The notes below the pieces were generated by a model. That model saw only the letters and a program-made list of their open reading frames with translations. It was not told the DNA's origin and did not search any database. Below, piece after piece: positions 1 through 51,506 of a DNA stretch of 51,506 bases. Origin of the DNA: a virus. How positions within the stretch are numbered: position 1 is the first letter of the stretch; every line of letters begins with the position of its first letter. The stretch is from the IMG/VR virus record IMGVR_UViG_3300045988_081631, one strand, 5' to 3'. Both the position numbers and the translations under genes were made by a program.

Positions 1-101
1 AAACACTTGTGATAAGCGTTTTTGATGATTTCGACGGCCTCAACCGTCTTGTGGTTTTCAAACTCTGGGTGTGCTTTGCAATACGTCTCATATGATTTCA
101 C
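1..101. repeat. terminal direct repeat copy 1 (identical to 51406..51506); circular-closure or DTR signature
   Basis: Read base by base: aaacacttgtgataagcg...catatgatttcac occurs at both window ends. Confidence 0.95.
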
Positions 102-413
102 GTCGTCAAAGATTTGCTCAAAGTGTTCTTTACTGTGTTTGACGTTATTATAACACTCGTCGGAAAACCGTTGGATTCTGGCGCGTGAGATTTTGGCAAA
201 TTCGAGGTCGTTTTTTGCCTCAATTCGTCCCATGCGCTCTTCCAACGAGCCGACAAGTGCCTTGCGCAAGCCTTTAAAAACCCACGAGAGCGGCTGAACC
301 TTGATCGGAGAAATCTCGATCAGGTTGAGCGTGATATACACCAGCACGAGGGTCAGTGTGCTGTGCGTCGTGACAGCCGCTTGCAAGCCGTCCAGCAGCT
401 TTTGTATGGTCAT
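1..413 (-). CDS. membrane protein of the lysis region. The 5' part is here; the ORF runs off the left edge and finishes at 51384 through the terminal repeat (about 144 aa in total)
   Basis: ATG at 413, 4 nt after the stop of the upstream gene. Hand translation MTIQKLLDGLQAAVTTHSTLTLVLVYITLNLIEISPIKV... contains one hydrophobic helix. The frame continues in phase into 51405..51384 (..AYHKCLQERKFL stop). Confidence 0.6.
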   Translation of the reverse strand, partial: MTIQKLLDGLQAAVTTHSTLTLVLVYITLNLIEISPIKVQPLSWVFKGLRKALVGSLEERMGRIEAKNDLEFAKISRARIQRFSDECYNNVKHSKEHFEQIFDDVKSYETYCKAHPEFENHKTVEAVEIIKNAYHKC

Positions 414-416
414 CGG

Positions 417-737
417 TTAATCCTCGTAAATAATCGTCATTCCGTAAGCCTTGGCGGCTGCGTGTTCGAGCCTGCATCCACGGGCATTTTCCCAACCCTT
501 GCAGAAATAAGCAGCATGACACAAAGACATGTTTTCAAGCGACTTTGCGAGAAAACACAAGGGAATGTTTTCAACGCCGCGTTCCTTCATGGCTTCTTGC
601 GAATACCATTCGTCGGTGAACAGGGTGTTGATGATTTCATAGCCGCGCTCTTTGAGTACGGCAATAGCGCGTTCACGGGTGGCGATAATTTCTTCTTCGG
701 TTTTGCCTGCCATAGGCTGAGATAACATAGCTTTCAT
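417..737 (-). CDS. DUF4406-like / nucleoside 2-deoxyribosyltransferase-like protein
   Basis: ORF 417..779. MKAMLSQPMAGKTEEEI...CFLAKSLENMSLCHAAYFCKGWENARGCRLEH resembles the DUF4406 pattern (recollection). The start is taken at ATG 737; the RBS is weak. Confidence 0.55.
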   Translation of the reverse strand: MKAMLSQPMAGKTEEEIIATRERAIAVLKERGYEIINTLFTDEWYSQEAMKERGVENIPLCFLAKSLENMSLCHAAYFCKGWENARGCRLEHAAAKAYGMTIIYED

Positions 738-757
738 TATAGTATAGCTCGCTCCTT

Positions 758-1528
758 TCAATCTTCCGCGATTTCCCAATTTCCCGCCAGCGTGATATAT
801 ACGCCGTCGTTCCTGCGCAGAGTCGTCGTGTTCGGTGCTTCGTCGCTCGTCTCTCCCTGATCGCCGCTTTCCGGCGCATCCTCGACCAGATACTCGCTGG
901 ACATGTACCCGGCCTCGCCACTTTCCAACTCACCGAAGACCCAGCCCGTGCCGCCCGCCTCGCGGATCACGTTCACCCGCGTCCCGTTCTCGGCTTTTGC
1001 GATGATCTTCGCCGCCGTGCTTGCGCCCTCACGGATGTTGAGATATCCGCTGGTCACACTCACCGTTGCGTTGCCAAACATGGTCTCACCTCCTTCCGCG
1101 TTATCTGAATAACTGACCGCCTTTAGTGGGGCGGCGAACGCCCAATTTTGCGATGCGGGCGACGCGACAAAGCCCGTCTTGGTGCTCTGCGCGTTGAGCA
1201 CGCGCCCATCCTGTCCCATCAGGCCAATGTGATAGCAGTCGCCGGGCTGCTGGTCAAACCAGCGGTTGCCGCTGTCGTCCTCTCGCCACTCACGCAGCTT
1301 GAAAACCGCATAGCCCGGCTTTGCCTCCGATACGGGCACATACTCGCCAACGCGCAGGTGGGCAATGGAGTTGCTGCCGTGCTCGATGCTTGCGCCGAAC
1401 TGCTTGTACGCCCAGACAAATGCGCCTGAACAGTCTACACAGCCCTCGCGTGCCGCGCCCGGCGCATACGCCCAGTGCTCGTCCAGCATGCGCTGAAAAA
1501 GGTTGATCAGTGCGCTCGCCTTAATCAT
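758..1528 (-). CDS. endolysin: NlpC/P60 cysteine peptidase with a C-terminal SH3-like wall-binding domain
   Basis: GCVDCSGAFVWAY catalytic-Cys context and a histidine motif (CYHIGL). C-terminal YLNIREGASTAAKIIAKAENGTRVNV is SH3-like. ATG 1528 overlaps the stop of the small upstream ORF (ATGATTAA). Confidence 0.85.
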   Translation of the reverse strand: MIKASALINLFQRMLDEHWAYAPGAAREGCVDCSGAFVWAYKQFGASIEHGSNSIAHLRVGEYVPVSEAKPGYAVFKLREWREDDSGNRWFDQQPGDCYHIGLMGQDGRVLNAQSTKTGFVASPASQNWAFAAPLKAVSYSDNAEGGETMFGNATVSVTSGYLNIREGASTAAKIIAKAENGTRVNVIREAGGTGWVFGELESGEAGYMSSEYLVEDAPESGDQGETSDEAPNTTTLRRNDGVYITLAGNWEIAED

Positions 1529-1619
1529 CCCACGCACCTCCCGCGCGGATGAAGCGGCCAACCAGACAGCCGGCCGCGAAGATGATCGCGCCGCCGACGA
1601 TGATGCCGAGAATAATCAT
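1521..1619 (-). CDS. 32-aa single-pass membrane peptide (possible holin, spanin or lysis accessory)
   Basis: Hand translation MIILGIIVGGAIIFAAGCLVGRFIRAGGAWDD. GGAGG RBS (aggaggcaaaaccATG). Translationally coupled to the endolysin. Confidence 0.55.
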   Translation of the reverse strand: MIILGIIVGGAIIFAAGCLVGRFIRAGGAWDD

Positions 1620-1631
1620 GGTTTTGCCTCC

Positions 1632-1865
1632 TTAGACGATTGAAAGGCCGTCGTCAGCCTCTTCCTTTGCGTTTTCCGCGTCCAGCGCATCATAATACGC
1701 CTGCGCCAGCACCTCAATCTCCTCAATGTCTGCCCCACTCAGCAGGCCATTATCAAGATGGGTGTATGCCTTGTCCAGCCAATAGGCCACATCTCGCCCG
1801 GCGGCAATCTCGCGCTTGATGGAGCGCAGGGTCAGGTCGTGCCGGGCTTTGCTTTTGATTGCCAT
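1632..1865 (-). CDS. hypothetical phage protein (77 aa)
   Basis: ORF track; sits between the fibre and lysis genes, co-oriented, with a GGAGGAAAA RBS. Confidence 0.6.
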   Translation of the reverse strand: MAIKSKARHDLTLRSIKREIAAGRDVAYWLDKAYTHLDNGLLSGADIEEIEVLAQAYYDALDAENAKEEADDGLSIV

Positions 1866-1879
1866 ATGCTTTTCCTCCT

Positions 1880-3691
1880 TTAGGTTGTAGTCATAGACGC
1901 AATCGCGTCCTCAAGATTTTTGATCACGATGTTAACGTCCCGCTGGTAGTCCAACTTGATGCCAGCACCGTCACCAGCCTGCACCACCGTGTCAGGGCCG
2001 TAAGCGGTGAGGGCTTTGTAGGCGGCAATTTCGGCAGGAGTGAGTGGAGTTTCAACGGGGGTGGCAAGAATCACGCTTTGCTCAGCCAGCGTCTTGGTGG
2101 CATCGAAAGCACCTTTATCAACCCTCTGCACCTTCACCCCTCTCTCCAAGTCTATCTCGTCGCACACCCACTGCTGACCTGTGCTGTCAGTGTAGTTGCC
2201 GCCGGACGTGACAGGGATACCGGGCAGGCCGTTGGGCGTGGGCAGGGTGAAGAGCTGTTCACGGTAGGGGGAGTAGGCGGTGGCGGTTGTGCCAAGCTCA
2301 AGCTGGACTTTTACGCCAGTGAGATTGTATGTTTGTCCTTCAGTGACAATAAAAACTATTCTGGTTGCCATATCAGACATTTTATCGGCGGTATCTAAAG
2401 CAAGAATAACGTTCCATGTTGCTGATACAAGTTTTGCTTTTGGAGACGTGATGCTAGATGATAAAATCACCACACCGGATGCAATAAATGGTGGGATGTC
2501 TAACTTGGTGTAGCCAGAACTAGTTGCCGTTCCTGAAATCGATATTAACCCATCTTTTGCAGTAACCGTTACACCTCTAGCGGTCCCTGACCCGTCAGGA
2601 ATATTCAGCAGATTCCTCCCTGTCGCCTTCACCGCCACGTTCCCACTGTCCCCCGCACTCACAATCGGCGCCGGGTTATCCGGGCTGGGTGTGCCATCCT
2701 GCGTACTCCTGCCGTACACGGTCAGCCCGCACAGCGGCGCGGAAAAAGCGTCAGAGGCAGATACAGGATTGCCCGTTTCGGTGCCGATCAGGATATTCTG
2801 GCGCGCTTTGTCGGCCTTCTCAGCAACAGCCTTCTCGATTTCCGCCAGCCGCTTTCCCGTTGCGGCCGCGTCCGCCGCCTCCCCCTCCTGGGTCAGCGTC
2901 GCGTCGATGACAGCATCCTTGCCCGGTTCGCCTTTTGCGCCTTGCGGCCCTTGCGGCCCTTGCGGCCCTACCGCGCCTTCCGTTCCTTGCGGTCCGGTTG
3001 CACCCGTGTCACCCTTGGGGCCTCGCAGGCTTTCAAGCTGTTCGAGCGTAAAATCGCCAAAGGTAAACGCGTCTCCTTTTGCGCCCGTTTCGCCCTGCGG
3101 GCCGGTGTCTCCCTTCTCGCCCTTGTCGCCCTTGTCCCCTTTTTCGCCCTTGGGTCCCTGCGGGCCAATCGGGCCTGTTTCACCCCTGTCTCCCTGCGGG
3201 CCTTTCGGCCCTACAAAGTCGCCATTATCCAACCGCCGCTGTACTTCGTCCGCGACTGCCTGCGCGGCGTTTCCCGCCTGCTCAACGTCGGCCAGCGTGT
3301 CAGTCGCTTTGTCAATCCAATTTTTAACCGGATCTGGCGCTGGAGCAGTTGCGTCGCCAAGAGACTCGCTGACGCGCGTACAGGCAATCGCAGTCTTGAT
3401 GACCGTGCCATCCGCGTCTCGGATTGTGATTTGGGCTTGCCCGCTTCCGGCTTTATCGCCGATATCCGCGCTCGTGATCTCCCACGTCAGGATACCGTCC
3501 TCTTGTTTCACCACCGCCGGATACTCCGCCCGGCCAGGCTGCTTGACCGTGATCGACGCAATAGCATCCGGATACTGGCTCAATATGCTTTTTAGGTCGA
3601 CCAGTACCCGCGTCGCGCGATTTTCGCCGACACGGCCAAGCAGCAGCGCTTGATCGCCAAAACGGTCAAACGCCAGAATGATATCACGCAT
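1880..3691 (-). CDS. tail fibre / receptor-binding protein with a BppU-N-like N-terminus and two collagen-like Gly-X-Y tracts
   Basis: [47 protein letters not shown] and [36 protein letters not shown]. Start moved to ATG 3691 (RBS GAGGGAGAG), because the upstream gene ends at 3735. Confidence 0.85.
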
Positions 3692-3734
3692 CACGATCTC
3701 TCCCTCGTTTAACTCAAGTTCAAAGTAGCCCTCT

Positions 3735-3977
3735 TTAATCCGGGATGCACCTGTTCTCAAACTTCTTATAAGCGTCAAGATACCATTCCTTCTTGTCGCC
3801 GTTATAGGTCATCTCGTAATACATGCCGTCAAACAATGTGGATGACAGCAGATACTTCCAGTTCTGGAGCGCCTTGCACTTCCAGACCACAAACACATCA
3901 AACTCTGGCATCTTGTCGGACTTGTCCAAATGGTCAACAATATAGCTTCTTACAATCTCAATAACCTTGTTATCCAT
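3735..3977 (-). CDS. hypothetical protein (80 aa)
   Basis: ORF track; compact and co-oriented, with lower GC than its neighbours. Confidence 0.55.
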
Positions 3978-4037
3978 ATCTTGCTCCTTTTGCTTTCATG
4001 AAAGTTTGCCCCGCTCACACGGGCGGGGCGTTGTCGG

Positions 4038-4169
4038 TTATTCTTCCGCCAGCTCCGGCAGACCCGCGTCCACCAGCAACTCTTTGACCTTCGCCTTGAG
4101 CTTGGCCGGGACATCCTTAAACTCGGTCTTGCCAAGGATTACGCGCTGCGCAAAAAACATCGCCATCAT
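4038..4169 (-). CDS. small CD1375-like / XkdX-like tail-fibre-associated protein
   Basis: MMAMFFAQRVILGKTEFKDVPAKLKAKVKELLVDAGLPELAEE matches the pattern (..G..t..dVP..lr..V...L) of a small family that follows fibre genes in clostridial phages (recollection). Strong RBS GGGGGTGAAACG. Confidence 0.6.
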   Translation of the reverse strand: MMAMFFAQRVILGKTEFKDVPAKLKAKVKELLVDAGLPELAEE

Positions 4170-4218
4170 CGTTTCACCCCCTTTCCCCATGATTTTCAGC
4201 ATCGTCCAGATGACCAGA

Positions 4219-4605
4219 TCACGCATACACAATTCCTGCCATCTCGGCCATGCAGTCTTCTACAAAATCGTTTCGGTCGCTGAGCGCCTGAATCTGCGCT
4301 TTGAGGAGCGTGCGCTCCTTCTCTTCAGCTGTCGGTTCGGGCGCAGGCCGCGCGTCAAAGTCCGCATCCATCTCGGCCTGTGTCCGCTGCGCAACCAGCC
4401 CGTCCACGAGCTTGTAGCGGTACACGCCGCGCTCATCCGTGAGCGGCTTGAGCAGATAGTTGTTCTGCGCGTGCCGGTATCGGTCGCCCTCGCCCTCATC
4501 GATAGCCGTCCAGCCGCCGCCGCTCACAAACGCGTCGCTGTTGATCGCCGTCACGCGCCCAGCATCGTCGGTCTGCACCAGTACCTTGCAGCTCTCCGTG
4601 TCCAT
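4219..4605 (-). CDS. hypothetical fibre-associated protein (128 aa)
   Basis: ORF track; directly follows the first fibre gene. Confidence 0.55.
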   Translation of the reverse strand: MDTESCKVLVQTDDAGRVTAINSDAFVSGGGWTAIDEGEGDRYRHAQNNYLLKPLTDERGVYRYKLVDGLVAQRTQAEMDADFDARPAPEPTAEEKERTLLKAQIQALSDRNDFVEDCMAEMAGIVYA

Positions 4606-4617
4606 GTCACCCCTCCT

Positions 4618-6432
4618 TTACAGGTCGGCAGAAATGTCAATGTCGCCCTGCGGCGTAATCACGCCCGTGCATACGCCCGTCACGGAAACCGCGCACTTGA
4701 CAACGACGCGGTTTGCGTTTGCGTTATGCGCCGTAGCCGTCTCCGTCGTCGTTCCCTGCGCGCTGCCCAGCGTGTAGTAAAACTTCCCGCCGCCCGTTAC
4801 AGTTGGCGAAATCCGCATCGCCTGCAAGGGGATAAAAGCGTAAGCCACGCCGTTCGCGGCGTACCCGGCAAACGTTTCATCATTGGCCTTGATCTTGCGA
4901 TAGTATCTCAGGCACTCGGCCAGTTCCGCCGCGTATCCCTTCGGCACATACGGAGGCAGTGTCTCCGCCGTGTATTCGCCCTCGTAGAGCGCCGCCCAGC
5001 GGACGACCGCCGCTGTGCCGGTGCTACCTGTGTCCGGAGAAATGTACACGTTCACCACTTCGTCCCCGGTCAGGCCATCCGGTTTTATCAGTTTAGCTAC
5101 CAGCGTGCGCTCCGCCACGTCGCCCGTGAAATAGGCGGGTTCGCCAAAGTTCGTCGTGCCGTCGTTGATGTAGCCATACAGTCGGCACGCCACCGGGAAA
5201 ACGCCGCGCACCGCAAACGTCATCACGTCGGCAAACCGTTTCGCCTCGATCCGCTGCTGAATGCCCGCCGTCCAGCTCGTTTTGTCCGACACGATTTTCA
5301 GCCCGTCCGCCGCCTGTGAAACCGTCGCGCCGCTCGTCCGCATCCAGCGATCCACGGCATACCCGGTCGTGCCGTGCGCCCCGTTCACACCCGCCTGCGC
5401 AATCGGGTGAACGAAATCGCTGTTGTCCAGCAGGTTGTACATATGCACATCCTTATCCAATGCGCCCACATCCGCAGCCGTCAGCGTCACTTTGCCCGCA
5501 CCGTCCGGCGCTATCCCGTTGATTGTCAACCCGCCGAGACTTCCCGTGTCGCCGCGCGGGATAGTCAGCGTAATAACCGGGTTCTCCGCCGTGCCGCTTT
5601 GGGCGACGCTTGCTTGTGTGCCTGCCTCGCCAGTAACAACTTTGACCGTAATTTCCGGGGTTGCGCCCGTCGCGCCCGTGTTTCCCTTGTCTCCCTTTGG
5701 GATAGCAAAAGACAGATTATAATGGCCGTCCACAAGTGACAAGTCTGCCGTCGGCGCGGCACCCGCTTCGAGGCCGGATACCTGCACGGTCATGTTGTCG
5801 ATTTTTCCAGCAGCGGCATTTGCTGCTTTGGTTGCCGTGTTGGCGTTGGTTGTCGCCGTCTGCGTGGCCTTTGTCGCGCCGTTTGCGTTCGTGGCCGCCG
5901 TGCTCGCGGCCTTTGTTGCCGCGTTCGCATCGGTCGTCGCTGCTTGCGCGGCCTTGGTCGCGCTGTTTGCATTGGTTGCGGCCGTGTTCGCAGCCTTTGC
6001 CGCCGCTTCGGTCGCTGCGATTTGGGCAAGCAGCTCGTCGAGAGACGGAATCGTCTGACTTGGGTCAATGATTGCGTCGGTCTGACTGCGCGTGACGTAT
6101 CCGTTTCCCCAGAAAACCGCCTTTCGTTCGCTTCCGACAGTGACCTTGATGATAAGGTTAAACTGTCCGGCGACTGTATAGCAGCTTTCTGATAGCGTCA
6201 CTTTCGCAACACTTCCGCTCGCAGTTCCTTCGACGGGAACAGTGTAACCGTCGGCGCGAATGAAATAGCCGATAACGCCCGCTCCGTCGATTTCCAGCGG
6301 CTCTTTGTTGCGATAAAGCGAAAGCTCGAAAGTATACGCATTTTTGTCACCGGACGCGAAAAGCGTCCGAATCGGAGTCATGAGGATATCAGCATCTACG
6401 TCAACCCTGCGCGTAAATTCACCCGAAATCAT
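4618..6432 (-). CDS. tail fibre / baseplate upper protein-like, with an Ala/Thr/Asn repeat stalk
   Basis: The N-terminus has a BppU-N-like beta pattern. The stalk is TNANxATKAA repeats, followed by GDKGNTGATG and GDTG motifs. Start at ATG 6432 (AAGGAG plus 8 nt). Confidence 0.75.
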   Translation of the reverse strand: MISGEFTRRVDVDADILMTPIRTLFASGDKNAYTFELSLYRNKEPLEIDGAGVIGYFIRADGYTVPVEGTASGSVAKVTLSESCYTVAGQFNLIIKVTVGSERKAVFWGNGYVTRSQTDAIIDPSQTIPSLDELLAQIAATEAAAKAANTAATNANSATKAAQAATTDANAATKAASTAATNANGATKATQTATTNANTATKAANAAAGKIDNMTVQVSGLEAGAAPTADLSLVDGHYNLSFAIPKGDKGNTGATGATPEITVKVVTGEAGTQASVAQSGTAENPVITLTIPRGDTGSLGGLTINGIAPDGAGKVTLTAADVGALDKDVHMYNLLDNSDFVHPIAQAGVNGAHGTTGYAVDRWMRTSGATVSQAADGLKIVSDKTSWTAGIQQRIEAKRFADVMTFAVRGVFPVACRLYGYINDGTTNFGEPAYFTGDVAERTLVAKLIKPDGLTGDEVVNVYISPDTGSTGTAAVVRWAALYEGEYTAETLPPYVPKGYAAELAECLRYYRKIKANDETFAGYAANGVAYAFIPLQAMRISPTVTGGGKFYYTLGSAQGTTTETATAHNANANRVVVKCAVSVTGVCTGVITPQGDIDISADL

Positions 6433-6437
6433 AGGAA

Positions 6438-6686
6438 TCACTCCTTTTTCATTCGGATTGTCAAAGTTCCATCATCCATAATATGCGTAAGTTTTGAATA
6501 TCCTTCATAAATAATTCTGCCTTCGTCAGAACCTTCGACGATAATCTTGTCGCTCTCTTCAAAAGATTTCGCAACTTCCGAAATTTTTTCTTTGCTTTCC
6601 ATGTTAATCCAAAGCTCTCCGCTGCTGATTGCAGACGACACCCATAGAACCGGCCACACTTTCCCATCATTGGTCTGGATTTTCAC
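6438..6686 (-). CDS. hypothetical protein (82 aa)
   Basis: GTG start preceded by GAGGAGGAAGAAC. Confidence 0.5.
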   Translation of the reverse strand: MKIQTNDGKVWPVLWVSSAISSGELWINMESKEKISEVAKSFEESDKIIVEGSDEGRIIYEGYSKLTHIMDDGTLTIRMKKE

Positions 6687-6849
6687 GTTCTTCCTCCTCT
6701 TTGATCTCTCTCTTCTCGGTTTTTACCATGCCTTTAAGCGCTCTCACGGATTTAAATAGCCATTGCATGCGGTTTATGTCTTCTTCGCTGCTCACATGGA
6801 TTCGGTTGAGCGTATCAAGCATTTCGTCAAAAAGTTCTGTCAACATCAT
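6667..6849 (-). CDS. hypothetical protein (60 aa)
   Basis: TAATG overlap with the upstream tail gene. Confidence 0.45.
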   Translation of the reverse strand: MMLTELFDEMLDTLNRIHVSSEEDINRMQWLFKSVRALKGMVKTEKREIKEEEERENPDQ

Positions 6850-9056
6850 TAATACCCCAAAAAGTTGATTGTTTCAAAGTCGCCCCAAACTCCACTGATT
6901 TCTTTGATTGTTATGGTCACGTCCGAAGGGCTTTTACAGTACCGATTGGTTGTGCTGTAATGGACACCAGTGCATACATCAATCGATTTCCACGATCCGT
7001 CATGCTCGCCGATATGAACATATCCATTTGTGACGACCAATTTTTCCGTGTAAAGCGACGTTGCTTTTACGCCACCTGTTTTTAAACCGTTTACTTCTGT
7101 AATCAGCGCGTCAAGATCAATTTTGTTTGCTTTCAGCGTGATTTTGCTGTTTGCACCGTCGATTGCAATTTCAGCGGCAGAAATTCGGTTTCCCTGCTCG
7201 TCTGTTACTTCCGCAACCTGCGTGATTTTGCTGTTTGCACCGTCGATTGCAATTTCAGCGCTGCTTACTCTCTTGCCGATATCGTCAACAGTTGTTTTTT
7301 CGGCTTTGAGATCAACTTTGGCGTTCAAGCCGTCGATGCTGACTTCTGCCGAAGAAATTCGCGTTCCCAGACCGTCGACAACCGTTGCATCCGCCTTGAG
7401 GTTGATTGCGGCGTTTGCGCCGTCGATGGCGATCTCGGCACTTGTCACGCGATTTCCAAGTTCATCTGTGCGGGAGGTCAAAAGCTGAATCTGCGCACCG
7501 TCTTCGTCGATAATCAACTCAGCTTGTGAAAGTCTGGTGTCTATATTATCCGTCTTTTGTCTTAACCCGCCCAATCCGCGAGAAAGCACATAATCGTTCT
7601 GTCCGCTTGTATATTCTTGACGCTCAAACTTGCTGACCGTATCACGCTTTTGCTCGCCGGAATTGGAAAGTGTTACTTTCGGAGAACCCTTCCACTCCAT
7701 ATCCATACTGTAAACAGGAACAGAATATGTTTCTCCTTCGGACGTTACATTTACAACGTCTCCTGCTTCTGTTGTCCAATCTGCGAAAAGCTCTGATGTT
7801 GACGGGTTAAACGGCTCGAATCCTGACAATCTGTCGTAGATTTTGTCATATGGAGTCGATGCGGCGCGCGCCCGCACTCTTGATTTTGTCCGTGCTTCAT
7901 CATCAACCCGCAGAAACGGGTTGTTTTGGAGAAGATACGCGTTACCGCCTTTTCCTACTGTTCTTTCCTCGGTCGAGTTAGAATTTCTGACGTATAGCTT
8001 ATCGACCTTCTCAACCTGATACGAATAAGGAGTAAAGTCAGAATAGTCGGTCTCGCCAAACGTTCTACCCGTTTGGTTGAACCACCGCATTTCCAGTTTT
8101 CCTTCCCGGTTGAATTTTGCATAACAGCATCCTGCTTGCGCAATCCAAGCAAGAATTTCTTGCAGTGTTGCTTCCTTGAAATCCTCCGGTTCTTCAGATA
8201 CGGAAATGGAACTGTTGATGAAATCCGTCTTCACCCATTCAACACCGAGAATGTTGCACATCTGCGAAACAAGGCCAGATAGCGTAGCTGGATAGCTGAA
8301 AGTCACATCCTTTGCCATCTTGTCAGCAAACAGCTGCATGTAATCGTTGGCTTCAAGGTCAACGATTCGTCGGCGTACAATGGTCGGACGCTGCGCGATG
8401 AACTCGCCCAGCTTCACATACTCGTATTTTTCCGTCCTTCCGTTTGAATACCATTCTGTGACATATTGACCGGCCTTTGCGATTCCTCTATATGCTGCTG
8501 CAAAACCAGCAGCCTTCTCTTTCATGAAACCGTTGCTGATATACTGCTCCGGATTCGCAAGGAAAGCACGTGGAGTTGTCGTCACATTAAAGGCTGCAAC
8601 CTTTCCGTCGTCCCCAAATAGGAATGCCCGTCCGTCGTCTATCACAATCGATTTAACAGGAAAATCAGGTTGAATCGAACACTCACTGCTGTTTTCCAGC
8701 AAATACGGTTTTGTAGCACGTGCATATAGGGTTGTTTGCCCGTATGTCGCTTGCACAACATAGGATGGGGGAAATGTACCTTCTTCGATTAACGCGCCTA
8801 TGGAAGCCGTAAAACGTCCAAATGCATATTCGTTGAGTATTCCGTTTCGATTGATCAATGCGACATTCAGACTGTTTTCGGGACAAGCACCCATCCGCAA
8901 TTCATCAGATTCGTTAAAGCGGTCATGAAATGTAATTCCTCCGGAAGTAATGCTGATATCATCGTTCGTGAAAACTGCATCCTCAAATCGAAGCATGGCT
9001 CTTTGCGTCTTTCCGGCTTTCACGGCATCCTTAAACGCTTGGCTCGCAACAATCAA
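6849..9056 (-). CDS. tail tip / prophage endopeptidase-tail (Tal-like) protein with four 28-aa repeats
   Basis: 735 aa in the position after Dit. Carries the repeat ..R(V/I)SSAEIAIDGANxKI... TTG start 9 nt after AAGGAG. Confidence 0.75.
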   Translation of the reverse strand: MIVASQAFKDAVKAGKTQRAMLRFEDAVFTNDDISITSGGITFHDRFNESDELRMGACPENSLNVALINRNGILNEYAFGRFTASIGALIEEGTFPPSYVVQATYGQTTLYARATKPYLLENSSECSIQPDFPVKSIVIDDGRAFLFGDDGKVAAFNVTTTPRAFLANPEQYISNGFMKEKAAGFAAAYRGIAKAGQYVTEWYSNGRTEKYEYVKLGEFIAQRPTIVRRRIVDLEANDYMQLFADKMAKDVTFSYPATLSGLVSQMCNILGVEWVKTDFINSSISVSEEPEDFKEATLQEILAWIAQAGCCYAKFNREGKLEMRWFNQTGRTFGETDYSDFTPYSYQVEKVDKLYVRNSNSTEERTVGKGGNAYLLQNNPFLRVDDEARTKSRVRARAASTPYDKIYDRLSGFEPFNPSTSELFADWTTEAGDVVNVTSEGETYSVPVYSMDMEWKGSPKVTLSNSGEQKRDTVSKFERQEYTSGQNDYVLSRGLGGLRQKTDNIDTRLSQAELIIDEDGAQIQLLTSRTDELGNRVTSAEIAIDGANAAINLKADATVVDGLGTRISSAEVSIDGLNAKVDLKAEKTTVDDIGKRVSSAEIAIDGANSKITQVAEVTDEQGNRISAAEIAIDGANSKITLKANKIDLDALITEVNGLKTGGVKATSLYTEKLVVTNGYVHIGEHDGSWKSIDVCTGVHYSTTNRYCKSPSDVTITIKEISGVWGDFETINFLGY

Positions 9057-9069
9057 TTCACACCACTCC

Positions 9070-9456
9070 TTAGTACTCGATTACGCTGAATGAGAGATTT
9101 CCGATGCTGTCCACGCCATTTGGTGCCCATACGCAATCCCACTCTCTATCACCCGCGTAACAGGTACGAGTTACAATCCCGCCTTGCGAAGGGTCAGGGC
9201 AGGTAAACTCAAAGCTATCGCCTTTTACCTTCGCAAGAATTTTTGTGATCATATCCCAGTCGATGTTCTTCCATTTGATTTTAACCGGATGTTTGATTGC
9301 AACCATCGTCCTATGGAGATATCCTGTTGCGTCGCGCTCTGCCGACGTATCCAACGAGCTTTCCGTTCCGCTGTACTCGGTAGGGTCTGGGATAAGCTCG
9401 CCGTTGACAGCAAAACGCATATCATATCGATAATCGCGCTGCGCTCTCACGCTCAA
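9070..9456 (-). CDS. distal tail protein-like (small)
   Basis: Lies immediately after the tape measure. The start codon is uncertain (TTG 9456, GTG 9450 or a later ATG). Confidence 0.5.
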   Translation of the reverse strand: MSVRAQRDYRYDMRFAVNGELIPDPTEYSGTESSLDTSAERDATGYLHRTMVAIKHPVKIKWKNIDWDMITKILAKVKGDSFEFTCPDPSQGGIVTRTCYAGDREWDCVWAPNGVDSIGNLSFSVIEY

Positions 9457-12400
9457 TACCCCCTTACGCTCTCATACATCTTTACAGAGCGTGAAACAGT
9501 CTTTCCAAGCTCAGGGCTTGGCTTGACGACAACATTGTTTTCTTTGCGATTGAGCTGCTCAAGTAAAGAAATCATACGCTGATAATAGGTGTTCTGCTCA
9601 CGGTTTGCATCTGCGACGCCGCGCGCGATACCGTCAACTATCTGCCCGTTGTTAGCAACAGCAGACTGACTGCCAATCTGGCCAACAAGTTCAGGCCCTT
9701 GCTCATTTGCAATAAACAGGCTTCCTTCCGACGGAAAACCGCCATCTGCATATTTAAGAGCAGTCATTGATATGCCAATTTTTCCACCTCTCCGCGAAGT
9801 TCCACTCAAGTTAAGCAGATTAGTCATCGCAGTATTCCACTGACGGCCCATTGAAAGCGTGCTGTTCATTGCGTTTGTGATGTTCGACATATCCGGCGAA
9901 GCAGCAGTTATTTTCGTTGCTTCTGTCATATCGGGGTTCCACGTCGTTTCGACGTAAGACTTAGTTTCTTCAAGGCTTGGGTCGAATTCCGTTGCGGTAT
10001 CAATGGCAGGAAGCGTCAGATTGGCATCTTCTCCAACGAGAGAATCCTTAAATTCTTTCACACGCTGAACGATCGCATCCATGTCTGTACCAAAGGAAGT
10101 ATTGGTCAATTCCTCCAACGTGAACGCGCCGCCAAGCGCGGCTTGAATGACATCCTGAAGCTGTAAGCCGTAAGAAGCCTGTCCATACAAAACGCCTTGA
10201 TCCGTTGTTGCAATCGCACCCTTCATGAGTTGTTCGACCAATTTGAACTTTTGGAGATCTGTATCACTTACGCTTCCAGCATCTTCAATGGATTGAATAA
10301 ACGGAGAAATCGTATTGGACACATATTCCTGCATTCTCCTGTTTGCATCGTTTGCCGTCCATGCGCTATCAGGAATAAACTTATTTAACGCATCTGGAGA
10401 TAGGAATTGAGTGAACAGATTAGTCATAAGCGTGGACGTTTCAGAACTAAGATCGCCAACCTTTGCGTCGTAAGCCTGCGTAATACCATCTGTGACTTCA
10501 TCAATCAAAGAAACTGTTCTGTCGTATTCCGTCTTCGTCCAATCTCCACTGTTGTACCGCTCATAAGCAAGGTCTTTCAAATACTCCTGCGCTTCAATCT
10601 GCTCCTTGTAAGCTGTCTGATACGCTTCTTTGACTTCGGCAGACATGGAATTGATTTTTTCAACATATTCCTTTGCGCTAACCAATCCATCTTCGGAATT
10701 AAAGTCAACCGTAAATGGATTTTCCATCAGCTCAGACCATCTTCGTTCTTCCCGAACATTTATTGCGCTCTGTGCATGTTGGTTATACCAATCCATTTCC
10801 TCATTAGTTGCGCTACCTTTTGCAATCTTATTGATGATTTCATTCCGCTTTTGTGCTGTCTCCGCCTGATATTCGGTCATCCCCTGCTGCATAATCATGT
10901 ATTGTTTTTGAAACTCTTTTCCCTTTTCTTGCAGCGTCTCAATTTCGCTGTCAATCATGGTATTGATTCCTTCAAAGGACAGCGCAAAAGCATTGTCGGT
11001 AGTTCCTTTCAATGCCGTATCAAAATCAGACCATGCGTCCTTGAGTGCCTTAATATCCTCCGGCGTAGGAGCATCGCTACCAAACACAGTGGAATTGAGA
11101 TTCTTTACAGACTCGGTAGCAGTTTGCAAATCCTCTTTTGTCTTTGTAAAATCAGCATAAATGCCAAACGTCACTTGCGCCTCAGCCAATCTTGACGAAA
11201 ACTCCTTCTGAACGGCATTGATAACGCTGTCCATCGAAAAATCGCCATTTCCGGCTTCCTTCAACGCTTCTGCAACCATGTTTTCCGTCTTTTTTCTTGC
11301 GTAGAAATGAAGCGTAGCAATACCGACCGAGATTGCGACAATCGAACCGACGGTTAAAACAATCGGCCAGCTTGCGCCCATCGCCGCAGTAGCGAATCCA
11401 GCGCCAACACCAGCATTGATAGTTGAAATAACTGCACCAATGACATCCTCTTTGGTTATTCCATTCTTTCCCATTTTTTTAGCAAGAGCAAAAGCCACAG
11501 TTGCGCTTGTAATTGCTATATATGCACCAATTCCGAAACCGAGAGAAGATATGTTTTCCAACCCCATCAGTTTAGCCGCGGAACTGCCGATCATAGACAA
11601 TCCGGGGATTTCAAGAAACGCGCCTGCAACGGCTTTCAGCATGTTTTCCCACGTCCAGCCTTCACCATTAACAATTCCATTCACGGCATCCCATGTCAAA
11701 GAGATACCGACAATCGTAAGCGCTACACCTGCTGTAAGCTGGTGGATCGCCGCAAGCGCATCCTTAGACGCTCCAAGATATTCAGCGATTTTGGCAATTT
11801 TATTTCCAATGGCAAAAGCAGAAATCGCGCCAAGAAGCCCAAGAATTTCAGGCTTGAAGCTCTCGATCTTTTCAATGATATCGTTGACTTGTTCCTTAAT
11901 ACCTTTTAGAAAATCATAGGAATAATCGCCCAGTCCCCAAAGGTCTCCGAGCGCACCGCCGCCAGCTCCACCGCCACCGCCACCGGAACCCGCCTTGTCG
12001 CTTTCCTGCTGGATGATGTTGATTTCGTCCCAGCCTGCAAGTAGACCTTTTACCTCTTTTGCCGCATCCTTGGCTGCACTTCCCGCGCCGCCTAACGCTT
12101 GTTCCAAATCTGATGCTCCCCCGACCGCGCCTTTCAGATCTGTCTCCATCCCGCCGATGCTCGGTAAAGAGAACCCAAAGATAGACGCGATTGCCTGCGC
12201 CGCGCGGCCAATGACGACAACAACCGCCTGAAAGATTGGAATAAGCTTTGCGGCAATGACAGATACAATCTGTCCAATGTATCGCGTCGCAATCGCACAT
12301 TGGTTGTAAAAGATTCTCAAGCTGTTCGCCGGAGTAATGATTGTTCGTGCCAAATCACCCTGAATATTGCTGGTCTGCTCCATAATCTTGTTATAGCGCA

Positions 12401-13535
12401 AAGCAACCTTTTGAGCGATGGACATGCTTGACCACTTTGCTGTAATGCCTTTTGACAAGGCATATTCTTCCATCGCCGCTTTTGACAACTCAACACCATA
12501 GCGACGCATGCCTTCAACTTCGCCCGAAATGCCCGATTGAATCCGCTTCATGACGGTATCAACATCCTTGATATTAAAAGCCGACTGCATATCATAGCCA
12601 AGCTGTGTAAGCTGCTGGGACATGTTATTAGCCGTCTTATCTGGGATGCCAAAAGCCTGTAACTGCTGGTTGAACGTGCTCAGTTCCGACAGCCATTCCG
12701 TCATGTTGATTCCGGCAACCGATTCGACCTTCTGCGCATACTCAACGGCCTTCTGTGATCCGCTGCCCATAGCAACATCCGCAAGGTTCAAGGCTTCGAT
12801 GTAGTCGTTGCTTGCTTCAAAGGCGTCCATGGCTGCATCCTTGATTTTGCTGAATCCGTAAGCAAGTGCTGAAAATTTCAGAATCCTCTTTAGGTAGTCT
12901 CCAAATGTTTTCTTTGATTCCTCCGCGCTTTTGGTAAGTTTTTCATTTGCCTTGATGGCCTTTCGTATGTTGGCAGGCAACGAGCTGAAGCCCTCCTTGA
13001 CCGCGCGCATTTCATCTGCAAGCGGCTGAATGGCTTTTCTAATCTGTTCAACGCTGTCCGCAAACTTCTGAAGCTGTGTCGAATCAATATCAGCAACCGC
13101 TTTCATGGCGTCCGGCATTTTCCGAAGCGTGTTGACCACATTATTTAGGTTATTGGCTTTTTGGATATTGCCAAGCGGAGAAAGTTTATCGGAAAGTTCA
13201 GCAAGGGGCGACCAGTCCACACCTTGAAGAGACCTTGTTGCGTCACCAATACCCTTGATCTGCGAAGCCCAAGAAGTACTAAGCTTGATTTTGTCGAGTA
13301 CACCCATCTTTGTGAGTGCGTCACTCATCATATTCAGCTTGGAAATGGACTCCGAATCCAAAATCGCGGCCGAATCCCGAATCGCTTTGATGCCAGCGGA
13401 AACGGCGTTCAGACTTCGTTGGTTCGATGCTGCTGACCGAAGACTTTCAAGGGATTTGACCATTGAATCAATTCCGCTCTTGGCTTGCGCGGCATTTCCA
13501 TCAATCTCGATAATGAGCTTGTCAACCGTCGCCAT
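9453..13535 (-). CDS. tail tape measure protein
   Basis: 1360 aa, helical and low-complexity, with a central glycine-rich/TM block (GSGGGGGGAGGGALG). Position is after the G/GT chaperones. Confidence 0.9.
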   Translation of the reverse strand: MATVDKLIIEIDGNAAQAKSGIDSMVKSLESLRSAASNQRSLNAVSAGIKAIRDSAAILDSESISKLNMMSDALTKMGVLDKIKLSTSWASQIKGIGDATRSLQGVDWSPLAELSDKLSPLGNIQKANNLNNVVNTLRKMPDAMKAVADIDSTQLQKFADSVEQIRKAIQPLADEMRAVKEGFSSLPANIRKAIKANEKLTKSAEESKKTFGDYLKRILKFSALAYGFSKIKDAAMDAFEASNDYIEALNLADVAMGSGSQKAVEYAQKVESVAGINMTEWLSELSTFNQQLQAFGIPDKTANNMSQQLTQLGYDMQSAFNIKDVDTVMKRIQSGISGEVEGMRRYGVELSKAAMEEYALSKGITAKWSSMSIAQKVALRYNKIMEQTSNIQGDLARTIITPANSLRIFYNQCAIATRYIGQIVSVIAAKLIPIFQAVVVVIGRAAQAIASIFGFSLPSIGGMETDLKGAVGGASDLEQALGGAGSAAKDAAKEVKGLLAGWDEINIIQQESDKAGSGGGGGGAGGGALGDLWGLGDYSYDFLKGIKEQVNDIIEKIESFKPEILGLLGAISAFAIGNKIAKIAEYLGASKDALAAIHQLTAGVALTIVGISLTWDAVNGIVNGEGWTWENMLKAVAGAFLEIPGLSMIGSSAAKLMGLENISSLGFGIGAYIAITSATVAFALAKKMGKNGITKEDVIGAVISTINAGVGAGFATAAMGASWPIVLTVGSIVAISVGIATLHFYARKKTENMVAEALKEAGNGDFSMDSVINAVQKEFSSRLAEAQVTFGIYADFTKTKEDLQTATESVKNLNSTVFGSDAPTPEDIKALKDAWSDFDTALKGTTDNAFALSFEGINTMIDSEIETLQEKGKEFQKQYMIMQQGMTEYQAETAQKRNEIINKIAKGSATNEEMDWYNQHAQSAINVREERRWSELMENPFTVDFNSEDGLVSAKEYVEKINSMSAEVKEAYQTAYKEQIEAQEYLKDLAYERYNSGDWTKTEYDRTVSLIDEVTDGITQAYDAKVGDLSSETSTLMTNLFTQFLSPDALNKFIPDSAWTANDANRRMQEYVSNTISPFIQSIEDAGSVSDTDLQKFKLVEQLMKGAIATTDQGVLYGQASYGLQLQDVIQAALGGAFTLEELTNTSFGTDMDAIVQRVKEFKDSLVGEDANLTLPAIDTATEFDPSLEETKSYVETTWNPDMTEATKITAASPDMSNITNAMNSTLSMGRQWNTAMTNLLNLSGTSRRGGKIGISMTALKYADGGFPSEGSLFIANEQGPELVGQIGSQSAVANNGQIVDGIARGVADANREQNTYYQRMISLLEQLNRKENNVVVKPSPELGKTVSRSVKMYESVRGY

Positions 13536-14318
13536 TGGCCGTCACCTCCTTGTTCTTGGCTTCCCATCGTTTTTGAAGTTTTGTAAAGTGGTCAATGATC
13601 TTTTGGCGTTCCTGTTCTGCTTTTTGTTCTTCTTCCTCTGGAGTAAGCGGCGTAACCCTCAACGGCTCGCTTCTATATGGAGTAGGCTTTCGCTTGTGTT
13701 TAGAATCAAAGACCTGGCTAAAGTTGGAAAGCGCGGTAGAGAATGCTTCAAAGTTGTACACGCCTTGCAGCCACATTCTCTGACTGTCCATTTCATTTCT
13801 CAGCTCATGTGCCCGCTTGAATATTACCGTCAGTGTCGGATCATCATCCCAATACTGCTCATGCGTCATACCTATGGCCAGATAGAACGGTTCGGCATTA
13901 TCAAATGCTTTTTTTAAAGGGAACGGCGCATATTCTGTTACCGTTCCCTCCGTATTGTTCTGCGCTGTTACAGCACCAGCGCCAGACCCGCGTTTTTTTC
14001 GCCACTGTCTTCCTGCTCAGGCATGCATGCGGCATTGTACAGATCAACAAGGCGAGAAAGAAGCCCCTCTGCGCGAAGGCCGCCAAGCTCTTCCAAAATC
14101 TCATCTGTCACATCATGACGGATGCCCTTGTGATGAGCCTGAAATGCGTAATAGAACAGGTCAGAAAGACCCGTAACGGGCTTTCTGGGAATATCTTCAA
14201 GGATAAAGCCGTTCCGTTCTGCGAAAACAACCGCGCGTCGGGTAAATTCAAGCGTATACTTAATACTGCCATCCTTGTCCTTGATGAGAATCGGAGAATT
14301 TTCTTTCTTTGTAGCCAT
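13522..14318 (-). CDS. tail assembly chaperone GT-like fusion made by a -1 ribosomal frameshift
   Basis: Hand check: the -1 frame from the A AAA AAC site is open and joins the frame of ORF 13522..13869 (..KKRGSGAGAVTAQNNTEGTVTEYAPFPLKKAFDNAEPFYLAIGMTHEQ..). Confidence 0.7.
13968..14318 (-). CDS. tail assembly chaperone (G-like, zero-frame product)
   Basis: 116-aa ORF between the major tail and tape measure genes. It ends 22 nt after the slippery heptamer. Confidence 0.8.
   Translation of the reverse strand: MATKKENSPILIKDKDGSIKYTLEFTRRAVVFAERNGFILEDIPRKPVTGLSDLFYYAFQAHHKGIRHDVTDEILEELGGLRAEGLLSRLVDLYNAACMPEQEDSGEKNAGLALVL
13992..13998 (-). promoter_or_regulatory. -1 programmed frameshift slippery heptamer A AAA AAC
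   Basis: Minus-strand GGC GAA AAA AAC GCG. The zero frame is GAA AAA AAC, which gives an X XXY YYZ pattern. Confidence 0.7.
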
Positions 14319-14329
14319 TTTTTTACTCC

Positions 14330-14800
14330 TTAAATCGTAGTCGGCTTCGTTGCCCAGCCGACAATCTTGTTTACAGAAACGTATGCATCGATTTCCAGCA
14401 CGGAATCTACTTCCATAGCGGAAAGGCCGAGCTGCTGCGGCTCAACGCGCATGAAGAACGCTTTCGTCAGCTTGGGAATGACGATTGCAAACCACATGCT
14501 CTTTCCTTCATCCTTGCCGTCATTGGCTGCCTGATAGAGTTCATCCCAGTCTGTCTGGAATTGCTCAGTATTGTTTGCGCCGAACTGAATCGAGCCGCCT
14601 GGGTCTTTCAAACCCGGAATATATCGCTTCCATTCCGAATCAGAAAGGTCGGTAACATCAAGGGACGATGCTTCCGGGTTCAAATCCGGCGTGCTTTTAA
14701 TGCCGTTGATTTTCTTATAGCCCGTAGTCGGCATCGTTCCAGCTGCCGTTTCCATTGCCCACTGGACGGAAACGCCAGCGGTAGAAAGTTCAAGAGCCAT
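14330..14800 (-). CDS. major tail protein
   Basis: 156 aa, located between the tail terminator-like gene and the chaperones. Confidence 0.75.
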   Translation of the reverse strand: MALELSTAGVSVQWAMETAAGTMPTTGYKKINGIKSTPDLNPEASSLDVTDLSDSEWKRYIPGLKDPGGSIQFGANNTEQFQTDWDELYQAANDGKDEGKSMWFAIVIPKLTKAFFMRVEPQQLGLSAMEVDSVLEIDAYVSVNKIVGWATKPTTI

Positions 14801-14822
14801 TTATCATGTTCTCCTTTCGTTT

Positions 14823-15227
14823 TTAAGATTTATAAATCAAGTTATCTTCTCCAATAACCCCTGTATATCGCGCTACCCTGCGCGAAATGCTTTTGTCAAT
14901 GTTGGAAAGCGGCATGTTTGCCGTACGAACAAAGCCCTTTCTAAACATATAGCCGTCAACCGTGGCAACGATGTCCTTGCATTGCTGTTTTCCCAGCGCG
15001 TCCTGAAGGTTTGAATAGACATTAACCGTGTACATAAGGCTTGCGTTATGCTCTATGTTGTCGCCCGACAAGCTGCGCTTATATGTACTGTTATCGCTCT
15101 CAACAAACGTAACTGCCGGAAAACTGGCCGGTGAGTCAACCTCGCATCCATATACGCTGATTCCTTCATGTCTTTCACGGAGTAGTTTTGTAACGCCGGC
15201 GTATAAAATATTTTCAACGTCAAGCAT
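14823..15227 (-). CDS. tail completion / tail terminator-like protein
   Basis: Synteny (the last neck gene before the major tail protein). Confidence 0.55.
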   Translation of the reverse strand: MLDVENILYAGVTKLLRERHEGISVYGCEVDSPASFPAVTFVESDNSTYKRSLSGDNIEHNASLMYTVNVYSNLQDALGKQQCKDIVATVDGYMFRKGFVRTANMPLSNIDKSISRRVARYTGVIGEDNLIYKS

Positions 15228-15762
15228 TTTTAAAAACCTCTTTCACAACCCGTTCAGCCTCATCGCGCATTTCGGACAAAGCAATGTACATCGGCATTGA
15301 TGCTGGGTTACCGTGTGTCAAAACATACGGCTCTGTTGCCAGCGGGTCAGAGCTTATTATCTGTCCGTTTGTTCCGGGATCTCCGTGATATCTCCACGCA
15401 TCATTTTTTCCGCGTCCGCCTCCCATTTCACCAATGCCAACAACTCCATCGGGCTTTGGTATCGGATAGGTAAAGCTGCTGTTGTAATGGACACCGGAAC
15501 CAAACTCAATGAAACAAACCGCGTTGCCTGATGCAACAACGGTATATCCCGTCTCTGTTTGTTCGATGCTGACGGAGGAATCATTTGTTCCGTCATATGG
15601 CGCATTTGCGAACCTAACGTTCGCTTCTTTTAGACCGATTTCAGCAAGTCTCTTGCAAATCTGATTCGTCAGTGTTTCCATCTTGTTACGATATTCTGCG
15701 AGTTGACGAATTGCGTTTCCGATGCTCCGGCCATTCAGTTTCACTTTGATGTTACGTGCCAT
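15220..15762 (-). CDS. head-tail adaptor / neck protein (HK97 gp10-like)
   Basis: Synteny. Start at ATG 15762 after GGGGTGGG. Confidence 0.55.
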   Translation of the reverse strand: MARNIKVKLNGRSIGNAIRQLAEYRNKMETLTNQICKRLAEIGLKEANVRFANAPYDGTNDSSVSIEQTETGYTVVASGNAVCFIEFGSGVHYNSSFTYPIPKPDGVVGIGEMGGGRGKNDAWRYHGDPGTNGQIISSDPLATEPYVLTHGNPASMPMYIALSEMRDEAERVVKEVFKNA

Positions 15763-16153
15763 ATGTGCCCACCCCATCAGCAATATTTACCTTGCTGATT
15801 GCGTATGCTTTGTGGTTGAGAGATTGTGCAACCTGTTCAACAACATAGTCATGGCCAGTTGTTGTCTTTCCTTCGCTATCCATCACAGGCGTTTTGTCAA
15901 TCCATAGGACAGTTGTTTCCTCAATTGGACAATTTATCGGCATAGGGTTGATGGTCCGGGAATACTCGGCGTTTAATCCGAAAAGCTCACCGCCAACAGA
16001 GCCACGAGAAGCGGAGATATTGCCTTGTGTCTCTACAGGCTTTCCGTAAACAGGTCTCGTCCCATTCTCGTTCCCCCATTGGTCATGTGTTGTTTCGTTT
16101 TTGAGAAACAGGGAGTACCAGAACGTACGTTCGTTACGAGCCATTCCCCTCAT
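15752..16153 (-). CDS. head closure / head-tail joining protein
   Basis: Synteny; TAATG coupling with the upstream gene. Confidence 0.55.
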   Translation of the reverse strand: MRGMARNERTFWYSLFLKNETTHDQWGNENGTRPVYGKPVETQGNISASRGSVGGELFGLNAEYSRTINPMPINCPIEETTVLWIDKTPVMDSEGKTTTGHDYVVEQVAQSLNHKAYAISKVNIADGVGTYGT

Positions 16154-16488
16154 TAAACCACCATCCCATATGGCGTTATCTGGGCAAGCAATTCAGGCGG
16201 AACATCCGTTGAGCCTCCATAGCTTCTTGTAACTCCGTTTTCCGTGTGCCCTGATTCGCCTTCTGCTCCACGTTTGTTGTACAGAAAGATAGCAATTTCA
16301 ATTTGCACTTGCTGATATCTCTCTTCCACTTCTGTGTCATCGGGAACACCGAACGGATATTGCCGATTCAAAATCTTGCTTTCGGCCAAATCAAGATAAG
16401 CAGACAGCATATCAAAGTTCTCAACAGCATCAATTCCGATGAGCGCGCCCGTCTTTTTGACCATCTCTGTTTCCGAAATCCGTTTCAC
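16153..16488 (-). CDS. gp6-like head-tail connector protein
   Basis: 111 aa. The pattern YLDLAESKILNRQYPFG..EERYQQVQIEIAIFLYNKRGAEGE is typical of this family (recollection). Confidence 0.65.
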   Translation of the reverse strand: MKRISETEMVKKTGALIGIDAVENFDMLSAYLDLAESKILNRQYPFGVPDDTEVEERYQQVQIEIAIFLYNKRGAEGESGHTENGVTRSYGGSTDVPPELLAQITPYGMVV

Positions 16489-16503
16489 TGCCTGCCTCCT
16501 TTC

Positions 16504-16677
16504 TTACATCTTTTTGGGTCTCCCTCGTTTGGCTGGCTTTTCGTCATCCTCTTGGACAATAATTTTTCCATGCCTGTTCATTTCTTCTGCATCTTCGTCC
16601 TCAATTTGAAACGCAACGCCCGGAGGATGGAAGATGCCACGATAAGATACGGTATAGGCCGGAATCAGTTCGGTCAC
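16504..16677 (-). CDS. small hypothetical protein (57 aa, GTG start)
   Basis: Hand translation VTELIPAYTVSYRGIFHPPGVAFQIEDEDAEEMNRHGKIIVQEDDEKPAKRGRPKKM. GTGA overlap with the capsid stop. Confidence 0.35.
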   Translation of the reverse strand: MTELIPAYTVSYRGIFHPPGVAFQIEDEDAEEMNRHGKIIVQEDDEKPAKRGRPKKM

Positions 16678-17741
16678 GCAATCACCTTCATCACCGCAAC
16701 TTCGTCCATGCGTTCAAAAGACGGCAAGACGATTTCAGACGCGAAGGTGTTGATGTTGACCGGGTGTTCCTCAACAATTCGGGTGATTGCAACGCCCGTG
16801 TTTACGATGGAGACATCCGCTTTGCCGGACCCCTGCAAGTCTGCTTCTTCCGGAGTTGTGCCGTACCACGTGCCGCCAATGCTGCCGTCCGGAATGAAGC
16901 AAACATAGCCATCCGGCACAAACGCCTTGGCTGCCTTATCTTCATCGCGATACATCTTGTCGTAGATGACAAGATCCACGCCAACGGTTCCACTGATGAC
17001 AGCCTTAACTTCGGCATCTGTCAGATAACTCAACGTGCGGCCGTTCACCGTCAGATAACGATTCTTGATTGCATCGGTAGCCGCAAGCAGGTTGAAGGTA
17101 TTGGTGTTCATAATCGCATACACAATCTCCGTTCCAGTCTTGGAACGAATCGTGTCCTTGACCTTCTTGATCGCTTTGAGCGGATCTGCGGTCGTCGGCG
17201 CGGTCCACAAATCAGTGGTCGTCAATGCGGTATAGTTGTTAGTTTTCCAGCTCTGGTCGGGGTCGTAGTTATAGGTGTAATCTACGCCGTTTGCCTTGAT
17301 GGAAATGCCAGCTGCGCCGTTAATCGGGAAAAGCAGCTGCATAATCATTCTTTCAGGCACAACGTTTGCGCCTTCGATCAGCGCGTTTGCGTCGTCGTAT
17401 ACGCGAGCAATGATTTCATCCGCATAGGGATCGTTGGAATCCTGAATGCGCAAAAGCTCCTGCCGGTCTCTTTCCTTGATCTTGAAGCCTTCACGGAAGA
17501 ACGGCATTTCGGTTTCGAGTTTCTGGAAACCGATCCGATCCCGAAAGGTTGCCTTAGCGTCAAACGCGCTCGGCATCAGGGAAATCGGAAGCCCCTTAGA
17601 GCCTTTGAGCCACTTCAGATCAAGTCCAGCTTTCTTTCTCGCTGGAAACAGCGTTTCACCCAGATACGGAATCCGGTTGCTCTGAACTTCCGTCCAGTTC
17701 GCCGCAATGGTCTGCGGCGTGAAAAACTCTTTAAGATTCAT
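16674..17741 (-). CDS. major capsid protein
   Basis: 355 aa. N-terminus MNLKEFFTPQTIAANWTEVQSNRIPYLGETLFPARK is typical of SPP1-like / capsid-E-type proteins. Position is after the scaffold and decoration genes. Confidence 0.85.
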   Translation of the reverse strand: MNLKEFFTPQTIAANWTEVQSNRIPYLGETLFPARKKAGLDLKWLKGSKGLPISLMPSAFDAKATFRDRIGFQKLETEMPFFREGFKIKERDRQELLRIQDSNDPYADEIIARVYDDANALIEGANVVPERMIMQLLFPINGAAGISIKANGVDYTYNYDPDQSWKTNNYTALTTTDLWTAPTTADPLKAIKKVKDTIRSKTGTEIVYAIMNTNTFNLLAATDAIKNRYLTVNGRTLSYLTDAEVKAVISGTVGVDLVIYDKMYRDEDKAAKAFVPDGYVCFIPDGSIGGTWYGTTPEEADLQGSGKADVSIVNTGVAITRIVEEHPVNINTFASEIVLPSFERMDEVAVMKVIA

Positions 17742-17753
17742 GACTTACCCTCC

Positions 17754-18116
17754 TTAGGTGTTCACGCCGATATTCGTCCGAAGAATCAATCCCGGAACAG
17801 CCGCTTTCATTGCTGCCACATCCAGCTTGCATCCGGAATTAGCCTTCGCTTTCTTCTGATCGATTACGCCCTGAACCACAAGCGTTCCATTCGGATTTTC
17901 GATAGGGTCAACGTCGTACAGAAGAACACCGTCTGCATTCGTGCTTGCAGCGTTGCTGCCATCTGCATCTGCCTCGGTAGCTTTAACGCCGCCAAGCGTC
18001 ATAGGCGTACCGGCCTTGACGACGGACGTACCCGTTACGGTGATGGGAACGCCCACAAATTCATCTGCGGCAAGGATTTCCACCGTGCCTGCAATACTCG
18101 CCGTTGCAAATTTCAC
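17754..18116 (-). CDS. head decoration-like protein
   Basis: 120 aa, between the scaffold and capsid genes. Confidence 0.55.
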   Translation of the reverse strand: MKFATASIAGTVEILAADEFVGVPITVTGTSVVKAGTPMTLGGVKATEADADGSNAASTNADGVLLYDVDPIENPNGTLVVQGVIDQKKAKANSGCKLDVAAMKAAVPGLILRTNIGVNT

Positions 18117-18131
18117 TTTCTTTTACTCCCT

Positions 18132-18701
18132 TCACATATAGTTCTTCAGTCCGTTTCTGGCGGTCTCGTTGGCCTTTGCGCGCTGTGCGCCGAGTCGCTT
18201 TGCCATCTTCATGGCTTCATCATCATCGTTACCATCGTCGCCGCCGCTAGGCTTCTTCATGCCGCGCATCGCATCAGCTTCAACCTGTTTCTTATAGGCT
18301 TCATTGGCTTTCTTTTGGTTCTCGAATACCTTGTCCATCTCGCCGTTGAACAGAGCTTCCGCCGTCTCATGGGCCAGATTTTCGTCATATCCAGGCATTG
18401 CCATATACCGCGCCGTATGGCTGGCAATCGTCGAGTTCTTGAGCAGATCGTTGTACTTGCCCTGAAGCTCCTGCATGGCCTTTGCCTGCTCGGACTTTTC
18501 AGCCTCGTCATCGGTCTGCTTAGCTTTGAGCTGCTTGCTCACATCGGCAAGCTCCGACAGCTTCTTGTCAAAAAGCGACTTGTCCACATACTGCTTCAGA
18601 TCAACCCTGTCTGGGATTTCTACCTTGAGCAACGCGTCTACCTTTTGGGCATCCGTCATTCCGTCGAACCCCTCAATGGTGCTGGTGTCAATGTTTGGCA
18701 T
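18132..18701 (-). CDS. capsid scaffolding protein
   Basis: Charged coiled-coil protein. Start at ATG 18701 (MPNIDTSTIEGF). Confidence 0.7.
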   Translation of the reverse strand: MPNIDTSTIEGFDGMTDAQKVDALLKVEIPDRVDLKQYVDKSLFDKKLSELADVSKQLKAKQTDDEAEKSEQAKAMQELQGKYNDLLKNSTIASHTARYMAMPGYDENLAHETAEALFNGEMDKVFENQKKANEAYKKQVEADAMRGMKKPSGGDDGNDDDEAMKMAKRLGAQRAKANETARNGLKNYM

Positions 18702-18830
18702 GATTCTTTCTCTCCTTTTTTGTGTGTTTAAGGTCTTTCTCTCGACCATATTGTGTTTTTCCTGTTCTCTCAGGGCTTGTGTTTAAACGCTTCTCTGCGT
18801 ATTCAATCGGCTTTCGCCGTTCAAACCAAA

Positions 18831-18883
18831 ACAAAAACAGGGGCTATACCGTTTGCATCATGCAAACCATGTATAGCCCCTGT
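18831..18883 (-). terminator. intrinsic terminator between the portal and scaffold genes
   Basis: Minus strand ACAGGGGCTATAC..(inner hairpin TTTGCAT/ATGCAAA)..GTATAGCCCCTGT followed by TTTTTGTTTT. Confidence 0.7.
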
Positions 18884-18925
18884 TGGCTGTTTCCCACTGA
18901 CCAATTACAGTGGTCAATATGTTAT

Positions 18926-19072
18926 TCAGTTTTCAGCGATAGGCTCTTTGCTTTTGAGCTTTCGCGTGATATCTACGACGACAACATTGTCCTTCTCGCG
19001 CTTCACCGTCGCTTCTCCGCGGTTATTCAGAATCGCTTCGATTGCTTCCACTGTCGCCCTGCCCAGCTTCAT
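18926..19072 (-). CDS. small hypothetical protein (48 aa) overlapping the portal 3' end
   Basis: GGAGG RBS before ATG 19072; MKLGRATVEAIEAILNNRGEATVKREKDNVVVVDI.. Confidence 0.35.
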   Translation of the reverse strand: MKLGRATVEAIEAILNNRGEATVKREKDNVVVVDITRKLKSKEPIAEN

Positions 19073-20462
19073 CCCTGTTGCCTCCTGTTTCTTTGTCCTT
19101 CTGTTCGTTATACCACTCCATACCGCGAGTGTATGCGTCCTCGGCATCCGGCGTGATATCGCTGACTTGATAGGCAATCTGCGGATGAACCTTGTCATTC
19201 GCAAGAAGCGTCGTCAGCACAGTGGCCTTTGTGCCGATATCCTCATAGTTCCGTCGCGTAAACTTGCCGACTACATCTTCCGAGTTCAAATCCAGATCGC
19301 CAAGCTTTTTACAGATTCTCAAAGCGGCATTCAAGAATCGCTTGTCGGAATACTCCCAGAGTGTGGCCGTATCCTTTGCCCGTGCTTCTGCATGATACCA
19401 TCCGTTCCGAACGATGGTGCTGCCGTTGTTCGAGCTGTCCGACGTGTTGCCGTCACCTGTGCTGGGCATCCCGACAATCGTCAGAATATCCTTGTAAATA
19501 TCGTTTGCTAGGACCTGCTGATCCGCCTGCTGTAAATCAACGGCTACCGCCTTGATGGAGGGCGTCGAAGCATTTGGAACGGTTTTGGTAAAAACAAACG
19601 CTGACGGCTGGCTTTTCAATTTCGTCTGCTGTTCATCTGTCAGCGTGATGTCATTAAACCACATCAGGCTTTGAACGTTTTGCTCTGTGGCCTCAATTCG
19701 ATTGCTTTCAAGCACATTTGCGGCGTTCATCAGGTCGATCACCTGTTCAAATGCACCTAAGCGGAACTCGTTGTTGACGTATTCAATAATCGGATTGGAA
19801 CCAATCAGGTTTTTTTCTTCCTCTACAGTGTTTCCGTCGATGGTGAAGTGACTATCATCGGTGTACACATCGTAGATATTGCGTTTTCTCCCGTCCTTGC
19901 CCTTTTTGTTGACATAGGTCACGGAGAACACTGGTTCGCTGTCCCTGTATGGCGCATTTTCATAGGCGACAAACGTATTCATAGGGTCAAGCGTTCGGAG
20001 AATGAACGGCACACCATTTTTGTCCTCATTGGGATACACAAAGCGGTATGCAACGCCGCAAATGGAGAAATCATCTGCGAGCCGCTTGTCTGACGCGTGC
20101 TTTCCCGCCAGATACATATAATCGTTCAGCTTGTTAATCCTGCCAGTCAGCTTTGCGCCCTTGCTTCGGCTGACATAAACGACAGGAGCGCCCAAAAGGT
20201 AGGAAACTTTGAAGGTGACAATTTCGGACGCACGGTTTACAACTGTGTTATGAACGATATCCGGTCTTACCGTCTTGCATCTGTCGCAAATCGGCTGACC
20301 ACCGCGGAAATACTTGAACAGATAGTCAATTTCTGTTTTGTTCTGAATATGCACAGTCATCGCCTTGTTCACAGCATCTTTGACATTTTCTGCATTTATG
20401 GATGTGTAATCCGTCAAAATTTCACGCCGTCCGAACAGTTTCAAAGCGTTCCCTCCCTTCAT
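19023..20462 (-). CDS. portal protein
   Basis: 479 aa immediately after terL; SPP1 gp6-like size and an acidic C-terminus. Confidence 0.85.
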   Translation of the reverse strand: MKGGNALKLFGRREILTDYTSINAENVKDAVNKAMTVHIQNKTEIDYLFKYFRGGQPICDRCKTVRPDIVHNTVVNRASEIVTFKVSYLLGAPVVYVSRSKGAKLTGRINKLNDYMYLAGKHASDKRLADDFSICGVAYRFVYPNEDKNGVPFILRTLDPMNTFVAYENAPYRDSEPVFSVTYVNKKGKDGRKRNIYDVYTDDSHFTIDGNTVEEEKNLIGSNPIIEYVNNEFRLGAFEQVIDLMNAANVLESNRIEATEQNVQSLMWFNDITLTDEQQTKLKSQPSAFVFTKTVPNASTPSIKAVAVDLQQADQQVLANDIYKDILTIVGMPSTGDGNTSDSSNNGSTIVRNGWYHAEARAKDTATLWEYSDKRFLNAALRICKKLGDLDLNSEDVVGKFTRRNYEDIGTKATVLTTLLANDKVHPQIAYQVSDITPDAEDAYTRGMEWYNEQKDKETGGNRDEAGQGDSGSNRSDSE

Positions 20463-20519
20463 TTTTCCTTTCCTTGATTATATAAAAGAATAAACTCTAT
20501 TTCAATTCGTGCGACAGCT

Positions 20520-20554
20520 AATCACACAAAACTGTGTCTACTTTTTGTGTGATT
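20520..20554. repeat. perfect 12-bp inverted repeat overlapping the terL stop
   Basis: aatcacacaaaa-11 nt-ttttgtgtgatt. Confidence 0.8.
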
Positions 20555-22184
20555 ACCACAGTCTATCCATTAGAAAGACCTTGACAGCCGTCGATTGATC
20601 CATTTCGATGGCCTGCGCCAAACTGTCCGGCGCATCGTCATTTTTGTTCTTGCCGATCATTTTGAATGAAAACACGTTTTGCATAAAAAGCTGATATTCC
20701 TTTGACCTCTTTCCTTCCGCAAGGAAAATCATTCTTTCCCGAATATCCGGAGCTTTGTCAAAAATGCGTTGTGCTTTTCCGCCGATTGTGATTGCAGTCG
20801 TCTTTGTCGTTAAGTTAATCCTCTTGTTCTGTGCTTTCAAAAGCTCTTCTACGCCCTCTGCATAAGCAATGGTTGTTTTATTCGCCTCAAACTGCAAAGC
20901 CGCCACATCGTTGTTTATGACACTTTCAGCGACAAGCTGCTGAGTTGTCCTCTTATCCCCGTTGTTGTAAACCACGGCAGGAACATAAATATCATTGCCA
21001 TACTTCACGCAAACAGGCCCGGCAACAAAGTCGCCTCCGCCCCACGCGGGATCAACCGCCATGAATATCCTGTCCGGCACACTGTCTGGCAACTCACCGT
21101 TGTAGTAACGGAAATCGTCAGGCTCAAACACTGCCCCGTCACGCTCAATCGGCGCACCCATGTACTGGGCAAACCACGAGGCCATATCATTATTCCGTTC
21201 AAACGACGCACGCCTCTGCTGGTAGACTTCGGTTGAGAATCCCACGCCGTAGAGATAGTCAAAGTTGCTTTCGTCGTTCTCATCCAGTGCAGGAAGATTG
21301 ATAATTCGATACCGATGATCCCTGAACTTCTCGCTGTTCATGATTGTGTCGATCCTTAATCCAATCGGATCAAGCAATGACCATCGCGTACCGCACCACA
21401 GAATCTTTGCATTTCCCTTCGCGCGGGACAGCATGTTGTTATCCACTTTGCCCCACGCAGAAATCAGGCGGTCTTTACTCATCGCTTCTTCAATGCCGCT
21501 CAACAGGTCGTCCGACATCAAAATGCCGTCAACGTCAACGCTGCCGTTCAGCGTTCCGTATAGCGAACGGCACGTCAGCGACGCATAGCGCTTGTTCCGG
21601 TCAATGTTCAGCGTTTCCATCTTGCTGTTTGTTGACGCGACCTCTTTCCCCGGAAATATCTCTTTCCACAGGTATGTTTTGGGGTCGTTCAGAATTTCCA
21701 TAACGCCATTATAGAACGCGTTTGTAATGTTGTCCGAATACGCGCAATACAGGTTAGAGCGCTCGCTATCCCGGCCAATCGCCCACGTCATGTAGAACAT
21801 GAGAATCGACGTTTTTCCAACGCGCGGCGGCATGGACAGGAACAGTTCGTCCAACCGATCATCCGCCAAATCCTGCAAAGCTTCAACAAGCGCGAGCAGT
21901 GTCTTTCTGCGCGGCAGGTAGAATTTCTCCTCCGGCTTTCTATTCCACTCCAGATACAGCAGATAGCTGTCAAAATCCTTTGGAGCCGCCCACTTATAGG
22001 TTTCCTTCACCAGCTCATACGCGGCCATATCGCCACGCACGGCCAGTCTTTCGGCATACTTCCGCGCTTCCTTGCACAAAGCCAAATCATCCGTATTTTG
22101 CGCCATACTGAACAGCATCGCCACATTATCCAGCTTCCCCATATCCGACGCTCTAAGCCGCTCTATGATCTCCTGATCTGTCAT
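20553..22184 (-). CDS. terL: terminase large subunit
   Basis: 543 aa. Walker A-like MPPRVGKTS, then an acidic motif, then the C-terminal nuclease region. Confidence 0.9.
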   Translation of the reverse strand: MTDQEIIERLRASDMGKLDNVAMLFSMAQNTDDLALCKEARKYAERLAVRGDMAAYELVKETYKWAAPKDFDSYLLYLEWNRKPEEKFYLPRRKTLLALVEALQDLADDRLDELFLSMPPRVGKTSILMFYMTWAIGRDSERSNLYCAYSDNITNAFYNGVMEILNDPKTYLWKEIFPGKEVASTNSKMETLNIDRNKRYASLTCRSLYGTLNGSVDVDGILMSDDLLSGIEEAMSKDRLISAWGKVDNNMLSRAKGNAKILWCGTRWSLLDPIGLRIDTIMNSEKFRDHRYRIINLPALDENDESNFDYLYGVGFSTEVYQQRRASFERNNDMASWFAQYMGAPIERDGAVFEPDDFRYYNGELPDSVPDRIFMAVDPAWGGGDFVAGPVCVKYGNDIYVPAVVYNNGDKRTTQQLVAESVINNDVAALQFEANKTTIAYAEGVEELLKAQNKRINLTTKTTAITIGGKAQRIFDKAPDIRERMIFLAEGKRSKEYQLFMQNVFSFKMIGKNKNDDAPDSLAQAIEMDQSTAVKVFLMDRLW

Positions 22185-22193
22185 ATTCCCTCC

Positions 22194-22224
22194 AAAACAA
22201 AAAGCCGCAGTTTCTCACTACGGC
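22194..22224 (-). terminator. intrinsic terminator ending a few nt upstream of the terL RBS
   Basis: Minus strand GCCGTAG-TGAGAAA-CTGCGGC TTTTTGTTTT GGAGGGAATATG. The stem has a G.U pair only in minus-strand RNA. Confidence 0.65.
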
Positions 22225-22242
22225 TCTACGGAAATATAAAGA

Positions 22243-22268
22243 GGGCCGCAGTCCAATGACTACGACCC
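22243..22268 (-). promoter_or_regulatory. upstream hairpin related in sequence to the terL terminator (possible attenuator partner)
   Basis: Minus strand GGGGTCGTAG-TCATTGGA-CTGCGGCCC. It shares CGTAG and CTGCGGC with the terminator arms. Confidence 0.45.
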
Positions 22269-22312
22269 CTATTAGTCGTCTACGAGCACCCTATTGCGCT
22301 GATTTGATTATA

Positions 22313-23164
22313 TCATTCCTGCTTTTCTTCGTCAACTTTCATCCGTGCTTCCTCGATCAGCGGTTTATGGTACTTTTCCTCCGCTTCTTCTCTGACAGCT
22401 ATTGCATCTGACAAACGGCTGTAAAGGCCAATGGTTTTCTTCTCCCCGTTTACGCCAATCGTCACGCCCCAGCCTTTCTTCCTGCTGTTCCAGAATACAC
22501 CCTTTCGCCCTGACTTATTATTCTTAGATGTTTTCCGCATCAGCTGGTACACGTTGGAGTGTTCCACATCGCCCAAATGCAGCCGCCTGTGCATCTCTTT
22601 CACTACGTCCGCATTTGCACACCCGCATGACACAGCGCGTCCACGTTTAAGGTCTGTTCCGCTTGCCAATCGTTCCTTTCCACAGTCGCAGACACAGCGG
22701 TACATCATGTTTCCCGCCTCGCCGCTATTGCACTGCTTAATATCTGTCCGTTCGACGACCGTCAACCGTCCAAACCGCTTGCCGATAAGTTCCTGTTCAA
22801 GCATCTTTCCTCTTCGCTTACAACCACAGGACACGCTTGCGCCACTCACCAGCTTTGCCGCCCGCACACTAACCTCTTTACCGCAATCGCATCTGCAAAC
22901 ATAGCTCACTGTCTTCTGCGTTTCATCCCTGTGTAAGACTGTCAGATACCCGAACCTCTTTCCCGTTAAATCCGGCAGTCTATTTTGACATCCGCAGGAC
23001 GTTGTATGCCCGCTTCGCAGATTTCCAAGCCTATATTCCTTCATGCTGCCGCACAGCAGGCATTTCGCCTCGCACATCGGGATTGTTCGAGGCGGCTTGC
23101 CCGGTCTAAGATACGGCGCACGCCACTCTCGGATTACCTCAAGATTGCCATAGCGTGTGCCCAT
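22313..23164 (-). CDS. Zn-ribbon-repeat protein with a C-terminal AP2-like DNA-binding domain
   Basis: Three modules G(K)RFGxLTV...C.CDCG....SCGC, then GVFWNSRKKGWGVTIGVNGEKKTIGLYSRLSDAIAVREEAE (AP2-like). Confidence 0.7.
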   Translation of the reverse strand: MGTRYGNLEVIREWRAPYLRPGKPPRTIPMCEAKCLLCGSMKEYRLGNLRSGHTTSCGCQNRLPDLTGKRFGYLTVLHRDETQKTVSYVCRCDCGKEVSVRAAKLVSGASVSCGCKRRGKMLEQELIGKRFGRLTVVERTDIKQCNSGEAGNMMYRCVCDCGKERLASGTDLKRGRAVSCGCANADVVKEMHRRLHLGDVEHSNVYQLMRKTSKNNKSGRKGVFWNSRKKGWGVTIGVNGEKKTIGLYSRLSDAIAVREEAEEKYHKPLIEEARMKVDEEKQE

Positions 23165-23610
23165 AGAATCACCCCTTTTTGTTCTTGCAGGTGCTCACGG
23201 GGTCTACCCCGCGCGTCAGCCGCTACCCCCTTATTACCCCCGCCGGGGTATCCCCGCGCGCGTGTCTCGGTGCGTGTGCCGCCTGTATGGGGCATATACG
23301 CCGCGCATCCTTCCCACGGCTGTTGATGTGGCCGCCGTGAACGTGTGCCCCGGTGGATGTGTCGCCATCTGTGCGCGCTGTCTGCATCATATCGGCAGGC
23401 CGTCAGCCGCTCCCGCTATCACCCGCAGGCAGACCGCCGACGGGAACACCTGCCGCGCATCATCTGCCGGGCGTGTCCACCGCGCCGCCGGACATCCGCG
23501 CGCCTCTTGTATCAGTCAAGCCCCGGCAGGCCGTGAAGCGCGCCGGGGCTGGTTGTCGTGTGTCTGGCGCTGTCATCCTCTGACAGCTGCCGCCGTCGTC
23601 CGCGATCTGC

Positions 23611-23871
23611 TCACGGCGTGGGCGCGTCGCCCTCGTGATCTTCGGCGCGCCCCTCTACGGGCTTGCCCGTCTTGGGGTCGTATCCGTCCGCGATCATGCA
23701 CCGCGCAATACACCGCCGCATCATTGTAGCGCGCGGAAGCCCAAGCGCCGCCGCGTATGCGTCGAGGGCTGCGCGGTCATCTGGCGAAAGCTGTATAGTG
23801 ATCTGCCGCGCCCCGCTTATCTCCCTGTATCGCGCATTAGCGGCCATCTGTGCGGCCTTATCGTATGCCAT
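23611..23871 (-). CDS. ribbon-helix-helix (CopG/Arc-like) DNA-binding protein
   Basis: 86 aa. ARQITIQLSPDDRAALDAYAAALGLPRATMMRRCI fits a beta-strand plus two helices. Confidence 0.6.
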   Translation of the reverse strand: MAYDKAAQMAANARYREISGARQITIQLSPDDRAALDAYAAALGLPRATMMRRCIARCMIADGYDPKTGKPVEGRAEDHEGDAPTP

Positions 23872-23888
23872 CGTATCACCTCCATATA

Positions 23889-23917
23889 ATAATAACGCAT
23901 GCGTTAAAAAAAGTCAA
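23889..23917 (-). promoter_or_regulatory. putative promoter of the RHH gene, with a 14-bp palindromic operator (23893..23906) in its spacer
   Basis: TTGACT-17-TATTAT on the minus strand. The palindrome is taacgcatgcgtta. The leader to the ATG would be very short. Confidence 0.5.
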
Positions 23918-23936
23918 TAATAATTCGCAAAAACTC

Positions 23937-23965
23937 TTGACAATCGCTAATAGTAGTGTTATAAT
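23937..23965 (+). promoter_or_regulatory. consensus sigma-A type promoter driving the GC-rich plus-strand island
   Basis: TTGACA (23937..23942), 17-nt spacer, TATAAT (23960..23965). Confidence 0.75.
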
Positions 23966-24117
23966 ATAGGTGTCAAGAGGAAAGAGGAAAGGCCGACGGG
24001 CGGCCGCCTCCCCGGTGCTATGAGTGAGACGCAACCGCGACACGACGAGCGCACAGGAGCCAGGGCACGAGCCGGGAAAAGCCCGAAATGAAGCCGAAAA
24101 GGCAAGGAGAGAAAACC

Positions 24118-24399
24118 ATGAATAAACTTAAGATGCGAGATGCTTTCAATCGTAACGCGTGGAAATACCTGACCGCCGCCGAGCGCCGCGCGCAACTCAA
24201 AGTTGAGCAGGCCAAGGAGTGCAGCGGCCTGCGCCGCTATCCCAGCACTTGCAGCGCCGTACTGGCCCGCATCCCTGCCGAGTGGTGGGGCAAGTACAAC
24301 GCCGAACACATCGGCGAGGTGATGCGGCTGCTGAAAGCCGCCTACGATGACGGACGGCAGCACCCAAGCCCTGACGAGTGGGAAAAAATCCGCTACTAA
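24118..24399 (+). CDS. hypothetical protein (93 aa), island gene 1
   Basis: AAGGAGAG RBS; GC-rich third codon positions. Confidence 0.6.
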   Translation: MNKLKMRDAFNRNAWKYLTAAERRAQLKVEQAKECSGLRRYPSTCSAVLARIPAEWWGKYNAEHIGEVMRLLKAAYDDGRQHPSPDEWEKIRY

Positions 24400-24509
24400 C
24401 TCCACCCGATGAGAGCCGGACGGCAACCGGCCGAAACGCCGCCCCACGTGGCGCGCGTCGTGGAAAGCCACAAAAAAGCCCCCAAGCGGGGGCGGGAGGT
24501 ATGAAGATT

Positions 24510-24872
24510 ATGAAAAAGTATATTATCAATCCGATTCCGGGCACTATGCGCGTCGATTTCGACAAATCCAGCGCAAAAGGCGAAAAAATCCGCGTCACCC
24601 TGTCCCGTGGCACTGACACCGGCGTGAAAGACAGTCTGCCCGCCCTGTGGGTAAAGCACGGTTTCACCGCGTCCCGGCTATCGGACTGGTGGAACGTCGA
24701 GGTTGTGGCGACTGCCCCGGACGGTACGGAACACCACCGCTACAACCCGCAGACGGCGCGGAATCGCAAAATAGATTTTGCGTGGATGCTCCCCGCGACC
24801 GAGGAGAACGCGCAGAAAATTTTTGACGAAATCGCCCGCCGCGCGGGTATTGTGTGGGAGGTTGCCGCATGA
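24510..24872 (+). CDS. hypothetical protein (120 aa), island gene 2
   Basis: GGGAGG is 10 nt before ATG 24510 (ATG 24501 is too close to the RBS). Confidence 0.6.
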   Translation: MKKYIINPIPGTMRVDFDKSSAKGEKIRVTLSRGTDTGVKDSLPALWVKHGFTASRLSDWWNVEVVATAPDGTEHHRYNPQTARNRKIDFAWMLPATEENAQKIFDEIARRAGIVWEVAA

Positions 24873-25144
24873 GCGAAACCATGTTAGCGGCAAACGTCGC
24901 CGCAATCGTCGCGATCCGCGCCCAAATTGAGGCGCTGAAAAACCAGCTTTGCCCGCTTGAGGATGCCGTCAAGATCGAGATGGCCGAGCGGAACGCCGAG
25001 GAGATCACCGCCGCCGGGCACGTTGTCCGCTGGAAGGTCGTAACCTCTAAGCGGCTCGACACCGCCGCGCTGAAAAAGGCGCTGCCGGAGATCGTCGAGC
25101 AGTACACCAAGGAGGCGCGCGCCTGCCGCTTTACGGTGGATTAA
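24869..25144 (+). CDS. hypothetical coiled-coil protein (91 aa), island gene 3
   Basis: ATGA overlap with gene 2; GGGAGG RBS. Confidence 0.6.
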   Translation: MSETMLAANVAAIVAIRAQIEALKNQLCPLEDAVKIEMAERNAEEITAAGHVVRWKVVTSKRLDTAALKKALPEIVEQYTKEARACRFTVD

Positions 25145-25253
25145 AAAACGGGTGTATGAGTATGGCGACTCATACACCCAAGCGCCGCCCCACTACGACA
25201 TAAGGCCGACGCGGTTATTATATCACCCGCGCGGCAGAAAGGCAAGGAAAGCA

Positions 25254-25517
25254 ATGAATAACTTTGAAAATTTTAATGGCTGCTGGGCTGTTTTTTGCGA
25301 ACTCGACGCGGAAGATTGCGACGACCGCCGCGCGCGCGTCTCGGTTGTGGGTGCTTTTGCCTACCCCTGCAACGCAGAGGACTTTATCCGGCTTTGCATC
25401 CCGGCGGAAAATCGCGACCGCTTCCGCATCTGCCGGGTTTCCGACCTGCCGCAGGTGCGGGAGGATATCGCCGCCGGTATGGGCGAGAGCCCCAAGGCAT
25501 ACAAGCCGATATTTTGA
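25254..25517 (+). CDS. hypothetical protein (87 aa), island gene 4
   Basis: RBS AAGGAAAG; start MNNFENFNGCW. Confidence 0.55.
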   Translation: MNNFENFNGCWAVFCELDAEDCDDRRARVSVVGAFAYPCNAEDFIRLCIPAENRDRFRICRVSDLPQVREDIAAGMGESPKAYKPIF

Positions 25518-25629
25518 CGAGCCGAAACAAGCCCCCCATGTGGGGGCTTGTCCGTCGGGAACAGCCGCCCGGCGCTGATGATGGCAGGCTAACACACTAC
25601 GACAGCCCAGACGGGCGGGAGGTTGCATC

Positions 25630-26712
25630 ATGTATCAAGAGACCAAAGCCGACACCCTGCGCATTTTGGCGCACGGACTCCGCGTCAACGGCGCAAAGAC
25701 GCTTGTGAAATGCTGGTACAGCATCGACGGCGACAAAACGCAAATCTATGCGCGCAGCTACTCCGACAAGCTCCCGCGCGACATCCTGCCCGTGCAGAAT
25801 GATACCGACATCATGACAGATTATTTTGACGAGGACAGCGCTACGCTTTCCGCCGAACATCCGCTCTATCCCTTCTTCCGCGCGGCGGCAATCCGGGAAA
25901 AGCTGGCATTTGCCAAAAAGCACCCGGCACATAACGCCACGATTGACAGCGCCCGCGCCGAAGAGGCCGCGCGCCTGTCCGCCGAGCTGGAGACGCTGCC
26001 GAGCGGTCAGCCCACCCCCGCAGACGTTGACCGCGCCCGCGCATACATGGACGCGCAGCGCAGAGCGGCGGCGGAAGCGGAAGAGCGCGCCCGCCGTGAA
26101 GAGTGGGAGCGCAGCGCAGAGGTGGAGCGGCAAAAAGAGCAGGACGCGCGCGAGACCATCGCCGCAGCTGTCGCGGCTTATCCGCTCAAGGACGGTGCGC
26201 CCTATGTCGTCATCAGATGGAGCGAGCACCCCGGCATTGATGAGGGCTTGGCGCTTTCCGTCGCCGCCGCTGATCTGGTGCTATCCCATCTTGACGAGGT
26301 GCAGCACGCGCGCCGCGTGAATGATGGGTTGCGTGGGTATGATAAGACGGCGTTTGTCGTCCACTACACCAAGGGCGGCGAGCCGCTGACCTTTGCCGAC
26401 CGCTACGACATCGGCGACGGTATCGGCGGACTGATCGAGGCTATCCGGCACTATGATAGCAATCTAGCCGAGATGCTGGAGGCATACGGCCCCGCCTTCA
26501 CCGCGCCCGCCGAGCAAGCGAGCACGGAAGCCGCCGGGCGTGTCCTGTCCTTTGCCGTCTGCAAGACCGCCCACGAGTATAAGCAGATGGACGCCGCCGC
26601 CGACAGTATAGCCGGGCTGCTGCTGGACATCCTCGGCGCTTCCGCGCCCCATCTGCCCACGCGACAGGCTACCCCGCAGCCATCCGGGCGCGTGCTTGCC
26701 TTCCACCGCTGA
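25630..26712 (+). CDS. hypothetical 360-aa protein, island gene 5. The C-terminal part resembles accessory domains seen on conjugative-element polyvalent proteins
   Basis: GGGAGG RBS. Central Arg/Glu/Ala coiled coil. C-terminal YVVIRWSEHPGIDEGLAL... The domain assignment is recollection only. Confidence 0.6.
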   Translation: MYQETKADTLRILAHGLRVNGAKTLVKCWYSIDGDKTQIYARSYSDKLPRDILPVQNDTDIMTDYFDEDSATLSAEHPLYPFFRAAAIREKLAFAKKHPAHNATIDSARAEEAARLSAELETLPSGQPTPADVDRARAYMDAQRRAAAEAEERARREEWERSAEVERQKEQDARETIAAAVAAYPLKDGAPYVVIRWSEHPGIDEGLALSVAAADLVLSHLDEVQHARRVNDGLRGYDKTAFVVHYTKGGEPLTFADRYDIGDGIGGLIEAIRHYDSNLAEMLEAYGPAFTAPAEQASTEAAGRVLSFAVCKTAHEYKQMDAAADSIAGLLLDILGASAPHLPTRQATPQPSGRVLAFHR

Positions 26713-26935
26713 CCCTTCCGCCTGCCTGTTTGCGGTGTTTCCCCTTGTCCGGGTTCCCTTCATCGGCATACCTGGCAGGGGTATTCTTTCCGTGGCGGTC
26801 TGCCAGCGGGCTACTTCCGCCAGAATACACGCACATTTCACGCGTAATATGGCAAGTTAGCGGGGCGATTCTACAAAATCCCGTTCAAAAGCACCCCCGT
26901 ACCTTTTTTGAGCGCGAAAAATTTGCTTCCAGATT

Positions 26936-26982
26936 TTTTCTGAAAATTTTGGTTTCGCAAAATTGGCTAGGGAATTTGAAAA
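26936..26982. repeat. about 47-nt imperfect direct repeat, copy 1 (partner 27770..27817)
   Basis: ttttctgaaaattttggtttcgcaaaattggctagggaatttgaaaa versus ttttcctgaaaattctgatttcgaaaaatggctggaggagtttgaaaa. Confidence 0.8.
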
Positions 26983-27304
26983 AAGTTTTTGATATTGTGC
27001 ATAACGCATCACACAAACGCATACGCTATAACCGCAGAGATCGAAACGCTCCCCAGCGCTCTTCTAAAGCCCTTTTTACCCTCTTTCCTTGTTTCTGTTC
27101 AAATCTGCGTACTTGTCACAATACGTTGTCAATCGGTATCAAAAAACGCGCCTTTATACCTTCCGTTCCCTTCTAAATCGACATAATTTTGTCACAGTTG
27201 CAGATATGAACCGATTCCGACACTTTCAGCCTTGAAAGTGTGCAAATCCCACGGGGAAAGTGTACAACTTTTTCCTCATTTCAAGCATAACATGGGGGTA
27301 TTCT

Positions 27305-27583
27305 ATGATGCAAAATTCATCCGAAATCCTGCTTCCGCTGTCCGTCTATCAAAACTGTGGGCGATTTGAACAATCAGATTTGAGCGCTCACGCCATGTAC
27401 TACATTGTTTTCGCCTATCACGAGGGCACCGGCGACCGCTTCCGCCTGTCCTATCTGGTTTCCCCTCTGTATGACGAGCTGGAGGAAGCCGTTAAAGCTG
27501 GGGAGATCACAGACCGAGAAGCACGTGCTCGTGTGATAGGCTCTATTCGCTGGGATATGCCGTCCAGCGTAGAGACAGACTAA
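27305..27583 (+). CDS. hypothetical protein (92 aa)
   Basis: In-frame ATG 27305 after GGGGGT. Bracketed by the 47-nt repeats and followed by a terminator. Confidence 0.5.
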   Translation: MMQNSSEILLPLSVYQNCGRFEQSDLSAHAMYYIVFAYHEGTGDRFRLSYLVSPLYDELEEAVKAGEITDREARARVIGSIRWDMPSSVETD

Positions 27584-27720
27584 AGGCCTTTCCAGCCTGC
27601 CTTTTTCCAACCCTTCAACCATACCGTCCAGCAGGCAGAAGCGCCCACAGACGGCGCAGAACCGCCGTAGAACAATTCCGGTTTCTGCAAGTTATCGCTT
27701 ATTTTCTCAAAAATATCAAG

Positions 27721-27758
27721 AAAAAATCGACCTCAGCTTTTTCAGAGGTCGATTTTTT
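27721..27758. terminator. bidirectional intrinsic terminator
   Basis: aaaaaa-tcgacctc-10 nt-gaggtcga-tttttt. Confidence 0.8.
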
Positions 27759-27769
27759 GATTCCTAAAA

Positions 27770-27817
27770 TTTTCCTGAAAATTCTGATTTCGAAAAATGG
27801 CTGGAGGAGTTTGAAAA
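27770..27817. repeat. about 47-nt imperfect direct repeat, copy 2, directly downstream of the terS stop
   Basis: See copy 1. Confidence 0.8.
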
Positions 27818-27821
27818 CTTA

Positions 27822-28439
27822 TCATTCAACTTGCACGTCGTCATCGTCGCCGCCAACACCGAGCTGCTTTACAATCTCCTCGCGGCTCATTGCCGGGTGC
27901 TCGCTTTCGGTGTTCGTGCCGATGTCAACTGTCTGCTTATTGACCAAGCCATAATAATTACATCCGCGAAAGATATACGGAATGGCCGGAATCTTGCCAG
28001 TTGTGACCAAAGTTGCGTCCAAAGTTGCAAGAATCTCTCTAGCCTTTTGGGCGATGTCCTGTGTAGTGAAACCTGATTCCGTGTCCTGAAATCCCTTCAC
28101 CGCCCCCGTAGACCACTGGTGCAGCGTTTTCCGCGAATATCCGCAGTATAGCCCAAGTCCTTCCCACGTCGGCGGGACTTCTTCGTCAATACAGTACCGA
28201 AAATAGTCGTCAATTCTTTCCATCAGTTCTTTGTTGGAGTTCACCTTCTTCATTCTCATGAACCCTGAAACCCTTTGAAGCACACCTGCCATGTAATGTC
28301 TATTCTCATCACTGCTCATGATGATTTTTTCTGCTTGACATTGAGGCGGAACATTTTTCATGCTTGTGAAAGGTTTTGTTTCTTTGTTTGGTTCCTTGAA
28401 CCAAACCTCTCTTTCTGCATCCTTCTTTGTTCTTGCCAT
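27822..28439 (-). CDS. terS: terminase small subunit
   Basis: 205 aa. ELMERIDDYFRYCIDEEVPPTWEGLGLYCGYSRKTLHQW is the typical terS HTH region; acidic tail. Confidence 0.75.
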   Translation of the reverse strand: MARTKKDAEREVWFKEPNKETKPFTSMKNVPPQCQAEKIIMSSDENRHYMAGVLQRVSGFMRMKKVNSNKELMERIDDYFRYCIDEEVPPTWEGLGLYCGYSRKTLHQWSTGAVKGFQDTESGFTTQDIAQKAREILATLDATLVTTGKIPAIPYIFRGCNYYGLVNKQTVDIGTNTESEHPAMSREEIVKQLGVGGDDDDVQVE

Positions 28440-28569
28440 TATTGCTCTCCTTTGCGTTTATTTGCCCTTCTAACTGGATTTGTAATGTTTGATGATAGTT
28501 TTTTCTAGATTCGTTTTTATTCGCGTCCTTCGGCCATTTACGCGCCATGTAGAAATCCGTGGAAAAACT

Positions 28570-28794
28570 CTATTCGCCTTCTTTCATCATGTCTTCCATT
28601 CTGCATCCCAGCCGTTCACAGATTCTCACCCACATCTGCACCTTTCCCGTTGAACCTTTCCCATTTTCCAGCTTCCACAGCGTATTTTTATGTACGCCAC
28701 ATACAATTGCCATCTGTTCCAGCGAATACCCGCTTTCTTTACGCAATCGGTGGAGGTTTTTTCCCATGATCTCCGCAATGTCACTCATAGGCAT
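28570..28794 (-). CDS. XRE-family helix-turn-helix regulator
   Basis: NLHRLRKESGYSLEQMAIVCGVHKNTLWKLENGK. Confidence 0.8.
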   Translation of the reverse strand: MPMSDIAEIMGKNLHRLRKESGYSLEQMAIVCGVHKNTLWKLENGKGSTGKVQMWVRICERLGCRMEDMMKEGE

Positions 28795-28979
28795 TCTCCT
28801 TTCCCTGCTCCCATATTCATGTTAGCAACATTGATTCCATATGGAGGGTCTACAATAGCAAGCTCAAAATACTTATCTGGAAAGTGCTTCATCCCGTCCA
28901 TGCAGTCCATCTTATAAAAACCAAAATCAAGAATATAATCACCTCCTCGCCTTTTTCTGAAACTTTTCCCAGCGCTCAT
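28785..28979 (-). pseudogene. N-terminal remnant of an N6/N4 DNA methyltransferase (stops about 15 aa after the DPPY motif)
   Basis: YKMDCMDGMKHFPDKYFELAIVDPPYGINVANMNMGAGKGECL stop. Full-length enzymes of this type are more than 200 aa. Confidence 0.65.
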
Positions 28980-29130
28980 GACTGCGCTTTCTGCCCATGC
29001 CTTCTATACAAGCTGTGTATCGGTTTTCCAGCGCTTGCTTCCGTCCGTCGGCATACGCCTTGTATCTCTCGCATCCCGCGTGGCAGCCGACCTCGCGGCT
29101 CACGCAGTCGCGGCATGGGGCGTCATTCAC
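28939..29130 (-). CDS. small Cys-rich protein (63 aa)
   Basis: CRDCVSREVGCHAGCERY. Confidence 0.5.
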   Translation of the reverse strand: MNDAPCRDCVSREVGCHAGCERYKAYADGRKQALENRYTACIEGMGRKRSHERWEKFQKKARR

Positions 29131-29456
29131 GGCTTTTTCGCCTCCATGTACTCCGGCAATACCTGCCGCCAGTCTTCAACCCGCATCATCTGCGATGTGC
29201 AGCGCATTGAATCAGTAGAAATCTGCTGGATGACGCGCAGAAATGCGCTCATCCTCTCGTGATCGTCCACCAGCACGCGCACCTCTTCAAACAGCCTTGG
29301 CAGCTTGTTCCAGACGGACGCGATGTTGTCTATCGCCTGCTCGTACGTAATTCCCTTGTCAGTGTGCAGCAACATATTACCGTTCTCAGTTGCAATCCGC
29401 AGATTGCCGACGTTTCGCCAGTCTTTGGCCATCTCGTCCAGTTCTTTATAAGTCAT
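29127..29456 (-). CDS. hypothetical protein
   Basis: ATG 29456 after GGGGGAGG. Confidence 0.5.
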   Translation of the reverse strand: MTYKELDEMAKDWRNVGNLRIATENGNMLLHTDKGITYEQAIDNIASVWNKLPRLFEEVRVLVDDHERMSAFLRVIQQISTDSMRCTSQMMRVEDWRQVLPEYMEAKKP

Positions 29457-29515
29457 TGTGTGTTCGCCTCCCCCGCGTTTCTCTTTTTGCATTTCATCTC
29501 TGCCGCATCAAGCAC

Positions 29516-29710
29516 TTATCCTTCACGATCCATAATATCCTTCAAATCTTTTGCGCATTTGTCTGTAAAACTTATCCCGCGACACTTTGCCCCACAATAT
29601 ATGCATGTGCCGTAAATAAACCACTTTCCATCTTCATGGCGCCATGCGTCAAATTCAAGCCTCGTATGGCGGCATAGCTTCTGCCGGAGTTTAGTCATCA
29701 GCTTTTCCAC
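29516..29710 (-). CDS. small Zn-ribbon-like protein
   Basis: GTG 29710 after GGAGGG; the protein is Cys-rich (C..H......CIYCGAKC). Confidence 0.45.
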   Translation of the reverse strand: MEKLMTKLRQKLCRHTRLEFDAWRHEDGKWFIYGTCIYCGAKCRGISFTDKCAKDLKDIMDREG

Positions 29711-29731
29711 GGTGTTCCCTCCATTTCCCAC

Positions 29732-30139
29732 TTATCTCCACCTCATCGAACATTTGTGCTTTACGCAGTCCTCTAAAATCCGCTTGAAATCCTTGAATCC
29801 GGAGTTGGGTCTTGCCGCATAGCCGTATGCAAGCTCATCGTCGTAATCGCCGATGATTTTCAGCAGCTTCCGGCATGTCCTCCATGTGACGTAACCATCG
29901 CAATCCGATTGCAAGCAAAAAATTATAACGTGCGGTGAGACTTTTCCCGACCAAATCAAGCGTTCGGTTTCAAGATCAAACGTCAGGAAATCCGAAAACA
30001 TCAGATCATCCAGCTTTGTGTAATGGTTAAAAAACGGCTCTCCCGCAAGTTCGGCAATCTTACGCCGAAGACGATTAAATCCGATGTAGCCTAAATCCAT
30101 GCTCCTTTTTGTATATTCGCATACAAGTGTTACGCCCAT
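29732..30139 (-). CDS. hypothetical protein (135 aa)
   Basis: ORF track, co-oriented and tightly packed. Confidence 0.5.
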   Translation of the reverse strand: MGVTLVCEYTKRSMDLGYIGFNRLRRKIAELAGEPFFNHYTKLDDLMFSDFLTFDLETERLIWSGKVSPHVIIFCLQSDCDGYVTWRTCRKLLKIIGDYDDELAYGYAARPNSGFKDFKRILEDCVKHKCSMRWR

Positions 30140-30717
30140 GGTGTCCCCTCCATTTCTTCCTTGGTCGGCTTGCGCAGCCAGCAGCGCCAGTTTTTACCAT
30201 ACGTATCTGAGATATCCCGTCTCAAATCAACATTTCCATCGCCAGCATACATAAAGCCCTCTTCTACAAACGCTGGTTCTCCTTCATCATCAAATGGGCC
30301 GTATCTGTTTTCGCTCCATAAAAATCCAGTATAGACTTTCAGCTCTTCCAGCGTTAGTATATGGTTCTTCGGCTCGACGCGCTTGAGTGCCAGATCAAGA
30401 CCTTCTTTTTCATTTTGCCCATATGGCGATTTCCACCCGCAATCAAGACAAACGAAGAAGAATTTATGAAAATCTTCTCTGAGTACCATTTCTCGTCCGC
30501 ATCCGGGGCATTTAGGCGTTTCGCTCATCGCTCTTTCCTCCATTTTCGCTTCAAGCCGCTCGATGTAGTCGAGCGCATCGGCGACGATATCTTTCGAGCA
30601 ACCGAAGGTCACGCCGTCAACGCTGAACGTCCGCCCCTGCTCATAGGGGCAATCGTGACACGCCCTTCCATTTCTGTGACATTTAAGTGCTTTCTTGATC
30701 TCATCAGGCGTTTTCAT
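30130..30717 (-). CDS. hypothetical protein with an internal Lar-like Zn ribbon
   Basis: Starts MKTPDEIKKALKC; internal KCPGCGREMVL...FVCLDCGWKS. Confidence 0.55.
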   Translation of the reverse strand: MKTPDEIKKALKCHRNGRACHDCPYEQGRTFSVDGVTFGCSKDIVADALDYIERLEAKMEERAMSETPKCPGCGREMVLREDFHKFFFVCLDCGWKSPYGQNEKEGLDLALKRVEPKNHILTLEELKVYTGFLWSENRYGPFDDEGEPAFVEEGFMYAGDGNVDLRRDISDTYGKNWRCWLRKPTKEEMEGTPWA

Positions 30718-30967
30718 CGTTCTTCCTCCTTTTTCGCTCCTTCTCGATCTCCGCCAGAAACTCCGCCCACATCGGCGCGTCTCCCAGATTGTCAGCCTCG
30801 GCGATATCCCGCGCCATCACATACAGCGTATTATCGCTCAGCGCCGGCAAGAACGGCTTGATAAAGCTCATTACACTCCACGGCATGTAGGTACGCTGCC
30901 CCAGACAGTAGCGCACTGCGCAGATGCAGACAAGGCAGAAGCCATCTGTGTTAAAAATATTAATCAT
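30704..30967 (-). CDS. hypothetical protein
   Basis: ATG 30967 after GGAGG. The C-terminus ..AEIEKERKRRKNDENA is paralogous to the end of the 33015..33344 product. Confidence 0.5.
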   Translation of the reverse strand: MINIFNTDGFCLVCICAVRYCLGQRTYMPWSVMSFIKPFLPALSDNTLYVMARDIAEADNLGDAPMWAEFLAEIEKERKRRKNDENA

Positions 30968-31607
30968 GGGTTTCCTCCACTGCATTTTGGAATCTGACAT
31001 AATCCTCAGCCCGTTCTTTGCTCAAAAAGACTGGTCTCCAACGGTAACCCTTTAAAATCTCTTCATTGTCAAGTTCGTCCCGGAAATTTTTCACAGAGTA
31101 TCTGACTTCATCTTCTCCCTTTTGGAGAATATAGATAGGTGATATTCGTTCTTCCCCATAATGACTGCAAGTTTCAATTTCATAAAGCGGAATTTCGCGC
31201 AGAAAATAACGTAGTACTTTGCAAGAGCAAGAACAAGGTTCTGTAAGTTCTTTCCCAGACGGTGATTTAAAATGGATTTTCCTCTCGTCGTCGCACTTGT
31301 CACATTTAACGTGCGAGTATTCGTATTTGCAATCAACAAGATACGCGCATTTCTGAACATCTTTCAAAAGCTCTTTGAGCCGGGTGTGCCGAATTTCTTT
31401 AATCTTTTCGTCCCAATTTTTCTTGATAATATCTAGTTCTTTAATCTGAGCTCTGAGACAATCGTTCTCATTTTGGAGATTTTTAACCTGAAATTGCAGT
31501 TCTTCAAAAGTGCTGCGCCTCCATTTTTCGGCAAACTGTCGGAACGCTTCGTACGTCTCAGGATCGCTGAAAGTCGGGAACTCCTCATCCGAATAATATT
31601 CGCTCAT
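30960..31607 (-). CDS. hypothetical protein (215 aa) with a coiled coil and Cys cluster
   Basis: ORF track. Confidence 0.55.
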   Translation of the reverse strand: MSEYYSDEEFPTFSDPETYEAFRQFAEKWRRSTFEELQFQVKNLQNENDCLRAQIKELDIIKKNWDEKIKEIRHTRLKELLKDVQKCAYLVDCKYEYSHVKCDKCDDERKIHFKSPSGKELTEPCSCSCKVLRYFLREIPLYEIETCSHYGEERISPIYILQKGEDEVRYSVKNFRDELDNEEILKGYRWRPVFLSKERAEDYVRFQNAVEETHD

Positions 31608-32005
31608 TGCTTTTCCTCCTTCGGCAGCTCTGGCAGCGGCAGCACCCTGTTCGTTATTGCGTCCTCGTGCTTCCGTAGCCTGTCACGCAGATGCCCATAT
31701 CCACTGAGCGCCGCGTATACCGTTGCAACGGGGCAGTTATCAAAGACGCAATCGATGAGAAGCTCGTCCTTTTCCTCGTCGGTCATGGTCTGGTTCGCAA
31801 GCTCCGAACATCCAAACTCCGGACAAAGCTTTTTTAAGCAGAAATCCGTAATAGGCATACCATCCGTGCCATCTTCACTGTAACGGATGTAGCTCCACCC
31901 GTCTTTTCCGTATACCAAATTGAGCATCACCTCAAAATTACCTTTCGGGTCATCTGTTACCATCTTCGGTAACTCGTAAACGGATTCCTTTTGATTCTCA
32001 CTCAT
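31604..32005 (-). CDS. hypothetical protein
   Basis: ATG 32005 (MSENQKES..), after the stop of the upstream gene at 31998. Confidence 0.5.
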   Translation of the reverse strand: MSENQKESVYELPKMVTDDPKGNFEVMLNLVYGKDGWSYIRYSEDGTDGMPITDFCLKKLCPEFGCSELANQTMTDEEKDELLIDCVFDNCPVATVYAALSGYGHLRDRLRKHEDAITNRVLPLPELPKEEKQ

Positions 32006-32318
32006 GGCTTTCTTCCTCCTTTGGCGGCTCCGGCAGCGGCATCCAGTGAGTAACTGCAAAATCACCACCGTGCAACCGATTCCACCATATACCAGCTTCA
32101 AACCACAAAATATCTGTAAATCTGGTTTTCGCGACGCCATCAAACCGGCAGACAAGGCATCTACTCACATTCTCCGGCAACCTCTCGCTGCACAGAATCC
32201 ACCTAGTCCGCTCCAACGCCTCCATGCCCATTCGGCAGGCTTCGTTCACCTCGTCCATGCCGTCATAATGCTCCCGGTGCTCCGGGTTCAAAATTTGAAT
32301 CGCTCGGTCAATTTCCAT
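31998..32318 (-). CDS. DUF551-like phage protein
   Basis: WILCSERLPE.....THWMPLPEPP pattern (recollection). Confidence 0.5.
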   Translation of the reverse strand: MEIDRAIQILNPEHREHYDGMDEVNEACRMGMEALERTRWILCSERLPENVSRCLVCRFDGVAKTRFTDILWFEAGIWWNRLHGGDFAVTHWMPLPEPPKEEESHE

Positions 32319-32499
32319 CGTTGCCCTCCACTAAATCCAGCCCATCGACAGCATAGCCGCCAGCTTTCCCTTCCAGCTTAACCACCAAGGTGCCGCAACA
32401 GTCCCACTGATCAGACCTCACCGTCCATATCTTCCCACGGTTTTCCTCGCTCACATAGTAGCGATTGTTCATTGTGACCTTATCTCCCGGTTTTAACAT
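32308..32499 (-). CDS. small hypothetical protein
   Basis: ATG 32499, 1 nt after the upstream stop. Confidence 0.45.
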   Translation of the reverse strand: MLKPGDKVTMNNRYYVSEENRGKIWTVRSDQWDCCGTLVVKLEGKAGGYAVDGLDLVEGNDGN

Positions 32500-32500
32500 G

Positions 32501-32824
32501 TTATTTCTCCTCCAAATCCATTTTTGTGCCGCAGTTGGGGCAGAAGTTCCAATCGCCAATGTCGAAAAAGGTAAAATCACGCATAACCATCACGCCGCAC
32601 TTTGGGCATTTGAGATAATCGTGATCCTCAATCCACCGCCCATGCTGCACCGGCTCCACGTCGACGGTGGGGATCGCTTCAAGTTTATCCAACATTTCCT
32701 GCAATATATCGTACTTATCTGCATCGGCTGCAAACTTTCTGCCCCATAACCCAACTGGGCATAGCTTCTTTTGCTCACCTTCGATTACCGCACTCGCCGC
32801 CTCCCGGCTGATGTAATCACTCAT
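32501..32824 (-). CDS. hypothetical Zn-ribbon protein
   Basis: Starts MSDYISREAA; contains CPKCG...CPNCG. Confidence 0.5.
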   Translation of the reverse strand: MSDYISREAASAVIEGEQKKLCPVGLWGRKFAADADKYDILQEMLDKLEAIPTVDVEPVQHGRWIEDHDYLKCPKCGVMVMRDFTFFDIGDWNFCPNCGTKMDLEEK

Positions 32825-33028
32825 GTTCAGCCCTCCGATTCCACGCTTCACGCGCTTTTTCTGGGAGATATGTAAGCCCAGATGTTGCGCAGCACCTATT
32901 GCATACCACGGTATACGTCCAATGCCGTTTTTCCGTATCTTCGACCGCTTCATGGTCAACGTTTATCTCTGCCTCGCCCCCCCGCAAAACGGGCAGGGCT
33001 TAAATTTGATCTCGTCAGGCGTTTTCAT
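32817..33028 (-). pseudogene. Lar-family (restriction alleviation-like) gene interrupted at a G7 homopolymer
   Basis: MKTPDEIKFKPCPFCGG then a stop after 21 codons. The other frame continues EAEINVDHEAVEDTEKRHWTYTVVCNRCCATSGLTYLPEKAREAWNRRAEHE. Confidence 0.65.
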
Positions 33029-33344
33029 CGCTCTCCCTCCGTTTCCGCTCCTTCTCGATCTCCGCCGCCAGCTTTTCCAGCATGTCGGCTGCTTGCGGAT
33101 TTATGATGCTGCCGCAGTCGTAAAACCCATAAAGTGCGCAACCTGTGCAACTCGCGCTATCGCAGAGCCTCAGCGACTTGACCAGCTCTTCCACGCTCAA
33201 CTGCGGAATTTCGGGCTGCTTTTCGGCACATTCGGCATACTTGCACACCTCCGGGTACTCGCTCGTCGGGCACACATCGCCGCGATACGGACACTCGCCA
33301 TTGGTGCAGACACCTTCAAAATCGGCGTACCATTTGCATTTCAT
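33015..33344 (-). CDS. Cys-rich hypothetical protein (109 aa)
   Basis: ORF track. Confidence 0.5.
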   Translation of the reverse strand: MKCKWYADFEGVCTNGECPYRGDVCPTSEYPEVCKYAECAEKQPEIPQLSVEELVKSLRLCDSASCTGCALYGFYDCGSIINPQAADMLEKLAAEIEKERKRRESDENA

Positions 33345-33347
33345 CCG

Positions 33348-33542
33348 TTACTCCTCCATCGCGTCCAAATCATCCACCAACTCTAGAAGATGCGCTCTAA
33401 CCTGTTTCACGTCGCGCTTGATAGCCTCCTTGGAGTGGGTTTTTCGCCCATAGCATCCCCATCCCGGTTTATAGTGTTCAACGGCTTCAGACAACTCTTG
33501 TACTTCCAGCGCAATCATGCTTATTCTTTCTTCTGCGGTCAT
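33348..33542 (-). CDS. small hypothetical protein
   Basis: ATGA coupling to the MazG stop; GGAGG RBS. Confidence 0.45.
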   Translation of the reverse strand: MTAEERISMIALEVQELSEAVEHYKPGWGCYGRKTHSKEAIKRDVKQVRAHLLELVDDLDAMEE

Positions 33543-33901
33543 TTCCCGTGCCTCCACTCTCGCCCTCGGTTGATCTCCATCTTCTCCCGCACCGCCTTGT
33601 CAATGTCGATGCCCAGATACCCGGCGGCGGACAGCGCCGTGATGATAACGTCCGCCAGCTCCTCACGGAAGTGATCTGCGTCTTCCGTCGCAAAGATAAG
33701 CTCGCGAATTTCCATCGAAATGAACAAAGCGGCAATCACGTTCTTTCTAGTTTCGTCGCTGTTTGCATAAGTAATCACGTCAGCTATGCCGCTTTTTCTG
33801 AAATCCTCATTCGTTGCTATCAGCTTCCAAACATGCATTTCGTCCCACAGCCCATGTTTCACCGCGTCATCGTAGATTTCATCGCGCAATTCGTTCAGCA
33901 T
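33539..33901 (-). CDS. MazG-like nucleotide pyrophosphohydrolase
   Basis: Helical. Acidic motifs EIRELIFATEDADHFREELADVIITAL. ATG 33901 after GGAGGG. Confidence 0.6.
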   Translation of the reverse strand: MLNELRDEIYDDAVKHGLWDEMHVWKLIATNEDFRKSGIADVITYANSDETRKNVIAALFISMEIRELIFATEDADHFREELADVIITALSAAGYLGIDIDKAVREKMEINRGREWRHGK

Positions 33902-33915
33902 GCTCTTTCCCTCCA

Positions 33916-34368
33916 TCAAAACGGCAATTCTTCGTCGTCCACCTGCGTGAACCCGCCAAAATCGTTGTGTGGTTGCGGCGCATAGGCCGTCCCGCTGTCT
34001 TTGCTCGCCGCCGTCGTGTATACCCCCGGCGCGCTCTGTGTGCTGCCCTGCTGGTTCTGCGACAGGAATTCCACCTCGTCGGCGACGATATCCCACGCCG
34101 TCCGCTTGCTTCCGTCCTTCACCTCGTAGGTTCGGGTCTGGATGCTGCCCGTCACGGCCACTTTGCGCCCTTTGGCAAGATACTTGCCGCACAGCTCGGC
34201 CAACTGCCGCCACGCGATGACGTTCAGAAAATCCGTTTCTTGTTCGCCGTTTGCGTTCTTAAACCTCCGATTGACCGCAATTGTGAAGTTGCAGACCGCA
34301 ACACCGGATTGCGTGGATCGCATCTCCGGGTCGCGGGTCAGATTGCCGATCAGAAAAACCTTGTTCAT
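33916..34368 (-). CDS. ssb: single-stranded DNA-binding protein
   Basis: MNKVFLIGNLTRDPEMR...; C-terminal acidic tip DDEELPF. Confidence 0.9.
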   Translation of the reverse strand: MNKVFLIGNLTRDPEMRSTQSGVAVCNFTIAVNRRFKNANGEQETDFLNVIAWRQLAELCGKYLAKGRKVAVTGSIQTRTYEVKDGSKRTAWDIVADEVEFLSQNQQGSTQSAPGVYTTAASKDSGTAYAPQPHNDFGGFTQVDDEELPF

Positions 34369-34739
34369 GCTTTTCCCTCCAAGTATTTTTTTATATATTC
34401 CGCAGCATCGCACCATCCCCGGCACACCGCCGCGCAATAGCCTTGTTTTTGCAAGTCATGCAGCCATAGCTTTTGACAGTCGCTGACCGTCCCGCCCTTC
34501 GTGCGCTTCATCTCGACAAAAAGCCCGTGAAACTCTCCGCGCGGGACGGGCAGGAAGATGTCAGGCACTCCGCTTTTCAGCCCCTCAGCTTTCATTCTGC
34601 CGCCCGTCATCCAGCTTCGTTTTCCCTCGTTGGGGATGTGAAACATCAGCGCCAATTCCGGGTACTTCCCGCATTGCATCGCTGCCCAGCGGAAAAGGGT
34701 CTGCTGTTCTTCGGATTCAGTCGGCGTTGTGTTTCTCAC
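34365..34739 (-). CDS. VRR-NUC domain nuclease
   Basis: ESEEQQTLFRW....GVPDIFL....FVEMKR; GTG start overlapping the upstream stop. Confidence 0.7.
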   Translation of the reverse strand: MRNTTPTESEEQQTLFRWAAMQCGKYPELALMFHIPNEGKRSWMTGGRMKAEGLKSGVPDIFLPVPRGEFHGLFVEMKRTKGGTVSDCQKLWLHDLQKQGYCAAVCRGWCDAAEYIKKYLEGKA

Positions 34740-34945
34740 TCTTTCTTCGCCTCCCACTGCTGCCTTTGAAACGTCCTCATGCAGGTGTACCGGCAAAAAT
34801 ACTTACATTTTCCTTTTTTGTCAGTAATCTTATAGGCATAGATCATCGGATATGCCGTCACAAACTTAGTGCCGCACATGGGGCAAGTTCTGGAGGTTAA
34901 TACTTGATCAAGCGCCCCTCTCGGCATTTTGCTTTTCCTGCTCAT
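34736..34945 (-). CDS. small Zn-ribbon protein
   Basis: CPMCG....CRYTC. Confidence 0.5.
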   Translation of the reverse strand: MSRKSKMPRGALDQVLTSRTCPMCGTKFVTAYPMIYAYKITDKKGKCKYFCRYTCMRTFQRQQWEAKKE

Positions 34946-35724
34946 ATCGGCAGTCTCTCCTGCGTCGCTTTCGGCGCGTACAAATCAAGGAAAAACCGCT
35001 GGCCTTTCCCGGTGATTAGCGGTGTTTTGTTGATCTGGATACCGCTGCTTCTGGAAATCGTACTCTCATGCACCCGCATCAACCCCATATCCATGCTTTT
35101 CTGTGACGGGACGTTCCAGTTTCGGCCTTTTGAGTTTAGCCATTTATCATTTCGTAGCCTTTCAAACAGCCGTCTTTCTCCGATATCTAGCCCCGCCTGA
35201 TTCAGAATTTTGGCCAGCGTCCCGATTGAGATACAGGTTTCCGCTTTCTCCACGGTTTCGGCAAACAGAACCTTCGGCGCGTCTGCTTTGATCTTTTCGT
35301 TCGCCGCTTCGAGCTGCTTGTTCCGCTCGGCAATCTTCCGCTGCGCAACCATCAGCGCGTTTGCCAGCAGCTGGTCGTCGTCCATCGTTTCCTGTCCGGC
35401 GATATACCCGCCCGTCTTGCGGATCTCCGGAATAACCTCGTGGGTAATCCAGCGCTTGAAGGCTTTCGCTTCGGGCTTGCGGCTACCAAGAATCAAAGCG
35501 TAAAGCCCCGGTTCGTTGACGGCATTCACGGGAAGCCCGTTGCTCGCACCCTCGATTGAAACTAGGGTGCGTTCATCCTCATCCAAACGCTTAATAACAT
35601 CGCTGCTGTTCCCCAGTCCCAGCGCCCTGCACACATCCGCCGCCACAAACCACGGTTCACCTTCCAGTGTCACGGCGCGCACCGCGCCGAACTCATCCTT
35701 GCGAAAAATCGTTACATCGTTCAT
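34942..35724 (-). CDS. antirepressor (Bro-N plus KilA-C/ANT domains)
   Basis: FGAVRAVTLEGEPWFVAADVCRALGL (Bro-N); the C-terminus is an ANT-type DNA-binding region. Confidence 0.8.
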   Translation of the reverse strand: MNDVTIFRKDEFGAVRAVTLEGEPWFVAADVCRALGLGNSSDVIKRLDEDERTLVSIEGASNGLPVNAVNEPGLYALILGSRKPEAKAFKRWITHEVIPEIRKTGGYIAGQETMDDDQLLANALMVAQRKIAERNKQLEAANEKIKADAPKVLFAETVEKAETCISIGTLAKILNQAGLDIGERRLFERLRNDKWLNSKGRNWNVPSQKSMDMGLMRVHESTISRSSGIQINKTPLITGKGQRFFLDLYAPKATQERLPI

Positions 35725-35726
35725 GC

Positions 35727-36980
35727 TTAACCTCCTTGCATTTCCGCGAATCGCATCGTTGCGCCGTCAAAATACAGCGTAATCCTTCCGCATCGACCGC
35801 CCCGATTTTTGTCCAGAAACAGCTTCCTTTCCGGGTCGTCCTTGTCGTTCGGCGCATGCAGCAGGAGTACCGCGTCTGCGTCCTGCTCGATGCTGCCGGA
35901 TTCGCGGAGGTCTGACAGTTTCGGCTCGTCGTTTCGCTCGCTCGCGCGGTTGAGCTGTGAAGCGGTCAAAACCGGGATTTTTAGCTCCATCGCAAGCGCC
36001 TTTAGCCCTCTTGTGACAACTCCGACTGCTTCCGCGCGGTTGTTTGTCTTCTGCCCTGCGTCGAGTAGCTGCAAGTAATCAGCCACGATCAAATCAAGCC
36101 CGCCATGTGCCCGCGTCCTCAGCGCCATTCGGCGGATATCCTGCACGGTTCGCGCCCGTTCGCTGATGCAGAACCTCTCTGACGGGATTTCTGCAAAGCT
36201 GTCAGCGACTTTGATGATCTCGTCTTCCGTCAGGTTGTGGCGCTCGATTTTGTCTACCGAGACGCCGCTTTTCTGCGCCACAACACGCCCGACGACCTCG
36301 TCCGCGCCCATCTCGCAAGATACCAACAGGATTCTTCTGCCTGCGTCCAGCGCTCGAACGGCCATATGCAGCAGGAGCGCAGACTTGCCGACGGAAGGCC
36401 GTGCGCCGACAACAATCAGCTTCCCTCCCGCAATCAGCAAGGATTGATCGAGCTTCGGAAACCCTGTCTTTGCGATGGGTTCAACCGCTCCGCTCGTGAG
36501 TCGTGTATAAAAGCCGCAAAGCGCGTCTGTGCCGCTGATAATGTCTCCGTCGTCTGTTTGTCCGCCCAACTCGTTTAGACGCACCACCGCGCCGTTGAGC
36601 AGCTCCGACGTGGATATCTCACCATCGTTCGCGCTCTTGACTGTATCCAGGCACGTCTTGATAAGCGCTTTCCGCATTGCCGCTTCCCGGATGTTCCGTG
36701 CCTGCTGTTCGGCAAGCGCCGTTGTGACGGTTTCCGTGGCGACGACGATAGCCTGTTCAAGGTCGTCGTCAGAAATCACGCCTTCCAGCGTCGGGATATC
36801 GCATGGACGGCCTTGCCTCTCAAGCGCAAGCGCGGCCTCAAAAATTCGGCGGCAGAACGGGATTGTGAACCATTCGGCTTTAAGCCCGGAATCGCTTGCC
36901 TTTGTGTCGCCCTTGATGATTGCGCCGCAGAATTCGCGCTCAGAGATCTCTTTGGTGAGACTTTGGTACGGATCGTCCAT
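35727..36980 (-). CDS. dnaB: replicative DNA helicase (DnaB-like)
   Basis: Walker A GARPSVGKSAL; IVADYLQLL; SQLNR. Confidence 0.85.
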   Translation of the reverse strand: MDDPYQSLTKEISEREFCGAIIKGDTKASDSGLKAEWFTIPFCRRIFEAALALERQGRPCDIPTLEGVISDDDLEQAIVVATETVTTALAEQQARNIREAAMRKALIKTCLDTVKSANDGEISTSELLNGAVVRLNELGGQTDDGDIISGTDALCGFYTRLTSGAVEPIAKTGFPKLDQSLLIAGGKLIVVGARPSVGKSALLLHMAVRALDAGRRILLVSCEMGADEVVGRVVAQKSGVSVDKIERHNLTEDEIIKVADSFAEIPSERFCISERARTVQDIRRMALRTRAHGGLDLIVADYLQLLDAGQKTNNRAEAVGVVTRGLKALAMELKIPVLTASQLNRASERNDEPKLSDLRESGSIEQDADAVLLLHAPNDKDDPERKLFLDKNRGGRCGRITLYFDGATMRFAEMQGG

Positions 36981-37713
36981 AGCTCATTCCTCCCACGCTG
37001 TCAGGCGGCTTTTCCGCCCACGTGTATCCTCGCTCTTTCTCCTTGCGAAGAATGCCCTCGACATACCGCCAACATCGGCTTTTTTCTGTCACTCCTTGAG
37101 TTTTGTTTATGGCTTTCAGCAGATTTTCAGCTCCGTATCCAGCCCTGAGTCTGTCCATCGCGTCAAAGTCGCCCGAAGCACTGACAGGTAAGCCCATGCG
37201 CTTTGCAGCAGCCTCCACGTCTGCCTGTTCTTCCCGCATTCGCCGCGGTTCGTCGTCCGTCACGTCGTCGTAGGGGTTTGGGGTTACGTAACCACCACCA
37301 ATATTCTTTTCTTGTTCTTTTACTTGTTCTTGTTCTTGTATATACGCGTTTTGCTTGACGTTGCTTTCGTCTGCTTCCGGTTGCTTGGCTTTGCTTGGCT
37401 TTGCTTGGCTTTGCTTCAATGTGCTTGCGTTTGCTTCCGTTTGCTTGACGTTGCTTTCGTCTGCTTCCGGTTGCTTGGCGCATCCGCCTTTCTTCCCGCT
37501 TGCTTTCTTTGCTTCCAAGGATTCAGCGCACTGGTCGATTTTGAATTGAAGCGTGTCCCAGACATACCATTCCGGCGCGTTCTCGCCAAACGTCGGCAAC
37601 TCGCCACGGTAGGCATAGGCCATCATGGCCATAAAAAGCCGTCCGCGCTGTGCGTCATCATATCGCTTGAGAAGAACTTCGATGTCTGGGAAGACCTTCA
37701 GATAATCCAGCAT
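36940..37713 (-). CDS. replisome organiser / DnaD-like replication protein with a repetitive linker
   Basis: Lies upstream of the helicase. Linker with a KQ-x8 10-aa periodicity. ATG 37713 after AGGAGAAAGGAG. Confidence 0.6.
   Translation of the reverse strand: MLDYLKVFPDIEVLLKRYDDAQRGRLFMAMMAYAYRGELPTFGENAPEWYVWDTLQFKIDQCAESLEAKKASGKKGGCAKQPEADESNVKQTEANASTLKQSQAKPSKAKQPEADESNVKQNAYIQEQEQVKEQEKNIGGGYVTPNPYDDVTDDEPRRMREEQADVEAAAKRMGLPVSASGDFDAMDRLRAGYGAENLLKAINKTQGVTEKSRCWRYVEGILRKEKERGYTWAEKPPDSVGGMSYGRSVPKSHQRDL
37351..37479. repeat. TTGCTT motifs mostly at 10-bp spacing, including two exact 39-bp copies 90 bp apart; candidate origin iterons inside the replication gene
   Basis: ttgcttgacgttgctttcgtctgcttccggttgcttggc at 37351..37389 and 37441..37479; tandem tttgcttggc units between them. 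Confidence 0.8.
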
Positions 37714-37740
37714 CCTTTTTCTCCTTTCTCCTAAAATAAA

Positions 37741-37890
37741 TGGTGGCAAGCCCCGGAATCGAACCGGGCGACGCGGGCAAGGTGCTACGCGTTAAACCCA
37801 TGAAGCGAATATTGGAAGGGGGAAACCTTGATCCAGGAGGAATTTCGTCTGTCAAGAAGAAGCCCCGCGCCGATACCTGCTATGCTTGCC
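37741..37890 (-). ncRNA. non-canonical tRNA-like element (acceptor stem, T-arm and encoded CCA; the anticodon arm is replaced by an 8-bp helix plus an 86-nt insert)
   Basis: Minus strand GGCAAGC-AUAGCAGGUAUC-GGCGCGGG..86 nt..CCCGCGUC-G-CCCGG-UUCGAUU-CCGGG-GCUUGCC-A-CCA. Confidence 0.5.
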
Positions 37891-37946
37891 ATAAGTGCCG
37901 CCGTTTTGCCCCGGCGGCTAGGCTGTCTGTGAAACGTCTTTTATTT

Positions 37947-38145
37947 GCCGTCTTTCCGGCTGCCAGAAAAAATGGTGTGCGGTCTTTCCCGCCGTCAGAA
38001 TGTGAAAAAACAGTTTTGTCTTTCCGCCGTCTCTCCGGCTGTCAATTTTGTTGATCGTCTTTCCGATCTGTCGATGCTAAAGAACACGTCCCTTCGTCTT
38101 TCCGAAGCGCCAGAAATGAAATGTGCGGCGCCCGTCTTTCCGAGC
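37947..38145 (-). repeat. array of seven mini-hairpins with covarying stems and a conserved loop (GAAAGA on the minus strand)
   Basis: Plus strand gccg/tctttc/cggc, gcgg/tctttc/ccgc, (g/tctttc/c), gccg/tctctc/cggc, gatcg/tctttc/cgatc, cttcg/tctttc/cgaag, gcccg/tctttc/cgagc. Confidence 0.75.
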
Positions 38146-38356
38146 AGCCAGTATGATCATAATTTGCCCTTGCTCCGCCATCCTCCCTTCTGTTGGAGCT
38201 TTCACCGTTTCAAGCAGTTCCTTCGTGCTTGACTTACCCAAACTTCTTCTGCTCGGCGCGCGGCGGTATCGACCCGCCCCTTCTTCTTGGCGCTGCTTGC
38301 CGCCTTGAAGCTGCTCTCCTGAGCTGCGCACCATGCGCAAGGGTTTTAGCCCTTGC

Positions 38357-39022
38357 TTAATCCGGCTCACATTTCAACCCCAGCGTCTTACAAATTTCTT
38401 TCGTCGCCTTGATGGACTTAATGTGGTATCGTTCATCAAATTCTTCCTGCGCCATCGTGTGGCACTCCGTATGATGCACCCTGCAAAGCGGTTCGAGCGG
38501 CATACCCTCGTGGATGATAGTCTTTCGGTTCGCACCCATGCCAATCCGCGTCCAGTGGTGGATATCGGCTTTCTGGCCGCAGATGCAGCACTTTCGGCGC
38601 ATCAGGCAGGAATACATATACCTGTCAACGTCGTCGGCCAGAGAGGCCAGCGGAACGCGTGTCGGGATATCGTTGCGGAGAATGAAGTCAATTAAATAGG
38701 AAATAAATTCTTTGGCAGTTGTCACGTCGCAATCCGACAGGCTGAACAGCTCTCGTTGGAGCTGTTTGAGGTGGTTTGCAACAAAGTCATGCTTCATCAC
38801 GTCCTTGATTTCGCTCTGCTCGTAGCCGTAGAACTCGCCGATTTCCCGCATCAGCGCATAAGCCTTGCGGCGCTGCTCCGGGCTGATTCTTCGCCCGTCT
38901 GGCAAGCCAACCTGTACCTCGTTGTATTGGCGCTTGATGATCTTCTCAAGGTCTCCATACGGCACGAAGACCATCAAGCCGCCGTCAACCACGTCAACGA
39001 TCTTTCCCGGCGCTATTTCCAT
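38357..39022 (-). CDS. HNHc-type phage nuclease
   Basis: CCICGQKADIHHW.....LCRVHHTECH. Confidence 0.65.
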   Translation of the reverse strand: MEIAPGKIVDVVDGGLMVFVPYGDLEKIIKRQYNEVQVGLPDGRRISPEQRRKAYALMREIGEFYGYEQSEIKDVMKHDFVANHLKQLQRELFSLSDCDVTTAKEFISYLIDFILRNDIPTRVPLASLADDVDRYMYSCLMRRKCCICGQKADIHHWTRIGMGANRKTIIHEGMPLEPLCRVHHTECHTMAQEEFDERYHIKSIKATKEICKTLGLKCEPD

Positions 39023-39554
39023 TCGGATTCTCCTTCTGCCAGAGGAAAACGAGCTTCTTGTTCTTGGAGTTTCGGATTGCAAGCCCTACGATATTTCGCT
39101 GTTCATCGTCATAAGCGATTTTCTGCACCTCAAACTTGTCGTAGGTCATCGCCTTGCCGTTTTTGTTTGGCTTGATTTCCACTTTTTCAGCGGGAATCCA
39201 GATAAACGGCGCTGTGTAAAGCTCTCGACCGATGCCCCAGTTGACGCAGGCGCGCTTGAAACTGTCAGATGCAAGCCCCTTCGCGGCTTCCGTGTTGCTC
39301 TCTGTGCCCGTGTCCTCCTTCTCAATCCACGTCTTTTTGTCTGCGTCAAAGATGGAGACAATGCAGTTTGCGTTATCCCTGTCGTGGCGACGCGACCAGT
39401 TGAACGAGCCGACTGTCTCATCAAGGATATCCATATCGCACCGCGCGTTCTTGTAAAGCAGGAGCTGACAGCCCTTTTCGCTGATCTGCGCAACCCGCAC
39501 GTCAATTTCGGACGCTTCCAGCGGTCGGAACATCCGCTTTTTCTTCTCGTCCAT
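38994..39554 (-). CDS. Rad52/Sak-like single-strand annealing protein
   Basis: LLLYKNARCDMDILDETVG...KGLASDSFKRACVNWGIGRELY. Confidence 0.7.
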   Translation of the reverse strand: MDEKKKRMFRPLEASEIDVRVAQISEKGCQLLLYKNARCDMDILDETVGSFNWSRRHDRDNANCIVSIFDADKKTWIEKEDTGTESNTEAAKGLASDSFKRACVNWGIGRELYTAPFIWIPAEKVEIKPNKNGKAMTYDKFEVQKIAYDDEQRNIVGLAIRNSKNKKLVFLWQKENPNGNSAGKDR

Positions 39555-39558
39555 CCTT

Positions 39559-39696
39559 TCACCACCTATCCATCATGTCCCAGAAGGGGTTATCGTCGTC
39601 CTGCTCGGTGTTCCAGCTCGGCTCTTGTCCTGTCAAGCAGGGCGACCACTCGCCATCTGTATACGCCTTGTACAGCGCCAACTGCTCACTTGACAT
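39559..39696 (-). CDS. small acidic hypothetical protein (45 aa)
   Basis: Hand translation MSSEQLALYKAYTDGEWSPCLTGQEPSWNTEQDDDNPFWDMMDRW. Confidence 0.4.
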   Translation of the reverse strand: MSSEQLALYKAYTDGEWSPCLTGQEPSWNTEQDDDNPFWDMMDRW

Positions 39697-40183
39697 AGAT
39701 GCTCACCGTCTGCCGCAGTTCTGCGCCATCGACAGCCTTTCCGGCCTTCAAGGCTTCCTTGATTTTTGTCTTGTCCGGCTCGTACTTGGCCGGAATCTCG
39801 CGCATGTACTCGCTGGTCAGCTTGCTTGCATCGGTGATTTCTGCCGCAGGCGGATTTTTTTTAAAGAAGATATTTACCTTGGCCGTCTCAAACTTTTCGC
39901 CGCCAAGCGACTGGCTCAGATACGCCTTCAGCTTTTCAAGCTGCCCTTCATACACCTTCCGGCGCTCGGAAATGGATTTCTCCTCGTTCTTCATCGCGTC
40001 GATCAAGGCCGTTTGCTTTTTGATGTAAAGCCCAGTGTTCTCGATCTTCTCCTCACGCGCCATTTGCAGCGCATCCAGCGCTTCCGCGCCGATGATCTCG
40101 CCCGTCTCCGGGTTTACCAGCTCATAGCCTTCAAGCAGCGCTTCAATATTCGCGTCGATCTGGTACAGGCTCAATCCGCTCAT
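39686..40183 (-). CDS. Gp157-like phage protein
   Basis: MSGLSLYQIDANIEALLEG... coiled coil; position is before the annealase. Confidence 0.6.
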   Translation of the reverse strand: MSGLSLYQIDANIEALLEGYELVNPETGEIIGAEALDALQMAREEKIENTGLYIKKQTALIDAMKNEEKSISERRKVYEGQLEKLKAYLSQSLGGEKFETAKVNIFFKKNPPAAEITDASKLTSEYMREIPAKYEPDKTKIKEALKAGKAVDGAELRQTVSIYVK

Positions 40184-40325
40184 TGATGATTCTCCTCTCT
40201 TGCGCTCTGATGATCTCTTTCCGGCGGCGCGAAGCAGCTTTGCTTGCTTGCATTGCGGCCCACGCTTCGCGCCCCATCTGCTCGGCGGCTTCCTGCTGCT
40301 CAAGCTCAAACAGCTCACTCCGCAT
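40143..40325 (-). CDS. small hypothetical protein (60 aa)
   Basis: AAGGAG is 7 nt before ATG 40325. Confidence 0.4.
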   Translation of the reverse strand: MRSELFELEQQEAAEQMGREAWAAMQASKAASRRRKEIIRAQERRIINERIEPVPDRREY

Positions 40326-40461
40326 CTTCAAGCTCCTTGATTCGCTGGTTCAGGTTCTTGATATATTCCTCAATCATAATAAGTGGAAGCGCCGAATAGC
40401 CGAATTTGTGCAGCAGATTCTCCGTCTCTTTCAGCGCCTCCAATACCGTTTTCTCATCCAT
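40315..40461 (-). CDS. small hypothetical protein (48 aa)
   Basis: AAGGAGGG RBS; starts MDEKTVLEALKE. Confidence 0.45.
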   Translation of the reverse strand: MDEKTVLEALKETENLLHKFGYSALPLIMIEEYIKNLNQRIKELEDAE

Positions 40462-40612
40462 TCTTCTTTCCCTCCTTGTCCATTTCCGCGAGGATGCAGC
40501 ACACCAGCAGCAGCGCCGCACCGACCACGCCAACCGCCAGCGCATACGCAAGCACCATGCCCAGCCCTTCAAGCAGCCGGGCGAAAAAACCGATGAACTG
40601 CGCTTTAAGCAT
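40454..40612 (-). CDS. 52-aa hydrophobic peptide with a charged C-terminus (type I toxin-like)
   Basis: Hand translation MLKAQFIGFFARLLEGLGMVLAYALAVGVVGAALLLVCCILAEMDKEGKKNG. Confidence 0.5.
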   Translation of the reverse strand: MLKAQFIGFFARLLEGLGMVLAYALAVGVVGAALLLVCCILAEMDKEGKKNG

Positions 40613-40640
40613 TGATATTTCATCCTTTCTGTGCTATAAT
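40612..40640 (+). promoter_or_regulatory. near-consensus plus-strand promoter with an extended -10
   Basis: TTGATA-17 nt (ending TGC)-TATAAT. Confidence 0.6.
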
Positions 40641-40645
40641 AGCCA

Positions 40646-40702
40646 TGGTTTAAATTTTCCATTGGCTTCCGCTCGTGTTGCTGCACGGGCGGCTCTTTTT
40701 TT
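40646..40702 (+). ncRNA. candidate sRNA of about 55 nt, antisense to the HTH-to-peptide intergenic mRNA
   Basis: Promoter as above. Terminator CCGCUCGUG-UUGCUG-CACGGGCGG plus U7. The stem G.U pair exists only in plus-strand RNA. Confidence 0.5.
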
Positions 40703-40985
40703 ATACCCACTGTTTCTTTCGGCGAATCGGCTTTCCCGCTTCCTTCGCCTCGATGAACCGCGCAAGGCTTCGCACGTCAACGGCCTTACCCTCGCAGGCT
40801 CTTTCGATCTGGCCGCCCTTGAGCATCGCGCTGATTGTTGACCGCGAACAGCCGAGGATTTCCGCCGCCCTGACAGTCGTACAGGTTTCGCCGTACTGGA
40901 TTGCCATTGCCGCCTGTCTGTCGCCGAGGATTGCGGTCTTGAGCGCGTCAAACTGTGCGTCTGTCAATGCCCGAATCTCCATCAT
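40701..40985 (-). CDS. helix-turn-helix DNA-binding protein
   Basis: TTVRAAEILGCSRSTISAMLKGGQI. Confidence 0.65.
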   Translation of the reverse strand: MMEIRALTDAQFDALKTAILGDRQAAMAIQYGETCTTVRAAEILGCSRSTISAMLKGGQIERACEGKAVDVRSLARFIEAKEAGKPIRRKKQWV

Positions 40986-41158
40986 CACACCCCCTTAAAC
41001 AGCTTTGCCAGCAAGAAAAAGAAGCTGTACCCGTTGAGCACCGCGCAGACCAGCATCCAGACCCACATGAACGCGCTAGTCGTCTTCTGGCCTTGCAAAA
41101 TGCAAACCATACACACTACTCCCGACAGGGCTGTCATGAGGATATCCATGTTAAACAT
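40985..41158 (-). CDS. 57-aa two-helix membrane protein
   Basis: Hand translation MFNMDILMTALSGVVCMVCILQGQKTTSAFMWVWMLVCAVLNGYSFFFLLAKLFKGV. Confidence 0.45.
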   Translation of the reverse strand: MFNMDILMTALSGVVCMVCILQGQKTTSAFMWVWMLVCAVLNGYSFFFLLAKLFKGV

Positions 41159-41314
41159 ACTCGCACTCCCAAAGCAACCACGACAACCAACCGAAACAAA
41201 GCGTGACGATCAGGCTTGTCAGCGTATTCAGTACGCTTCCGCCACAAGTGGCGTTCAGCCCGGTGACAGCCGCCGCGAAGATGGTGAGCGCAGCGCCTAC
41301 CCAGAACAATTTCT

Positions 41315-41318
<4 letters not shown>
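41151..41318 (-). CDS. 55-aa two-helix membrane protein
   Basis: Hand translation MKKLFWVGAALTIFAAAVTGLNATCGGSVLNTLTSLIVTLCFGWLSWLLWECEYV; ATGA coupling. Confidence 0.45.
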
Positions 41319-41949
<631 letters not shown>

Positions 41950-41962
<13 letters not shown>

Positions 41963-42237
41963 TCTCTCACCGCCTTAATGTTCTCCACGGCCTTATCCGT
42001 GCAGGCGATGATCTCGATCACGCCGAGAACCGTGCAGGACGGGACGGTTACCGTGAACTTGCAGTTCTGCGGGCACTTCACGCCCTCGGTCGCAAGCTGG
42101 CTCAAGCTCGCCGCGCCCTCCCAGTACCAGATACGCCGAGCGTCGGTCAGCTTCGCTTCGTTGCCGTTGCGCTCCTCGATGTGGGCGAAAAATACGCCCG
42201 CACGGTCGGTTCTTACGATGTACCACTGTTTTTCCAT
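41950..42237 (-). CDS. hypothetical protein (95 aa)
   Basis: ORF track. Confidence 0.55.
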
Positions 42238-42250
42238 GTTCGTTTCCTCC

Positions 42251-42424
42251 TTATTCTTGCTTTACAGCTTTCTTGCTCTCCGCAGCCTTCTCGGCTTCCT
42301 TTTCCTCGTTCTTCGCGCTTCCCAGCGCGATTCCGGCCATCAGACCAGCGATGGCCGCGGTGCCGCGGTTCTCCGGCATATCGCCCAGCATCTCGACAAC
42401 CTTCTTGACCTGTTCTTCGCTCAT
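42251..42424 (-). CDS. first early-operon protein (57 aa, one hydrophobic helix)
   Basis: GGAGGTG RBS; begins about 50 nt downstream of the early promoter. Confidence 0.5.
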   Translation of the reverse strand: MSEEQVKKVVEMLGDMPENRGTAAIAGLMAGIALGSAKNEEKEAEKAAESKKAVKQE

Positions 42425-42475
42425 GCTATCACCTCCAAGCCGTGTTACATTTTTTATTTTGTTGACCATGTGAAC

Positions 42476-42504
42476 ATTATACGCTTCTAAGTTACCTTTG
42501 TCAA
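42476..42504 (-). promoter_or_regulatory. early lytic promoter (perfect consensus)
   Basis: Minus strand TTGACA-17-TATAAT. Confidence 0.8.
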
Positions 42505-42580
42505 CATGTTTTTGCAAATTTATGTTGACTGTGTTGGAATTATTTTTAGAAACTGAATCTCTAGGAATACAAAAAACATG

Positions 42581-42609
42581 TTGACTGTGTTAGCATGTTG
42601 TGTTATAAT
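42581..42609 (+). promoter_or_regulatory. repressor gene promoter
   Basis: TTGACT-17-TATAAT; the ATG is 26 nt downstream. Confidence 0.8.
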
Positions 42610-42634
42610 GATTGCGTCAAAGAGAGGTGAAAAC

Positions 42635-43027
42635 ATGAAAGACAGGATTAAAGAAATCCGTAATTTATATGGAATGACACAGGCTGAATTTTCCGAAAAG
42701 CTAGGCGTTTCAAGGAATTATACAAGCCTTCTCGAATCCGGCGACCGCGTTCCTTCCGAACAGCTCGTTAAGTCGATTTGCCGTGAGTTTAACATCCGTT
42801 ATGACTGGTTGGTAAACGGCGAAGAACCGATGATGATTCCGCAAGACAAGTATGATGAGCTGATTCAGACGATTCTTCATAATAAGTCGGAGTTCATGCG
42901 GTCGGCAGTCATGACCATCTCCCGCATCCCCGGCGGTTGGGAAGCGCTTGAACAGGTCGTAACGCAGGTCTACGAGGATTGGCAGAAAGAGCTGAAAGCC
43001 CAAAACGAAAAAAAGCCGGACGAATAA
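42635..43027 (+). CDS. cI-like XRE-family repressor
   Basis: IKEIRNLYGMTQAEFSEKLGVSRNYTSLLESG; divergent from the early operon. Confidence 0.8.
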   Translation: MKDRIKEIRNLYGMTQAEFSEKLGVSRNYTSLLESGDRVPSEQLVKSICREFNIRYDWLVNGEEPMMIPQDKYDELIQTILHNKSEFMRSAVMTISRIPGGWEALEQVVTQVYEDWQKELKAQNEKKPDE

Positions 43028-43049
43028 CGCAAAGCGCAATCGCGGGCAT

Positions 43050-43084
43050 AAAAATCCCCGGCCGCGTTTGCGAACCGGGGATTT
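43050..43084. terminator. bidirectional terminator
   Basis: aatccccgg-13 nt-ccggggatt, flanked by an A-run and a T-run. Confidence 0.7.
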
Positions 43085-43089
43085 CCCTG

Positions 43090-43299
43090 TTATGACACCT
43101 TCGGCGCGTCGATATACGCGCGTTCGAGCATTGCCCAGACGCGAAGCAACGTCGGGCGGTCTACCTTGGTGATGAGCCTACCGCAGATCTCTTGTATCCG
43201 ATCAGTCGGGACATCCGGCGGCGGTTTTGCCCCGTCTGTGGTGTGCTCTCTCCTTGCTCGATGGGTCGGGATGTTACAGGGTCTTCGAGTTTGCTTCAT
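43090..43299 (-). CDS. hypothetical protein (69 aa)
   Basis: Strong RBS AAGGAGGG. Confidence 0.55.
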   Translation of the reverse strand: MKQTRRPCNIPTHRARREHTTDGAKPPPDVPTDRIQEICGRLITKVDRPTLLRVWAMLERAYIDAPKVS

Positions 43300-43437
43300 G
43301 GTACGTCCCTCCTTCTATGTATATTGTATCACTACTTTTGTTAAACGCTTCTGATTCGACAAACAAAGTGCAGATGCGTATGAATCCGTATATGTTTCTG
43401 TCTGCATTCGACAGATTTTGAAAGAAGGTGAATACAT

Positions 43438-51506: not shown

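What the first reader, a model, noticed from the sequence alone, without database searches (positions are those of the whole stretch)
22185..27821. terS and terL are separated by about 5.6 kb of inserted, partly opposite-strand DNA
terS (27822..28439) and terL (20553..22184) are normally adjacent. Here five things lie between them: a bidirectional terminator right after terS; a plus-strand ORF bracketed by 47-nt repeats; a five-gene GC-rich plus-strand island with its own consensus promoter; an RHH gene and a Zn-ribbon/AP2 gene on the minus strand; and a terminator in front of terL. Late transcription from terS would have to cross about 3.8 kb antisense to the island. The packaging module has therefore been invaded, and terL probably depends on a separate promoter or on antitermination.
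Basis: partly seen in the sequence, partly recalled or inferred. Interest (0 to 1): 0.7.

Follow-up and report, generated by a model that had tools for sequence, protein, structure and literature searches.

The report
Accessory gene locus splitting phage terminase genes
In this prophage, and in most of its relatives, the two DNA-packaging genes terS and terL are separated by a terminator-bounded slot of swappable, mostly opposite-strand accessory genes that includes a self-cleaving hammerhead ribozyme, so the split is a normal feature of the lineage and not a one-off invasion.

Summary
terS (27822..28439, Pfam GP3_package above cut-off) and terL (20553..22184) lie 5,637 bp apart.

The "invasion" reading is only partly right. 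Six close relatives from independent assemblies keep the same arrangement. Among 38 relatives that carry both genes, 25 have a gap of 3.4-6.7 kb with different, mostly opposite-strand content, and 12 have a gap of 0.9 kb or less. The terS-terL junction is therefore a lineage-wide slot for accessory genes.

The slot is bounded by terminators. A terminator sits just upstream of terL in 21 of 23 split loci and in 0 of 11 unsplit loci.

New findings:
- A type II hammerhead ribozyme (25520..25593, 50.5 bits) lies just upstream of the LPD25 gene.
- Two unrelated relatives each carry two pistol ribozymes in their opposite-strand cassettes.
- The stretch upstream of terL, a near-consensus promoter followed by two terminators, is the best-conserved non-coding piece (95-99%). 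This suggests terL has its own promoter under antitermination control.

The function of the cargo is unknown; a role in phage-host conflict or lysogeny is inferred. This is a new variant of a known kind (a moron-type accessory locus) and is moderately interesting.

The parts
27822..28439 (-). terS (small terminase subunit, P22 gp3-like), probably the last gene of the long minus-strand early/middle transcription unit
   Evidence: Pfam GP3_package 37 bits (cut-off 29.4) and phrog_606 at 1.6e-11. Family members abut terL in L027, L044 and L045. Substitutions fall mainly at third codon positions, 9/6/109.
27761..27817 (.). Direct repeat, copy B, between terS and the terminator
   Evidence: 47 of 58 aligned columns are identical to copy A. 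The copy is kept in L001, L059, L060, L064, L065 and L066.
27721..27758 (.). Bidirectional intrinsic terminator shared by terS (minus strand) and the plus-strand accessory operon
   Evidence: Perfect 14-nt inverted repeat with a 10-nt loop, flanked by A6 and T6. Scored as a terminator in both directions, -16.1 and -14.6 kcal/mol.
27305..27583 (+). p92, small accessory gene of unknown function lying between the two repeat copies
   Evidence: Called as a 92-aa gene in L059 and L064-L066. Third-position substitution bias 16/23/83. No family match.
26713..27259 (.). AT-richer non-coding spacer containing direct repeat copy A (about 26927-26982)
   Evidence: No codon periodicity in substitutions, 58/53/49. 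No gene called here in relatives. L001 has about 300 extra bp here.
25630..26712 (+). LPD25-domain protein (360 aa), the constant core gene of the accessory operon, fast evolving
   Evidence: Pfam LPD25 7.6e-18. 161 non-synonymous against 127 synonymous codon changes among close relatives. AlphaFold model with pLDDT 78 has no fold match.
25520..25593 (+). Type II hammerhead self-cleaving ribozyme. It starts 2 nt after the p87 stop codon and ends 36 nt before the LPD25 start codon. The predicted cut is after GUC at about 25552.
   Evidence: Rfam RF02276 at 50.5 bits (cut-off 37), full-length match with the CUGAUGA, GAAA and GUC core. Present in L001 and L064-L066 above the cut-off and seen by alignment in L059.
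25254..25517 (+). p87, a variable small ORF, present in the window and in L059/L060 but absent in L001 and L064-L066
   Evidence: No family match.
24869..25144 (+). p91, a conserved small accessory gene
   Evidence: phrog_6244 at 2.6e-10 and phrog_1956. Third-position bias 4/6/48.
24088..24872 (+). Promoter-proximal variable ORFs p103 (24088-24399) and p123 (24501-24872), exchanged for other small ORFs in close relatives
   Evidence: Window 24516-24857 is replaced in L001, L059 and L060. L064-L066 carry other ORFs here.
23889..23965 (.). Back-to-back promoters: the operon promoter at 23937-23965(+), a 12/12 match with TG, and the RHH promoter at 23917..23889(-), a 10/12 match. A 14-nt palindrome TAACGCATGCGTTA at 23893-23906 is a candidate operator.
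   Evidence: The operator role is inferred.
23611..23871 (-). Probable RHH DNA-binding protein, candidate regulator of the divergent promoters
   Evidence: Pfam RHH_1 at 18.6 bits, just below the cut-off, and DUF6290. Third-position bias 7/5/35.
23165..23610 (.). GC-rich (0.67) non-coding spacer of unexplained function
   Evidence: No periodicity in any minus-strand frame. No gene called in relatives. No Rfam match. Fold z-score only -2.05.
22313..23164 (-). Protein with Zn-ribbon repeats and an AP2-like DNA-binding domain (283 aa) but no HNH nuclease domain. It is a separately mobile gene module.
   Evidence: phrog_374 at 1e-44. The matches to phrog_99 and phrog_4578 cover only residues 209-276, and there is no Pfam HNH hit. 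More than 3,000 homologues, some with PF00847. An 80% homologue sits in a different phage next to lysis genes, and the DNA homology ends at window 22347. Length varies among relatives: 186, 283 and 331 aa.
22185..22346 (-). terL leader. It holds a sigma-70-like promoter TTGACG-17-TG-TATAAT (22335..22307), then two intrinsic terminators (22269..22242 and 22227..22201), then the ribosome-binding site and ATG. The motif CGUAG occurs four times.
   Evidence: The leader is 95-99% identical in five relatives compared, where flanking genes are 81-91%. It is one of six strong promoter sites in the window. CGTAG occurs 4 times in 128 nt, against 20 in the whole minus strand.
20553..22184 (-). terL (large terminase subunit), first gene of the structural gene block
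   Evidence: phrog_38 at 1e-52 and Pfam Terminase-T7_RNaseH-like at 5.5e-5. Portal follows at 19023..20462.

Best explanation
The 5.6 kb between terS and terL is a modular accessory locus of the moron type. It occupies a docking site that has been kept for a long time at the boundary between two lytic transcription units of a temperate siphovirus of gut Clostridia.

Shown by sequence and comparison:
- terS ends at a bidirectional terminator.
- terL is preceded by its own conserved, near-consensus promoter followed by two terminators.
- Between them lie at least four independently exchangeable modules: the Zn-ribbon/AP2 gene; a GC-rich block made of an RHH gene and a divergently transcribed five-gene plus-strand operon; the hammerhead-LPD25 unit within that operon; and p92 flanked by repeats.
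- The same slot in other lineages holds different opposite-strand cassettes.

Inferred:
(a) The plus-strand operon is transcribed by host RNA polymerase from its perfect sigma-70 promoter, on the same strand as the CI-like repressor and integrase genes. That means expression in lysogeny and/or immediately after infection, under RHH control.
(b) The hammerhead cuts the polycistronic RNA 77 nt upstream of the LPD25 start codon. This gives that mRNA a fixed 5' end whatever genes lie upstream, so the ribozyme acts as an insulator between modules.
(c) The terminators on both sides keep accessory-locus transcription out of terS and terL in the lysogen.
(d) Late expression of terL starts at its own promoter, or arrives from upstream, and needs antitermination at the two leader terminators.
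(e) The cargo acts in phage-host or element-element conflict. This rests on LPD25 being a domain of conjugative-element polyvalent proteins and on its fast evolution.
For: Gene identities.

Anatomy.

Conservation. Six close relatives keep the arrangement. Across 38 relatives the gap is 0.9 kb or less in 12, 2 kb in 1, and 3.4-6.7 kb in 25. The split state is found on almost all deep terL branches.

Gap content. It differs between lineages and is mostly opposite-strand just after terS: an FtsK-like ATPase in 14 loci, and GP88. A same-strand HTH gene and a small serine recombinase precede terL in 16 or more loci.

Terminators. One lies just before terL in 21 of 23 split loci and 0 of 11 unsplit loci (Fisher p about 3e-7, loci not independent). 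Most split loci also have a terminator after terS.

Leader. It is 95-99% conserved, more than its flanking genes.

Transcription units. A perfect early promoter at 42504..42476(-) has no convincing minus-strand terminator before terS. CI and integrase are on the plus strand.

Ribozymes. The hammerhead scores above the Rfam cut-off in the window and in four close relatives, and is aligned in a fifth. The mosaic breakpoint lies exactly at its 5' edge. Pistol ribozymes sit in the opposite-strand cassettes of L020 and L026 and nowhere else in about 470 kb of relatives' loci scanned. The hammerhead and three of the four pistols lie 21-45 nt upstream of a clear start codon.

Literature. LPD25 belongs to conjugative-element polyvalent proteins, with solo versions in phages (PMC5512222). 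Hammerheads flanking single genes in prophages, including the anti-restriction gene ardA, are described in PMC3088659.
Against: - There are no expression data. Every promoter, terminator and ribozyme activity is a sequence prediction.
- No cargo protein has a demonstrated or even a predicted biochemical function. PADLOC, NCBIfam, PDB and Foldseek all gave nothing.
- No antiterminator or late activator was recognised among the ten early ORFs tested.
- The Zn-ribbon/AP2 gene moves independently of terL, so it is a poor candidate for that role.
- The high GC of the island is within the range seen elsewhere in the same prophage (0.57-0.59 for DnaB and the tail-fibre genes). Composition alone does not prove foreign origin.
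- The insulator idea rests on a single presence/absence event, that of p87.
Confidence: 0.66

Rival explanations
1. A recent, one-off invasion of an originally compact terS-terL module in this particular phage.
For: The compositional contrast: GC 0.57-0.67 against 0.47-0.50. The autonomous promoter and terminator. terS abuts terL in L027, L044 and L045.
Against: Six close relatives from different samples share the whole arrangement. The next relative, L004 (70% terL identity), already has a 4.7-kb gap with different content. 25 of 38 relatives are split, across nearly all deep branches.
Confidence: 0.07
2. The 27822..28439 product is not the working small terminase. The true DNA-recognition partner would be encoded right next to terL (the Zn-ribbon/AP2 DNA-binding protein here, the HTH or recombinase genes in relatives), so the packaging module is not really split.
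For: The gene directly upstream of terL encodes a DNA-binding protein. The terS profile found no significant PDB relative.
Against: The Pfam GP3_package match is above its cut-off, and phrog_606 agrees. The family is present in every relative where the contig reaches far enough, whereas the gene upstream of terL changes identity. The family overlaps or abuts terL where there is no cassette. An 80% homologue of the Zn-ribbon/AP2 gene lies in a lysis-module context in another phage.
Confidence: 0.07
3. The gap is an integrated, self-mobile element (a satellite or a recombinase-driven cassette) or an invertible segment, not passive cargo.
For: Relatives carry a small serine recombinase plus an HTH gene at the terL side in 16 or more loci. 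In L004 a perfect 23-nt inverted repeat brackets most of the GP88 gene next to that recombinase. In the window, two 57-nt direct repeats, each with internal dyad symmetry, flank p92.
Against: The window and its close relatives have no recombinase in the gap. No repeats bracket the whole interval. The orientation is the same in all seven assemblies.
Confidence: 0.1
4. The promoter and double terminator upstream of terL are an independent small-RNA gene of about 65-105 nt, not a control point for terL. terL would be transcribed only by read-through from far upstream.
For: A strong promoter is followed within 30-100 nt by two terminators. The high conservation would suit an sRNA equally well.
Against: The second terminator ends 17 nt before the terL start codon, and relatives with unrelated leaders keep a terminator at the same place. 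This points to a role tied to terL. The two readings are not exclusive: lambda 6S RNA is both.
Confidence: 0.1

Closest known systems
Morons of lambdoid and other temperate phages (Hendrix/Juhala concept; from my own knowledge)
   Same: The DNA lies between two genes that are adjacent in related phages. It has its own sigma-70 promoter and terminator and a different base composition. It is oriented with the lysogeny genes and is dispensable-looking cargo.
   Different: It is multi-module (5.6 kb, about 8 genes) and has its own divergent regulator and a ribozyme. It lies between terS and terL rather than among head or tail genes. The slot is conserved across a whole clade and bounded by terminators on both sides.
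Cargo genes between TerS and TerL in Ca. Heliusvirales vSUBFAM7 gut prophages (bioRxiv 10.64898/2026.05.11.724261)
   Same: A gut Bacillota prophage lineage with variable inserted genes between TerS and TerL, differing in both insertion site and content.
   Different: That report describes genus-specific auxiliary metabolic genes. It does not mention opposite-strand operons, terminators or ribozymes. The present phage lacks an ORF large enough for the DNA polymerase I marker gene of that group, so it is probably a different lineage.
Hammerhead, twister and pistol ribozymes flanking genes in prophages (PMC3088659, PMC4604425, PMC6765202)
   Same: The self-cleaving ribozyme sits between genes of one operon in a prophage accessory region. 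Different ribozyme classes occupy equivalent places. The neighbouring genes vary and are mostly of unknown function; one described case is the anti-restriction gene ardA.
   Different: Here the ribozyme-bearing operons have a defined address: the opposite-strand cassette between terS and terL of one terL clade. One recombination breakpoint coincides with the ribozyme edge.
Lambda pR'-tR'-Q late-gene antitermination (from my own knowledge)
   Same: A strong constitutive-looking promoter is followed within about 100 nt by terminators, directly upstream of the late structural genes.
   Different: No Q-family protein was recognised, and no Q-binding element or pause site was identified. The leader carries four CGUAG repeats, which hint at an RNA-binding factor (HutP/TRAP-style logic) rather than a DNA-loaded Q.
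HNH endonucleases next to terminase genes (Kala et al. 2014; from my own knowledge)
   Same: The gene is annotated in PHROGs as 'HNH endonuclease' and sits immediately upstream of terL.
   Different: No HNH domain is present. The matches cover only the Zn-ribbon repeats and the AP2-like domain. A close homologue is found away from terminase genes.

Membership tests
Small terminase, GP3_package (PF16677) | Profile match above the curated cut-off | tested here: met
   37 bits against a cut-off of 29.4; phrog_606 at 1.6e-11.
Small terminase, GP3_package (PF16677) | Encoded with terL and portal in a packaging module | tested here: met
   The family is always upstream of terL on the same strand. 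It abuts terL in L027, L044 and L045 and is 0.5-0.9 kb away in 9 further loci.
Small terminase, GP3_package (PF16677) | Binds pac DNA and stimulates TerL | not testable with these tools
   This needs biochemistry.
Moron (autonomous accessory transcription unit in a phage late region) | Flanking genes are adjacent in related phages | tested here: met
   The gap is 0.9 kb or less in 12 of 38 relatives.
Moron (autonomous accessory transcription unit in a phage late region) | Own promoter and own terminator | tested here: met
   A 12/12 promoter at 23937-23965 and the bidirectional terminator at 27721-27758. This is sequence-level evidence only.
Moron (autonomous accessory transcription unit in a phage late region) | Base composition differs from the neighbours | tested here: met
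   GC 0.57-0.67 and GC3 0.68-0.82, against 0.47-0.50 and 0.52-0.61.
Moron (autonomous accessory transcription unit in a phage late region) | Expressed from the prophage | not testable with these tools
   This needs RNA-seq of a lysogen.
Hammerhead ribozyme type II (RF02276) | Covariance-model score above the gathering cut-off, with an intact catalytic core | tested here: met
   50.5 bits against 37. CUGAUGA, GAAA and GUC are present, and the model is matched over positions 1-66. The match is above the cut-off in four close relatives.
Hammerhead ribozyme type II (RF02276) | Self-cleavage | not testable with these tools
   This needs in vitro transcription or mapping of 2',3'-cyclic-phosphate ends.
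Lambda-type Q antitermination module | Promoter followed closely by terminator(s) upstream of late genes | tested here: met
   Promoter at 22335..22307 and terminators at 22269..22242 and 22227..22201, with the terL ATG at 22184.
Lambda-type Q antitermination module | Q-family protein encoded just upstream | tested here: not met
   The upstream gene has no Pfam match and moves independently of terL. Ten early ORFs gave no antiterminator family in PHROGs.
Terminase-associated HNH endonuclease | HNH catalytic domain | tested here: not met
   No PF01844 or other nuclease hit at E up to 0.1. The PHROG matches are limited to the Zn-ribbon and AP2-like parts.
Ca. Heliusvirales | Nine marker genes, including DNA polymerase I (PMC11283538) | tested here: inconclusive
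   The largest minus-strand ORF between 28.4 and 42.5 kb is 417 aa and is DnaB-like, too short for Pol I. The group's marker HMMs were not available.
Invertible segment (Hin/Gin type) | Invertase gene plus inverted crossover sites flanking the segment | tested here: not met
   There is no recombinase in the window gap, and no inverted repeats bracket the island. The feature is met only in relative L004.

The most novel reading that the evidence does not exclude
In a whole clade of gut Clostridia siphoviruses, the terS-terL junction would be a dedicated, terminator-insulated docking site for opposite-strand accessory operons. Their genes would be separated by interchangeable self-cleaving ribozymes (hammerhead II or pistol) acting as natural insulators between modules. 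terL would be switched on through a new kind of leader: a promoter, two terminators, and CGUAG/UAG repeats bound by an unknown RNA-binding antiterminator. This would give bacterial and phage self-cleaving ribozymes a fixed, comparable genomic address where their function could be tested by deletion.
Probability: 0.25. Interest if true: 0.7.

Novelty: new variant of a known kind. Interest (0 to 1): 0.5.

Why it matters
1. Annotation. In this lineage the small and large terminase genes are usually several kb apart. Rules that expect them to be adjacent will miss terS or mislabel the gene next to terL.

2. Cargo discovery. The slot is a predictable place to look for new phage cargo, which may include anti-defence, exclusion or phase-variable genes. 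The slot has clear boundaries.

3. Ribozyme biology. What self-cleaving ribozymes do in bacteria and phages is still an open question (PMC6765202). Here two unrelated ribozyme classes occupy equivalent positions, 21-45 nt upstream of a clear start codon in four of the five cases, in equivalent cassettes of related phages. One recombination breakpoint sits at a ribozyme edge. This makes a direct test possible: delete or inactivate the ribozyme and measure the downstream gene.

4. Late-gene control. The conserved promoter plus double-terminator leader of terL is a candidate late-gene switch in a phage group for which no late regulator is known.

Tried and rejected
- Megablast of 19000-29500 against GenBank phages: no match. 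tblastn with terL gave at most 41% identity, so annotated relatives could not be used.
- The genome-contig scan with terL returned only 3 distant metagenome-assembled genomes (Acutalibacteraceae, Clostridia, Acholeplasmataceae). The host of this prophage is not established.
- PDB sequence searches with the Zn-ribbon protein, terS, terL and a terS profile gave nothing significant.
- NCBIfam and PADLOC on all gap proteins gave nothing.
- The AlphaFold model of the LPD25 protein (pLDDT 78) had no Foldseek match with E below 0.07 in PDB or BFVD. No function is assigned.
- The 446-nt GC-rich spacer at 23165-23610 has no Rfam hit, a fold z-score of only -2.05, no coding signal, and is no better conserved than its neighbours. 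It stays unexplained.
- The Zn-ribbon/AP2 protein as a Q-like regulator of terL was rejected as the leading idea. An 80% homologue sits in another phage beside lysis genes, and the DNA homology stops before the leader.
- An invertible or self-mobile element in the window is not supported: no recombinase and no bracketing repeats.
- Pfam on the cassette proteins of L020 and L026 gave no families.
- The papers by Weinberg et al. 2015 and Roth et al. 2014, which list the ribozyme-associated genes, are not held in the library. I could not check whether terminase genes are on their list.

Full report
**Observation**

The window carries a temperate siphovirus prophage that reads mainly on the minus strand:
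- endolysin at 758-1561, a collagen-repeat fibre protein, and a 1360-aa ORF (9453-13535, the likely tape-measure gene judged by size and position);
- portal at 19023-20462 and terL at 20553-22184;
- early genes up to about 42.5 kb;
- a CI-like repressor (42578-43027) and an integrase (45735-47015) on the plus strand.

terS at 27822-28439 matches Pfam GP3_package above its cut-off and the PHROG small-terminase family 606. terL matches PHROG 38 at 1e-52. The two genes are 5,637 bp apart.
- the bidirectional terminator at 27721-27758;
- a plus-strand ORF between two direct repeats of about 57 nt (47 of 58 columns identical);
- a GC-rich plus-strand operon behind a perfect TTGACA-17-TG-TATAAT promoter;
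- an RHH-like gene and a Zn-ribbon/AP2-like gene on the minus strand;
- two terminators directly in front of terL.

The promoter is not a chance match. Only six sites in the 51.5-kb window reach 11 of 12 matches, against 0.5 expected. They lie at the island operon, the terL leader, upstream of portal, the early lytic promoter, the CI promoter and one further plus-strand site. Substitution patterns among close relatives show third-position bias for terS, terL, the Zn-ribbon gene, RHH, p91, LPD25 and p92. There is no such bias in 23165-23610 or 26730-27176, which are therefore non-coding.

**Close relatives**

Six assemblies from different samples (L001, L059, L060, L064, L065, L066) have terL at 91-97% nucleotide identity. 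All carry terS, the island and terL in the same order with 5.4-5.6 kb between the two genes.

Within the island the promoter-proximal small ORFs are swapped. The window has p103 and p123; the others carry ORFs of 93+57, 147, 78+76+57 or 76 aa. p87 is present or absent. The Zn-ribbon gene varies in length (186, 283 or 331 aa). RHH, p91, the hammerhead-LPD25 unit, p92 and both repeat copies are constant.

**Wider relatives**

A terL search of IMG/VR returned 55 loci. With an HMM of the terS family, 38 loci have both genes on the contig. The gap is:
- 0.9 kb or less in 12 loci, truly abutting in L027, L044 and L045;
- 2 kb in one locus;
- 3.4-6.7 kb in 25 loci.

On a terL tree the split state appears on almost every deep branch, and the compact state falls in three subclades.

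The content of the gap is not conserved between lineages, but its layout is. Opposite-strand ORFs follow terS: an FtsK/SpoIIIE-like ATPase in 14 loci, GP88-family proteins, and many small proteins without family matches. Same-strand genes precede terL: an HTH protein, a small serine recombinase in at least 16 loci, and a small membrane protein.

A strong hairpin plus T-tract lies just upstream of the terL start in 21 of 23 split loci and in none of 11 compact ones. Most split loci also have a terminator, often convergent, just after terS. These loci are phylogenetically related, so the nominal Fisher p of about 3e-7 overstates the evidence. Even so, the pattern recurs in at least eight deep lineages with unrelated leader sequences.

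**Ribozymes**

Rfam finds a full-length type II hammerhead at 25520-25593 on the plus strand (50.5 bits, cut-off 37). It starts 2 nt after the p87 stop codon and ends 36 nt before the LPD25 start codon. It scores above the cut-off in L001 and L064-L066 and is seen by alignment in L059.

The sequence upstream of the ribozyme differs between relatives, and the breakpoint lies exactly at its 5' edge.

I scanned 40 relatives' loci, about 470 kb on both strands. The only other self-cleaving ribozymes found were two pistol ribozymes in L020 and two in L026. All four lie inside the terS-terL gap, on the opposite strand, between cassette ORFs. The hammerhead and three of the four pistols lie 21-45 nt upstream of a clear start codon; the fourth pistol (L020 5423-5499) overlaps the start of a doubtful 74-aa ORF.

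This matches the published picture. Hammerheads flank single genes or short blocks in prophages, for example ardA (PMC3088659). Different ribozyme classes share the same unexplained gene neighbourhoods (PMC6765202, PMC4604425). What this analysis adds is a defined address for such cassettes.

**The terL leader**

The 162 bp upstream of terL contain, in order:
- TTGACG-17-TG-TATAAT, whose -35 element and TG lie in the last codons and the stop codon of the Zn-ribbon gene;
- two terminators (-20.6 and -15.6 kcal/mol);
- the ribosome-binding site and ATG, starting 17 nt after the second T-tract.

The leader is 95-99% identical in the five close relatives compared, including L064 and L066, where terL is 91% and the Zn-ribbon gene 81-90% identical. 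CGTAG occurs four times in 128 nt here, against 20 times on the whole minus strand.

The leader belongs to the terL backbone and not to the Zn-ribbon gene. An 80% homologue of that gene lies beside lysis genes in another phage, and the DNA homology ends at window 22347.

There is no room for a promoter between the second terminator and terL, so any terL transcript must pass these terminators. The most economical reading is a dedicated late promoter under antitermination control, analogous in layout to lambda pR'-tR'. Neither the factor nor the mechanism is identified. The early lytic promoter at 42504-42476 has no convincing minus-strand terminator before terS. terS therefore probably ends the early/middle transcription unit and terL begins the late one, which would explain why this junction tolerates insertions.

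**Cargo function**

Only LPD25 has a family assignment. [quoted passage not shown] The protein evolves fast (161 non-synonymous against 127 synonymous codon changes). Its AlphaFold model (pLDDT 78) has no structural relative.

A distant homologue (40% identity) sits in the lysogeny-side accessory region of another prophage, without a ribozyme.

No gap protein matches known defence families or curated NCBI families. A role in phage-host or inter-element conflict, expressed from the prophage or immediately after entry, is an inference from context.

**Comparison with what is known, and novelty**

The locus meets the sequence-level criteria of a moron, though it is larger, modular and regulated. 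A 2026 preprint reports variable cargo between TerS and TerL in one Heliusvirales subfamily (10.64898/2026.05.11.724261), so the split itself is not new. Ribozymes in prophage cassettes are also known.

The new points are:
- the clade-wide slot insulated by terminators on both sides;
- the recurrent opposite-strand orientation of the cassettes;
- the co-occurrence of two ribozyme classes at equivalent positions in that slot;
- the conserved promoter plus double-terminator leader of terL.

I rate this a new variant of a known kind, with moderate interest.

Noticed in passing
window 25520-25593 (+): A type II hammerhead ribozyme (Rfam 50.5 bits) lies between p87 and the LPD25 gene. It is conserved in the close relatives checked, and the mosaic breakpoint sits at its 5' edge.
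   Followed up: yes
L020 5423-5499(-) and 6919-6986(-); L026 7091-7158(-) and 7591-7660(-): Each of these two relatives has two pistol ribozymes (58-66 bits) inside the opposite-strand cassette between terS and terL. No ribozymes were found anywhere else in about 470 kb of relatives' loci scanned.
   Followed up: partly
window 22185-22312 (-): CGUAG occurs four times in the terL leader, against 20 on the whole minus strand. UAG triplets are spaced about 9-11 nt apart. Two of the CGUAG copies form the 5' arms of the two terminators. This is a possible binding array for an RNA-binding antiterminator.
   Followed up: partly
window 23165-23610: A 446-bp spacer with 67% GC lies between the RHH gene and the Zn-ribbon gene. 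It has no ORF, no coding signal and no Rfam match, and its fold z-score is -2.05 on the minus strand. It may be a decayed gene. In L064 the neighbouring Zn-ribbon ORF is 48 aa longer.
   Followed up: partly
window 40612-40700 (+): A near-consensus promoter (TTGATA-17-TG-TATAAT) is followed about 30 nt later by a strong plus-strand terminator (40669-40692), antisense to the early lytic genes. It is a candidate short antisense RNA, similar in layout to lambda OOP.
   Followed up: no
window 20477-20505 (-): A promoter-like site with 11 of 12 matches lies between terL and portal, only about 8 nt upstream of the portal start codon once the expected transcription start is allowed for. Its function is unclear.
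   Followed up: no
window 23893-23906: A perfect 14-nt palindrome TAACGCATGCGTTA lies inside the RHH promoter, between the back-to-back promoters. It is a candidate RHH operator.
   Followed up: no
L004 7366-7388 and 8230-8252; recombinase at 8797-9573(+): A perfect 23-nt inverted repeat brackets 841 bp that contain most of the GP88-family gene, next to a 258-aa serine recombinase. Both arms encode PVLFSRL. This looks like an invertible on/off switch inside the terS-terL gap of the next-closest lineage.
   Followed up: partly
L028 and L054, 8615-11263 (+): terL is a single 882-aa ORF with an in-frame insert of about 340 aa right after the Walker A motif (PPRVGK|ALANDT ... THN|T) that carries a LAGLIDADG-like motif. 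It is most likely an intein.
   Followed up: partly
L067 1719-2576; L064 5171-6166; L066 3876-4436: The Zn-ribbon/AP2 gene is itself mobile and variable. An 80% homologue sits beside holin and endolysin genes in another phage. The number of repeats gives lengths of 186 to 331 aa. The family has more than 3,000 members in metagenomes.
   Followed up: partly
L024 8758-8829 and 9145-9216 (+); L024 13176-13241; L012 11988-12055; L061 68-138: Other RNA genes in relatives: two tRNAs inside the terS-terL gap of L024; an int-alpA RNA downstream of portal in L024 and L012; and a skipping-rope RNA next to an integrase in L061.
   Followed up: no
L005, L007, L008, L028, L051 (gap between terS and terL): In the 'compact' relatives the remaining 0.5-0.9 kb between terS and terL is extremely AT-rich (22-30% GC) and has no convincing ORF. 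It may be a packaging or regulatory region.
   Followed up: no

Follow-up and report, generated by a model that had tools for sequence, protein, structure and literature searches.

Ribozyme-associated gene clusters of prophages were reportedly described by Weinberg in 2015. Clustered hammerhead ribozymes are known from prophages of Clostridium scindens, Azorhizobium and Agrobacterium (ardA) (Perreault et al. 2011, PMC3088659). They flank single genes or short gene blocks of varying identity, ardA being one example, and were proposed to process long transcripts into gene-length mRNAs (PMC3088659). The genes associated with twister and hammerhead ribozymes served as the basis for finding the twister-sister, pistol, hatchet and RAGATH motifs; the reason for the ribozyme-gene association is considered undetermined (PMC6765202), and reviews of 2019 and 2021 say the same of the purpose of the clusters. 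In the literature of 2019-2026 we found no paper resolving the role of ribozyme-associated clusters.

The island analysed here lies in a window of 51,506 nucleotides, the whole stretch of phage DNA that was analysed (IMG/VR record IMGVR_UViG_3300045988_081631), and is a compact example of these known, still unexplained ribozyme-associated clusters of gut-bacterial phages, described since 2011. It is like the clusters of Perreault and colleagues in having several co-oriented hammerheads, varying flanked genes and a prophage setting; unlike them, it contains a type I variant with a U4-to-C substitution (U4C), is located between the terminase genes terS and terL, and shows cassette-precise swaps in sibling phages. 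It also resembles the loci of genes associated with twister and hammerhead ribozymes, in that the class of ribozyme is interchangeable beside homologues of its gene 5, which carries an LPD25 domain, and of its gene 2, while the context is conserved.

A GC-rich operon between terS and terL

The source phage carries terminase, portal and integrase genes, and is a temperate phage of the gut, with a host that is probably of the Oscillospiraceae/Ruminococcaceae type. Its TerL is at most 41% identical to that of any deposited phage, megablast of the island against GenBank phages gave no match, and tblastn of gene 5 gave a single one, to an unannotated record. For the reference genomes, a single-protein scan likewise retrieved no match, and the alignment-based scan alone succeeded. 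The features of the locus are as follows.

20553-22184, minus strand: large terminase gene (terL), left flank of the inserted block; tblastn retrieves annotated large terminases
22313-23164, minus strand: HNH/AP2-like endonuclease gene, adjoining terL within the terS-terL block; phrog_374 'HNH endonuclease', E = 1.4e-44
23165-23610, unstranded: 446-nt GC tract (GC 0.673, 67%) without a credible ORF, 97% conserved in L006
23611-23871, minus strand: divergent gene for a ribbon-helix-helix (RHH, CopG-like) protein; RHH_1, E = 0.0018, and DUF6290, E = 0.0026, both below Pfam cut-offs
23917-23889, minus strand: promoter-like site near the RHH gene
23937-23965, plus strand: consensus sigma-70 promoter with extended -10, TTGACA-17-TATAAT, 12/12 matches plus TG
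23966-24117, plus strand: 5' UTR of ~150 nt, with 97-100% identity among sibling phages, including those that have another gene in place of gene 1
24118-24399, plus strand: gene 1, 93 aa, exchangeable cassette
24401-24469, plus strand: type I hammerhead, U4-to-C variant; C3 at 24406, C4 (variant) at 24407, predicted cut 24459/24460
24478-24493, plus strand: GC hairpin immediately 5' of the ribosome-binding site of gene 2; an intrinsic terminator when read on the minus strand
24510-24872, plus strand: gene 2, 120 aa, exchangeable cassette
24869-25144, plus strand: gene 3, 91 aa, with ATGA overlap with gene 2; phrog_6244 and C-terminal part of phrog_434
25150-25179, plus strand: 12-bp hairpin 3' of gene 3 (spacer fold z = -3.6); on the minus strand, a hairpin plus T6 terminator
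25254-25517, plus strand: gene 4, 87 aa, acidic, six Cys, present/absent cassette
25520-25593, plus strand: type II hammerhead ribozyme (Rfam RF02276), starting 3 nt past the gene 4 stop codon; predicted cut 25552/25553
25630-26712, plus strand: gene 5, 360 aa, comprising a beta domain at the N-terminus, a long helix and an LPD25 domain
27305-27583, plus strand: 92-aa ORF, also present in the gene calls of the source contig, in variable surroundings
27727-27758, bidirectional: intrinsic terminator (A6, 8-bp stem, T6) that separates the island from terS
27822-28439, minus strand: small terminase gene (terS), right flank; GP3_package, E = 3.9e-09, and phrog_606

A sequence-only reading of this DNA had described five translationally coupled, GC-rich genes with their own promoter. 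The five ORFs were placed exactly, in agreement with independent gene calls on the source contig, and each is preceded by a Shine-Dalgarno-like sequence. The promoter also stands, and both of its hexamers are kept in L005 and L006, with a diverging spacer between them. Translational coupling holds for genes 2 and 3, but the remaining three of the four junctions are spacers of 109-112 nt, two of which hold hammerheads that had been missed and that are the defining feature of the island. Likewise, the GC content of the island is indeed high (0.612 versus 0.517 for the whole window, with an SD of 0.041 among equal-sized windows, within the top 0.5%), but other parts of the window, at about 650-6300, also reach 0.58-0.62, and the GC-rich block is larger than had been proposed, spanning 23165-26860 and taking in the RHH gene and the 446-nt non-coding tract. 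The orientation of the island is, as claimed, common with that of the repressor and integrase genes, because a cI-like repressor (42578-43027) and the integrase (45735-47015) are both encoded on the plus strand.

The divergent RHH protein is probably the regulator of the island promoter, and the 92-aa ORF, near which L006 and L008 show indels, is probably the last (sixth) gene of the transcription unit. Folding of the 5' UTR is unexceptional (z = -1.4) and z-scores are ordinary elsewhere, the sole exception being the hairpin after gene 3. Pfam yielded no match for the HNH/AP2-like endonuclease gene. A decayed toxin or recombinase within the 446-nt tract was rejected, as tblastn with the recombinases and ParE proteins of related loci detected no remnants of either.

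Using the relatives of terL to map the terS-terL gap across phages, we found that both genes, split by the island here, are adjacent in five genomes (L023, L033, L034, L042 and L066). In L035, the gap contains a comparable operon, likewise on the opposite strand, in which two pistol ribozymes occur; most other terS-terL islands have no Rfam-detectable ribozyme. Ribozyme arrays of this kind have landed repeatedly at the terS-terL junction. A 17-nt inverted repeat (23422-23438/26794-26810) was considered as the possible ends of an element and rejected, because 8% of shuffles yield one by chance and the changes that L006 has in it do not compensate each other.

The sequence-only reading had also interpreted the island as a horizontally acquired moron, possibly a defence, anti-defence or conversion module. 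Its moron-like character is supported by its own promoter and terminator, its deviating GC content, its position between genes that relatives have side by side, and an orientation that is that of the lysogeny genes and opposite to the late genes, all of which it shares with phage morons; however, classical morons comprise one or two genes without RNA processing elements, whereas the island is multi-gene and has internal ribozymes and cassette turnover. A defence system is unsupported, with PADLOC returning noise only, and the context might suggest an anti-defence role. In all, what that reading had observed is partly confirmed, and what it had deduced is supported in part.

Hammerhead ribozymes in the intergenic spacers

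Judged by its sequence, the element at 25520-25593 is a canonical type II hammerhead. It matches RF02276 with 50.5 bits (window-wide E = 1.6e-07), versus a gathering score of 37, and is full-length over model positions 1-66, with loops closing stems I and III and an open stem II. The core is intact in the Rfam alignment (CUGAUGA, CGAAAC and GUC). The element also exceeds the gathering score in L004, L005, L006, L145 and L161, with 40-50 bits in the siblings.

The element at 24401-24469 matches Rfam Hammerhead_1 (RF00163) end to end, apart from U4C, and its 16.6 bits fall below the Rfam gathering score of 34. The type I core (C3 U4 G5 A6 N7 G8 A9, G12 A13 A14, A15.1-U16.1 H17) is complete except for U4, which is a C at 24407; because U4 is thus missing from the invariant core, we filed this element as a hammerhead variant and not as a canonical member. 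In addition, the GCC at 24467-24469 pairs with loop II, forming a pseudoknot.

Comparative analysis with 20 family members showed that RNAalifold, unaided, recovers stems I, II and III of the type I element, of which stem I is the open one. With the supplied structure, 98.2% of the cells are paired, a value that none of 500 shuffles attained, and 46 cells show double changes; the covariation score was 0.408, versus 0.117 in shuffles, and was at most 0.07 when the 3' partners were slid by 1-3 columns. Double changes occur in four of the five pairs of stem I, none of which is broken, and stem III shows compensatory changes; the conservation of stem II was set by the search pattern and, hence, is not readable as selection either way. 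Each of the 28 distinct U4C copies from metagenomes can be parsed as a complete hammerhead; together they carry 23 different stem III sequences, and the pseudoknot between loop II and the 3' tail covaries among them. These copies share the strand with pistol, twister-sister, RAGATH-5 or type II hammerhead ribozymes. The U4C hammerheads constitute a sub-family that is widespread in gut phages yet lies under the Rfam threshold.

The U4C substitution cuts hammerhead activity considerably in vitro, and a viroid variant carrying it was active enough in vivo to keep the infectivity of the viroid (PMC3088659). Since it lowers activity in vitro, the first ribozyme of the island may be slow or inactive. 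The viroid and island hammerheads have the same core substitution; however, that of the viroid is a single isolate, whereas here it defines an entire sub-family among the DNA phages of gut bacteria, with at least 23 independent stem III sequences.

Both ribozymes fit precisely into the interval from a stop codon to the ribosome-binding site that follows, within spacers of ~110 nt. From the end of the upstream stop codon to C3, the median distance among 35 copies is 6 nt, as measured on ORFs with a Shine-Dalgarno sequence and an ATG, because UGA codons in the hammerhead core otherwise confound this distance. From the cut to the start codon that follows, the median is 37 nt. The two plus-strand hammerheads bracket genes 2-4, so that phage genes are flanked by two co-oriented ribozymes. 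Rfam searches over 22000-28600 (E ≤ 10) retrieved no further RNAs in the 5' UTR, the gene 3-4 spacer, the 446-nt GC tract or the 3' region. As the gene 3/4 junction and the 5' UTR contain no recognisable ribozyme, not every cassette is delimited by one.

Cassette exchange and gene families

In sibling phages, whole coding sequences are replaced, inserted or deleted exactly at the junctions, and the junction RNAs are conserved. For instance, the position of gene 1 is occupied by an unrelated 76-aa ORF in L006, L004 and L139 and by a third variant in L161 and L144, and that of gene 2 by a 57-aa ORF in L006. Gene 4 is missing from L004, L006, L139, L145 and L161; in the first four, the type II hammerhead comes directly after the gene 3 spacer, and in L161 an additional ~67 nt, with no match in the window, lie between this spacer and the hammerhead. 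This exchange of whole coding sequences around conserved junction RNAs indicates that the island is a member of the ribozyme-associated prophage gene clusters.

The resemblance noticed earlier between the C-terminal part of gene 5 and accessory domains of conjugative elements is real, and corresponds to Pfam LPD25 (PF18840, E = 7.6e-18). Where a charged coiled coil had been announced for the same protein, the AlphaFold2 model (pLDDT 76) has a long helix, at residues 130-183. Homologues of gene 5 are of 313-680 aa and follow twister-sister (L109 and L112), pistol (L104 and L106) or RAGATH-5 (L108) ribozymes; with the type II hammerhead, four ribozyme classes precede this family in phages and Clostridia genomes. 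Likewise, a homologue of gene 2 with 47% identity is located upstream of a twister-sister ribozyme in Gemmiger formicilis, and a homologue of gene 3 is present in the hammerhead array L077. The same gene families, that of gene 5 and that of gene 2, are therefore found beside different ribozyme classes, which links LPD25 and gene 2 families to four of them. The distant gene 5 homologues of L010-L015 have no Rfam-detectable ribozyme.

Searches of all the island proteins with Pfam, PHROGs, NCBIfam and PADLOC yielded only LPD25 in gene 5 and uninformative PHROGs for gene 3. The only matches in PADLOC-DB 2.0 were two to DrmD (E = 0.03-0.05, 10-12 bits), which we took as noise, and no defence system was recognised. 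Homologue searches with genes 2 and 3 retrieved only a handful of unnamed proteins, and Foldseek with the models of gene 5 and gene 2 (the latter with pLDDT 85) found no match below E = 0.07 in PDB or BFVD. Judging from their context, the island proteins would most likely act in phage-host or element-element conflict, because LPD25 is a domain of polyvalent proteins and because of the precedent of ardA. Gene 5 itself is not a polyvalent protein, as LPD25 occurs here in a stand-alone protein of 360 aa with one recognisable domain and not in a very large, multi-domain one.

Proposed transcript processing and rival explanations

We consider it likely that the island is a moron-like accessory operon of swappable cassettes whose transcript is cut by two hammerheads, that is, a ribozyme-associated prophage cluster; the swaps of genes around conserved junctions and the presence of LPD25 homologues behind varied ribozymes point to a cassette array cut into three mRNAs. 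Transcription would start at the strong sigma-70 promoter of the island, probably under the control of the divergent RHH protein, and would end at the bidirectional terminator just before terS. Cleavage would then yield three mRNAs, containing gene 1, genes 2-3-4, and gene 5 with the 92-aa ORF. Each 3' end would consist of ribozyme hairpins with a 2',3'-cyclic phosphate, and each new 5' end would have a 5'-hydroxyl followed by a hairpin. As separate cleaved units, each would have a stability and translation independent of its neighbours. The analysis establishes the anatomy of the locus, the identity of its ribozymes, their covariation, the mosaicism and the link between genes and ribozymes; from these we infer cleavage in vivo and this insulating role, as well as the regulator and the timing of expression. 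The locus is a compact natural test case, with one promoter, two ribozymes (one canonical and one U4C) and five or six genes, for which sibling phages supply cassette swaps and deletions of natural origin that left the junctions unchanged.

It is unlikely that the island is an ordinary acquired moron in which the hammerhead-like sequences, as relics in decay or as passengers, play no part in expression. The core change and sub-threshold Rfam score of the U4C element would fit such decay, as would the other junctions, and the many related islands, that have no ribozyme; but the type II core is perfect and scores above the gathering threshold in all siblings examined, the U4C copies keep three stems and a pseudoknot over 23 unrelated stem III sequences, which is unexpected for decay, and the succession of stop codon, ribozyme and ribosome-binding site is stereotyped. 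It also seems improbable that the terS-terL block is an independent mobile element, such as a satellite or an integrative mobilisable element, parasitising the packaging operon. Although the gap of related phages repeatedly holds islands of 3.6-6.5 kb that encode serine recombinases and FtsK/SpoIIIE-type ATPases, and although the GC content of the block differs from that of the phage and its insertion puts terS and terL in different transcription units, the island in the window has no recombinase, integrase, relaxase, replication or FtsK-like gene, the sole inverted repeat at its flanks does not exceed chance and shows no covariation, and we found no sibling with an empty site.

We give very little credence to a defence or toxin-antitoxin (abortive infection) module expressed by the prophage, with the RHH protein as antitoxin. 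RHH proteins are commonly antitoxins, and that of the island has a weak VapB-like match in NCBIfam (E = 0.0066); moreover, the distant homologues of gene 5 in L011-L013 lie next to a ParE toxin pair, and the orientation of the island is that of the lysogeny genes. However, PADLOC gave no credible match, the only sequence downstream of the RHH gene is the 446-nt non-coding tract, with no toxin gene or remnant such as a type II toxin-antitoxin pair would have, and the cassette content varies, unlike that of a fixed system. It is likewise highly improbable that the two ribozymes serve to excise a 1093-nt RNA containing genes 2-4 (24460-25552), for a host RtcB-type ligase to circularise it or to join its flanks. 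Paired ribozymes yield the 5'-OH and 2',3'-cyclic-phosphate ends that are substrates of RtcB, and this possibility was raised for clustered hammerheads by Perreault et al., but the same authors did not detect such products (PMC3088659); besides, the sequence holds nothing that would bring the two ends together, and the number and class of ribozymes vary in arrays elsewhere.

As a cassette array with a processed transcript, the island can be compared with two further systems. In synthetic insulators such as RiboJ, a self-cleaving ribozyme and a hairpin strip the upstream RNA, making downstream translation independent of context; these are engineered, whereas the ribozyme-plus-hairpin arrangement of the island is natural and its insulating effect would be the equivalent. 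Integron arrays, in turn, are alike in having one upstream promoter, promoterless swappable ORFs and conserved structured junctions. Unlike in integrons, there are no attC sites and no IntI gene is adjacent to the island, the only integrase being that of the phage, 19 kb away; its junctions are hairpins or ribozymes, the latter acting on RNA, and exchange would presumably occur by homologous recombination. A more speculative extension, which we regard as possible but rather doubtful, is that the ribozyme junctions, each made up of stop codon, ribozyme, hairpin and ribosome-binding site, are portable boundaries of a plug-and-play array, serving both as homology anchors for swaps of whole genes between phages and as RNA insulators that free the expression of a newly acquired gene from its neighbours, in an integron-like arrangement for conflict genes in which U4C would set partial processing. 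Such a role, if real, would account for the way in which structurally unrelated ribozyme classes replace one another within one genomic context.

Layout and composition of the island

Inspection of the sequence alone had described a GC-rich island of five translationally coupled plus-strand genes with its own consensus promoter, in the orientation of the repressor and integrase. Independent gene calls on the source contig, a 51.5-kb metagenomic phage contig (ENA ERZ27261248 k119_72086), yielded the same five genes at the same coordinates, each with a Shine-Dalgarno-like sequence. The main elements of the region are:

20553-22184, minus strand, large terminase gene (terL), on the other flank of the island from terS
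23611-23871, divergent from the island, RHH gene
23937-23965, plus strand, island promoter, TTGACA-17-TATAAT with a TG extension, 12/12 matches
24118-24399, plus strand, gene 1
24510-24872, plus strand, gene 2
24869-25144, plus strand, gene 3
25254-25517, plus strand, gene 4
25520-25593, plus strand, type II hammerhead (Rfam, 50.5 bits, gathering score 37, E = 1.6e-07)
25630-26712, plus strand, gene 5
27727-27758, both strands, bidirectional intrinsic terminator (A6, 8-bp stem, T6), between the island and terS
27822-28439, minus strand, small terminase gene (terS; GP3_package and phrog_606)

The promoter thus agrees with the claim, and a cI-like repressor and the integrase do lie on the island's strand. 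In sibling phages, which carry close versions of the island, both promoter hexamers are kept and the spacer has diverged (88–90% conserved). The GC content is an outlier when measured (0.612 against 0.517 for the window; 2.3 SD over equal-sized windows, top 0.5%), but the GC-rich block is larger than claimed, spanning 23165-26860 and taking in the divergent RHH gene and a 446-nt non-coding tract, and other stretches of the phage also reach 0.58–0.62. In GC the island (0.61) is probably nearer to genomes of the genera containing gene 5 homologues than to the phage's own backbone. Within the other GC-rich part, a gene at 1880-3778 encodes a probable tail fibre of 632 aa that contains collagen triple-helix repeats. 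The proposed translational coupling was largely wrong, because only genes 2 and 3 overlap (ATGA) and the remaining junctions are spacers of 109–112 nt. The island is real and moron-like, as had been suggested, and ordinary in that respect; it is notable because its genes are punctuated by predicted self-cleaving ribozymes, an arrangement of a known but unexplained kind.

Upstream of gene 1, the 5' UTR (23966-24117, ~150 nt) is 97–100% conserved in siblings, above the promoter spacer, and is unchanged even in those with gene 1 replaced; it matched no known RNA family and has no strong predicted fold. The 446-nt tract (23165-23610), between the RHH gene and an HNH-like gene, has 67% GC and contains no credible ORF, Rfam match or gene remnant, yet its conservation in one sibling is 97%. 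A perfect 12-nt palindrome between the divergent promoters, AACGCATGCGTT (23893-23904), is a putative operator site of the RHH protein, the probable regulator of both promoters.

Predicted hammerhead ribozymes in the spacers

The spacer after gene 1 contains the complete anatomy of a type I hammerhead (24401-24469): stem I (UCCAC/GUGGA), core CCGAUGA, stem II, GAAA, an 8-bp stem III and GUC, with a predicted cut between 24459 and 24460. The sole deviation in the core is a C for U at position 4 (U4C), and the Rfam type I model, which aligns end to end, gives only 16.6 bits (gathering score 34). Because U4C considerably lowers in vitro activity and still supports viroid infectivity (PMC3088659), the element is treated here as a hammerhead variant, probably attenuated, and not as a canonical member.

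A pattern search of viral contigs in which position 4 and loop II were unconstrained retrieved 26 distinct copies (16 CUGAUGA and 10 CCGAUGA), 25 of which parse as complete hammerheads. RNAalifold recovered the three stems unguided from 20 of these copies. For the same 20, a supplied structure including a 3-bp pseudoknot of loop II with the 3' tail had 98.2% of cells paired, against 83.5% in shuffles (0/500 as high), with double changes in 46 cells and a covariation score of 0.408, compared to 0.117 in shuffles and ≤0.07 with the 3' partners slid by 1–3 columns; stem II carries no weight in this test because the search pattern fixed it. A metagenome scan for the C4 form added 28 further distinct copies, every one of which parses as a hammerhead; among them stem III occurs in 23 different sequences and the pseudoknots covary (GGU/ACC, GAC/GUC, AGC/GCU). 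This widespread U4C type I sub-family, below the Rfam threshold, is one of three incremental novelties of the analysis.

The type II hammerhead starts 3 nt past the stop codon of gene 4 and has a predicted cut between 25552 and 25553. Its loop I (AGCC) is able to pair with the 3' tail (GGCU), a pseudoknot of the kind described for type II hammerheads (PMC3088659). Neither hammerhead figured in the sequence-only reading, which had noticed no ribozyme.

Among 35 hammerhead copies with a credible upstream ORF, the end of the stop codon lies a median of 6 nt upstream of C3 (5–8 nt in 25 copies), and in six a UGA within the ribozyme core is itself the stop codon; a start codon with a Shine-Dalgarno sequence in front of it lies a median of 37 nt past the cut. 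These stereotyped distances indicate that the ribozyme is a compact separator between genes.

Taking the promoter, terminator, ribozyme anatomy and cassette mosaicism as observed, a primary transcript of ~3.8 kb would be cut at the two ribozymes into pieces of ~0.49 kb (gene 1), 1.09 kb (genes 2–4) and ~2.2 kb (gene 5 plus a 92-aa ORF). Upstream products would each end in ribozyme hairpins and a cyclic phosphate, and downstream products would begin with a 5'-hydroxyl and a hairpin. In the type I element, a downstream CCAC or CCGC that covaries with the 3' strand of stem I offers this strand a further pairing partner, and once the RNA is cleaved such pairing would leave the new 5' end folded as a hairpin. 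Each unit should in this way become independent of its neighbours in stability and translation, the same uncoupling that engineered ribozyme insulators achieve. On the minus strand, two hairpins (24478-24493 and 25150-25179) have the form of intrinsic terminators, and they may stop antisense transcription that comes from the late genes.

Cassette turnover and associated ribozyme classes

Siblings that are 86–96% identical in gene 5 differ by whole-CDS events, while identity is 94–100% in the 5' UTR, the two ribozymes and the hairpin that follows gene 3. There are at least three versions each of gene 1 and of gene 2, L005 has an extra 149-aa ORF between these genes, and gene 4 is missing in five siblings (L004, L006, L139, L145 and L161). 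In four of these five the type II hammerhead is directly behind the gene 3 spacer, and L161 has ~67 unmatched nt between them. The versions assort independently: for instance, L145 combines the window's gene 1 version with another version of gene 2 and lacks gene 4. This cassette-precise turnover at ribozyme junctions is another of the three novelties.

In loci from viral and metagenome contigs, U4C copies share their strand with pistol (L072, L078, L159), twister-sister (L076, L078, L154, L159), RAGATH-5 (L133, L149, L154) and type II hammerhead (L074, L142) ribozymes. A metagenome contig (Ga0079226_10006240; L154:3900-9030) has three twister-sister and four RAGATH-5 matches and a U4C type I hammerhead on one strand of ~5 kb, with inter-ribozyme units of 0.4–1.7 kb. 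Distant gene 5 homologues occur in genomes of Oscillospiraceae, Ruminococcaceae, Dysosmobacter and Gemmiger, and 5 of the 11 loci scanned have a same-strand ribozyme upstream: twister-sister within ~90–260 nt of the gene (L109, L112), RAGATH-5 directly upstream (L108) or pistol ~310–320 nt ahead of the match (L104, L106). In Gemmiger formicilis, a gene 2 homologue (47% identity) is followed by a twister-sister and a gene 5-like gene. The hammerhead arrays L077 and L079 contain a gene 3 homologue and an FtsK-like ATPase. Island gene families thus lie beside varied ribozyme classes, as has been reported for the genes that accompany twister and hammerhead ribozymes, an association of undetermined cause (PMC6765202).

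In L112:270-3465, three successive genes are each behind a ribozyme (type II hammerhead, type II hammerhead, twister-sister), the last encoding a 680-aa protein with an LPD25 domain. A ~58-aa family ending in ...YGL..EFRENGI recurs behind a pistol ribozyme (L035:4991-5170), directly upstream of a gene 5-like gene (L015:2440-2616) and at L032:3303-3545.

Possible roles and the terS–terL junction

The gene 5 protein combines a beta domain at the N-terminus with a 54-residue helix and an LPD25 domain. Foldseek comparisons of the gene 5 and gene 2 models against PDB and BFVD gave no match below E = 0.07, and NCBIfam gave no functional hint for the island proteins. Since LPD25 provides a link to the polyvalent proteins found in phages and conjugative elements, and ardA is an example of a hammerhead-associated gene (PMC3088659), counter-defence or establishment is our tentative best guess, which retains the anti-defence option raised from the sequence. 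The defence option fared worse: PADLOC found no credible match among the island proteins, and with no toxin present either, a toxin-antitoxin or defence module is very improbable. We give as little credence to circularisation of the RNA segment carrying genes 2–4, for which there is no supporting feature.

Decay or autonomous movement might also be proposed, and both are unlikely. Conservation and covariation contradict the idea that the ribozymes are relics, and an autonomous mobile element is at odds with the lack of mobility genes in the island and with a flanking inverted repeat that is only at chance level.

The packaging genes are split into different transcription units, since the terminator at 27727-27758 lies between the island and terS. 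Among 55 loci encoding relatives of the window's terL, terS directly abuts terL in some (L023, L033, L034, L042 and L066) and is 3.6–6.5 kb away in many others. Filled gaps contain opposite-strand operons with a divergent HTH gene, often with small serine recombinases and an FtsK/SpoIIIE-type ATPase. In L035, a phage from this terL lineage, the terS–terL island includes two pistol ribozymes. The terS–terL junction is thus a recurrent landing site, the remaining novelty.

Several side observations concern this region. Adjoining terL, a 283-aa protein (22313-23164) with repeated Cys-rich motifs and an AP2-like C-terminus shows a strong match to the PHROG 'HNH endonuclease' and no Pfam match, and a strong promoter-like site (TTGACG-17-TATAAT, 22335-22307) lies upstream of terL. 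When compared with window 22185-27821, the gaps of six related phage loci (L026, L032, L044, L046, L054 and L063) encode an FtsK/SpoIIIE-type ATPase along with small unknown proteins, a divergent HTH protein and one or two small serine recombinases on opposite-strand operons, an arrangement resembling a module that recurs and may be mobile or invertible. Lastly, the relative L039 has two tRNA genes in its terS–terL gap and an int-alpA RNA just past the portal gene (7758-8216 and 12176-12241).

What the first reader, a model, noticed from the sequence alone, without database searches (positions are those of the whole stretch)
37741..37890. Non-canonical 150-nt tRNA-like element with encoded CCA, resembling a tmRNA tRNA-like domain
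On the minus strand there is a 7-bp acceptor stem (GGCAAGC / GCUUGCC), discriminator A and an encoded CCA. A canonical T-arm (CCCGG-UUCGAUU-CCGGG) is also present. There is no D-arm or anticodon arm. Instead, a 12-nt single-stranded segment leads into an 8-bp helix (GGCGCGGG / CCCGCGUC, with one G.U that pairs only in minus-strand RNA). This helix abuts the T-arm and encloses 86 nt, including a hairpin at 37813..37835. This is the topology of a tmRNA TLD, but the RNA is far shorter, lacks the G3.U70 alanine identity pair and has no obvious tag ORF (the best frame ends ..FASWV-UAA). It ends 27 nt upstream of the replication-gene ATG and is followed by UUUAUUUU. It is not next to the integrase, so it is not a simple attP tRNA fragment.
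Basis: partly seen in the sequence, partly recalled or inferred. Interest (0 to 1): 0.8.

Follow-up and report, generated by a model that had tools for sequence, protein, structure and literature searches.

The report
Phage tRNA-like RNA processing element
A family of human-gut phages carries a conserved 150-base RNA that copies only the "top half" of a tRNA; it is neither a tRNA nor a tmRNA, and it most likely acts as a cutting signal that releases a neighbouring hairpin-rich non-coding RNA from the phage's early transcript.

Summary
On the minus strand, 37741-37890 has a 7-bp acceptor stem, a canonical T-arm directly stacked on it, discriminator A and CCA. It has no D-arm or anticodon arm. 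An 11-nt strand with an invariant GG leads into a 9-bp helix that encloses 86 nt. ARAGORN and Rfam call nothing. About 100 related gut-phage contigs carry the element (53 distinct sequences), with compensatory changes in the acceptor stem and inner helix and tRNA-like variation in the T-loop.

The tmRNA reading fails. There is no G3.U70 and no conserved reading frame, and CCA is encoded in only about 45% of copies. The attP reading also fails, because no representative genome matches.

The element is one part of a 650-nt non-coding stretch (37714-38356). A second, cloverleaf tRNA-like element lies upstream at 38251-38332. Each of the two is preceded by a covarying hairpin. Between them lie six small hairpins with the constant loop GGAAAGAC. 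The same hairpin motif occurs in unrelated phages, in some next to other tRNA-like elements or real tRNAs.

Best explanation (inferred, about 0.45): the two elements are RNase P / RNase Z punctuation signals. This would be a new variant of a known kind.

The parts
37741..37890 (-). TLE-2, the reported element. Acceptor 37890-37884 / 37751-37745; joining strand with invariant A-G-G 37883-37873; inner helix P2 37872-37864 / 37777-37769; variable CU-rich interior 37863-37778, whose 3' end carries the conserved UURACGCGAAGCACCUUG; T-arm 37768-37752; discriminator 37744; CCA 37743-37741.
37891..37918 (-). Hairpin H2 (GCCGCCG-GGGCAAAA-CGGCGGC, 37918-37897) plus the 6-nt leader ACUUAU. The stem covaries in relatives (GCCGCUGG/CCAGCGGC, GCUGGCGG/CCGUCAGC). 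N-1 is U in nearly all copies.
37947..38146 (-). Array of six small hairpins with the constant loop G-GA(A/G)AGA-C and different stems, each preceded by UGRCR: 38129-38146, 38092-38107, 38053-38068, 38026-38039, 37979-37992, 37947-37960.
38251..38332 (-). TLE-1, a second tRNA-like element with a cloverleaf fold. Acceptor GGUGCGC/GCGCGCC (7 bp); D-arm GCUC-AGGA-GAGC; extended 'anticodon' arm with conserved AGCAG-type loop; T-arm GGCGG-GUCGAUA-CCGCC; discriminator G; no CCA.
38333..38356 (-). Hairpin H1 (GCAAGGG-CUAAAA-CCCUUGC, 38356-38337) plus the 4-nt leader GCAU. It lies directly after the stop codon of the upstream HNHc_6 gene, and its stem covaries.
36940..37713 (-). Downstream gene: DUF6291 / replication-initiator-like protein. 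ATG at 37713, 27 nt after TLE-2, behind a purine-rich Shine-Dalgarno region. Tandem 10/20/30-bp repeats at 37304-37477 are the likelier origin iterons.

Best explanation
TLE-2 is an RNA-level mimic of the tRNA 'top half': a 12-bp acceptor/T coaxial stack plus the GG/T-loop elbow. It is embedded in the early (recombination-replication) transcript of a temperate gut siphophage.

Together with the upstream cloverleaf TLE-1 it works as punctuation. Host RNase P would cut at the 5' side of each element, after U-1. Host RNase Z or 3' exonucleases would cut or trim after the discriminator, and the CCA-adding enzyme would add CCA where it is not encoded.

These cuts would have four effects:
- They end the upstream mRNA just after hairpin H1.
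- They release the intervening RNA that carries the GGAAAGAC hairpin array, with H2 as its 3' protective hairpin.
- They release two stable tRNA-like RNAs.
- They leave the replication-initiator mRNA with a short leader of about 27 nt that starts at a strong ribosome-binding site.

Shown: the structure, its conservation and covariation, the paired architecture, and recurrence of the architecture elsewhere. Inferred: transcription as one RNA, the cleavages, and any role of the released RNAs.
For: 1. All features that tRNA-end-processing enzymes read are kept, and those needed for decoding are absent.
   - The 7+5 bp stack is contiguous in TLE-2 and in TLE-1.
   - The T-loop varies only at positions 57, 59 and 60 (UUCGAUU, UUCAAUU, UUCGAAU, UUCAAAU, UUCGACU).
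   - A-G-G in the joining strand is invariant.
   - N-1 is U and C74 is kept in all copies.
2. Covariation supports the folds.
   - TLE-2: 95% of cells are paired and 5 pairs change on both sides. Two are in the acceptor (GGCAGAC/GUCUGCC lineage) and three in P2 (L033). 0 of 500 shuffles reach the observed score, and slid controls drop to 33-50% paired.
   - TLE-1: RNAalifold predicts a cloverleaf, with 8 of 27 pairs compensatory. The single-sequence fold has z = -4.7.
3. The scaffold stays 81-89% identical while the adjacent rep gene falls to about 30% amino-acid identity. The interior is replaced wholesale, giving four types.
4. Each TLE has a covarying hairpin 4-6 nt upstream. H1 directly follows the upstream stop codon.
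5. The stretch is non-coding.
   - Reading frames are not conserved.
   - Gene callers leave gaps of about 480-630 nt.
   - There are no Pfam or PHROG hits.
   - No promoter or terminator separates it from the flanking same-strand genes, apart from one weak promoter-like site.
6. The architecture recurs in sequence-unrelated phage contigs.
   - In L148, L152 and L173 the last GGAAAGAC hairpin is followed, after ACACU, by a different non-canonical tRNA-like element whose T-stem covaries.
   - L184 has a 57-nt mini tRNA-like element upstream of its array.
   - In L157 the hairpins lie between genuine tRNA-His and tRNA-Ile, and the second ends 6 nt before tRNA-Ile.
7. From established knowledge, not tested here: bacterial RNase P and RNase Z recognise the acceptor/T minihelix and elbow, and RNase P prefers U at -1.
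Against: - There is no expression or end-mapping data, so cleavage is wholly inferred.
- The compensatory changes come from only two lineages. The model's effective sequence number is 1.6.
- 21 of 34 aligned copies have a C.A mismatch in P2. In those copies the minimum-energy fold drops P2 in favour of a local hairpin.
- A pure processing signal does not explain two features: the 86-nt CU-rich interior that is always retained, and the invariant UURACGCGAAGCACCUUG segment.
- Most GGAAAGAC arrays in other phages have no tRNA or tRNA-like neighbour. The coupling is therefore optional.
- A hairpin ending only 4-6 nt before the cleavage site may hinder binding of the leader by the RNase P protein.
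Confidence: 0.45

Rival explanations
1. TLE-2 is a tRNA-scaffolded trans-acting RNA or decoy. In this view the tRNA-like ends exist mainly to give a stable, correctly trimmed RNA. The payload is the CU-rich interior (CCUCC/UUCC motifs) or the tRNA shape itself. It would pair with purine-rich ribosome-binding sites or with the GGAA hairpin loops, or it would soak up a host tRNA-binding or tRNA-cleaving factor.
For: - The interior is always present and pyrimidine-rich in all four types, and an invariant 18-nt segment is kept.
- The topology matches that of engineered tRNA scaffolds, in which an insert replaces the anticodon arm (own knowledge).
- The scaffold is far more conserved than the neighbouring genes.
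Against: - Interior sequences are unalignable between types, at 51-59% identity.
- Pairing with the element's own rep ribosome-binding site is no better than shuffles, and ranks 31st of 38 phage ribosome-binding sites.
- The second family (L148, L152, L173) has no CU-rich interior.
- No target could be identified.
Confidence: 0.2
2. TLE-2 is a cis-regulatory leader of the replication-initiator gene. The fold, or a factor bound to it (uncharged-tRNA-binding proteins, RNase P, the ribosome), would tune translation or stability of the rep mRNA without releasing a functional RNA.
For: - The element always lies 27-40 nt upstream of a DUF6291-type rep gene, in two divergent rep variants.
- An unusually long purine-rich Shine-Dalgarno region follows it.
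Against: - There is no alternative pairing between the element and the ribosome-binding site beyond chance.
- Ribosome-binding-site types and interior types reassort freely.
- This view does not explain TLE-1, the upstream hairpins or the same architecture next to real tRNAs.
- L032 has the rep gene without the element.
Confidence: 0.12
3. The region is a DNA-level replication structure. Hairpins and cloverleaf-like folds would form in single-stranded DNA as priming or initiator-binding signals next to the rep and DnaB genes.
For: - The position is upstream of the initiator and DnaB genes.
- The repeated hairpins resemble iterons, and their copy number varies from 1 to 7.
- GCGAAGC within the conserved segment is a known stable DNA mini-hairpin sequence (own knowledge).
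Against: - Classical tandem iterons lie inside the rep gene itself, at 37304-37477 (similar repeats in the other rep variant).
- The T-loop follows the RNA tRNA consensus.
- G.U pairs are tolerated in the gene-sense strand in TLE-1 and in the hairpin stems.
- The same hairpin motif also lies upstream of scaffold-like genes and between tRNA genes.
Confidence: 0.08
4. TLE-2 is a charged, tmRNA-like or otherwise aminoacylated tRNA-like domain. It would enter ribosomes or donate an amino acid, as a tRNA-like-domain-only analogue of tmRNA.
For: - The topology equals that of a tmRNA tRNA-like domain.
- This copy encodes ACCA.
- Reduced tmRNAs consisting of the tRNA-like domain only exist in jakobid mitochondria (PMC3590771 abstract).
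Against: - C3-G70 replaces G3.U70 in every copy.
- The discriminator varies among A, G, U and C, which argues against a fixed synthetase identity.
- There is no conserved open frame.
- ARAGORN and Rfam find no tmRNA.
Confidence: 0.05
5. TLE-2 is a decaying tRNA gene or integration-site remnant with no present function.
For: tRNA fragments are common in prophages (10.1101/2022.07.05.498093, abstract).
Against: - Both acceptor strands are kept and covary.
- The scaffold is more conserved than the neighbouring protein gene.
- No host tRNA shares the 3' half.
- The element is 8 kb from the integrase.
Confidence: 0.04

Closest known systems
tmRNA tRNA-like domain (TLD)
   Same: Both have a 7-bp acceptor, a canonical T-arm stacked on it, a D-arm replaced by a single strand that keeps GG, and a long helix abutting the T-arm that encloses the rest of the RNA (own knowledge of tmRNA).
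   Different: The element lacks G3.U70, a tag reading frame and detectable pseudoknots, and is 128-161 nt rather than about 260-400 nt. ARAGORN and Rfam tmRNA models do not find it.
mascRNA-type tRNA-like 3'-end processing elements of MALAT1 / MEN-beta (10.64898/2026.01.19.700226 for mascRNA; mechanism from own knowledge)
   Same: A tRNA-like element inside a longer transcript is cut by RNase P. The upstream RNA is left with a protective structure at its new 3' end, and the small tRNA-like RNA gets CCA but does not decode. H1 and H2 would play the role of the protective structure.
   Different: mascRNA is eukaryotic and nuclear, a 58-nt cloverleaf, and the protective structure is a triple helix. 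Here the setting is a bacterial phage, the elements come as a pair, and one lacks D and anticodon arms and carries an 86-nt insert.
Murine gammaherpesvirus 68 tRNA-like/miRNA transcripts and engineered polycistronic tRNA-guide arrays (own knowledge)
   Same: A virus links tRNA-like elements to small hairpin RNAs so that host tRNA-processing enzymes separate them. The tRNA-like parts are not aminoacylated.
   Different: The gammaherpesvirus transcripts are made by RNA polymerase III with the tRNA-like part first, and the hairpins are miRNA precursors. Here the hairpins have a constant loop, and the elements lie in a bacterial operon.
Plant mitochondrial t-elements, and RNase P cleavage of bacterial operon mRNAs and of the phage P1/P7 C4 RNA precursor (own knowledge)
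   Same: Acceptor/T-like mimics or minimal RNase P substrates define mRNA or small-RNA ends within polycistronic transcripts. C4 is cut out of the leader of the phage operon it controls.
   Different: C4 acts by antisense pairing to its own operon's ribosome-binding site. That pairing was tested here and is not better than chance. There is no sequence similarity and no Rfam C4 match.
Phage T4 RNAC and RNAD
   Same: These are small stable phage RNAs of unknown role, transcribed from the tRNA region (PMC3014915, PMC9697503).
   Different: They belong to a different phage type and a different genomic context.

Membership tests
tmRNA | tRNA-like domain: acceptor stem plus T-arm, no D-stem, helix 2 abutting the T-arm | tested here: met
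tmRNA | G3.U70 alanine identity pair | tested here: not met
   C3-G70 in all 53 distinct copies
tmRNA | mRNA-like domain with resume codon, conserved tag frame and stop | tested here: not met
   The frame is not conserved. Spacing to the UAA/UGA varies by 35/36/37 nt within one interior type, and the peptides are unrelated.
tmRNA | Recognition by ARAGORN tmRNA mode and by Rfam tmRNA models | tested here: not met
tmRNA | Pseudoknots PK1-PK4 | tested here: inconclusive
   The folding tools used do not predict pseudoknots. The RNA is too short for four, and a possible UUCGUC/GACGCGAA crossing pairing was seen by eye only.
tmRNA | SmpB binding and alanylation | not testable with these tools
   Needs biochemistry.
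canonical tRNA | Cloverleaf with D-arm and a 5-bp anticodon stem with a 7-nt loop | tested here: not met
   TLE-2 has neither arm. TLE-1 has a D-arm but an extended, non-canonical anticodon arm.
canonical tRNA | Detection by ARAGORN and by the Rfam tRNA clan | tested here: not met
   ARAGORN finds 0 genes. The best Rfam match is tRNA-Sec at 14.4 bits against a 47-bit gathering score, E = 4.1.
canonical tRNA | 7-bp acceptor contiguous with a 5-bp T-stem; T-loop U54 U55 C56 R57 A58 | tested here: met
tRNA-like processing (punctuation) elements: mascRNA, t-element and viral tRNA-like class | Acceptor/T minihelix plus elbow, without decoding features, inside a longer same-strand transcript unit | tested here: met
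tRNA-like processing (punctuation) elements: mascRNA, t-element and viral tRNA-like class | Protective structure at the end of the upstream product | tested here: met
   Covarying hairpins H1 and H2 end 4-6 nt before +1. The same spacing is seen in L152 and before tRNA-Ile in L157.
tRNA-like processing (punctuation) elements: mascRNA, t-element and viral tRNA-like class | Actual cleavage by RNase P / RNase Z and CCA addition | not testable with these tools
   Needs end mapping or in-vitro cleavage.
attP / tRNA gene fragment | 3' part identical to a host tRNA or tmRNA gene, next to the integrase | tested here: not met
   No exact match in 185,579 representative genomes. The integrase is at 45735-47015. 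The 5' strand is present and covaries.
Any Rfam 15 family (GOLLD, ROOL, C4, GP20-a/b, RAGATH and others) | Score at or above the gathering threshold | tested here: not met
   RAGATH-36 scores only 18 bits against a 70-bit threshold.

The most novel reading that the evidence does not exclude
The two tRNA-like elements and the UGRCR-N4-GGAAAGAC-N4' hairpin array together form an undescribed phage non-coding RNA system. In it, a multi-hairpin RNA is cut out of an operon by host tRNA-processing enzymes. Its constant loops would bind, and titrate or recruit, a conserved host or phage factor at the start of replication and head-assembly gene blocks. The hairpin motif is found in at least 25 unrelated viral contigs and in no Rfam family.
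Probability: 0.3. Interest if true: 0.8.

Novelty: new variant of a known kind. Interest (0 to 1): 0.65.

Why it matters
tRNA mimicry as a processing device is known from eukaryotic nuclei, organelles and a herpesvirus. For DNA phages it is known only as isolated RNase P substrates. A conserved pair of tRNA-like elements bracketing a hairpin-array RNA would show three things:
- Phages use "tRNA punctuation" to make small RNAs from inside operons.
- There exists a natural counterpart of the tRNA scaffolds and tRNA-guide arrays used in biotechnology.
- A widespread, uncatalogued hairpin motif has an unknown binding partner that could now be sought.

The finding also warns annotators that such elements escape ARAGORN and Rfam, and that spurious ORFs are called over them (for example 38077-38370).

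Tried and rejected
- Standard tRNA, tRNA with an intron, or tmRNA. ARAGORN and Rfam are negative.
- Tag peptide. No reading frame is conserved.
- attP or host tRNA copy. Two genome-collection scans found nothing.
- C4-like antisense pairing of the CU-rich interior with its own rep ribosome-binding site. The duplex is -14 kcal/mol. That is weaker than the mean of shuffles (-15.9) and ranks 31st of 38 phage ribosome-binding sites.
- Intrinsic terminator formed by the U-run. None is predicted, and the run is not conserved.
- The 97-aa ORF 38077-38370 as a real gene. It has no family hits, is not conserved as a frame, and is not called in relatives.
- Upstream hairpins as double-stranded DNA iterons of the origin. 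The stems covary while the loop is constant, and true tandem repeats lie inside rep.
- L154, an apparent hairpin array. It is a different thing: constant stems, variable loops, upstream of a primase-like gene.
- GP20-a/b or any Rfam family for the hairpin arrays. No match.
- Nearest cultured phages. There is no DNA or rep-protein match in 50,697 phage records. The terminase is at most 41% identical to Clostridium and gut phages. The host therefore remains unknown.
- Literature searches found no description of this element. One survey of viral structured RNAs could include it, but its supplements were not available.
- Wider membership of the second tRNA-like family. Only three contigs were found.

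Full report
**1. The observation**

On the minus strand, 37890-37741 reads as follows:

GGCAAGC-AUAGCAGGUAU-CGGCGCGGG-(86 nt)-CCCGCGUCG-CCCGG-UUCGAUU-CCGGG-GCUUGCC-A-CCA

- The 3' T-stem strand runs straight into the 3' acceptor strand, as in tRNA.
- In this copy the inner helix (P2) is 9 bp with one G.U. It leaves an 11-nt joining strand and no linker before the T-stem.
- RNAfold returns this topology, but the overall energy is unremarkable (z = -1.08).
- ARAGORN finds no tRNA or tmRNA in the whole window.
- At curated thresholds Rfam finds only an unrelated type II hammerhead at 25520-25593.
- A permissive Rfam scan of the site gives only noise: tRNA-Sec at 14 bits and RAGATH-36 at 18 bits.
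- A T-arm plus a fully paired 7-nt acceptor plus CCA appears in 0.5% of 200 dinucleotide-preserving shuffles of the window. A T-arm with some 7/7 partner appears in 37% of shuffles. The single-sequence evidence is therefore suggestive only.

**2. Context**

The window is a temperate siphophage-like genome.

- The integrase is at 45735-47015 and a CI-like repressor at 42578-43027.
- Early genes lie on the minus strand: Gam-like, Erf-like and an HNHc_6 nuclease at 38357-39082.
- Then comes the stretch in question.
- It is followed by a DUF6291 / replication-initiator-like gene (36940-37713), DnaB (35727-36980) and a Bro-N/KilAC antirepressor.
- No cultured phage is close.

**3. Relatives**

- The DUF6291 protein found 33 IMG/VR loci. 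A DNA pattern from the element found 43 metagenome contigs, nearly all from human gut and about 40-47 kb long.
- Further loci came from other searches.
- About 100 loci carry the element, in 53 distinct sequences of 128-161 nt.
- The interior falls into four mutually unalignable types. All are pyrimidine-rich, and all end in the invariant UURACGCGAAGCACCUUG.
- The 5' 27 nt and 3' 58 nt stay 81-89% identical to the window copy even where the neighbouring rep gene has dropped to about 30% amino-acid identity.
- Interior type, ribosome-binding-site type and rep type reassort freely.

**4. Structure support**

On a 34-sequence alignment, 95% of cells form standard pairs. The slid controls give 33-50%.

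- Five pairs change on both sides. A5-U and G6-C become G-C and A-U in the GGCAGAC/GUCUGCC lineage. Three P2 pairs change in L033.
- No shuffle out of 500 reaches the observed covariation score.
- These changes come from only two lineages, and the effective sequence number is 1.6. The support is real but thin.
- The T-loop changes only at positions 57, 59 and 60. A13-G14-G15 in the joining strand are invariant. This is the pattern expected if the tRNA elbow (G18-G19 with U55-C56) is kept.
- P2 carries a C.A mismatch in 21 of 34 copies. In those copies the minimum-energy fold prefers a local hairpin.

**5. What it is not**

- It is not tmRNA. Position 3-70 is C-G in every copy.
- Encoded CCA is not conserved. 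About 45% of copies have NCCA. The others have ACAA or CCAU. The discriminator is A, G, U or C.
- It is not an attP piece or a recent tRNA copy. Two scans of 185,579 representative genomes found neither the element nor any tRNA with its T-arm plus 3' acceptor strand.
- The CU-rich interior does not pair with its own ribosome-binding site better than chance.

**6. What surrounds it**

The 650 nt between the HNH stop codon and the rep ATG are non-coding. Frames are not conserved, gene callers leave the gap empty in relatives, and the 97-aa ORF has no family hits.

The stretch holds a second tRNA-like element at 38251-38332.

- It forms a clean cloverleaf: a 7-bp acceptor, the D-arm GCUC-AGGA-GAGC, an extended third arm with a conserved AGCAG-type loop, and the T-arm GGCGG-GUCGAUA-CCGCC.
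- Its fold has z = -4.7 and takes 72% of the ensemble.
- RNAalifold predicts the same fold independently. 8 of 27 pairs show compensatory change, including acceptor GGCGCGC/GCGCGCC to GGCGGUC/GACCGCC and T-stem GGCGG/CCGCC to GGUGG/CCACC.
- It has many G.U pairs in the gene-sense strand, which points to RNA of that sense.

Each element is preceded, 4-6 nt upstream, by a covarying hairpin, H1 or H2. The base before +1 is almost always U.

Between the two elements lie six small hairpins at 37947-38146.

- Each has the constant loop G-GA(A/G)AGA-C, a different stem and a preceding UGRCR.
- The stems show compensatory and G.U variants.
- This part folds far better than shuffles (z = -4.25).

Classical tandem repeats lie inside the rep gene at 37304-37477. 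They are the likelier origin iterons.

**7. The same architecture elsewhere**

- A scan for two neighbouring hairpin loops found the unit UGRCR-N4-GGAAAGAC-N4' in about 25 unrelated viral contigs. N4 and N4' are complementary, and there are 69 distinct copies. None matches an Rfam family.
- The arrays lie upstream of replication-initiator-like genes (L184; L186 with a DnaB_2 domain) or of scaffold-like genes (L113, L119, L140 and others).
- In L148, L152 and L173 the last hairpin is followed, after ACACU, by a different non-canonical tRNA-like element: GGGGAGU ... T-arm ... ACUCCCC-A. Its T-stem covaries (GAGGG, AGGGG, GAUGG).
- L184 has a 57-nt acceptor/T mini-element upstream of its array.
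- In L157 two hairpins lie between genuine tRNA-His and tRNA-Ile, and the second ends 6 nt before tRNA-Ile.
- Most arrays have no tRNA neighbour.

**8. Interpretation**

The conserved features are exactly those read by enzymes that handle tRNA ends: the 12-bp acceptor/T stack, the elbow, U-1 and C74. Decoding features are absent.

Two such elements bracket a distinct structured RNA, and each has a hairpin placed where the upstream cleavage product would end. In other phages a real tRNA, or a different mimic, occupies the same place.

The most economical reading is punctuation. RNase P and RNase Z (or exonucleases plus the CCA-adding enzyme) would cut the early transcript at both elements. This would release the hairpin-array RNA and leave the rep mRNA with a short leader. 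This step is inference, because no expression data were available.

The retained interior and its invariant 3' segment suggest that TLE-2 may also carry a function of its own, which I could not identify.

The closest analogues are mascRNA-type elements, herpesviral tRNA-like/miRNA transcripts, plant mitochondrial t-elements and the RNase P-processed C4 RNA of phage P1. These comparisons rest on my own knowledge.

I file the element as a new variant of the tRNA-like processing element. It is not a member of the tRNA or tmRNA families.

Noticed in passing
window 38251-38332 (-), with hairpin H1 at 38337-38356: A second, cloverleaf-shaped tRNA-like element that ARAGORN and Rfam do not call. It is conserved with 8 compensatory pairs, and it overlaps a spurious 97-aa ORF (38077-38370).
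   Followed up: yes
window 37947-38146 (-); also L111-L190, e.g. L152 168-350, L184, L113, L119, L140: The repeated unit UGRCR-N4-GGAAAGAC-N4' is a hairpin with a constant loop and covarying stem. It is present as arrays of 1-7 copies in this family and in about 25 unrelated viral contigs, upstream of replication-initiator-like or scaffold-like genes. It has no Rfam match, and its binding partner and function are unknown.
   Followed up: partly
L148 (- strand, about 145-267 of the reverse complement), L152 349-475, L173 about 2490-2580, L184 (- strand, about 3047-3103 of the reverse complement): Other non-canonical tRNA-like elements (acceptor plus T-arm, odd interiors) lie next to GGAAAGAC hairpin arrays in sequence-unrelated phage contigs. 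ARAGORN calls none of them.
   Followed up: partly
L157 2890-3234: In a phage tRNA cluster, two GGAAAGAC hairpins lie between tRNA-His and tRNA-Ile. The second ends 6 nt before the tRNA-Ile 5' end, the same spacing as H2 before TLE-2.
   Followed up: partly
window 25520-25593 (+): A type II hammerhead ribozyme (Rfam RF02276, 50.5 bits, E = 1.6e-07) lies on the strand opposite most phage genes, just upstream of a + strand ORF (25630-26712) with an LPD25 domain.
   Followed up: no
window 37304-37477, inside the rep gene; similar repeats in the other rep variant (L084, L085, L092, L101, L105): Tandem 10/20/30-bp repeats (TTGCTTCCG-like) lie inside the DUF6291 replication-initiator gene. They are probably the origin iterons.
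   Followed up: partly
window 38265-38289 versus 37853-37877 (-): A 25-nt stretch of TLE-1 (third arm and 5' T-stem) is 80% complementary to the joining strand, the P2 5' strand and the start of the interior of TLE-2. The predicted duplex is about -45 kcal/mol. It is seen only in loci with the window's interior type (A). It may reflect long-range pairing or an old inverted duplication.
   Followed up: partly
L154 about 3090-3500: An array of GTGTCGG-NNNN-ACGACTGA units has constant stems and variable loops, the opposite pattern to the hairpin motif. It lies upstream of a primase-like gene and looks like true double-stranded DNA iterons. It matched the search pattern only by chance.
   Followed up: partly
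L032 (rep homologue, 56% identity): This relative has the rep gene directly after the upstream gene, with no non-coding module. The whole tRNA-like/hairpin cassette is therefore dispensable or replaceable.
   Followed up: partly

Follow-up and report, generated by a model that had tools for sequence, protein, structure and literature searches.

A conserved array of GARAGA-loop mini-hairpins between two tRNA-like folds upstream of a phage replication-initiator gene

Here we describe an unannotated structured RNA of a gut phage, confirmed as real and conserved by comparative sequence analysis, in which an array of mini-hairpins presenting one purine loop on stems of differing sequence lies between two tRNA-like folds, TLS-1 and TLS-2. 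The module was found in the 51,506-nt DNA of IMG/VR virus record IMGVR_UViG_3300045988_081631 (the window, that is, the whole stretch analysed), in an early-operon setting between recombination genes and the gene for a DUF6291 replication initiator, with a DnaB gene following. The array is kept upstream of the initiator gene in ~60 related viral and human-gut contigs, which yielded 48 distinct full-length sequences; far from being unconserved at homologous loci, the hairpins recur there on covarying stems. Coordinates below are those of the window, and the module is read from its minus strand, the gene sense.

From 5' to 3', the module consists of a hairpin designated P1, TLS-1, a purine-rich middle segment with a hairpin bearing a Shine-Dalgarno (SD)-like loop and 1-7 mini-hairpins, a GC hairpin, and TLS-2. 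The whole non-coding module spans ~620 nt here and 390-625 nt in relatives. An earlier note on this DNA had proposed a structured unit of about 620 nt, joining the array to a tRNA-like module between the recombination and replication genes, and the covariation of the GC hairpin and TLS-2 bears this out. Its reading of 37891-38356 stands as regards the array, but it missed a second cloverleaf, TLS-1 (38254-38332), inside that interval; moreover, the region it called a leader probably lies within a polycistronic transcript instead and would be processed from it. P1 (38337-38356, minus strand; GCAAGGG-CUAAAA-CCCUUGC) follows directly on the HNHc_6 stop codon and forms the 5' boundary of what is conserved; it keeps its position in all homologues, regardless of which gene lies upstream. 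Its stem covaries, with AU replaced by CG or GC at two pairs (variants GCCGGGG/CCCGGC, GCAGGGG/CCCUGC and GCGGGA/UCCCGC).

The array comprises six hairpins of 4-5 bp and one degenerate copy, with a G-C-closed loop that reads GAAAGA or GAGAGA in gene sense. On the plus strand, the repeats lie at 37947-37960, 37979-37992, 38018-38025, 38026-38039, 38053-38068, 38092-38107 and 38130-38145; these seven positions, and that of the 7-bp GC hairpin (37897-37918), had all been given correctly, as recomputation established. In transcript order, H7 (38130-38145; GCUCG-GAAAGA-CGGGC, -8.1 kcal/mol) contains one U.G pair, which is the single C.A mismatch noticed earlier on the plus strand, and its orthologues have either CGAGC (U-A) or CGGGC (U.G). 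H6 (38092-38107; CUUCG-GAAAGA-CGAAG, -7.1 kcal/mol) undergoes a compensatory C-G to U-A change between orthologues (CUUUG...CAAAG in L008, L016 and L309). After H5 (38053-38068; GAUCG-GAAAGA-CGAUC, -6.9 kcal/mol, z -6.2) comes H4 (38026-38039; GCCG-GAGAGA-CGGC, -7.6 kcal/mol), which has the variant loop (tctctc on the plus strand) and reads GCUG in L011 and L012, giving a U.G pair. The degenerate core copy GGAAAGAC (38018-38025, minus strand) has no stem of its own and may pair instead with a downstream U-tract (GAAAGAC..UGUUUUUUC), a pairing that is an RNAalifold prediction at positions invariant among the sequences. In H2 (37979-37992; GCGG-GAAAGA-CCGC, -7.6 kcal/mol) the pair adjoining the closing G-C is flipped relative to H1, from C-G to G-C. 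H1 itself (37947-37960; GCCG-GAAAGA-CGGC, -7.7 kcal/mol) is the 3'-most copy of the array; its position is occupied by a hairpin in 48/48 full-length homologues, and its helix (helix 1) is 98.9% paired, with a C-G to G-C change in 6 sequences.

Folded singly as RNA, the array hairpins have stabilities that are equalised (-6.9 to -8.1 kcal/mol) despite their differing stems, with z values of -2.6 to -6.2 against shuffles. The sequence GTCTTTCC occurs within 37950-38141 six times exactly and once with one mismatch, and three times exactly in the remaining ~51 kb. Hairpins with a GARAGA loop and a stem of at least 4 bp number seven on both strands of the whole window, six of them in the array, the window itself supplying the background for this count; an attempted background rate was biased by the motif-pair scan of viral contigs (CGTCTTTCCG N8-38 GTCTTTCC), whose hits, among the matches listed, were mostly chance. 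Core-to-core spacing is as irregular as had been claimed, with intervals of 11, 28, 32, 36, 38 and 39 nt here (11-39 nt) and of 11, 27-39 or 71-78 nt family-wide.

It is the loop of the hairpins, rather than the stem, that forms the conserved surface: all 33 distinct hairpins share the 8-nt core GGARAGAC, and their stems differ. That these stems covary around an invariant loop was a central claim of the earlier note, and it is upheld by the 86.1% of array-stem cells that are paired, versus 63.4% in shuffles and 16-47% in slid controls, and by a covariation score of 0.58 versus 0.20 (0/500 shuffles as high), much of this covariation being between paralogous copies and most homologues being closely related. 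Because most of the sequences are so closely related, independent compensatory events at orthologous hairpins are few, the double change in H6 among them. Hairpin copy number among the relatives is 1, 2, 3, 5, 6 or 7, and singleton chimeric hairpins in L005, L010, L172 and L221 point to recombination between loops.

When read in gene sense (the minus strand of the window), the true array stems contain 9 G.U cells and 1 A.C cell, and all helices together contain 100 G.U and 43 A.C, 24 of the latter at one position. Only the minus strand, moreover, gives a correct reading of the canonical T loop GGUUCGAUUCC, of the acceptor and of the NCCA end. Taken at the level of sequence comparison, these asymmetries show that the hairpins are structures of the gene-sense transcript, which is the functional form favoured earlier. 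Co-transcription with the early operon is plausible: a perfect TTGACA-17-TATAAT promoter at 42504-42476(-) lies before the module, and from promoter to module the minus strand shows no terminator-like site apart from a single weak match, at 41041-41027(-). Neither a promoter nor a terminator belonging to the module itself was found, nor any terminator-like site downstream of it on the minus strand. The description of the region as ORF-free also agrees with an independent gene call on an ENA contig with an identical initiator, where the 643-nt spacer is left empty; although mechanical ORFs exist in the spacer, the repeats fall in different reading frames, and the sole AUG after an SD-like sequence is missing from the other sequence types. 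RNAalifold further predicts an alternative helix, long-range in kind, whose formation would use up H7 and H1, and U-tracts following several hairpins are complementary to the loop. An H-type pseudoknot between an upstream U-tract and the loop was rejected on topology, since the loop abuts both strands of the stem.

The middle segment (364 nt) is 61% purine, with SD-like loops and 12 GGA triplets. A small hairpin read from the sequence, AAGCA-CGAAGGAAC-UGCUU (38212-38230, minus strand), is weakly supported as a structure, its AAGC/GCUU pairing being retained in a second sequence type. The neighbouring hairpin at 38172-38199 (minus strand) displays the SD-like purine loop AACAGAAGGGAGGAUGGC on a GCUCC/GGAGC stem; the second sequence type has stem GCCC/GGGC with loop ACAGAAAGGAGGACACA, and the third has stem GCGCCG/CGGCGC with loop GAGAGAGAGG or AAGAGAAAGG, stem changes read directly from the sequences, in columns that do not align. 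Between array and TLS-2, the 7-bp GC hairpin (37897-37918, minus strand; GCCGCCG-GGGCAAAA-CGGCGGC, -16.7 kcal/mol) is 100% paired in 47 sequences, with 3/7 pairs changed on both sides. The initiator ribosome-binding site (RBS) AGGAGAAAGGAG and its AUG (37713) occupy 37711-37732 on the minus strand, the gene starting ~27 nt past the 3' end of TLS-2, and the module adjoins this RBS in every homologue. Among the homologues, the 5' domain comes in three interchangeable types.

TLS-1, on the 5' side of the array, is a 79-nt tRNA-like cloverleaf (38254-38332, minus strand) with acceptor GGUGCGC/GCGCGCC, D arm GCUC-AGGA-GAGC, T arm GGCGG-GUCGAUA-CCGCC, discriminator G and no encoded CCA. Its T loop begins with G instead of U, and its anticodon-like arm is extended to 28 nt, with two 4-bp helices separated by an internal loop and topped by an 8-nt loop that ends in ..AGCRG. 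Across homologues, 96.5% of its cells are paired versus 91.1% in shuffles, and the covariation score is 0.204 versus 0.101 (0/500); the acceptor becomes GGCGGUC/GACCGCC in one sequence type, a T-stem pair changes from C-G to U-A, and upper pairs of the anticodon arm change from GC to AU or CG.

On the 3' side, TLS-2 (37741-37890, minus strand) is a tRNA-like element of 150 nt. Its acceptor is GGCAAGC/GCUUGCC, its D arm is a mini arm of 3 bp with GG in the loop, its T arm is canonical (CCCGG-UUCGAUU-CCGGG) and its 3' end is ACCA; where a tRNA has the anticodon stem, TLS-2 has a stem of 8-9 bp bearing an insert of 14-99 nt. Two acceptor pairs change together in 6 sequences (GGCAGAC/GUCUGCC), the D arm goes from G-C to A-U in 18, the long stem has 4 double-change pairs, and the T arm changes from G-C to U-A and from C-G to U-A. 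Overall, TLS-2 is 98% paired versus 93.5% in shuffles, with 13 double-change pairs versus 5.5 expected (0/500). Its insert (37778-37863, minus strand here) varies in sequence and is conserved in composition: 41/41 distinct inserts are 60-71% pyrimidine, with C/U tracts of 7-23 nt and CCUCC in 30/41. L295 and L308 have a minimal 73-nt TLS-2, whose insert in L295 is CACAAUCCUCCCUG.

Both elements retain the 7-bp acceptor on a 5-bp T stem and a T loop of the tRNA (GTTCRANYC) type, and both lack the 5-bp anticodon stem with 7-nt loop of a canonical tRNA, TLS-2 also departing from a normal D arm with its 3-bp D stem. ARAGORN called 0 tRNA or tmRNA genes in the window and 7 loci, neither TLS being recognised, and the Rfam tRNA models fell below reporting for both, so that recognition of the folds by processing enzymes is not guaranteed. 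RNase P prefers a U before the acceptor, and in both TLS-1 and TLS-2 nearly every acceptor is immediately preceded by a U (CAU|GG). RNase Z acts on substrates that lack CCA, as TLS-1 does; NCCA is encoded in about half of the TLS-2 copies. The resemblance of TLS-2 to the tRNA-like domain of tmRNA extends to the acceptor, the canonical T arm, the reduced D arm with GG, and the long insert-bearing helix that replaces the anticodon stem. Yet TLS-2 is just 73-150 nt long, its third acceptor pair is C-G with no G3.U70, and its hypervariable insert has neither a conserved frame nor a tag, where a tmRNA combines a tag reading frame and its resume codon with pseudoknots; tmRNA was rejected, and neither ARAGORN nor Rfam matched TLS-2 to it. 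Selenocysteine tRNA was likewise rejected (tRNA-Sec 14 bits, threshold 47 bits). An attP site carrying a tRNA 3' fragment, considered in view of the T arm and CCA, was discarded on two grounds: the fold is closed, 150 nt upstream, by a 5' acceptor strand that covaries, and the integrase lies 8 kb away.

The homologue set was assembled from 33 viral loci, 5 more recovered through TLS-2, and ~28 metagenome contigs, some labelled human gut metagenome. The module is absent from some close initiator relatives (L032/L188, L184 and L185) and is thus dispensable for replication; wider initiator relatives in the viral contigs have neither the module nor an analogous array with a different loop. The TLS-2 pattern had no match in the genome collection. 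The initiators that the profile retrieved there were all distant (25-41% identity), came from Ca. Limiplasma, Anaeromicropila and other Clostridia MAGs, and in no case were accompanied by the module. The integrase protein, tried as a lead to the host, has no database record. BLAST against 50,697 phage records gave no match for the spacer in distant mode or for 24.5 kb of the window in near mode.

The module also falls outside described RNA families, as the earlier note had supposed from its layout. Rfam 15 returned nothing at gathering score in the region, and hits at E<=10 were at chance level (RAGATH-36, 18 bits against a 70-bit threshold; tRNA-Sec as above); the divergent homologue L295 likewise had no family match. 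The large-RNA models suggested by that note, ROOL, GOLLD and HEARO, and those for OLE and raiA, gave no match even at E<=10. We found no published description of the module, although it may have been listed earlier among the 10,006 candidates of a viral structured-RNA catalogue that was available to us in part (PMC10690425). In the literature, no bacterial or phage case of two tRNA mimics bracketing a hairpin array was found.

Several known systems nevertheless resemble parts of it. Like the CsrB/RsmY/RsmZ sponges, the array offers several short hairpins with the same purine-rich loop, variable copy number and free stems, at a site spacing (11-39 nt) within reach of a dimeric binder. The CsrA motif is ANGGAN with the GGA unpaired; in the array repeats the loop is GARAGA, the first G of GGA is the invariant paired closing G, and the invariant core is 8 nt rather than three bases. 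Only the SD-like loop (AAGGGAGGA) fits the CsrA motif, and the array differs further in lacking its own promoter and terminator, in its tRNA-like flanks and in its Clostridia-type gut phage origin. The boxB hairpins of lambdoid nut sites, which N binds, share the 4-5 bp stem, the GA-rich loop (GAAAA/GAAGA in lambda), a place in the early transcript ahead of the replication genes and, putatively, recognition by loop rather than stem. The array has hexaloops in 1-7 copies, however, rather than one pentaloop per nut site, and the module has no downstream terminator to override; boxA-like sequence (CGCUCUUA-like) was found in 0/48 elements, and no N-like arginine-rich protein was seen by eye among the early ORFs. 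With the type III antitoxin repeats (ToxI) and the pseudo-ToxI decoy of phage PhiTE, the module has in common a phage-borne array in which ~30-40 nt RNA units are gained and lost through recombination, and pseudo-ToxI is a precedent for the logic of decoy by mimicry. In ToxI, pseudoknot-forming units that are nearly identical stand in tandem ahead of a terminator and a ToxN/AbiQ-type toxin gene, whereas here the units are diverged and irregularly spaced and the next genes encode the DUF6291 initiator and DnaB. MHV68 TMERs (a tRNA-like fold with hairpins), MALAT1/mascRNA and mitochondrial tRNA punctuation are systems of eukaryotes and their viruses. In TMERs and MALAT1/mascRNA, as possibly here, non-decoding tRNA mimics adjoin a non-coding RNA whose ends are set by RNase P/Z; the phage setting differs, and such processing in it is putative. 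CRISPR repeats are at least ~24 nt long and nearly identical, with unique spacers of similar length; a CRISPR array or solitary repeat units were rejected, as here just 8 nt are invariant, stem sequences differ from copy to copy, and the spacers, 11-25 nt long, are in part repeats themselves.

With moderate confidence, we read the module as a modular non-coding RNA of the early transcript that would be excised at its tRNA mimics and whose loops would form a multivalent binding or decoy platform. Host tRNA-processing enzymes would excise it from the polycistronic RNA, RNase P cutting 5' of each tRNA-like fold and RNase Z or exonucleases acting on the 3' ends. Excision would separate the mRNA upstream from that downstream, so that the two are no longer coupled, and would set free a hairpin-array RNA of ~190-360 nt with defined ends. 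This RNA could then act as a multivalent sponge or decoy for a loop-specific ligand, at a dose set by copy number; the putative ligand would most likely be an RNA-binding protein or RNase, a C/U-rich RNA (the TLS-2 insert, for example, or the 16S 3' tail) being the less likely candidate. The variable copy number, chimeric hairpins and equalised stabilities argue for such a modular, multivalent design rather than a fixed fold. Against the sponge aspect, classical sponge sRNAs carry their own promoter and terminator and this module does not.

The predicted alternative helix and the loop-complementary U-tracts leave room for a switching cis-regulator, in which the C/U insert of TLS-2 would mask the initiator SD and the purine loops would compete for it or recruit 30S subunits, setting the timing or level of translation. 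The insert lies ~100 nt upstream of the initiator SD in a module that always adjoins the RBS, its pyrimidine bias and CCUCC motif face a purine-rich middle segment with SD-like loops, and yet we think this explanation unlikely: complementarity between purine and pyrimidine tracts is near-automatic and comes without specific covariation, 1-7 copies would be odd for a tuned switch, a well-formed and probably cleaved tRNA-like fold separates array from RBS, and same-type initiators function without the module (L032). Alternatively, the module might do no more than punctuate the mRNA in the manner of REP elements, the tRNA relics or mimics serving as processing sites and the hairpins shielding the upstream mRNA 3' end with no specific ligand. 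Its location between two gene modules, its dispensability, its stable hairpins without U-tracts and the GC hairpin directly 5' of a putative RNase P site would suit this role. We nonetheless consider it improbable, as an exonuclease block requires stable stems and here it is the stems that drift while GGARAGAC is fixed in 33/33 distinct hairpins; furthermore, one hairpin of 16.7 kcal/mol would be enough for protection.

A DNA-level element, whether duplex iterons or accessory protein sites or hairpins extruded in ssDNA at an origin or priming site, would share with theta-type phage origins such as lambda ori the one-orientation direct repeats near (here immediately upstream of) the initiator and helicase genes; its spacers are A/T-rich, and DNA hairpins also tolerate G.T pairs. 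The iterons of lambda ori are located in gene O, and the closer parallel in the window lies inside the initiator ORF, outside the RNA module: 37300-37480 contains an AT-rich stretch (37300-37345) and an iteron-like array of 13 copies of the 10-bp-periodic nTTGCTTnnn (37349-37479), and would be a better candidate for the replication origin than the hairpin array. This in-gene array weakens the ssDNA/ori option that had been entertained earlier. The in-gene repeat follows the N-terminal variant of the initiator, of which there are two, both DUF6291 and very divergent: the 10-bp AAGCA periodicity recurs in the L024 initiator gene, whereas L181, with the other type, has a different in-gene repeat of ~10-11 bp (CAAAYCGRAA). 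The GGARAGAC core, in contrast, does not differ between the two variants, for which BLASTP gives no significant similarity (E 0.14). The hairpin spacing is not helically phased (11, 27-39, 71-78 nt), and the flanks covary for a complementarity that a duplex site does not need. The module, moreover, is set between two folds of RNA type, both tRNA-like, and some same-type initiators occur without it. It is therefore unlikely that the array represents initiator iterons, and a DNA-level role of any kind seems very improbable. Least probable of all is a self-assembling ornate RNA of the ROOL/GOLLD kind, whose purine loops would make A-minor or kissing contacts within or between molecules. ROOL and GOLLD are large covarying RNAs of phages and prophages, of unknown function and often near tRNA islands, which have fixed multi-pseudoknot folds and assemble into cages (PMC12286853). 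The present module is likewise large, covarying, phage-encoded and tied to tRNA-like elements, and its TLS-1 and TLS-2 regions share a 25-nt complementarity (inverted repeat); it lacks any sequence or structure match to those families, and 1-7 hairpins with three swappable 5'-domain types are ill-suited to a fixed quaternary architecture. The long-range pairing has a compensatory G-C in two sequences and an A.C mismatch in most, and its variable base is already explained by a D-arm pair.

Returning to the excised, multivalent RNA that we prefer, a more specific and only tentative version makes it a stable, tRNA-punctuated phage decoy, whose mimics would hijack RNase P/Z and whose loops would titrate a host regulator or an abortive-infection ribonuclease. 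Candidates would be a protein of the Hfq type, binding (AN)3/(AG)n purine repeats, or an RNase with a GARAGA loop in its natural target; titration would take place while the replication genes are expressed, and copy number would evolve by recombination in an arms race.

Structured phage RNAs without a known function, ROOL and GOLLD among them, pose an open problem, and the module is a compact and experimentally tractable example whose anatomy is clear: one 8-nt loop motif that does not vary, stems that drift, copy-number variants found in nature, and two covariation-backed tRNA mimics that predict exact processing sites. It also carries a caution for annotation, in that direct repeats beside a replication initiator need not be iterons, the iteron-like array here being in-gene. 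The module raises the questions of whether phages make regulatory RNAs from mRNAs via host tRNA-processing enzymes, which host or phage factor reads the GARAGA loop, and whether loop dosage affects replication timing or defence evasion in abundant human-gut phages of the Clostridia type. If the decoy reading were true, the module would belong to a class of phage RNA, new in kind, that is directed against the host, and would be the first case in bacteria of non-coding RNA biogenesis defined by tRNA mimics.

Re-reading the sequence returned every array unit and the accompanying GC hairpin exactly as an earlier note, made from the sequence alone, had described them. On the + strand the units read H1 (37947-37960, gccg-tctttc-cggc), H2 (37979-37992, gcgg-tctttc-ccgc), a bare core without a stem (38018-38025, gtctttcc), H4 (38026-38039, gccg-tctctc-cggc), H5 (38053-38068, gatcg-tctttc-cgatc), H6 (38092-38107, cttcg-tctttc-cgaag) and H7 (38130-38145, gcccg-tctttc-cgagc); the 7-bp GC hairpin lies at 37897-37918. 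Six exact copies of GTCTTTCC fall inside 192 nt, compared with three in the other ~51 kb of the window, and of the seven GARAGA-loop hairpins with stems of 4 bp or more that a search of both strands turned up, six belong to the array. Folded alone as RNA, the six array hairpins gave -6.9 to -8.1 kcal/mol (z -2.6 to -6.2), stabilities that are strikingly alike despite their unlike stems. The seventh, GCAG-GAGAGA-CUGC, lies outside the array at ~34951-34968(-), in the 3'-terminal part of Ant, and combines the closing pair of the array with its variant loop; neither strand holds another. It is found wherever the same Ant allele occurs (related contigs L003, L004, L005, L014, L015 and L017), so its conservation is inseparable from coding constraint.

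The window is the genome of a temperate siphovirus-type phage, with genes for terminase, SPP1-type portal, major capsid protein E and a tape-measure-sized product, and an integrase gene at 45735-47015. The early operon is driven leftward, on the minus strand, from a promoter of perfect sigma-70 consensus (TTGACA-17-TATAAT, 42504-42476(-)), divergent from the XRE/CI-like repressor gene (42578-43027(+)) that faces it; together these likely form the lysis-lysogeny switch region. The operon includes, all on the minus strand, genes for a Gp157/Gam-like protein (39686-40318), an Erf/Rad52-type annealing protein (38994-39554) and an HNHc_6 nuclease (38357-39082), then a 643-nt spacer, and beyond it the DUF6291/replication-initiator-like gene (AUG 37713, end 36940), DnaB (35727-36980) and Ant (34942-35724). 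It also carries an ORF of 215 aa (41315-41962(-)) whose N-terminal part holds the low-complexity run GSGSGSGSGYGSGSGSGSGYGLGYGLGYGLGYGSGSG and for which neither Pfam nor PHROG gave a match. No terminator-like sites were found on the minus strand between promoter and spacer, save one weak match (41041-41027(-)), and when genes were called independently on an ENA contig whose initiator is identical, none was placed in the spacer.

Relatives of the element were collected as 33 viral contigs through initiator homologues, five more through the pattern of TLS-2 (37741-37890(-)) and about 28 metagenome contigs, some labelled human gut metagenome, through that of TLS-1 (38254-38332(-)), these being the tRNA-like folds that bracket the array. 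The 48 distinct full-length elements measure 393-625 nt as extracted; in all 48, the 5' edge lies a few bases from the stop codon of the upstream gene, which varies (HNH, SSB or other), and the 3' edge about 20-30 nt ahead of the initiator start codon. The strict core GGARAGAC is present in 1, 2, 3, 5, 6 or 7 copies per element. In the two-copy arrays of one subgroup (L025, L030, L156, L157 and L162), a ~37-nt insertion between the two GAAAGA hairpins, holding a different hairpin (GCUCAAA-AGG-UUUGGGC), accounts for a spacing class of 71-78 nt. Hybrid hairpins with unpaired stems are rare (L005, L010, L172 and L221) and are the product of unequal recombination, of recent date, between the conserved loops. 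The element is absent in some close initiator relatives (L032/L188, L184 and L185) and in every distant one, prophages of Ca. Limiplasma and further Clostridia MAGs included. It is thus a module of a single phage clade, and an optional one. A Ca. Limiplasma merdipullorum contig (L178, DVHQ01000083.1) has, at about 1530-1700, a GC-rich ~170-nt spacer flanked by an HNH-type gene and a distant homologue of the initiator; the spacer holds GGCGGCUGAGCUGAAGG...GAAGGGCGGGAAUGGGACCCGCCC, faintly like the TLS-1 region, and could be distantly related to just the 5' domain.

Comparison of 33 distinct hairpin sequences bore out the claim of covarying stems around an invariant loop. The 8-nt core G-GARAGA-C is invariant, one A/G loop position excepted, while the four outer stem pairs vary. 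Under a 5-bp stem model, 86.1% of cells were paired compared with 63.4% in column shuffles, both-side changes occupied 40 cells with 15 expected, and the covariation score was 0.58 versus 0.20 (0/500 shuffles as high); slid controls gave 16-47% paired. In orthologous H6, CUUCG/CGAAG of most sequences becomes CUUUG/CAAAG in L008, L016 and L309. Single changes yield G.U on the gene-sense (minus) strand (H7 U.G, H4 GCUG, H1 GUCG, H6 CGAGG), with nine G.U cells to one A.C in the true stems and 100 to 43 over all helices of the element, 24 of the A.C being at one conserved position. This excess, along with the polarity of the flanking folds, upholds the minus-strand reading proposed earlier; the T loops, acceptor polarity and NCCA ends of those folds fit the minus strand only and thus settle the orientation independently.

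The structure 3' of the array covaries as well, as anticipated from the proposal that array and tRNA-like module form a single structured unit. The GC hairpin is 100% paired, with double changes at 3/7 pairs. TLS-2 (150 nt) is well supported, with 98% of cells paired overall and 13 doubly changed pairs versus 5.5 expected (0/500). Six sequences have GGCAGAC/GUCUGCC in place of its acceptor GGCAAGC/GCUUGCC, the 3-bp mini D arm changes G-C to A-U in 18, and the T arm CCCGG-UUCGAUU-CCGGG changes to CCCUG...CAGGG or CUCGG...CCGAG. An 8-9 bp stem in the place of the anticodon stem has four doubly changed pairs (CGCGCGGG/CCCGCGCG, CAGCUGGG/CCCAGCUG); the insert within it is hypervariable in sequence, 14-99 nt long and 60-71% pyrimidine throughout, with long C/U tracts and CCUCC in 30/41 variants. 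In L295 and L308 the entire TLS-2 is just 73 nt, with loop CACAAUCCUCCCUG.

On the 5' side of the array lies TLS-1, a 79-nt cloverleaf that the earlier note overlooked. Its acceptor is GGUGCGC/GCGCGCC (GGCGGUC/GACCGCC in one type), its D arm GCUC-AGGA-GAGC and its T arm GGCGG-GUCGAUA-CCGCC; the extended anticodon-like arm exists in three differing isostructural versions, with an 8-nt loop that ends in AGCRG. Pairing reached 96.5% of cells versus 91.1% in shuffles, and the covariation score 0.204 versus 0.101 (0/500). Between TLS-1 and the array is a further hairpin whose stem differs by type (GCUCC/GGAGC, GCCC/GGGC or GCGCCG/CGGCGC) and whose loop is purine-rich in every type (AAGGGAGGAU, AAAGGAGGAC or GAGAGAGAGG). 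Both tRNA-like folds have 12-bp acceptor/T stacks and U, rarely C, at position -1 (CAU|GG); CCA is not encoded on TLS-1, and NCCA is found on about half of TLS-2 copies. Additionally, a 25-nt inverted repeat, 80% complementary, joins 37853-37877 (5' part of TLS-2) with 38265-38289 (T-arm region of TLS-1), with a matching G-C in L002 and L300 (CGAUGCC with GGCAUCG) and A.C there in most sequences. That the element is a conserved gene-sense RNA structure we regard as highly probable.

Action at the DNA level has to be weighed against this. Inside the initiator ORF (36940-37713), 13 consecutive 10-bp units nTTGCTTnnn (37349-37479) are followed by an AT-rich stretch (37300-37345), which is the lambda-O arrangement; 37300-37480 is probably the phage origin. 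Translated, these units give the 10-residue KQxEAxxSxx repeats of the linker. The same AAGCA periodicity recurs in L024 (initiator 63% identical), and a different ~10-11-bp repeat, CAAAYCGRAA, in L181, whose initiator has the other N-terminal variant; both variants are DUF6291, with no significant pairwise similarity. The in-gene repeats differ with the variant and the hairpin core is the same, so it is the repeats, and not the core, that go with the putative DNA-binding domain. Because the core is blind to initiator type, the array spacing is unphased, the flanks covary and some same-type initiators lack the module, duplex iterons are unlikely, and an origin or priming element in DNA is a poor prospect. 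Since DNA tolerates G.T, hairpins in ssDNA are formally conceivable; the tRNA-like folds on both sides, being of RNA type, argue for RNA rather than ssDNA.

Among RNA-level explanations, a cis-riboregulator of initiator translation, with the C/U tract as anti-Shine-Dalgarno and the purine loops as competitors, draws on an alternative long-range helix (RNAalifold) and loop-complementary U-tracts, and is nevertheless unlikely. REP-like mRNA punctuation and 3' protection, nothing more, we consider improbable, and a self-assembling ornate RNA very improbable. The Rfam scan for known large-RNA families, suggested earlier, was run and no family matched in the region: at gathering score, Rfam 15 found nothing in the module, and at E<=10 the module region and a divergent homologue gave chance-level matches alone. 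Its one match at gathering score in the window is a type II hammerhead ribozyme (RF02276, 25520-25593(+), 50.5 bits versus a gathering score of 37, E 1.6e-07), directly upstream of a + strand ORF with an LPD25 domain (25630-26712). The ribozyme lies in an island of ~60% G+C, at about 23-27 kb, that stands out from the ~45-55% of most of the phage. ARAGORN made no calls in the window and in seven loci, and no boxA-like sequence was found in the element.

The array has single-strand structure in gene sense, loop-centred conservation and modular copy number. An invariant loop on drifting, stability-matched stems in variable number is, in our interpretation, the signature of a multivalent recognition platform, the design logic of CsrB/RsmZ sponges and of MS2/PP7 arrays engineered to have varied stems. 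The acceptor/T-stem stack is what RNase P recognises, with a preference for U at -1, and RNase Z cleaves precursors that lack CCA, its cut falling after the discriminator. From these preferences, the host enzymes would probably cut at both tRNA mimics, parting the mRNA of the recombination genes from that of the replication genes and releasing a purine-rich RNA of ~350 nt, or of about 190 nt where the array has two copies, with the repeated loop as main feature. We judge excision at the mimics to be about evenly balanced, and sponge or decoy action, taken by itself, to be a tentative proposal; the combined statement, a conserved gene-sense RNA excised at tRNA mimics and acting as sponge or decoy, we hold to be an even call. 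Candidates for the ligand are an Hfq-type protein that binds A-N/A-G repeats on its distal face, the loop reading A-R-A-G-A-C; an RNase or abortive-infection toxin, with the loop as a mimic of its substrate, for which pseudo-ToxI is a precedent; an antiterminator-like protein rich in arginine, with boxB as precedent; and C/U-rich RNA, namely the TLS-2 insert or the 16S 3' tail CUUUC.

No family considered fits the element in full, and the earlier statement that no described family has this layout stands with Rfam 15, ARAGORN and the literature searched negative; an unnamed listing is possible in an IMG/VR v3 catalogue (PMC10690425) whose candidate structured RNAs number 8,495. The element represents a new family of RNA that brings known principles together in a new way, its distribution is narrow (one clade of human-gut phages), and in its working it appears most like a sponge sRNA plus tRNA-mimic punctuation. 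Its anatomy is unusually clean and its predictions are sharp, and if the decoy reading is true, the element would verge on a new class.

Follow-up and report, generated by a model that had tools for sequence, protein, structure and literature searches.

The locus raises two questions: whether a short unit on the plus strand of a phage early operon is a genuine small RNA (sRNA) gene, and whether such an RNA would act on the small membrane peptide encoded beside it or on the operon as a whole. The window, meaning the whole 51,506-nt stretch of DNA that was analysed, represents a temperate siphophage genome or prophage from the human gut. A preliminary description had read the unit and the peptide gene as a candidate type I toxin-antitoxin-like pair. 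Antisense RNAs against early operons are textbook material for lambda, P22 and P1, and to our knowledge they are hardly documented in phages of Gram-positive gut anaerobes. The word "Gram-positive" is absent from a 2025 review of phage sRNAs (PMC12197685).

Genome setting and early operon

Nearly all genes from the early promoter down to ~26.8 kb lie on the minus strand. The features that define this part of the genome are the following:

42578..43027, plus strand: cI-like repressor gene, divergent from the early promoter
42476..42504, minus strand: early lytic promoter, TTGACA-17-TATAAT, a 12/12 consensus match
40701..40985, minus strand: 94-aa HTH_17/excisionase-like gene, with its TAA stop (40703-40701) beneath the sRNA U-tail
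40454..40612, minus strand: gene for a 52-aa single-helix membrane peptide, the first gene downstream of the sRNA target
40315..40461, minus strand: 48-aa gene, translationally coupled to the peptide gene through a ATGGATGA overlap and called at this same length in related loci

The early promoter presumably drives the polycistronic mRNA with which the predicted sRNA pairs. The operon begins with a small first gene, a DUF6948 gene, a gene for a 215-aa Gly/Ser-rich protein and genes for two small membrane proteins, and continues with the HTH_17/excisionase-like gene, an 88-nt gap that holds the sRNA target, the 52-aa peptide gene and the coupled 48-aa gene. Next come Gp157, a 186-aa protein with an ERF-type homologue in related loci, and an HNH protein, before the replication region is reached. 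Besides the 52-aa peptide, the early operon encodes two small membrane peptides at 40985-41318.

The first gene behind the early promoter (42251-42424, minus strand) probably starts at an ATG at 42424 with the RBS GGAGGTG at 42430-42436. This start yields a 57-aa Ala/Glu/Lys-rich protein with a hydrophobic middle, where most relatives have a Cro-type HTH protein instead; the 88-aa ORF listed for this gene begins upstream of the early promoter. In the switch region between the early promoter and the repressor gene (42500-42591), CATGTTGAC occurs three times, ATGTTGACTGTGTT forms a direct repeat (42522-42535 and 42578-42591), and GTCAACATGTT is inverted (42500-42510). These repeats overlap -35 elements and are likely operators for the repressor and Cro.

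The integrase has relatives of only 24–31% identity, which include uncultured Clostridiales and Oscillospiraceae MAGs. GTDB species genomes contained no relatives of the HTH gene, the peptide or the sRNA unit, and the sole match among INPHARED phages was 54 nt in the Gp157 gene.

Promoter, terminator and predicted RNA

Three overlapping features on the plus strand make up the unit:

40612..40640, plus strand: sRNA promoter, with -35 TTGATA (40612-40617), a 17-nt spacer, TG (40632-40633) and -10 TATAAT (40635-40640)
40647..40702, plus strand: predicted cis-antisense sRNA of ~56 nt, bounded by promoter and terminator, with a putative start
40669..40702, plus strand: intrinsic terminator, with stem 40669-40677/40684-40692, loop 40678-40683 and T7 at 40696-40702

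The preliminary description had placed a TTGATA-17(TGn)-TATAAT promoter at 40612..40640 and a GC stem with U7 at 40669..40702, and both were found exactly there. The promoter scores 11/12 against the consensus. Six matches of at least 11/12 occur in the whole 51.5-kb window on both strands, versus 0.67 expected from shuffles, and the other five are located at the repressor/early switch or head other operons. Near-consensus promoters (11–12 of 12) of the late/packaging region lie at 23937 (plus strand), 22335 (minus strand) and 20505 (minus strand), one of them heading a plus-strand island at ~23.9 kb.

On the opposite strand, the peptide ATG (40612-40610) lies beneath the first base of the sRNA -35 element, and the peptide RBS AAAGGA (~40621-40628) falls inside the promoter spacer. 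The overlap with the start codon and RBS that had been described is thus true of the promoter DNA, which overlaps both, and not of the predicted RNA, which reaches neither. We placed the RNA start at a conserved G, 7 nt past the -10 element, a position that holds G in 29 of 30 distinct RNAs. From this start, the RNA would be complementary to the mRNA ~35–90 nt upstream of the peptide start.

Neither a LexA-type nor a repressor operator was seen at the sRNA promoter. No copy there of the CATGTTGAC repeats of the switch region (42500-42590) was found, and from this we infer constitutive firing; control of the sRNA promoter by the repressor was rejected, as the promoter shares no operator-like word with the switch region.

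The sRNA opens with a weakly structured, A/U-rich 5′ part, after which come the terminator hairpin (CCGCTCGTG/CACGGGCGG, 40669-40692, a GC stem of 9–10 bp) and U7. The 57-nt predicted transcript folds at -18.3 kcal/mol (z = -3.1). A G.U pair had been described as existing in plus-strand RNA only, and the hairpin indeed folds at -17.2 kcal/mol on the plus strand versus -11.2 kcal/mol on the mRNA strand, because the G.U pair becomes a C.A mismatch there. The T-run after the hairpin is likewise present on the plus strand only. A search of positions 38000-44000 against Rfam gave no match at E <= 1, and hence no sequence or structure homology to OOP.

Attenuation of the operon driven by the countertranscript was rejected, as the mRNA strand carries no hairpin with a U-run between the target and the peptide start. 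A 131-aa ORF (40315..40710, minus strand) runs across the sRNA target in frame with the 48-aa gene; it was rejected as non-coding and is interrupted in relatives. At some loci an upstream in-frame ATG gives 63–71-aa versions of the peptide (P0002, P0016 and P0035, all at loci with the type B RNA described below). These extended versions and the 131-aa ORF are probably artefacts, judging from their interruption in close relatives.

Conservation across related loci

We compared 61 loci, comprising the window, IMG/VR contigs, ENA/Logan contigs and metagenome records. Conservation of the promoter and terminator in relatives had been proposed as a check on the unit, and the unit was kept at 61/61 loci. 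The -35 element is TTGnnn throughout (TTGATA at 43 loci, TTGCTT at 12, TTGACA at two, and others), the spacer measures 17 nt at 59/61 loci, and TG precedes the -10 element at 58/61. The -10 element is TAnAAT at all 61 loci; it varies at position 3 alone, with A2 and T6 invariant. In sigma-70 -10 elements, the third position is the least constrained.

The RNAs between these promoters and their terminators fall into five types (A–E) with unrelated 5′ halves, which are A/U-rich in type A and C/U-rich and unstructured in types B–E. A GC hairpin and a U-run close all five types, whose lengths range from 48 to 62 nt. A 5′ hairpin proposed for type A (AGCCATGG...CCATTGGCT) was rejected as weakly supported; only its inner 3–4 pairs lie inside the RNA. 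The body of the type A RNA encodes no protein on either strand, and its diversity (pi) across type A loci is 0.09 versus 0.19 at the third codon positions of the adjacent gene.

The terminator occurs in three stem versions. They differ by a compensatory double change (U-A<->C-G), by a single inserted pair and by three one-sided changes, and the one-sided changes keep pairing only via G.U on the sRNA strand. With just these three stem types, few independent events underlie the covariation. Standard pairs fill 99.3% of stem cells on the sRNA strand versus 83.8% on the mRNA strand, and the hairpins fold at -15.9 to -17.4 kcal/mol on the sRNA strand versus -11.2 to -13.4 kcal/mol on the mRNA strand.

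In types B, C and D, an inverted repeat with differing arm sequences flanks the -10 hexamer (L001, 2945-2965; L005 and L038, ~1645-1665 on the minus strand; L015). Its versions are CGTGGT-ATAATA-ACCACG, CGTGC-TATAATTT-GCACG, CGTGCT-ATAATC-AGCACG and CGTGCTA-TAAT-TAGCACG; in type A it is absent or shrunk to GCTAT-A-ATAGC (window 40633-40643). Two roles are conceivable: an operator overlying the sRNA promoter, or an mRNA hairpin just 5′ of the peptide RBS, which might act as a 5′ stabiliser after cleavage.

Overall, the conservation pattern makes a functional promoter-terminator unit on the plus strand far more likely than chance or constraint on the mRNA strand. The architecture claimed at the outset, a ~55-nt plus-strand unit antisense to intergenic mRNA, is thus strongly supported by the comparative data, with the RNA itself a prediction. 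The unit at 40612..40702 is very probably a genuine sRNA gene.

The 52-aa peptide

The peptide had been described as a hydrophobic helix with a charged tail. It has a hydrophobic core at about residues 18–42 followed by a charged tail, and AlphaFold2 likewise predicts a single helix (H2-51, pLDDT 88). A search of 5.8 billion proteins returned 74 cluster representatives with 65–96% identity, all unnamed. Hardly any variation affects the N-terminal 23 residues; the core varies but stays hydrophobic. Diversity at the three codon positions was 0.098/0.074/0.192, a coding pattern from which we judge that this is a real, conserved coding gene. The RBS of the 48-aa gene (AAGGAGG) sits within the sequence that encodes the charged tail, and part of this tail is there because that RBS dictates the residues.

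The peptide matched nothing in Pfam, PHROGs, NCBIfam or PADLOC, and homology to toxin families (Hok, Ldr, Fst, TxpA/BsrG, Ibs, TisB, ShoB, Zor and those of C. difficile) was likewise absent in those databases. Among 42 distinct contexts, no sense-strand promoter-like site (at least 9/12) was present within ~250 nt upstream of the peptide. The peptide gene is an internal operon gene that is translationally coupled to its neighbours.

Modular position of the unit

Upstream of the unit we found three kinds of partner: the HTH_17 gene (as in the window), an 89–92-aa HTH-like gene and a 207-aa gene. The TAA stop of the upstream gene begins an A-run in all three contexts, and the overlap with the sRNA is limited to the stop codon. 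The downstream joint is the RBS/start codon, which is shared by three different downstream genes. The 52–55-aa peptide is the directly adjacent downstream partner at ~56 of the 61 loci, and an sRNA lies upstream at every peptide locus found (61/61).

At L020 and L025, a DUF7666-like gene (206–233 aa) lies between the sRNA promoter and the peptide, and the -35 element is a perfect TTGACA. At L068, a gene of ~400 nt separates the sRNA unit from the peptide. The peptide starts a few nt past the stop of the inserted gene at all three loci. At L025, a reading frame overlapping the DUF7666-like insert contains a (TTPISPAAV)n repeat.

At L034 and L035, the unit precedes an 81-aa HTH gene and the 52-aa peptide is replaced. 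One gene past the sRNA unit, L034 (~1018-1132, in the mRNA orientation of the extracted region) and L035 encode a 38-aa peptide, (M)NELWTTLAVLDLAALVGALLYLAVRIEQELKKEHEG, which also consists of a helix and a charged tail; its GTG start overlaps the stop of the 81-aa HTH gene (GTGA).

The sRNA types combine freely with flanking genes and with repressor/cro alleles. From these junctions, we conclude that the sRNA unit is a mosaic module with exact joints at the A-run/stop codon and at the RBS/start codon.

Proposed function

Our favoured explanation, held with moderate confidence, is that the unit encodes a cis-antisense RNA resembling lambda OOP that acts at the level of the operon. The earlier suggestion of antisense control of a membrane peptide is plausible in this form, with control exerted on the operon in the manner of lambda OOP. 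The sRNA promoter would be active throughout, including in the lysogen; it is probably constitutive because it is near-consensus, has an extended -10 element and carries no repressor operator. The sRNA would form a perfect duplex with the polycistronic early mRNA where the immediate-early genes give way to a block that opens with the 52-aa peptide and goes on to Gp157, the Erf/RecT-type recombination genes and the replication genes. The resulting duplex of ~55 bp could be cut by a double-strand RNase (RNase III), with decay of both products. In addition, polymerase bound at or firing from the sRNA promoter may collide with polymerase arriving from the early promoter. The net effect would be a threshold below which leaky early transcription fails to express the peptide and delayed-early genes, and which strong early transcription after induction would override.

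RNA synthesis, its timing, the involvement of an RNase and the direction of the effect are the parts of this model that we infer. The assumptions regarding host RNase III and the sigma factor are generic because the integrase relatives are distant. An effect on the upstream regulator is less obvious, because the RNA overlaps its gene only at the stop codon. The tight linkage to the peptide (directly adjacent at ~56/61 loci) weighs against a purely operon-level action, since it could mean a role specific to the peptide.

Alternative explanations

The label of a type I toxin-antitoxin pair, under which the peptide would be a membrane toxin and the sRNA an antitoxin acting on its 5′ untranslated region, is unlikely to be right. 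In lysogens, such an arrangement would keep the peptide silent, and it might also stabilise the prophage. In known systems, Sok blocks mok, IstR-1 blocks the tisB standby site, and IstR-1, OrzO and Sok target the 5′ untranslated region. A hydrophobic helix with a charged tail is a form that fits this idea and is generic for type I toxins, and prophage toxins of C. difficile share it (PMC7699646). The constancy of the arrangement, with an sRNA upstream of the peptide at 61/61 loci and directly adjacent at ~56, also speaks for a pair, as does the presence of another small helix-plus-charged-tail peptide one gene further on at both loci that have a replacement for the 52-aa peptide.

The points against a toxin-antitoxin pair concern both partners. 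The peptide lacks a promoter of its own in all 42 distinct contexts, being internal and translationally coupled, and shows no similarity to toxin families or defence models; moreover, small membrane peptides are common in this early operon anyway (two at 40985-41318). The RNA covers neither the coding sequence nor the RBS of the peptide. A whole gene stands between sRNA and peptide in L020, L025 and L068, and therefore the RNA can reach the peptide there only via operon-level effects; L034 and L035 have the unit in front of an HTH gene and lack the 52-aa peptide. AUG codons with a weak Shine-Dalgarno sequence in the sRNA target region of types A–D speak for a pair, but the upstream reading frames are inconsistent in frame and length. 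A mok-like upstream frame was rejected accordingly: Shine-Dalgarno energies at the target AUG codons were -5.5 to -7.0 kcal/mol versus -9.3 to -12.6 kcal/mol at the annotated start. We therefore consider the type I label unsupported, given the lack of a peptide promoter (42 contexts), an RNA that lies off the coding sequence and RBS, the use of the unit with other downstream genes and the absence of a toxin-family match.

A combined explanation, which we rate as quite unlikely, would make the sRNA and the helix-plus-charged-tail peptide a conserved functional pair within the early operon, in which the prophage uses a constitutive antisense RNA to hold a lytic peptide for host shut-off or killing below its threshold and types A–E double as specificity groups that knock down superinfecting phages of matching type. 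If true, it would merge type I toxin-antitoxin logic with RNA-based superinfection immunity.

Taken by itself, the proposal that sRNA made by a prophage knocks down the delayed-early genes of superinfecting phages sharing its type is improbable. Types A–E would then be specificity groups and the sRNA an RNA layer of superinfection immunity. The proposal draws on the RNA body, which falls into discrete unrelated types with a shared promoter and terminator, is conserved within a type, and is shuffled independently of the repressor/cro alleles and the flanks. There is also a precedent in STnc6030 of BTP1, an antisense RNA that excludes the "self" phage (PMC7067206). Ordinary mosaic recombination can, however, also yield discrete types; only five types were seen, and a cis role could coexist with such immunity.

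It is also hardly likely that the promoter itself is the functional part, with the RNA a by-product of a polymerase roadblock or collision over the RBS and start codon. On this account, the terminator would keep a short RNA from running into the upstream genes. A near-consensus extended -10 promoter does face the early promoter, its elements are the most strictly conserved part of the unit, and the RNA body is replaceable between types. Against this, the RNA body is constrained within a type (pi 0.09 versus 0.19 at third codon positions), and the terminator is kept with strand-specific pairing, which would be needless if the promoter alone mattered. This account overlaps with the OOP-like explanation that we favour.

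Finally, that there is no consequential plus-strand RNA and that the elements serve the mRNA strand (as RBS and processing or stabiliser hairpins) or act as recombination linkers between mosaic modules, their resemblance to a promoter and terminator being accidental, is very improbable: the spacer coincides with the RBS and the -35 element with the start codon, so that translation signals explain part of the conservation, and the module boundaries coincide with the unit, but the -10 element, the TG and the 17-nt spacing go beyond any coding or Shine-Dalgarno need and are kept at 58–61 of 61 loci, and the hairpin pairs fully, with a T-run, on the plus strand only.

Significance

Under the favoured explanation, the unit would belong to a known kind of phage regulator and form a new family at the sequence level, an incremental addition with no new principle. 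Because it is sharply defined and strongly conserved, the sRNA unit offers a candidate that can be tested in an abundant family of temperate phages of the human gut, and its -10 element can be mutated without a coding change because TATAAT is intergenic. If the unit sets the delayed-early threshold, it is relevant to how stable prophages are in the gut and to their spontaneous induction there. Annotation pipelines at present call spurious extended ORFs across the unit and should recognise it instead.

Comparison with known systems

The locus resembles type I toxin-antitoxin systems in that a small (<60 aa) hydrophobic peptide with a charged tail lies beside a short antisense RNA in a prophage, and in that the antisense RNA, here a predicted one, has its own constitutive-looking promoter and terminator and would target a 5′ untranslated region. 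It differs in that a type I toxin is its own transcription unit, whereas the 52-aa peptide has no promoter of its own, and, unlike hok/mok/Sok, tisB/IstR-1 and zorO/orzO, the unit also precedes other genes. The geometry also differs from that of the C. difficile pairs of the CD0977.1/RCd11 type, which converge and whose overlap falls in the 3′ part of the antitoxin (PMC7699646).

Among phage antisense RNAs, sar of P22 and c4 of P1/P7 control antirepressor genes, and c4 is processed from the transcript of its target and acts in trans. The unit described here differs from both in having no antirepressor context and a promoter of its own. The likeness lies in a small phage antisense RNA that limits a segment of an operon and has a role in immunity or lysogeny (PMC12197685).

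The closest comparison is with lambda OOP. In lambda, the promoter pO sits within the N-terminal end of O, oop and the end of cII overlap by 52 bases, the hairpin tO ends the RNA, and OOP directs RNase III-dependent cleavage of the cII-O mRNA (PMC5869508). An OOP at the equivalent position of the Salmonella prophage BTP1 was detected by RNA-seq (PMC7067206). The RNA predicted here differs from lambda OOP in overlapping the upstream gene at the stop codon only, versus 52 nt of cII, and in its length (~56 nt versus 77 nt), and it has no sequence or Rfam relationship to it. Other departures from lambda are that different genes can take the upstream position, that the sRNA promoter showed no LexA-type or repressor operator, and that at nearly all loci the gene downstream encodes the 52-aa membrane peptide and not a replication initiator. 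The host, too, is presumably a Gram-positive-type gut bacterium, in which the RNases may differ.

What the unit has in common with lambda OOP and OOP-BTP1 is a short, terminator-bounded RNA directed against the early rightward-type operon from its own promoter, here predicted from sequence. Its position between the early regulators and the replication/recombination genes is that of lambda OOP, and its promoter overlies the start of the downstream gene as pO does. As with lambda OOP, the RNA covers an intergenic spacer, and its perfect duplex with the polycistronic mRNA would be a substrate for RNase III.
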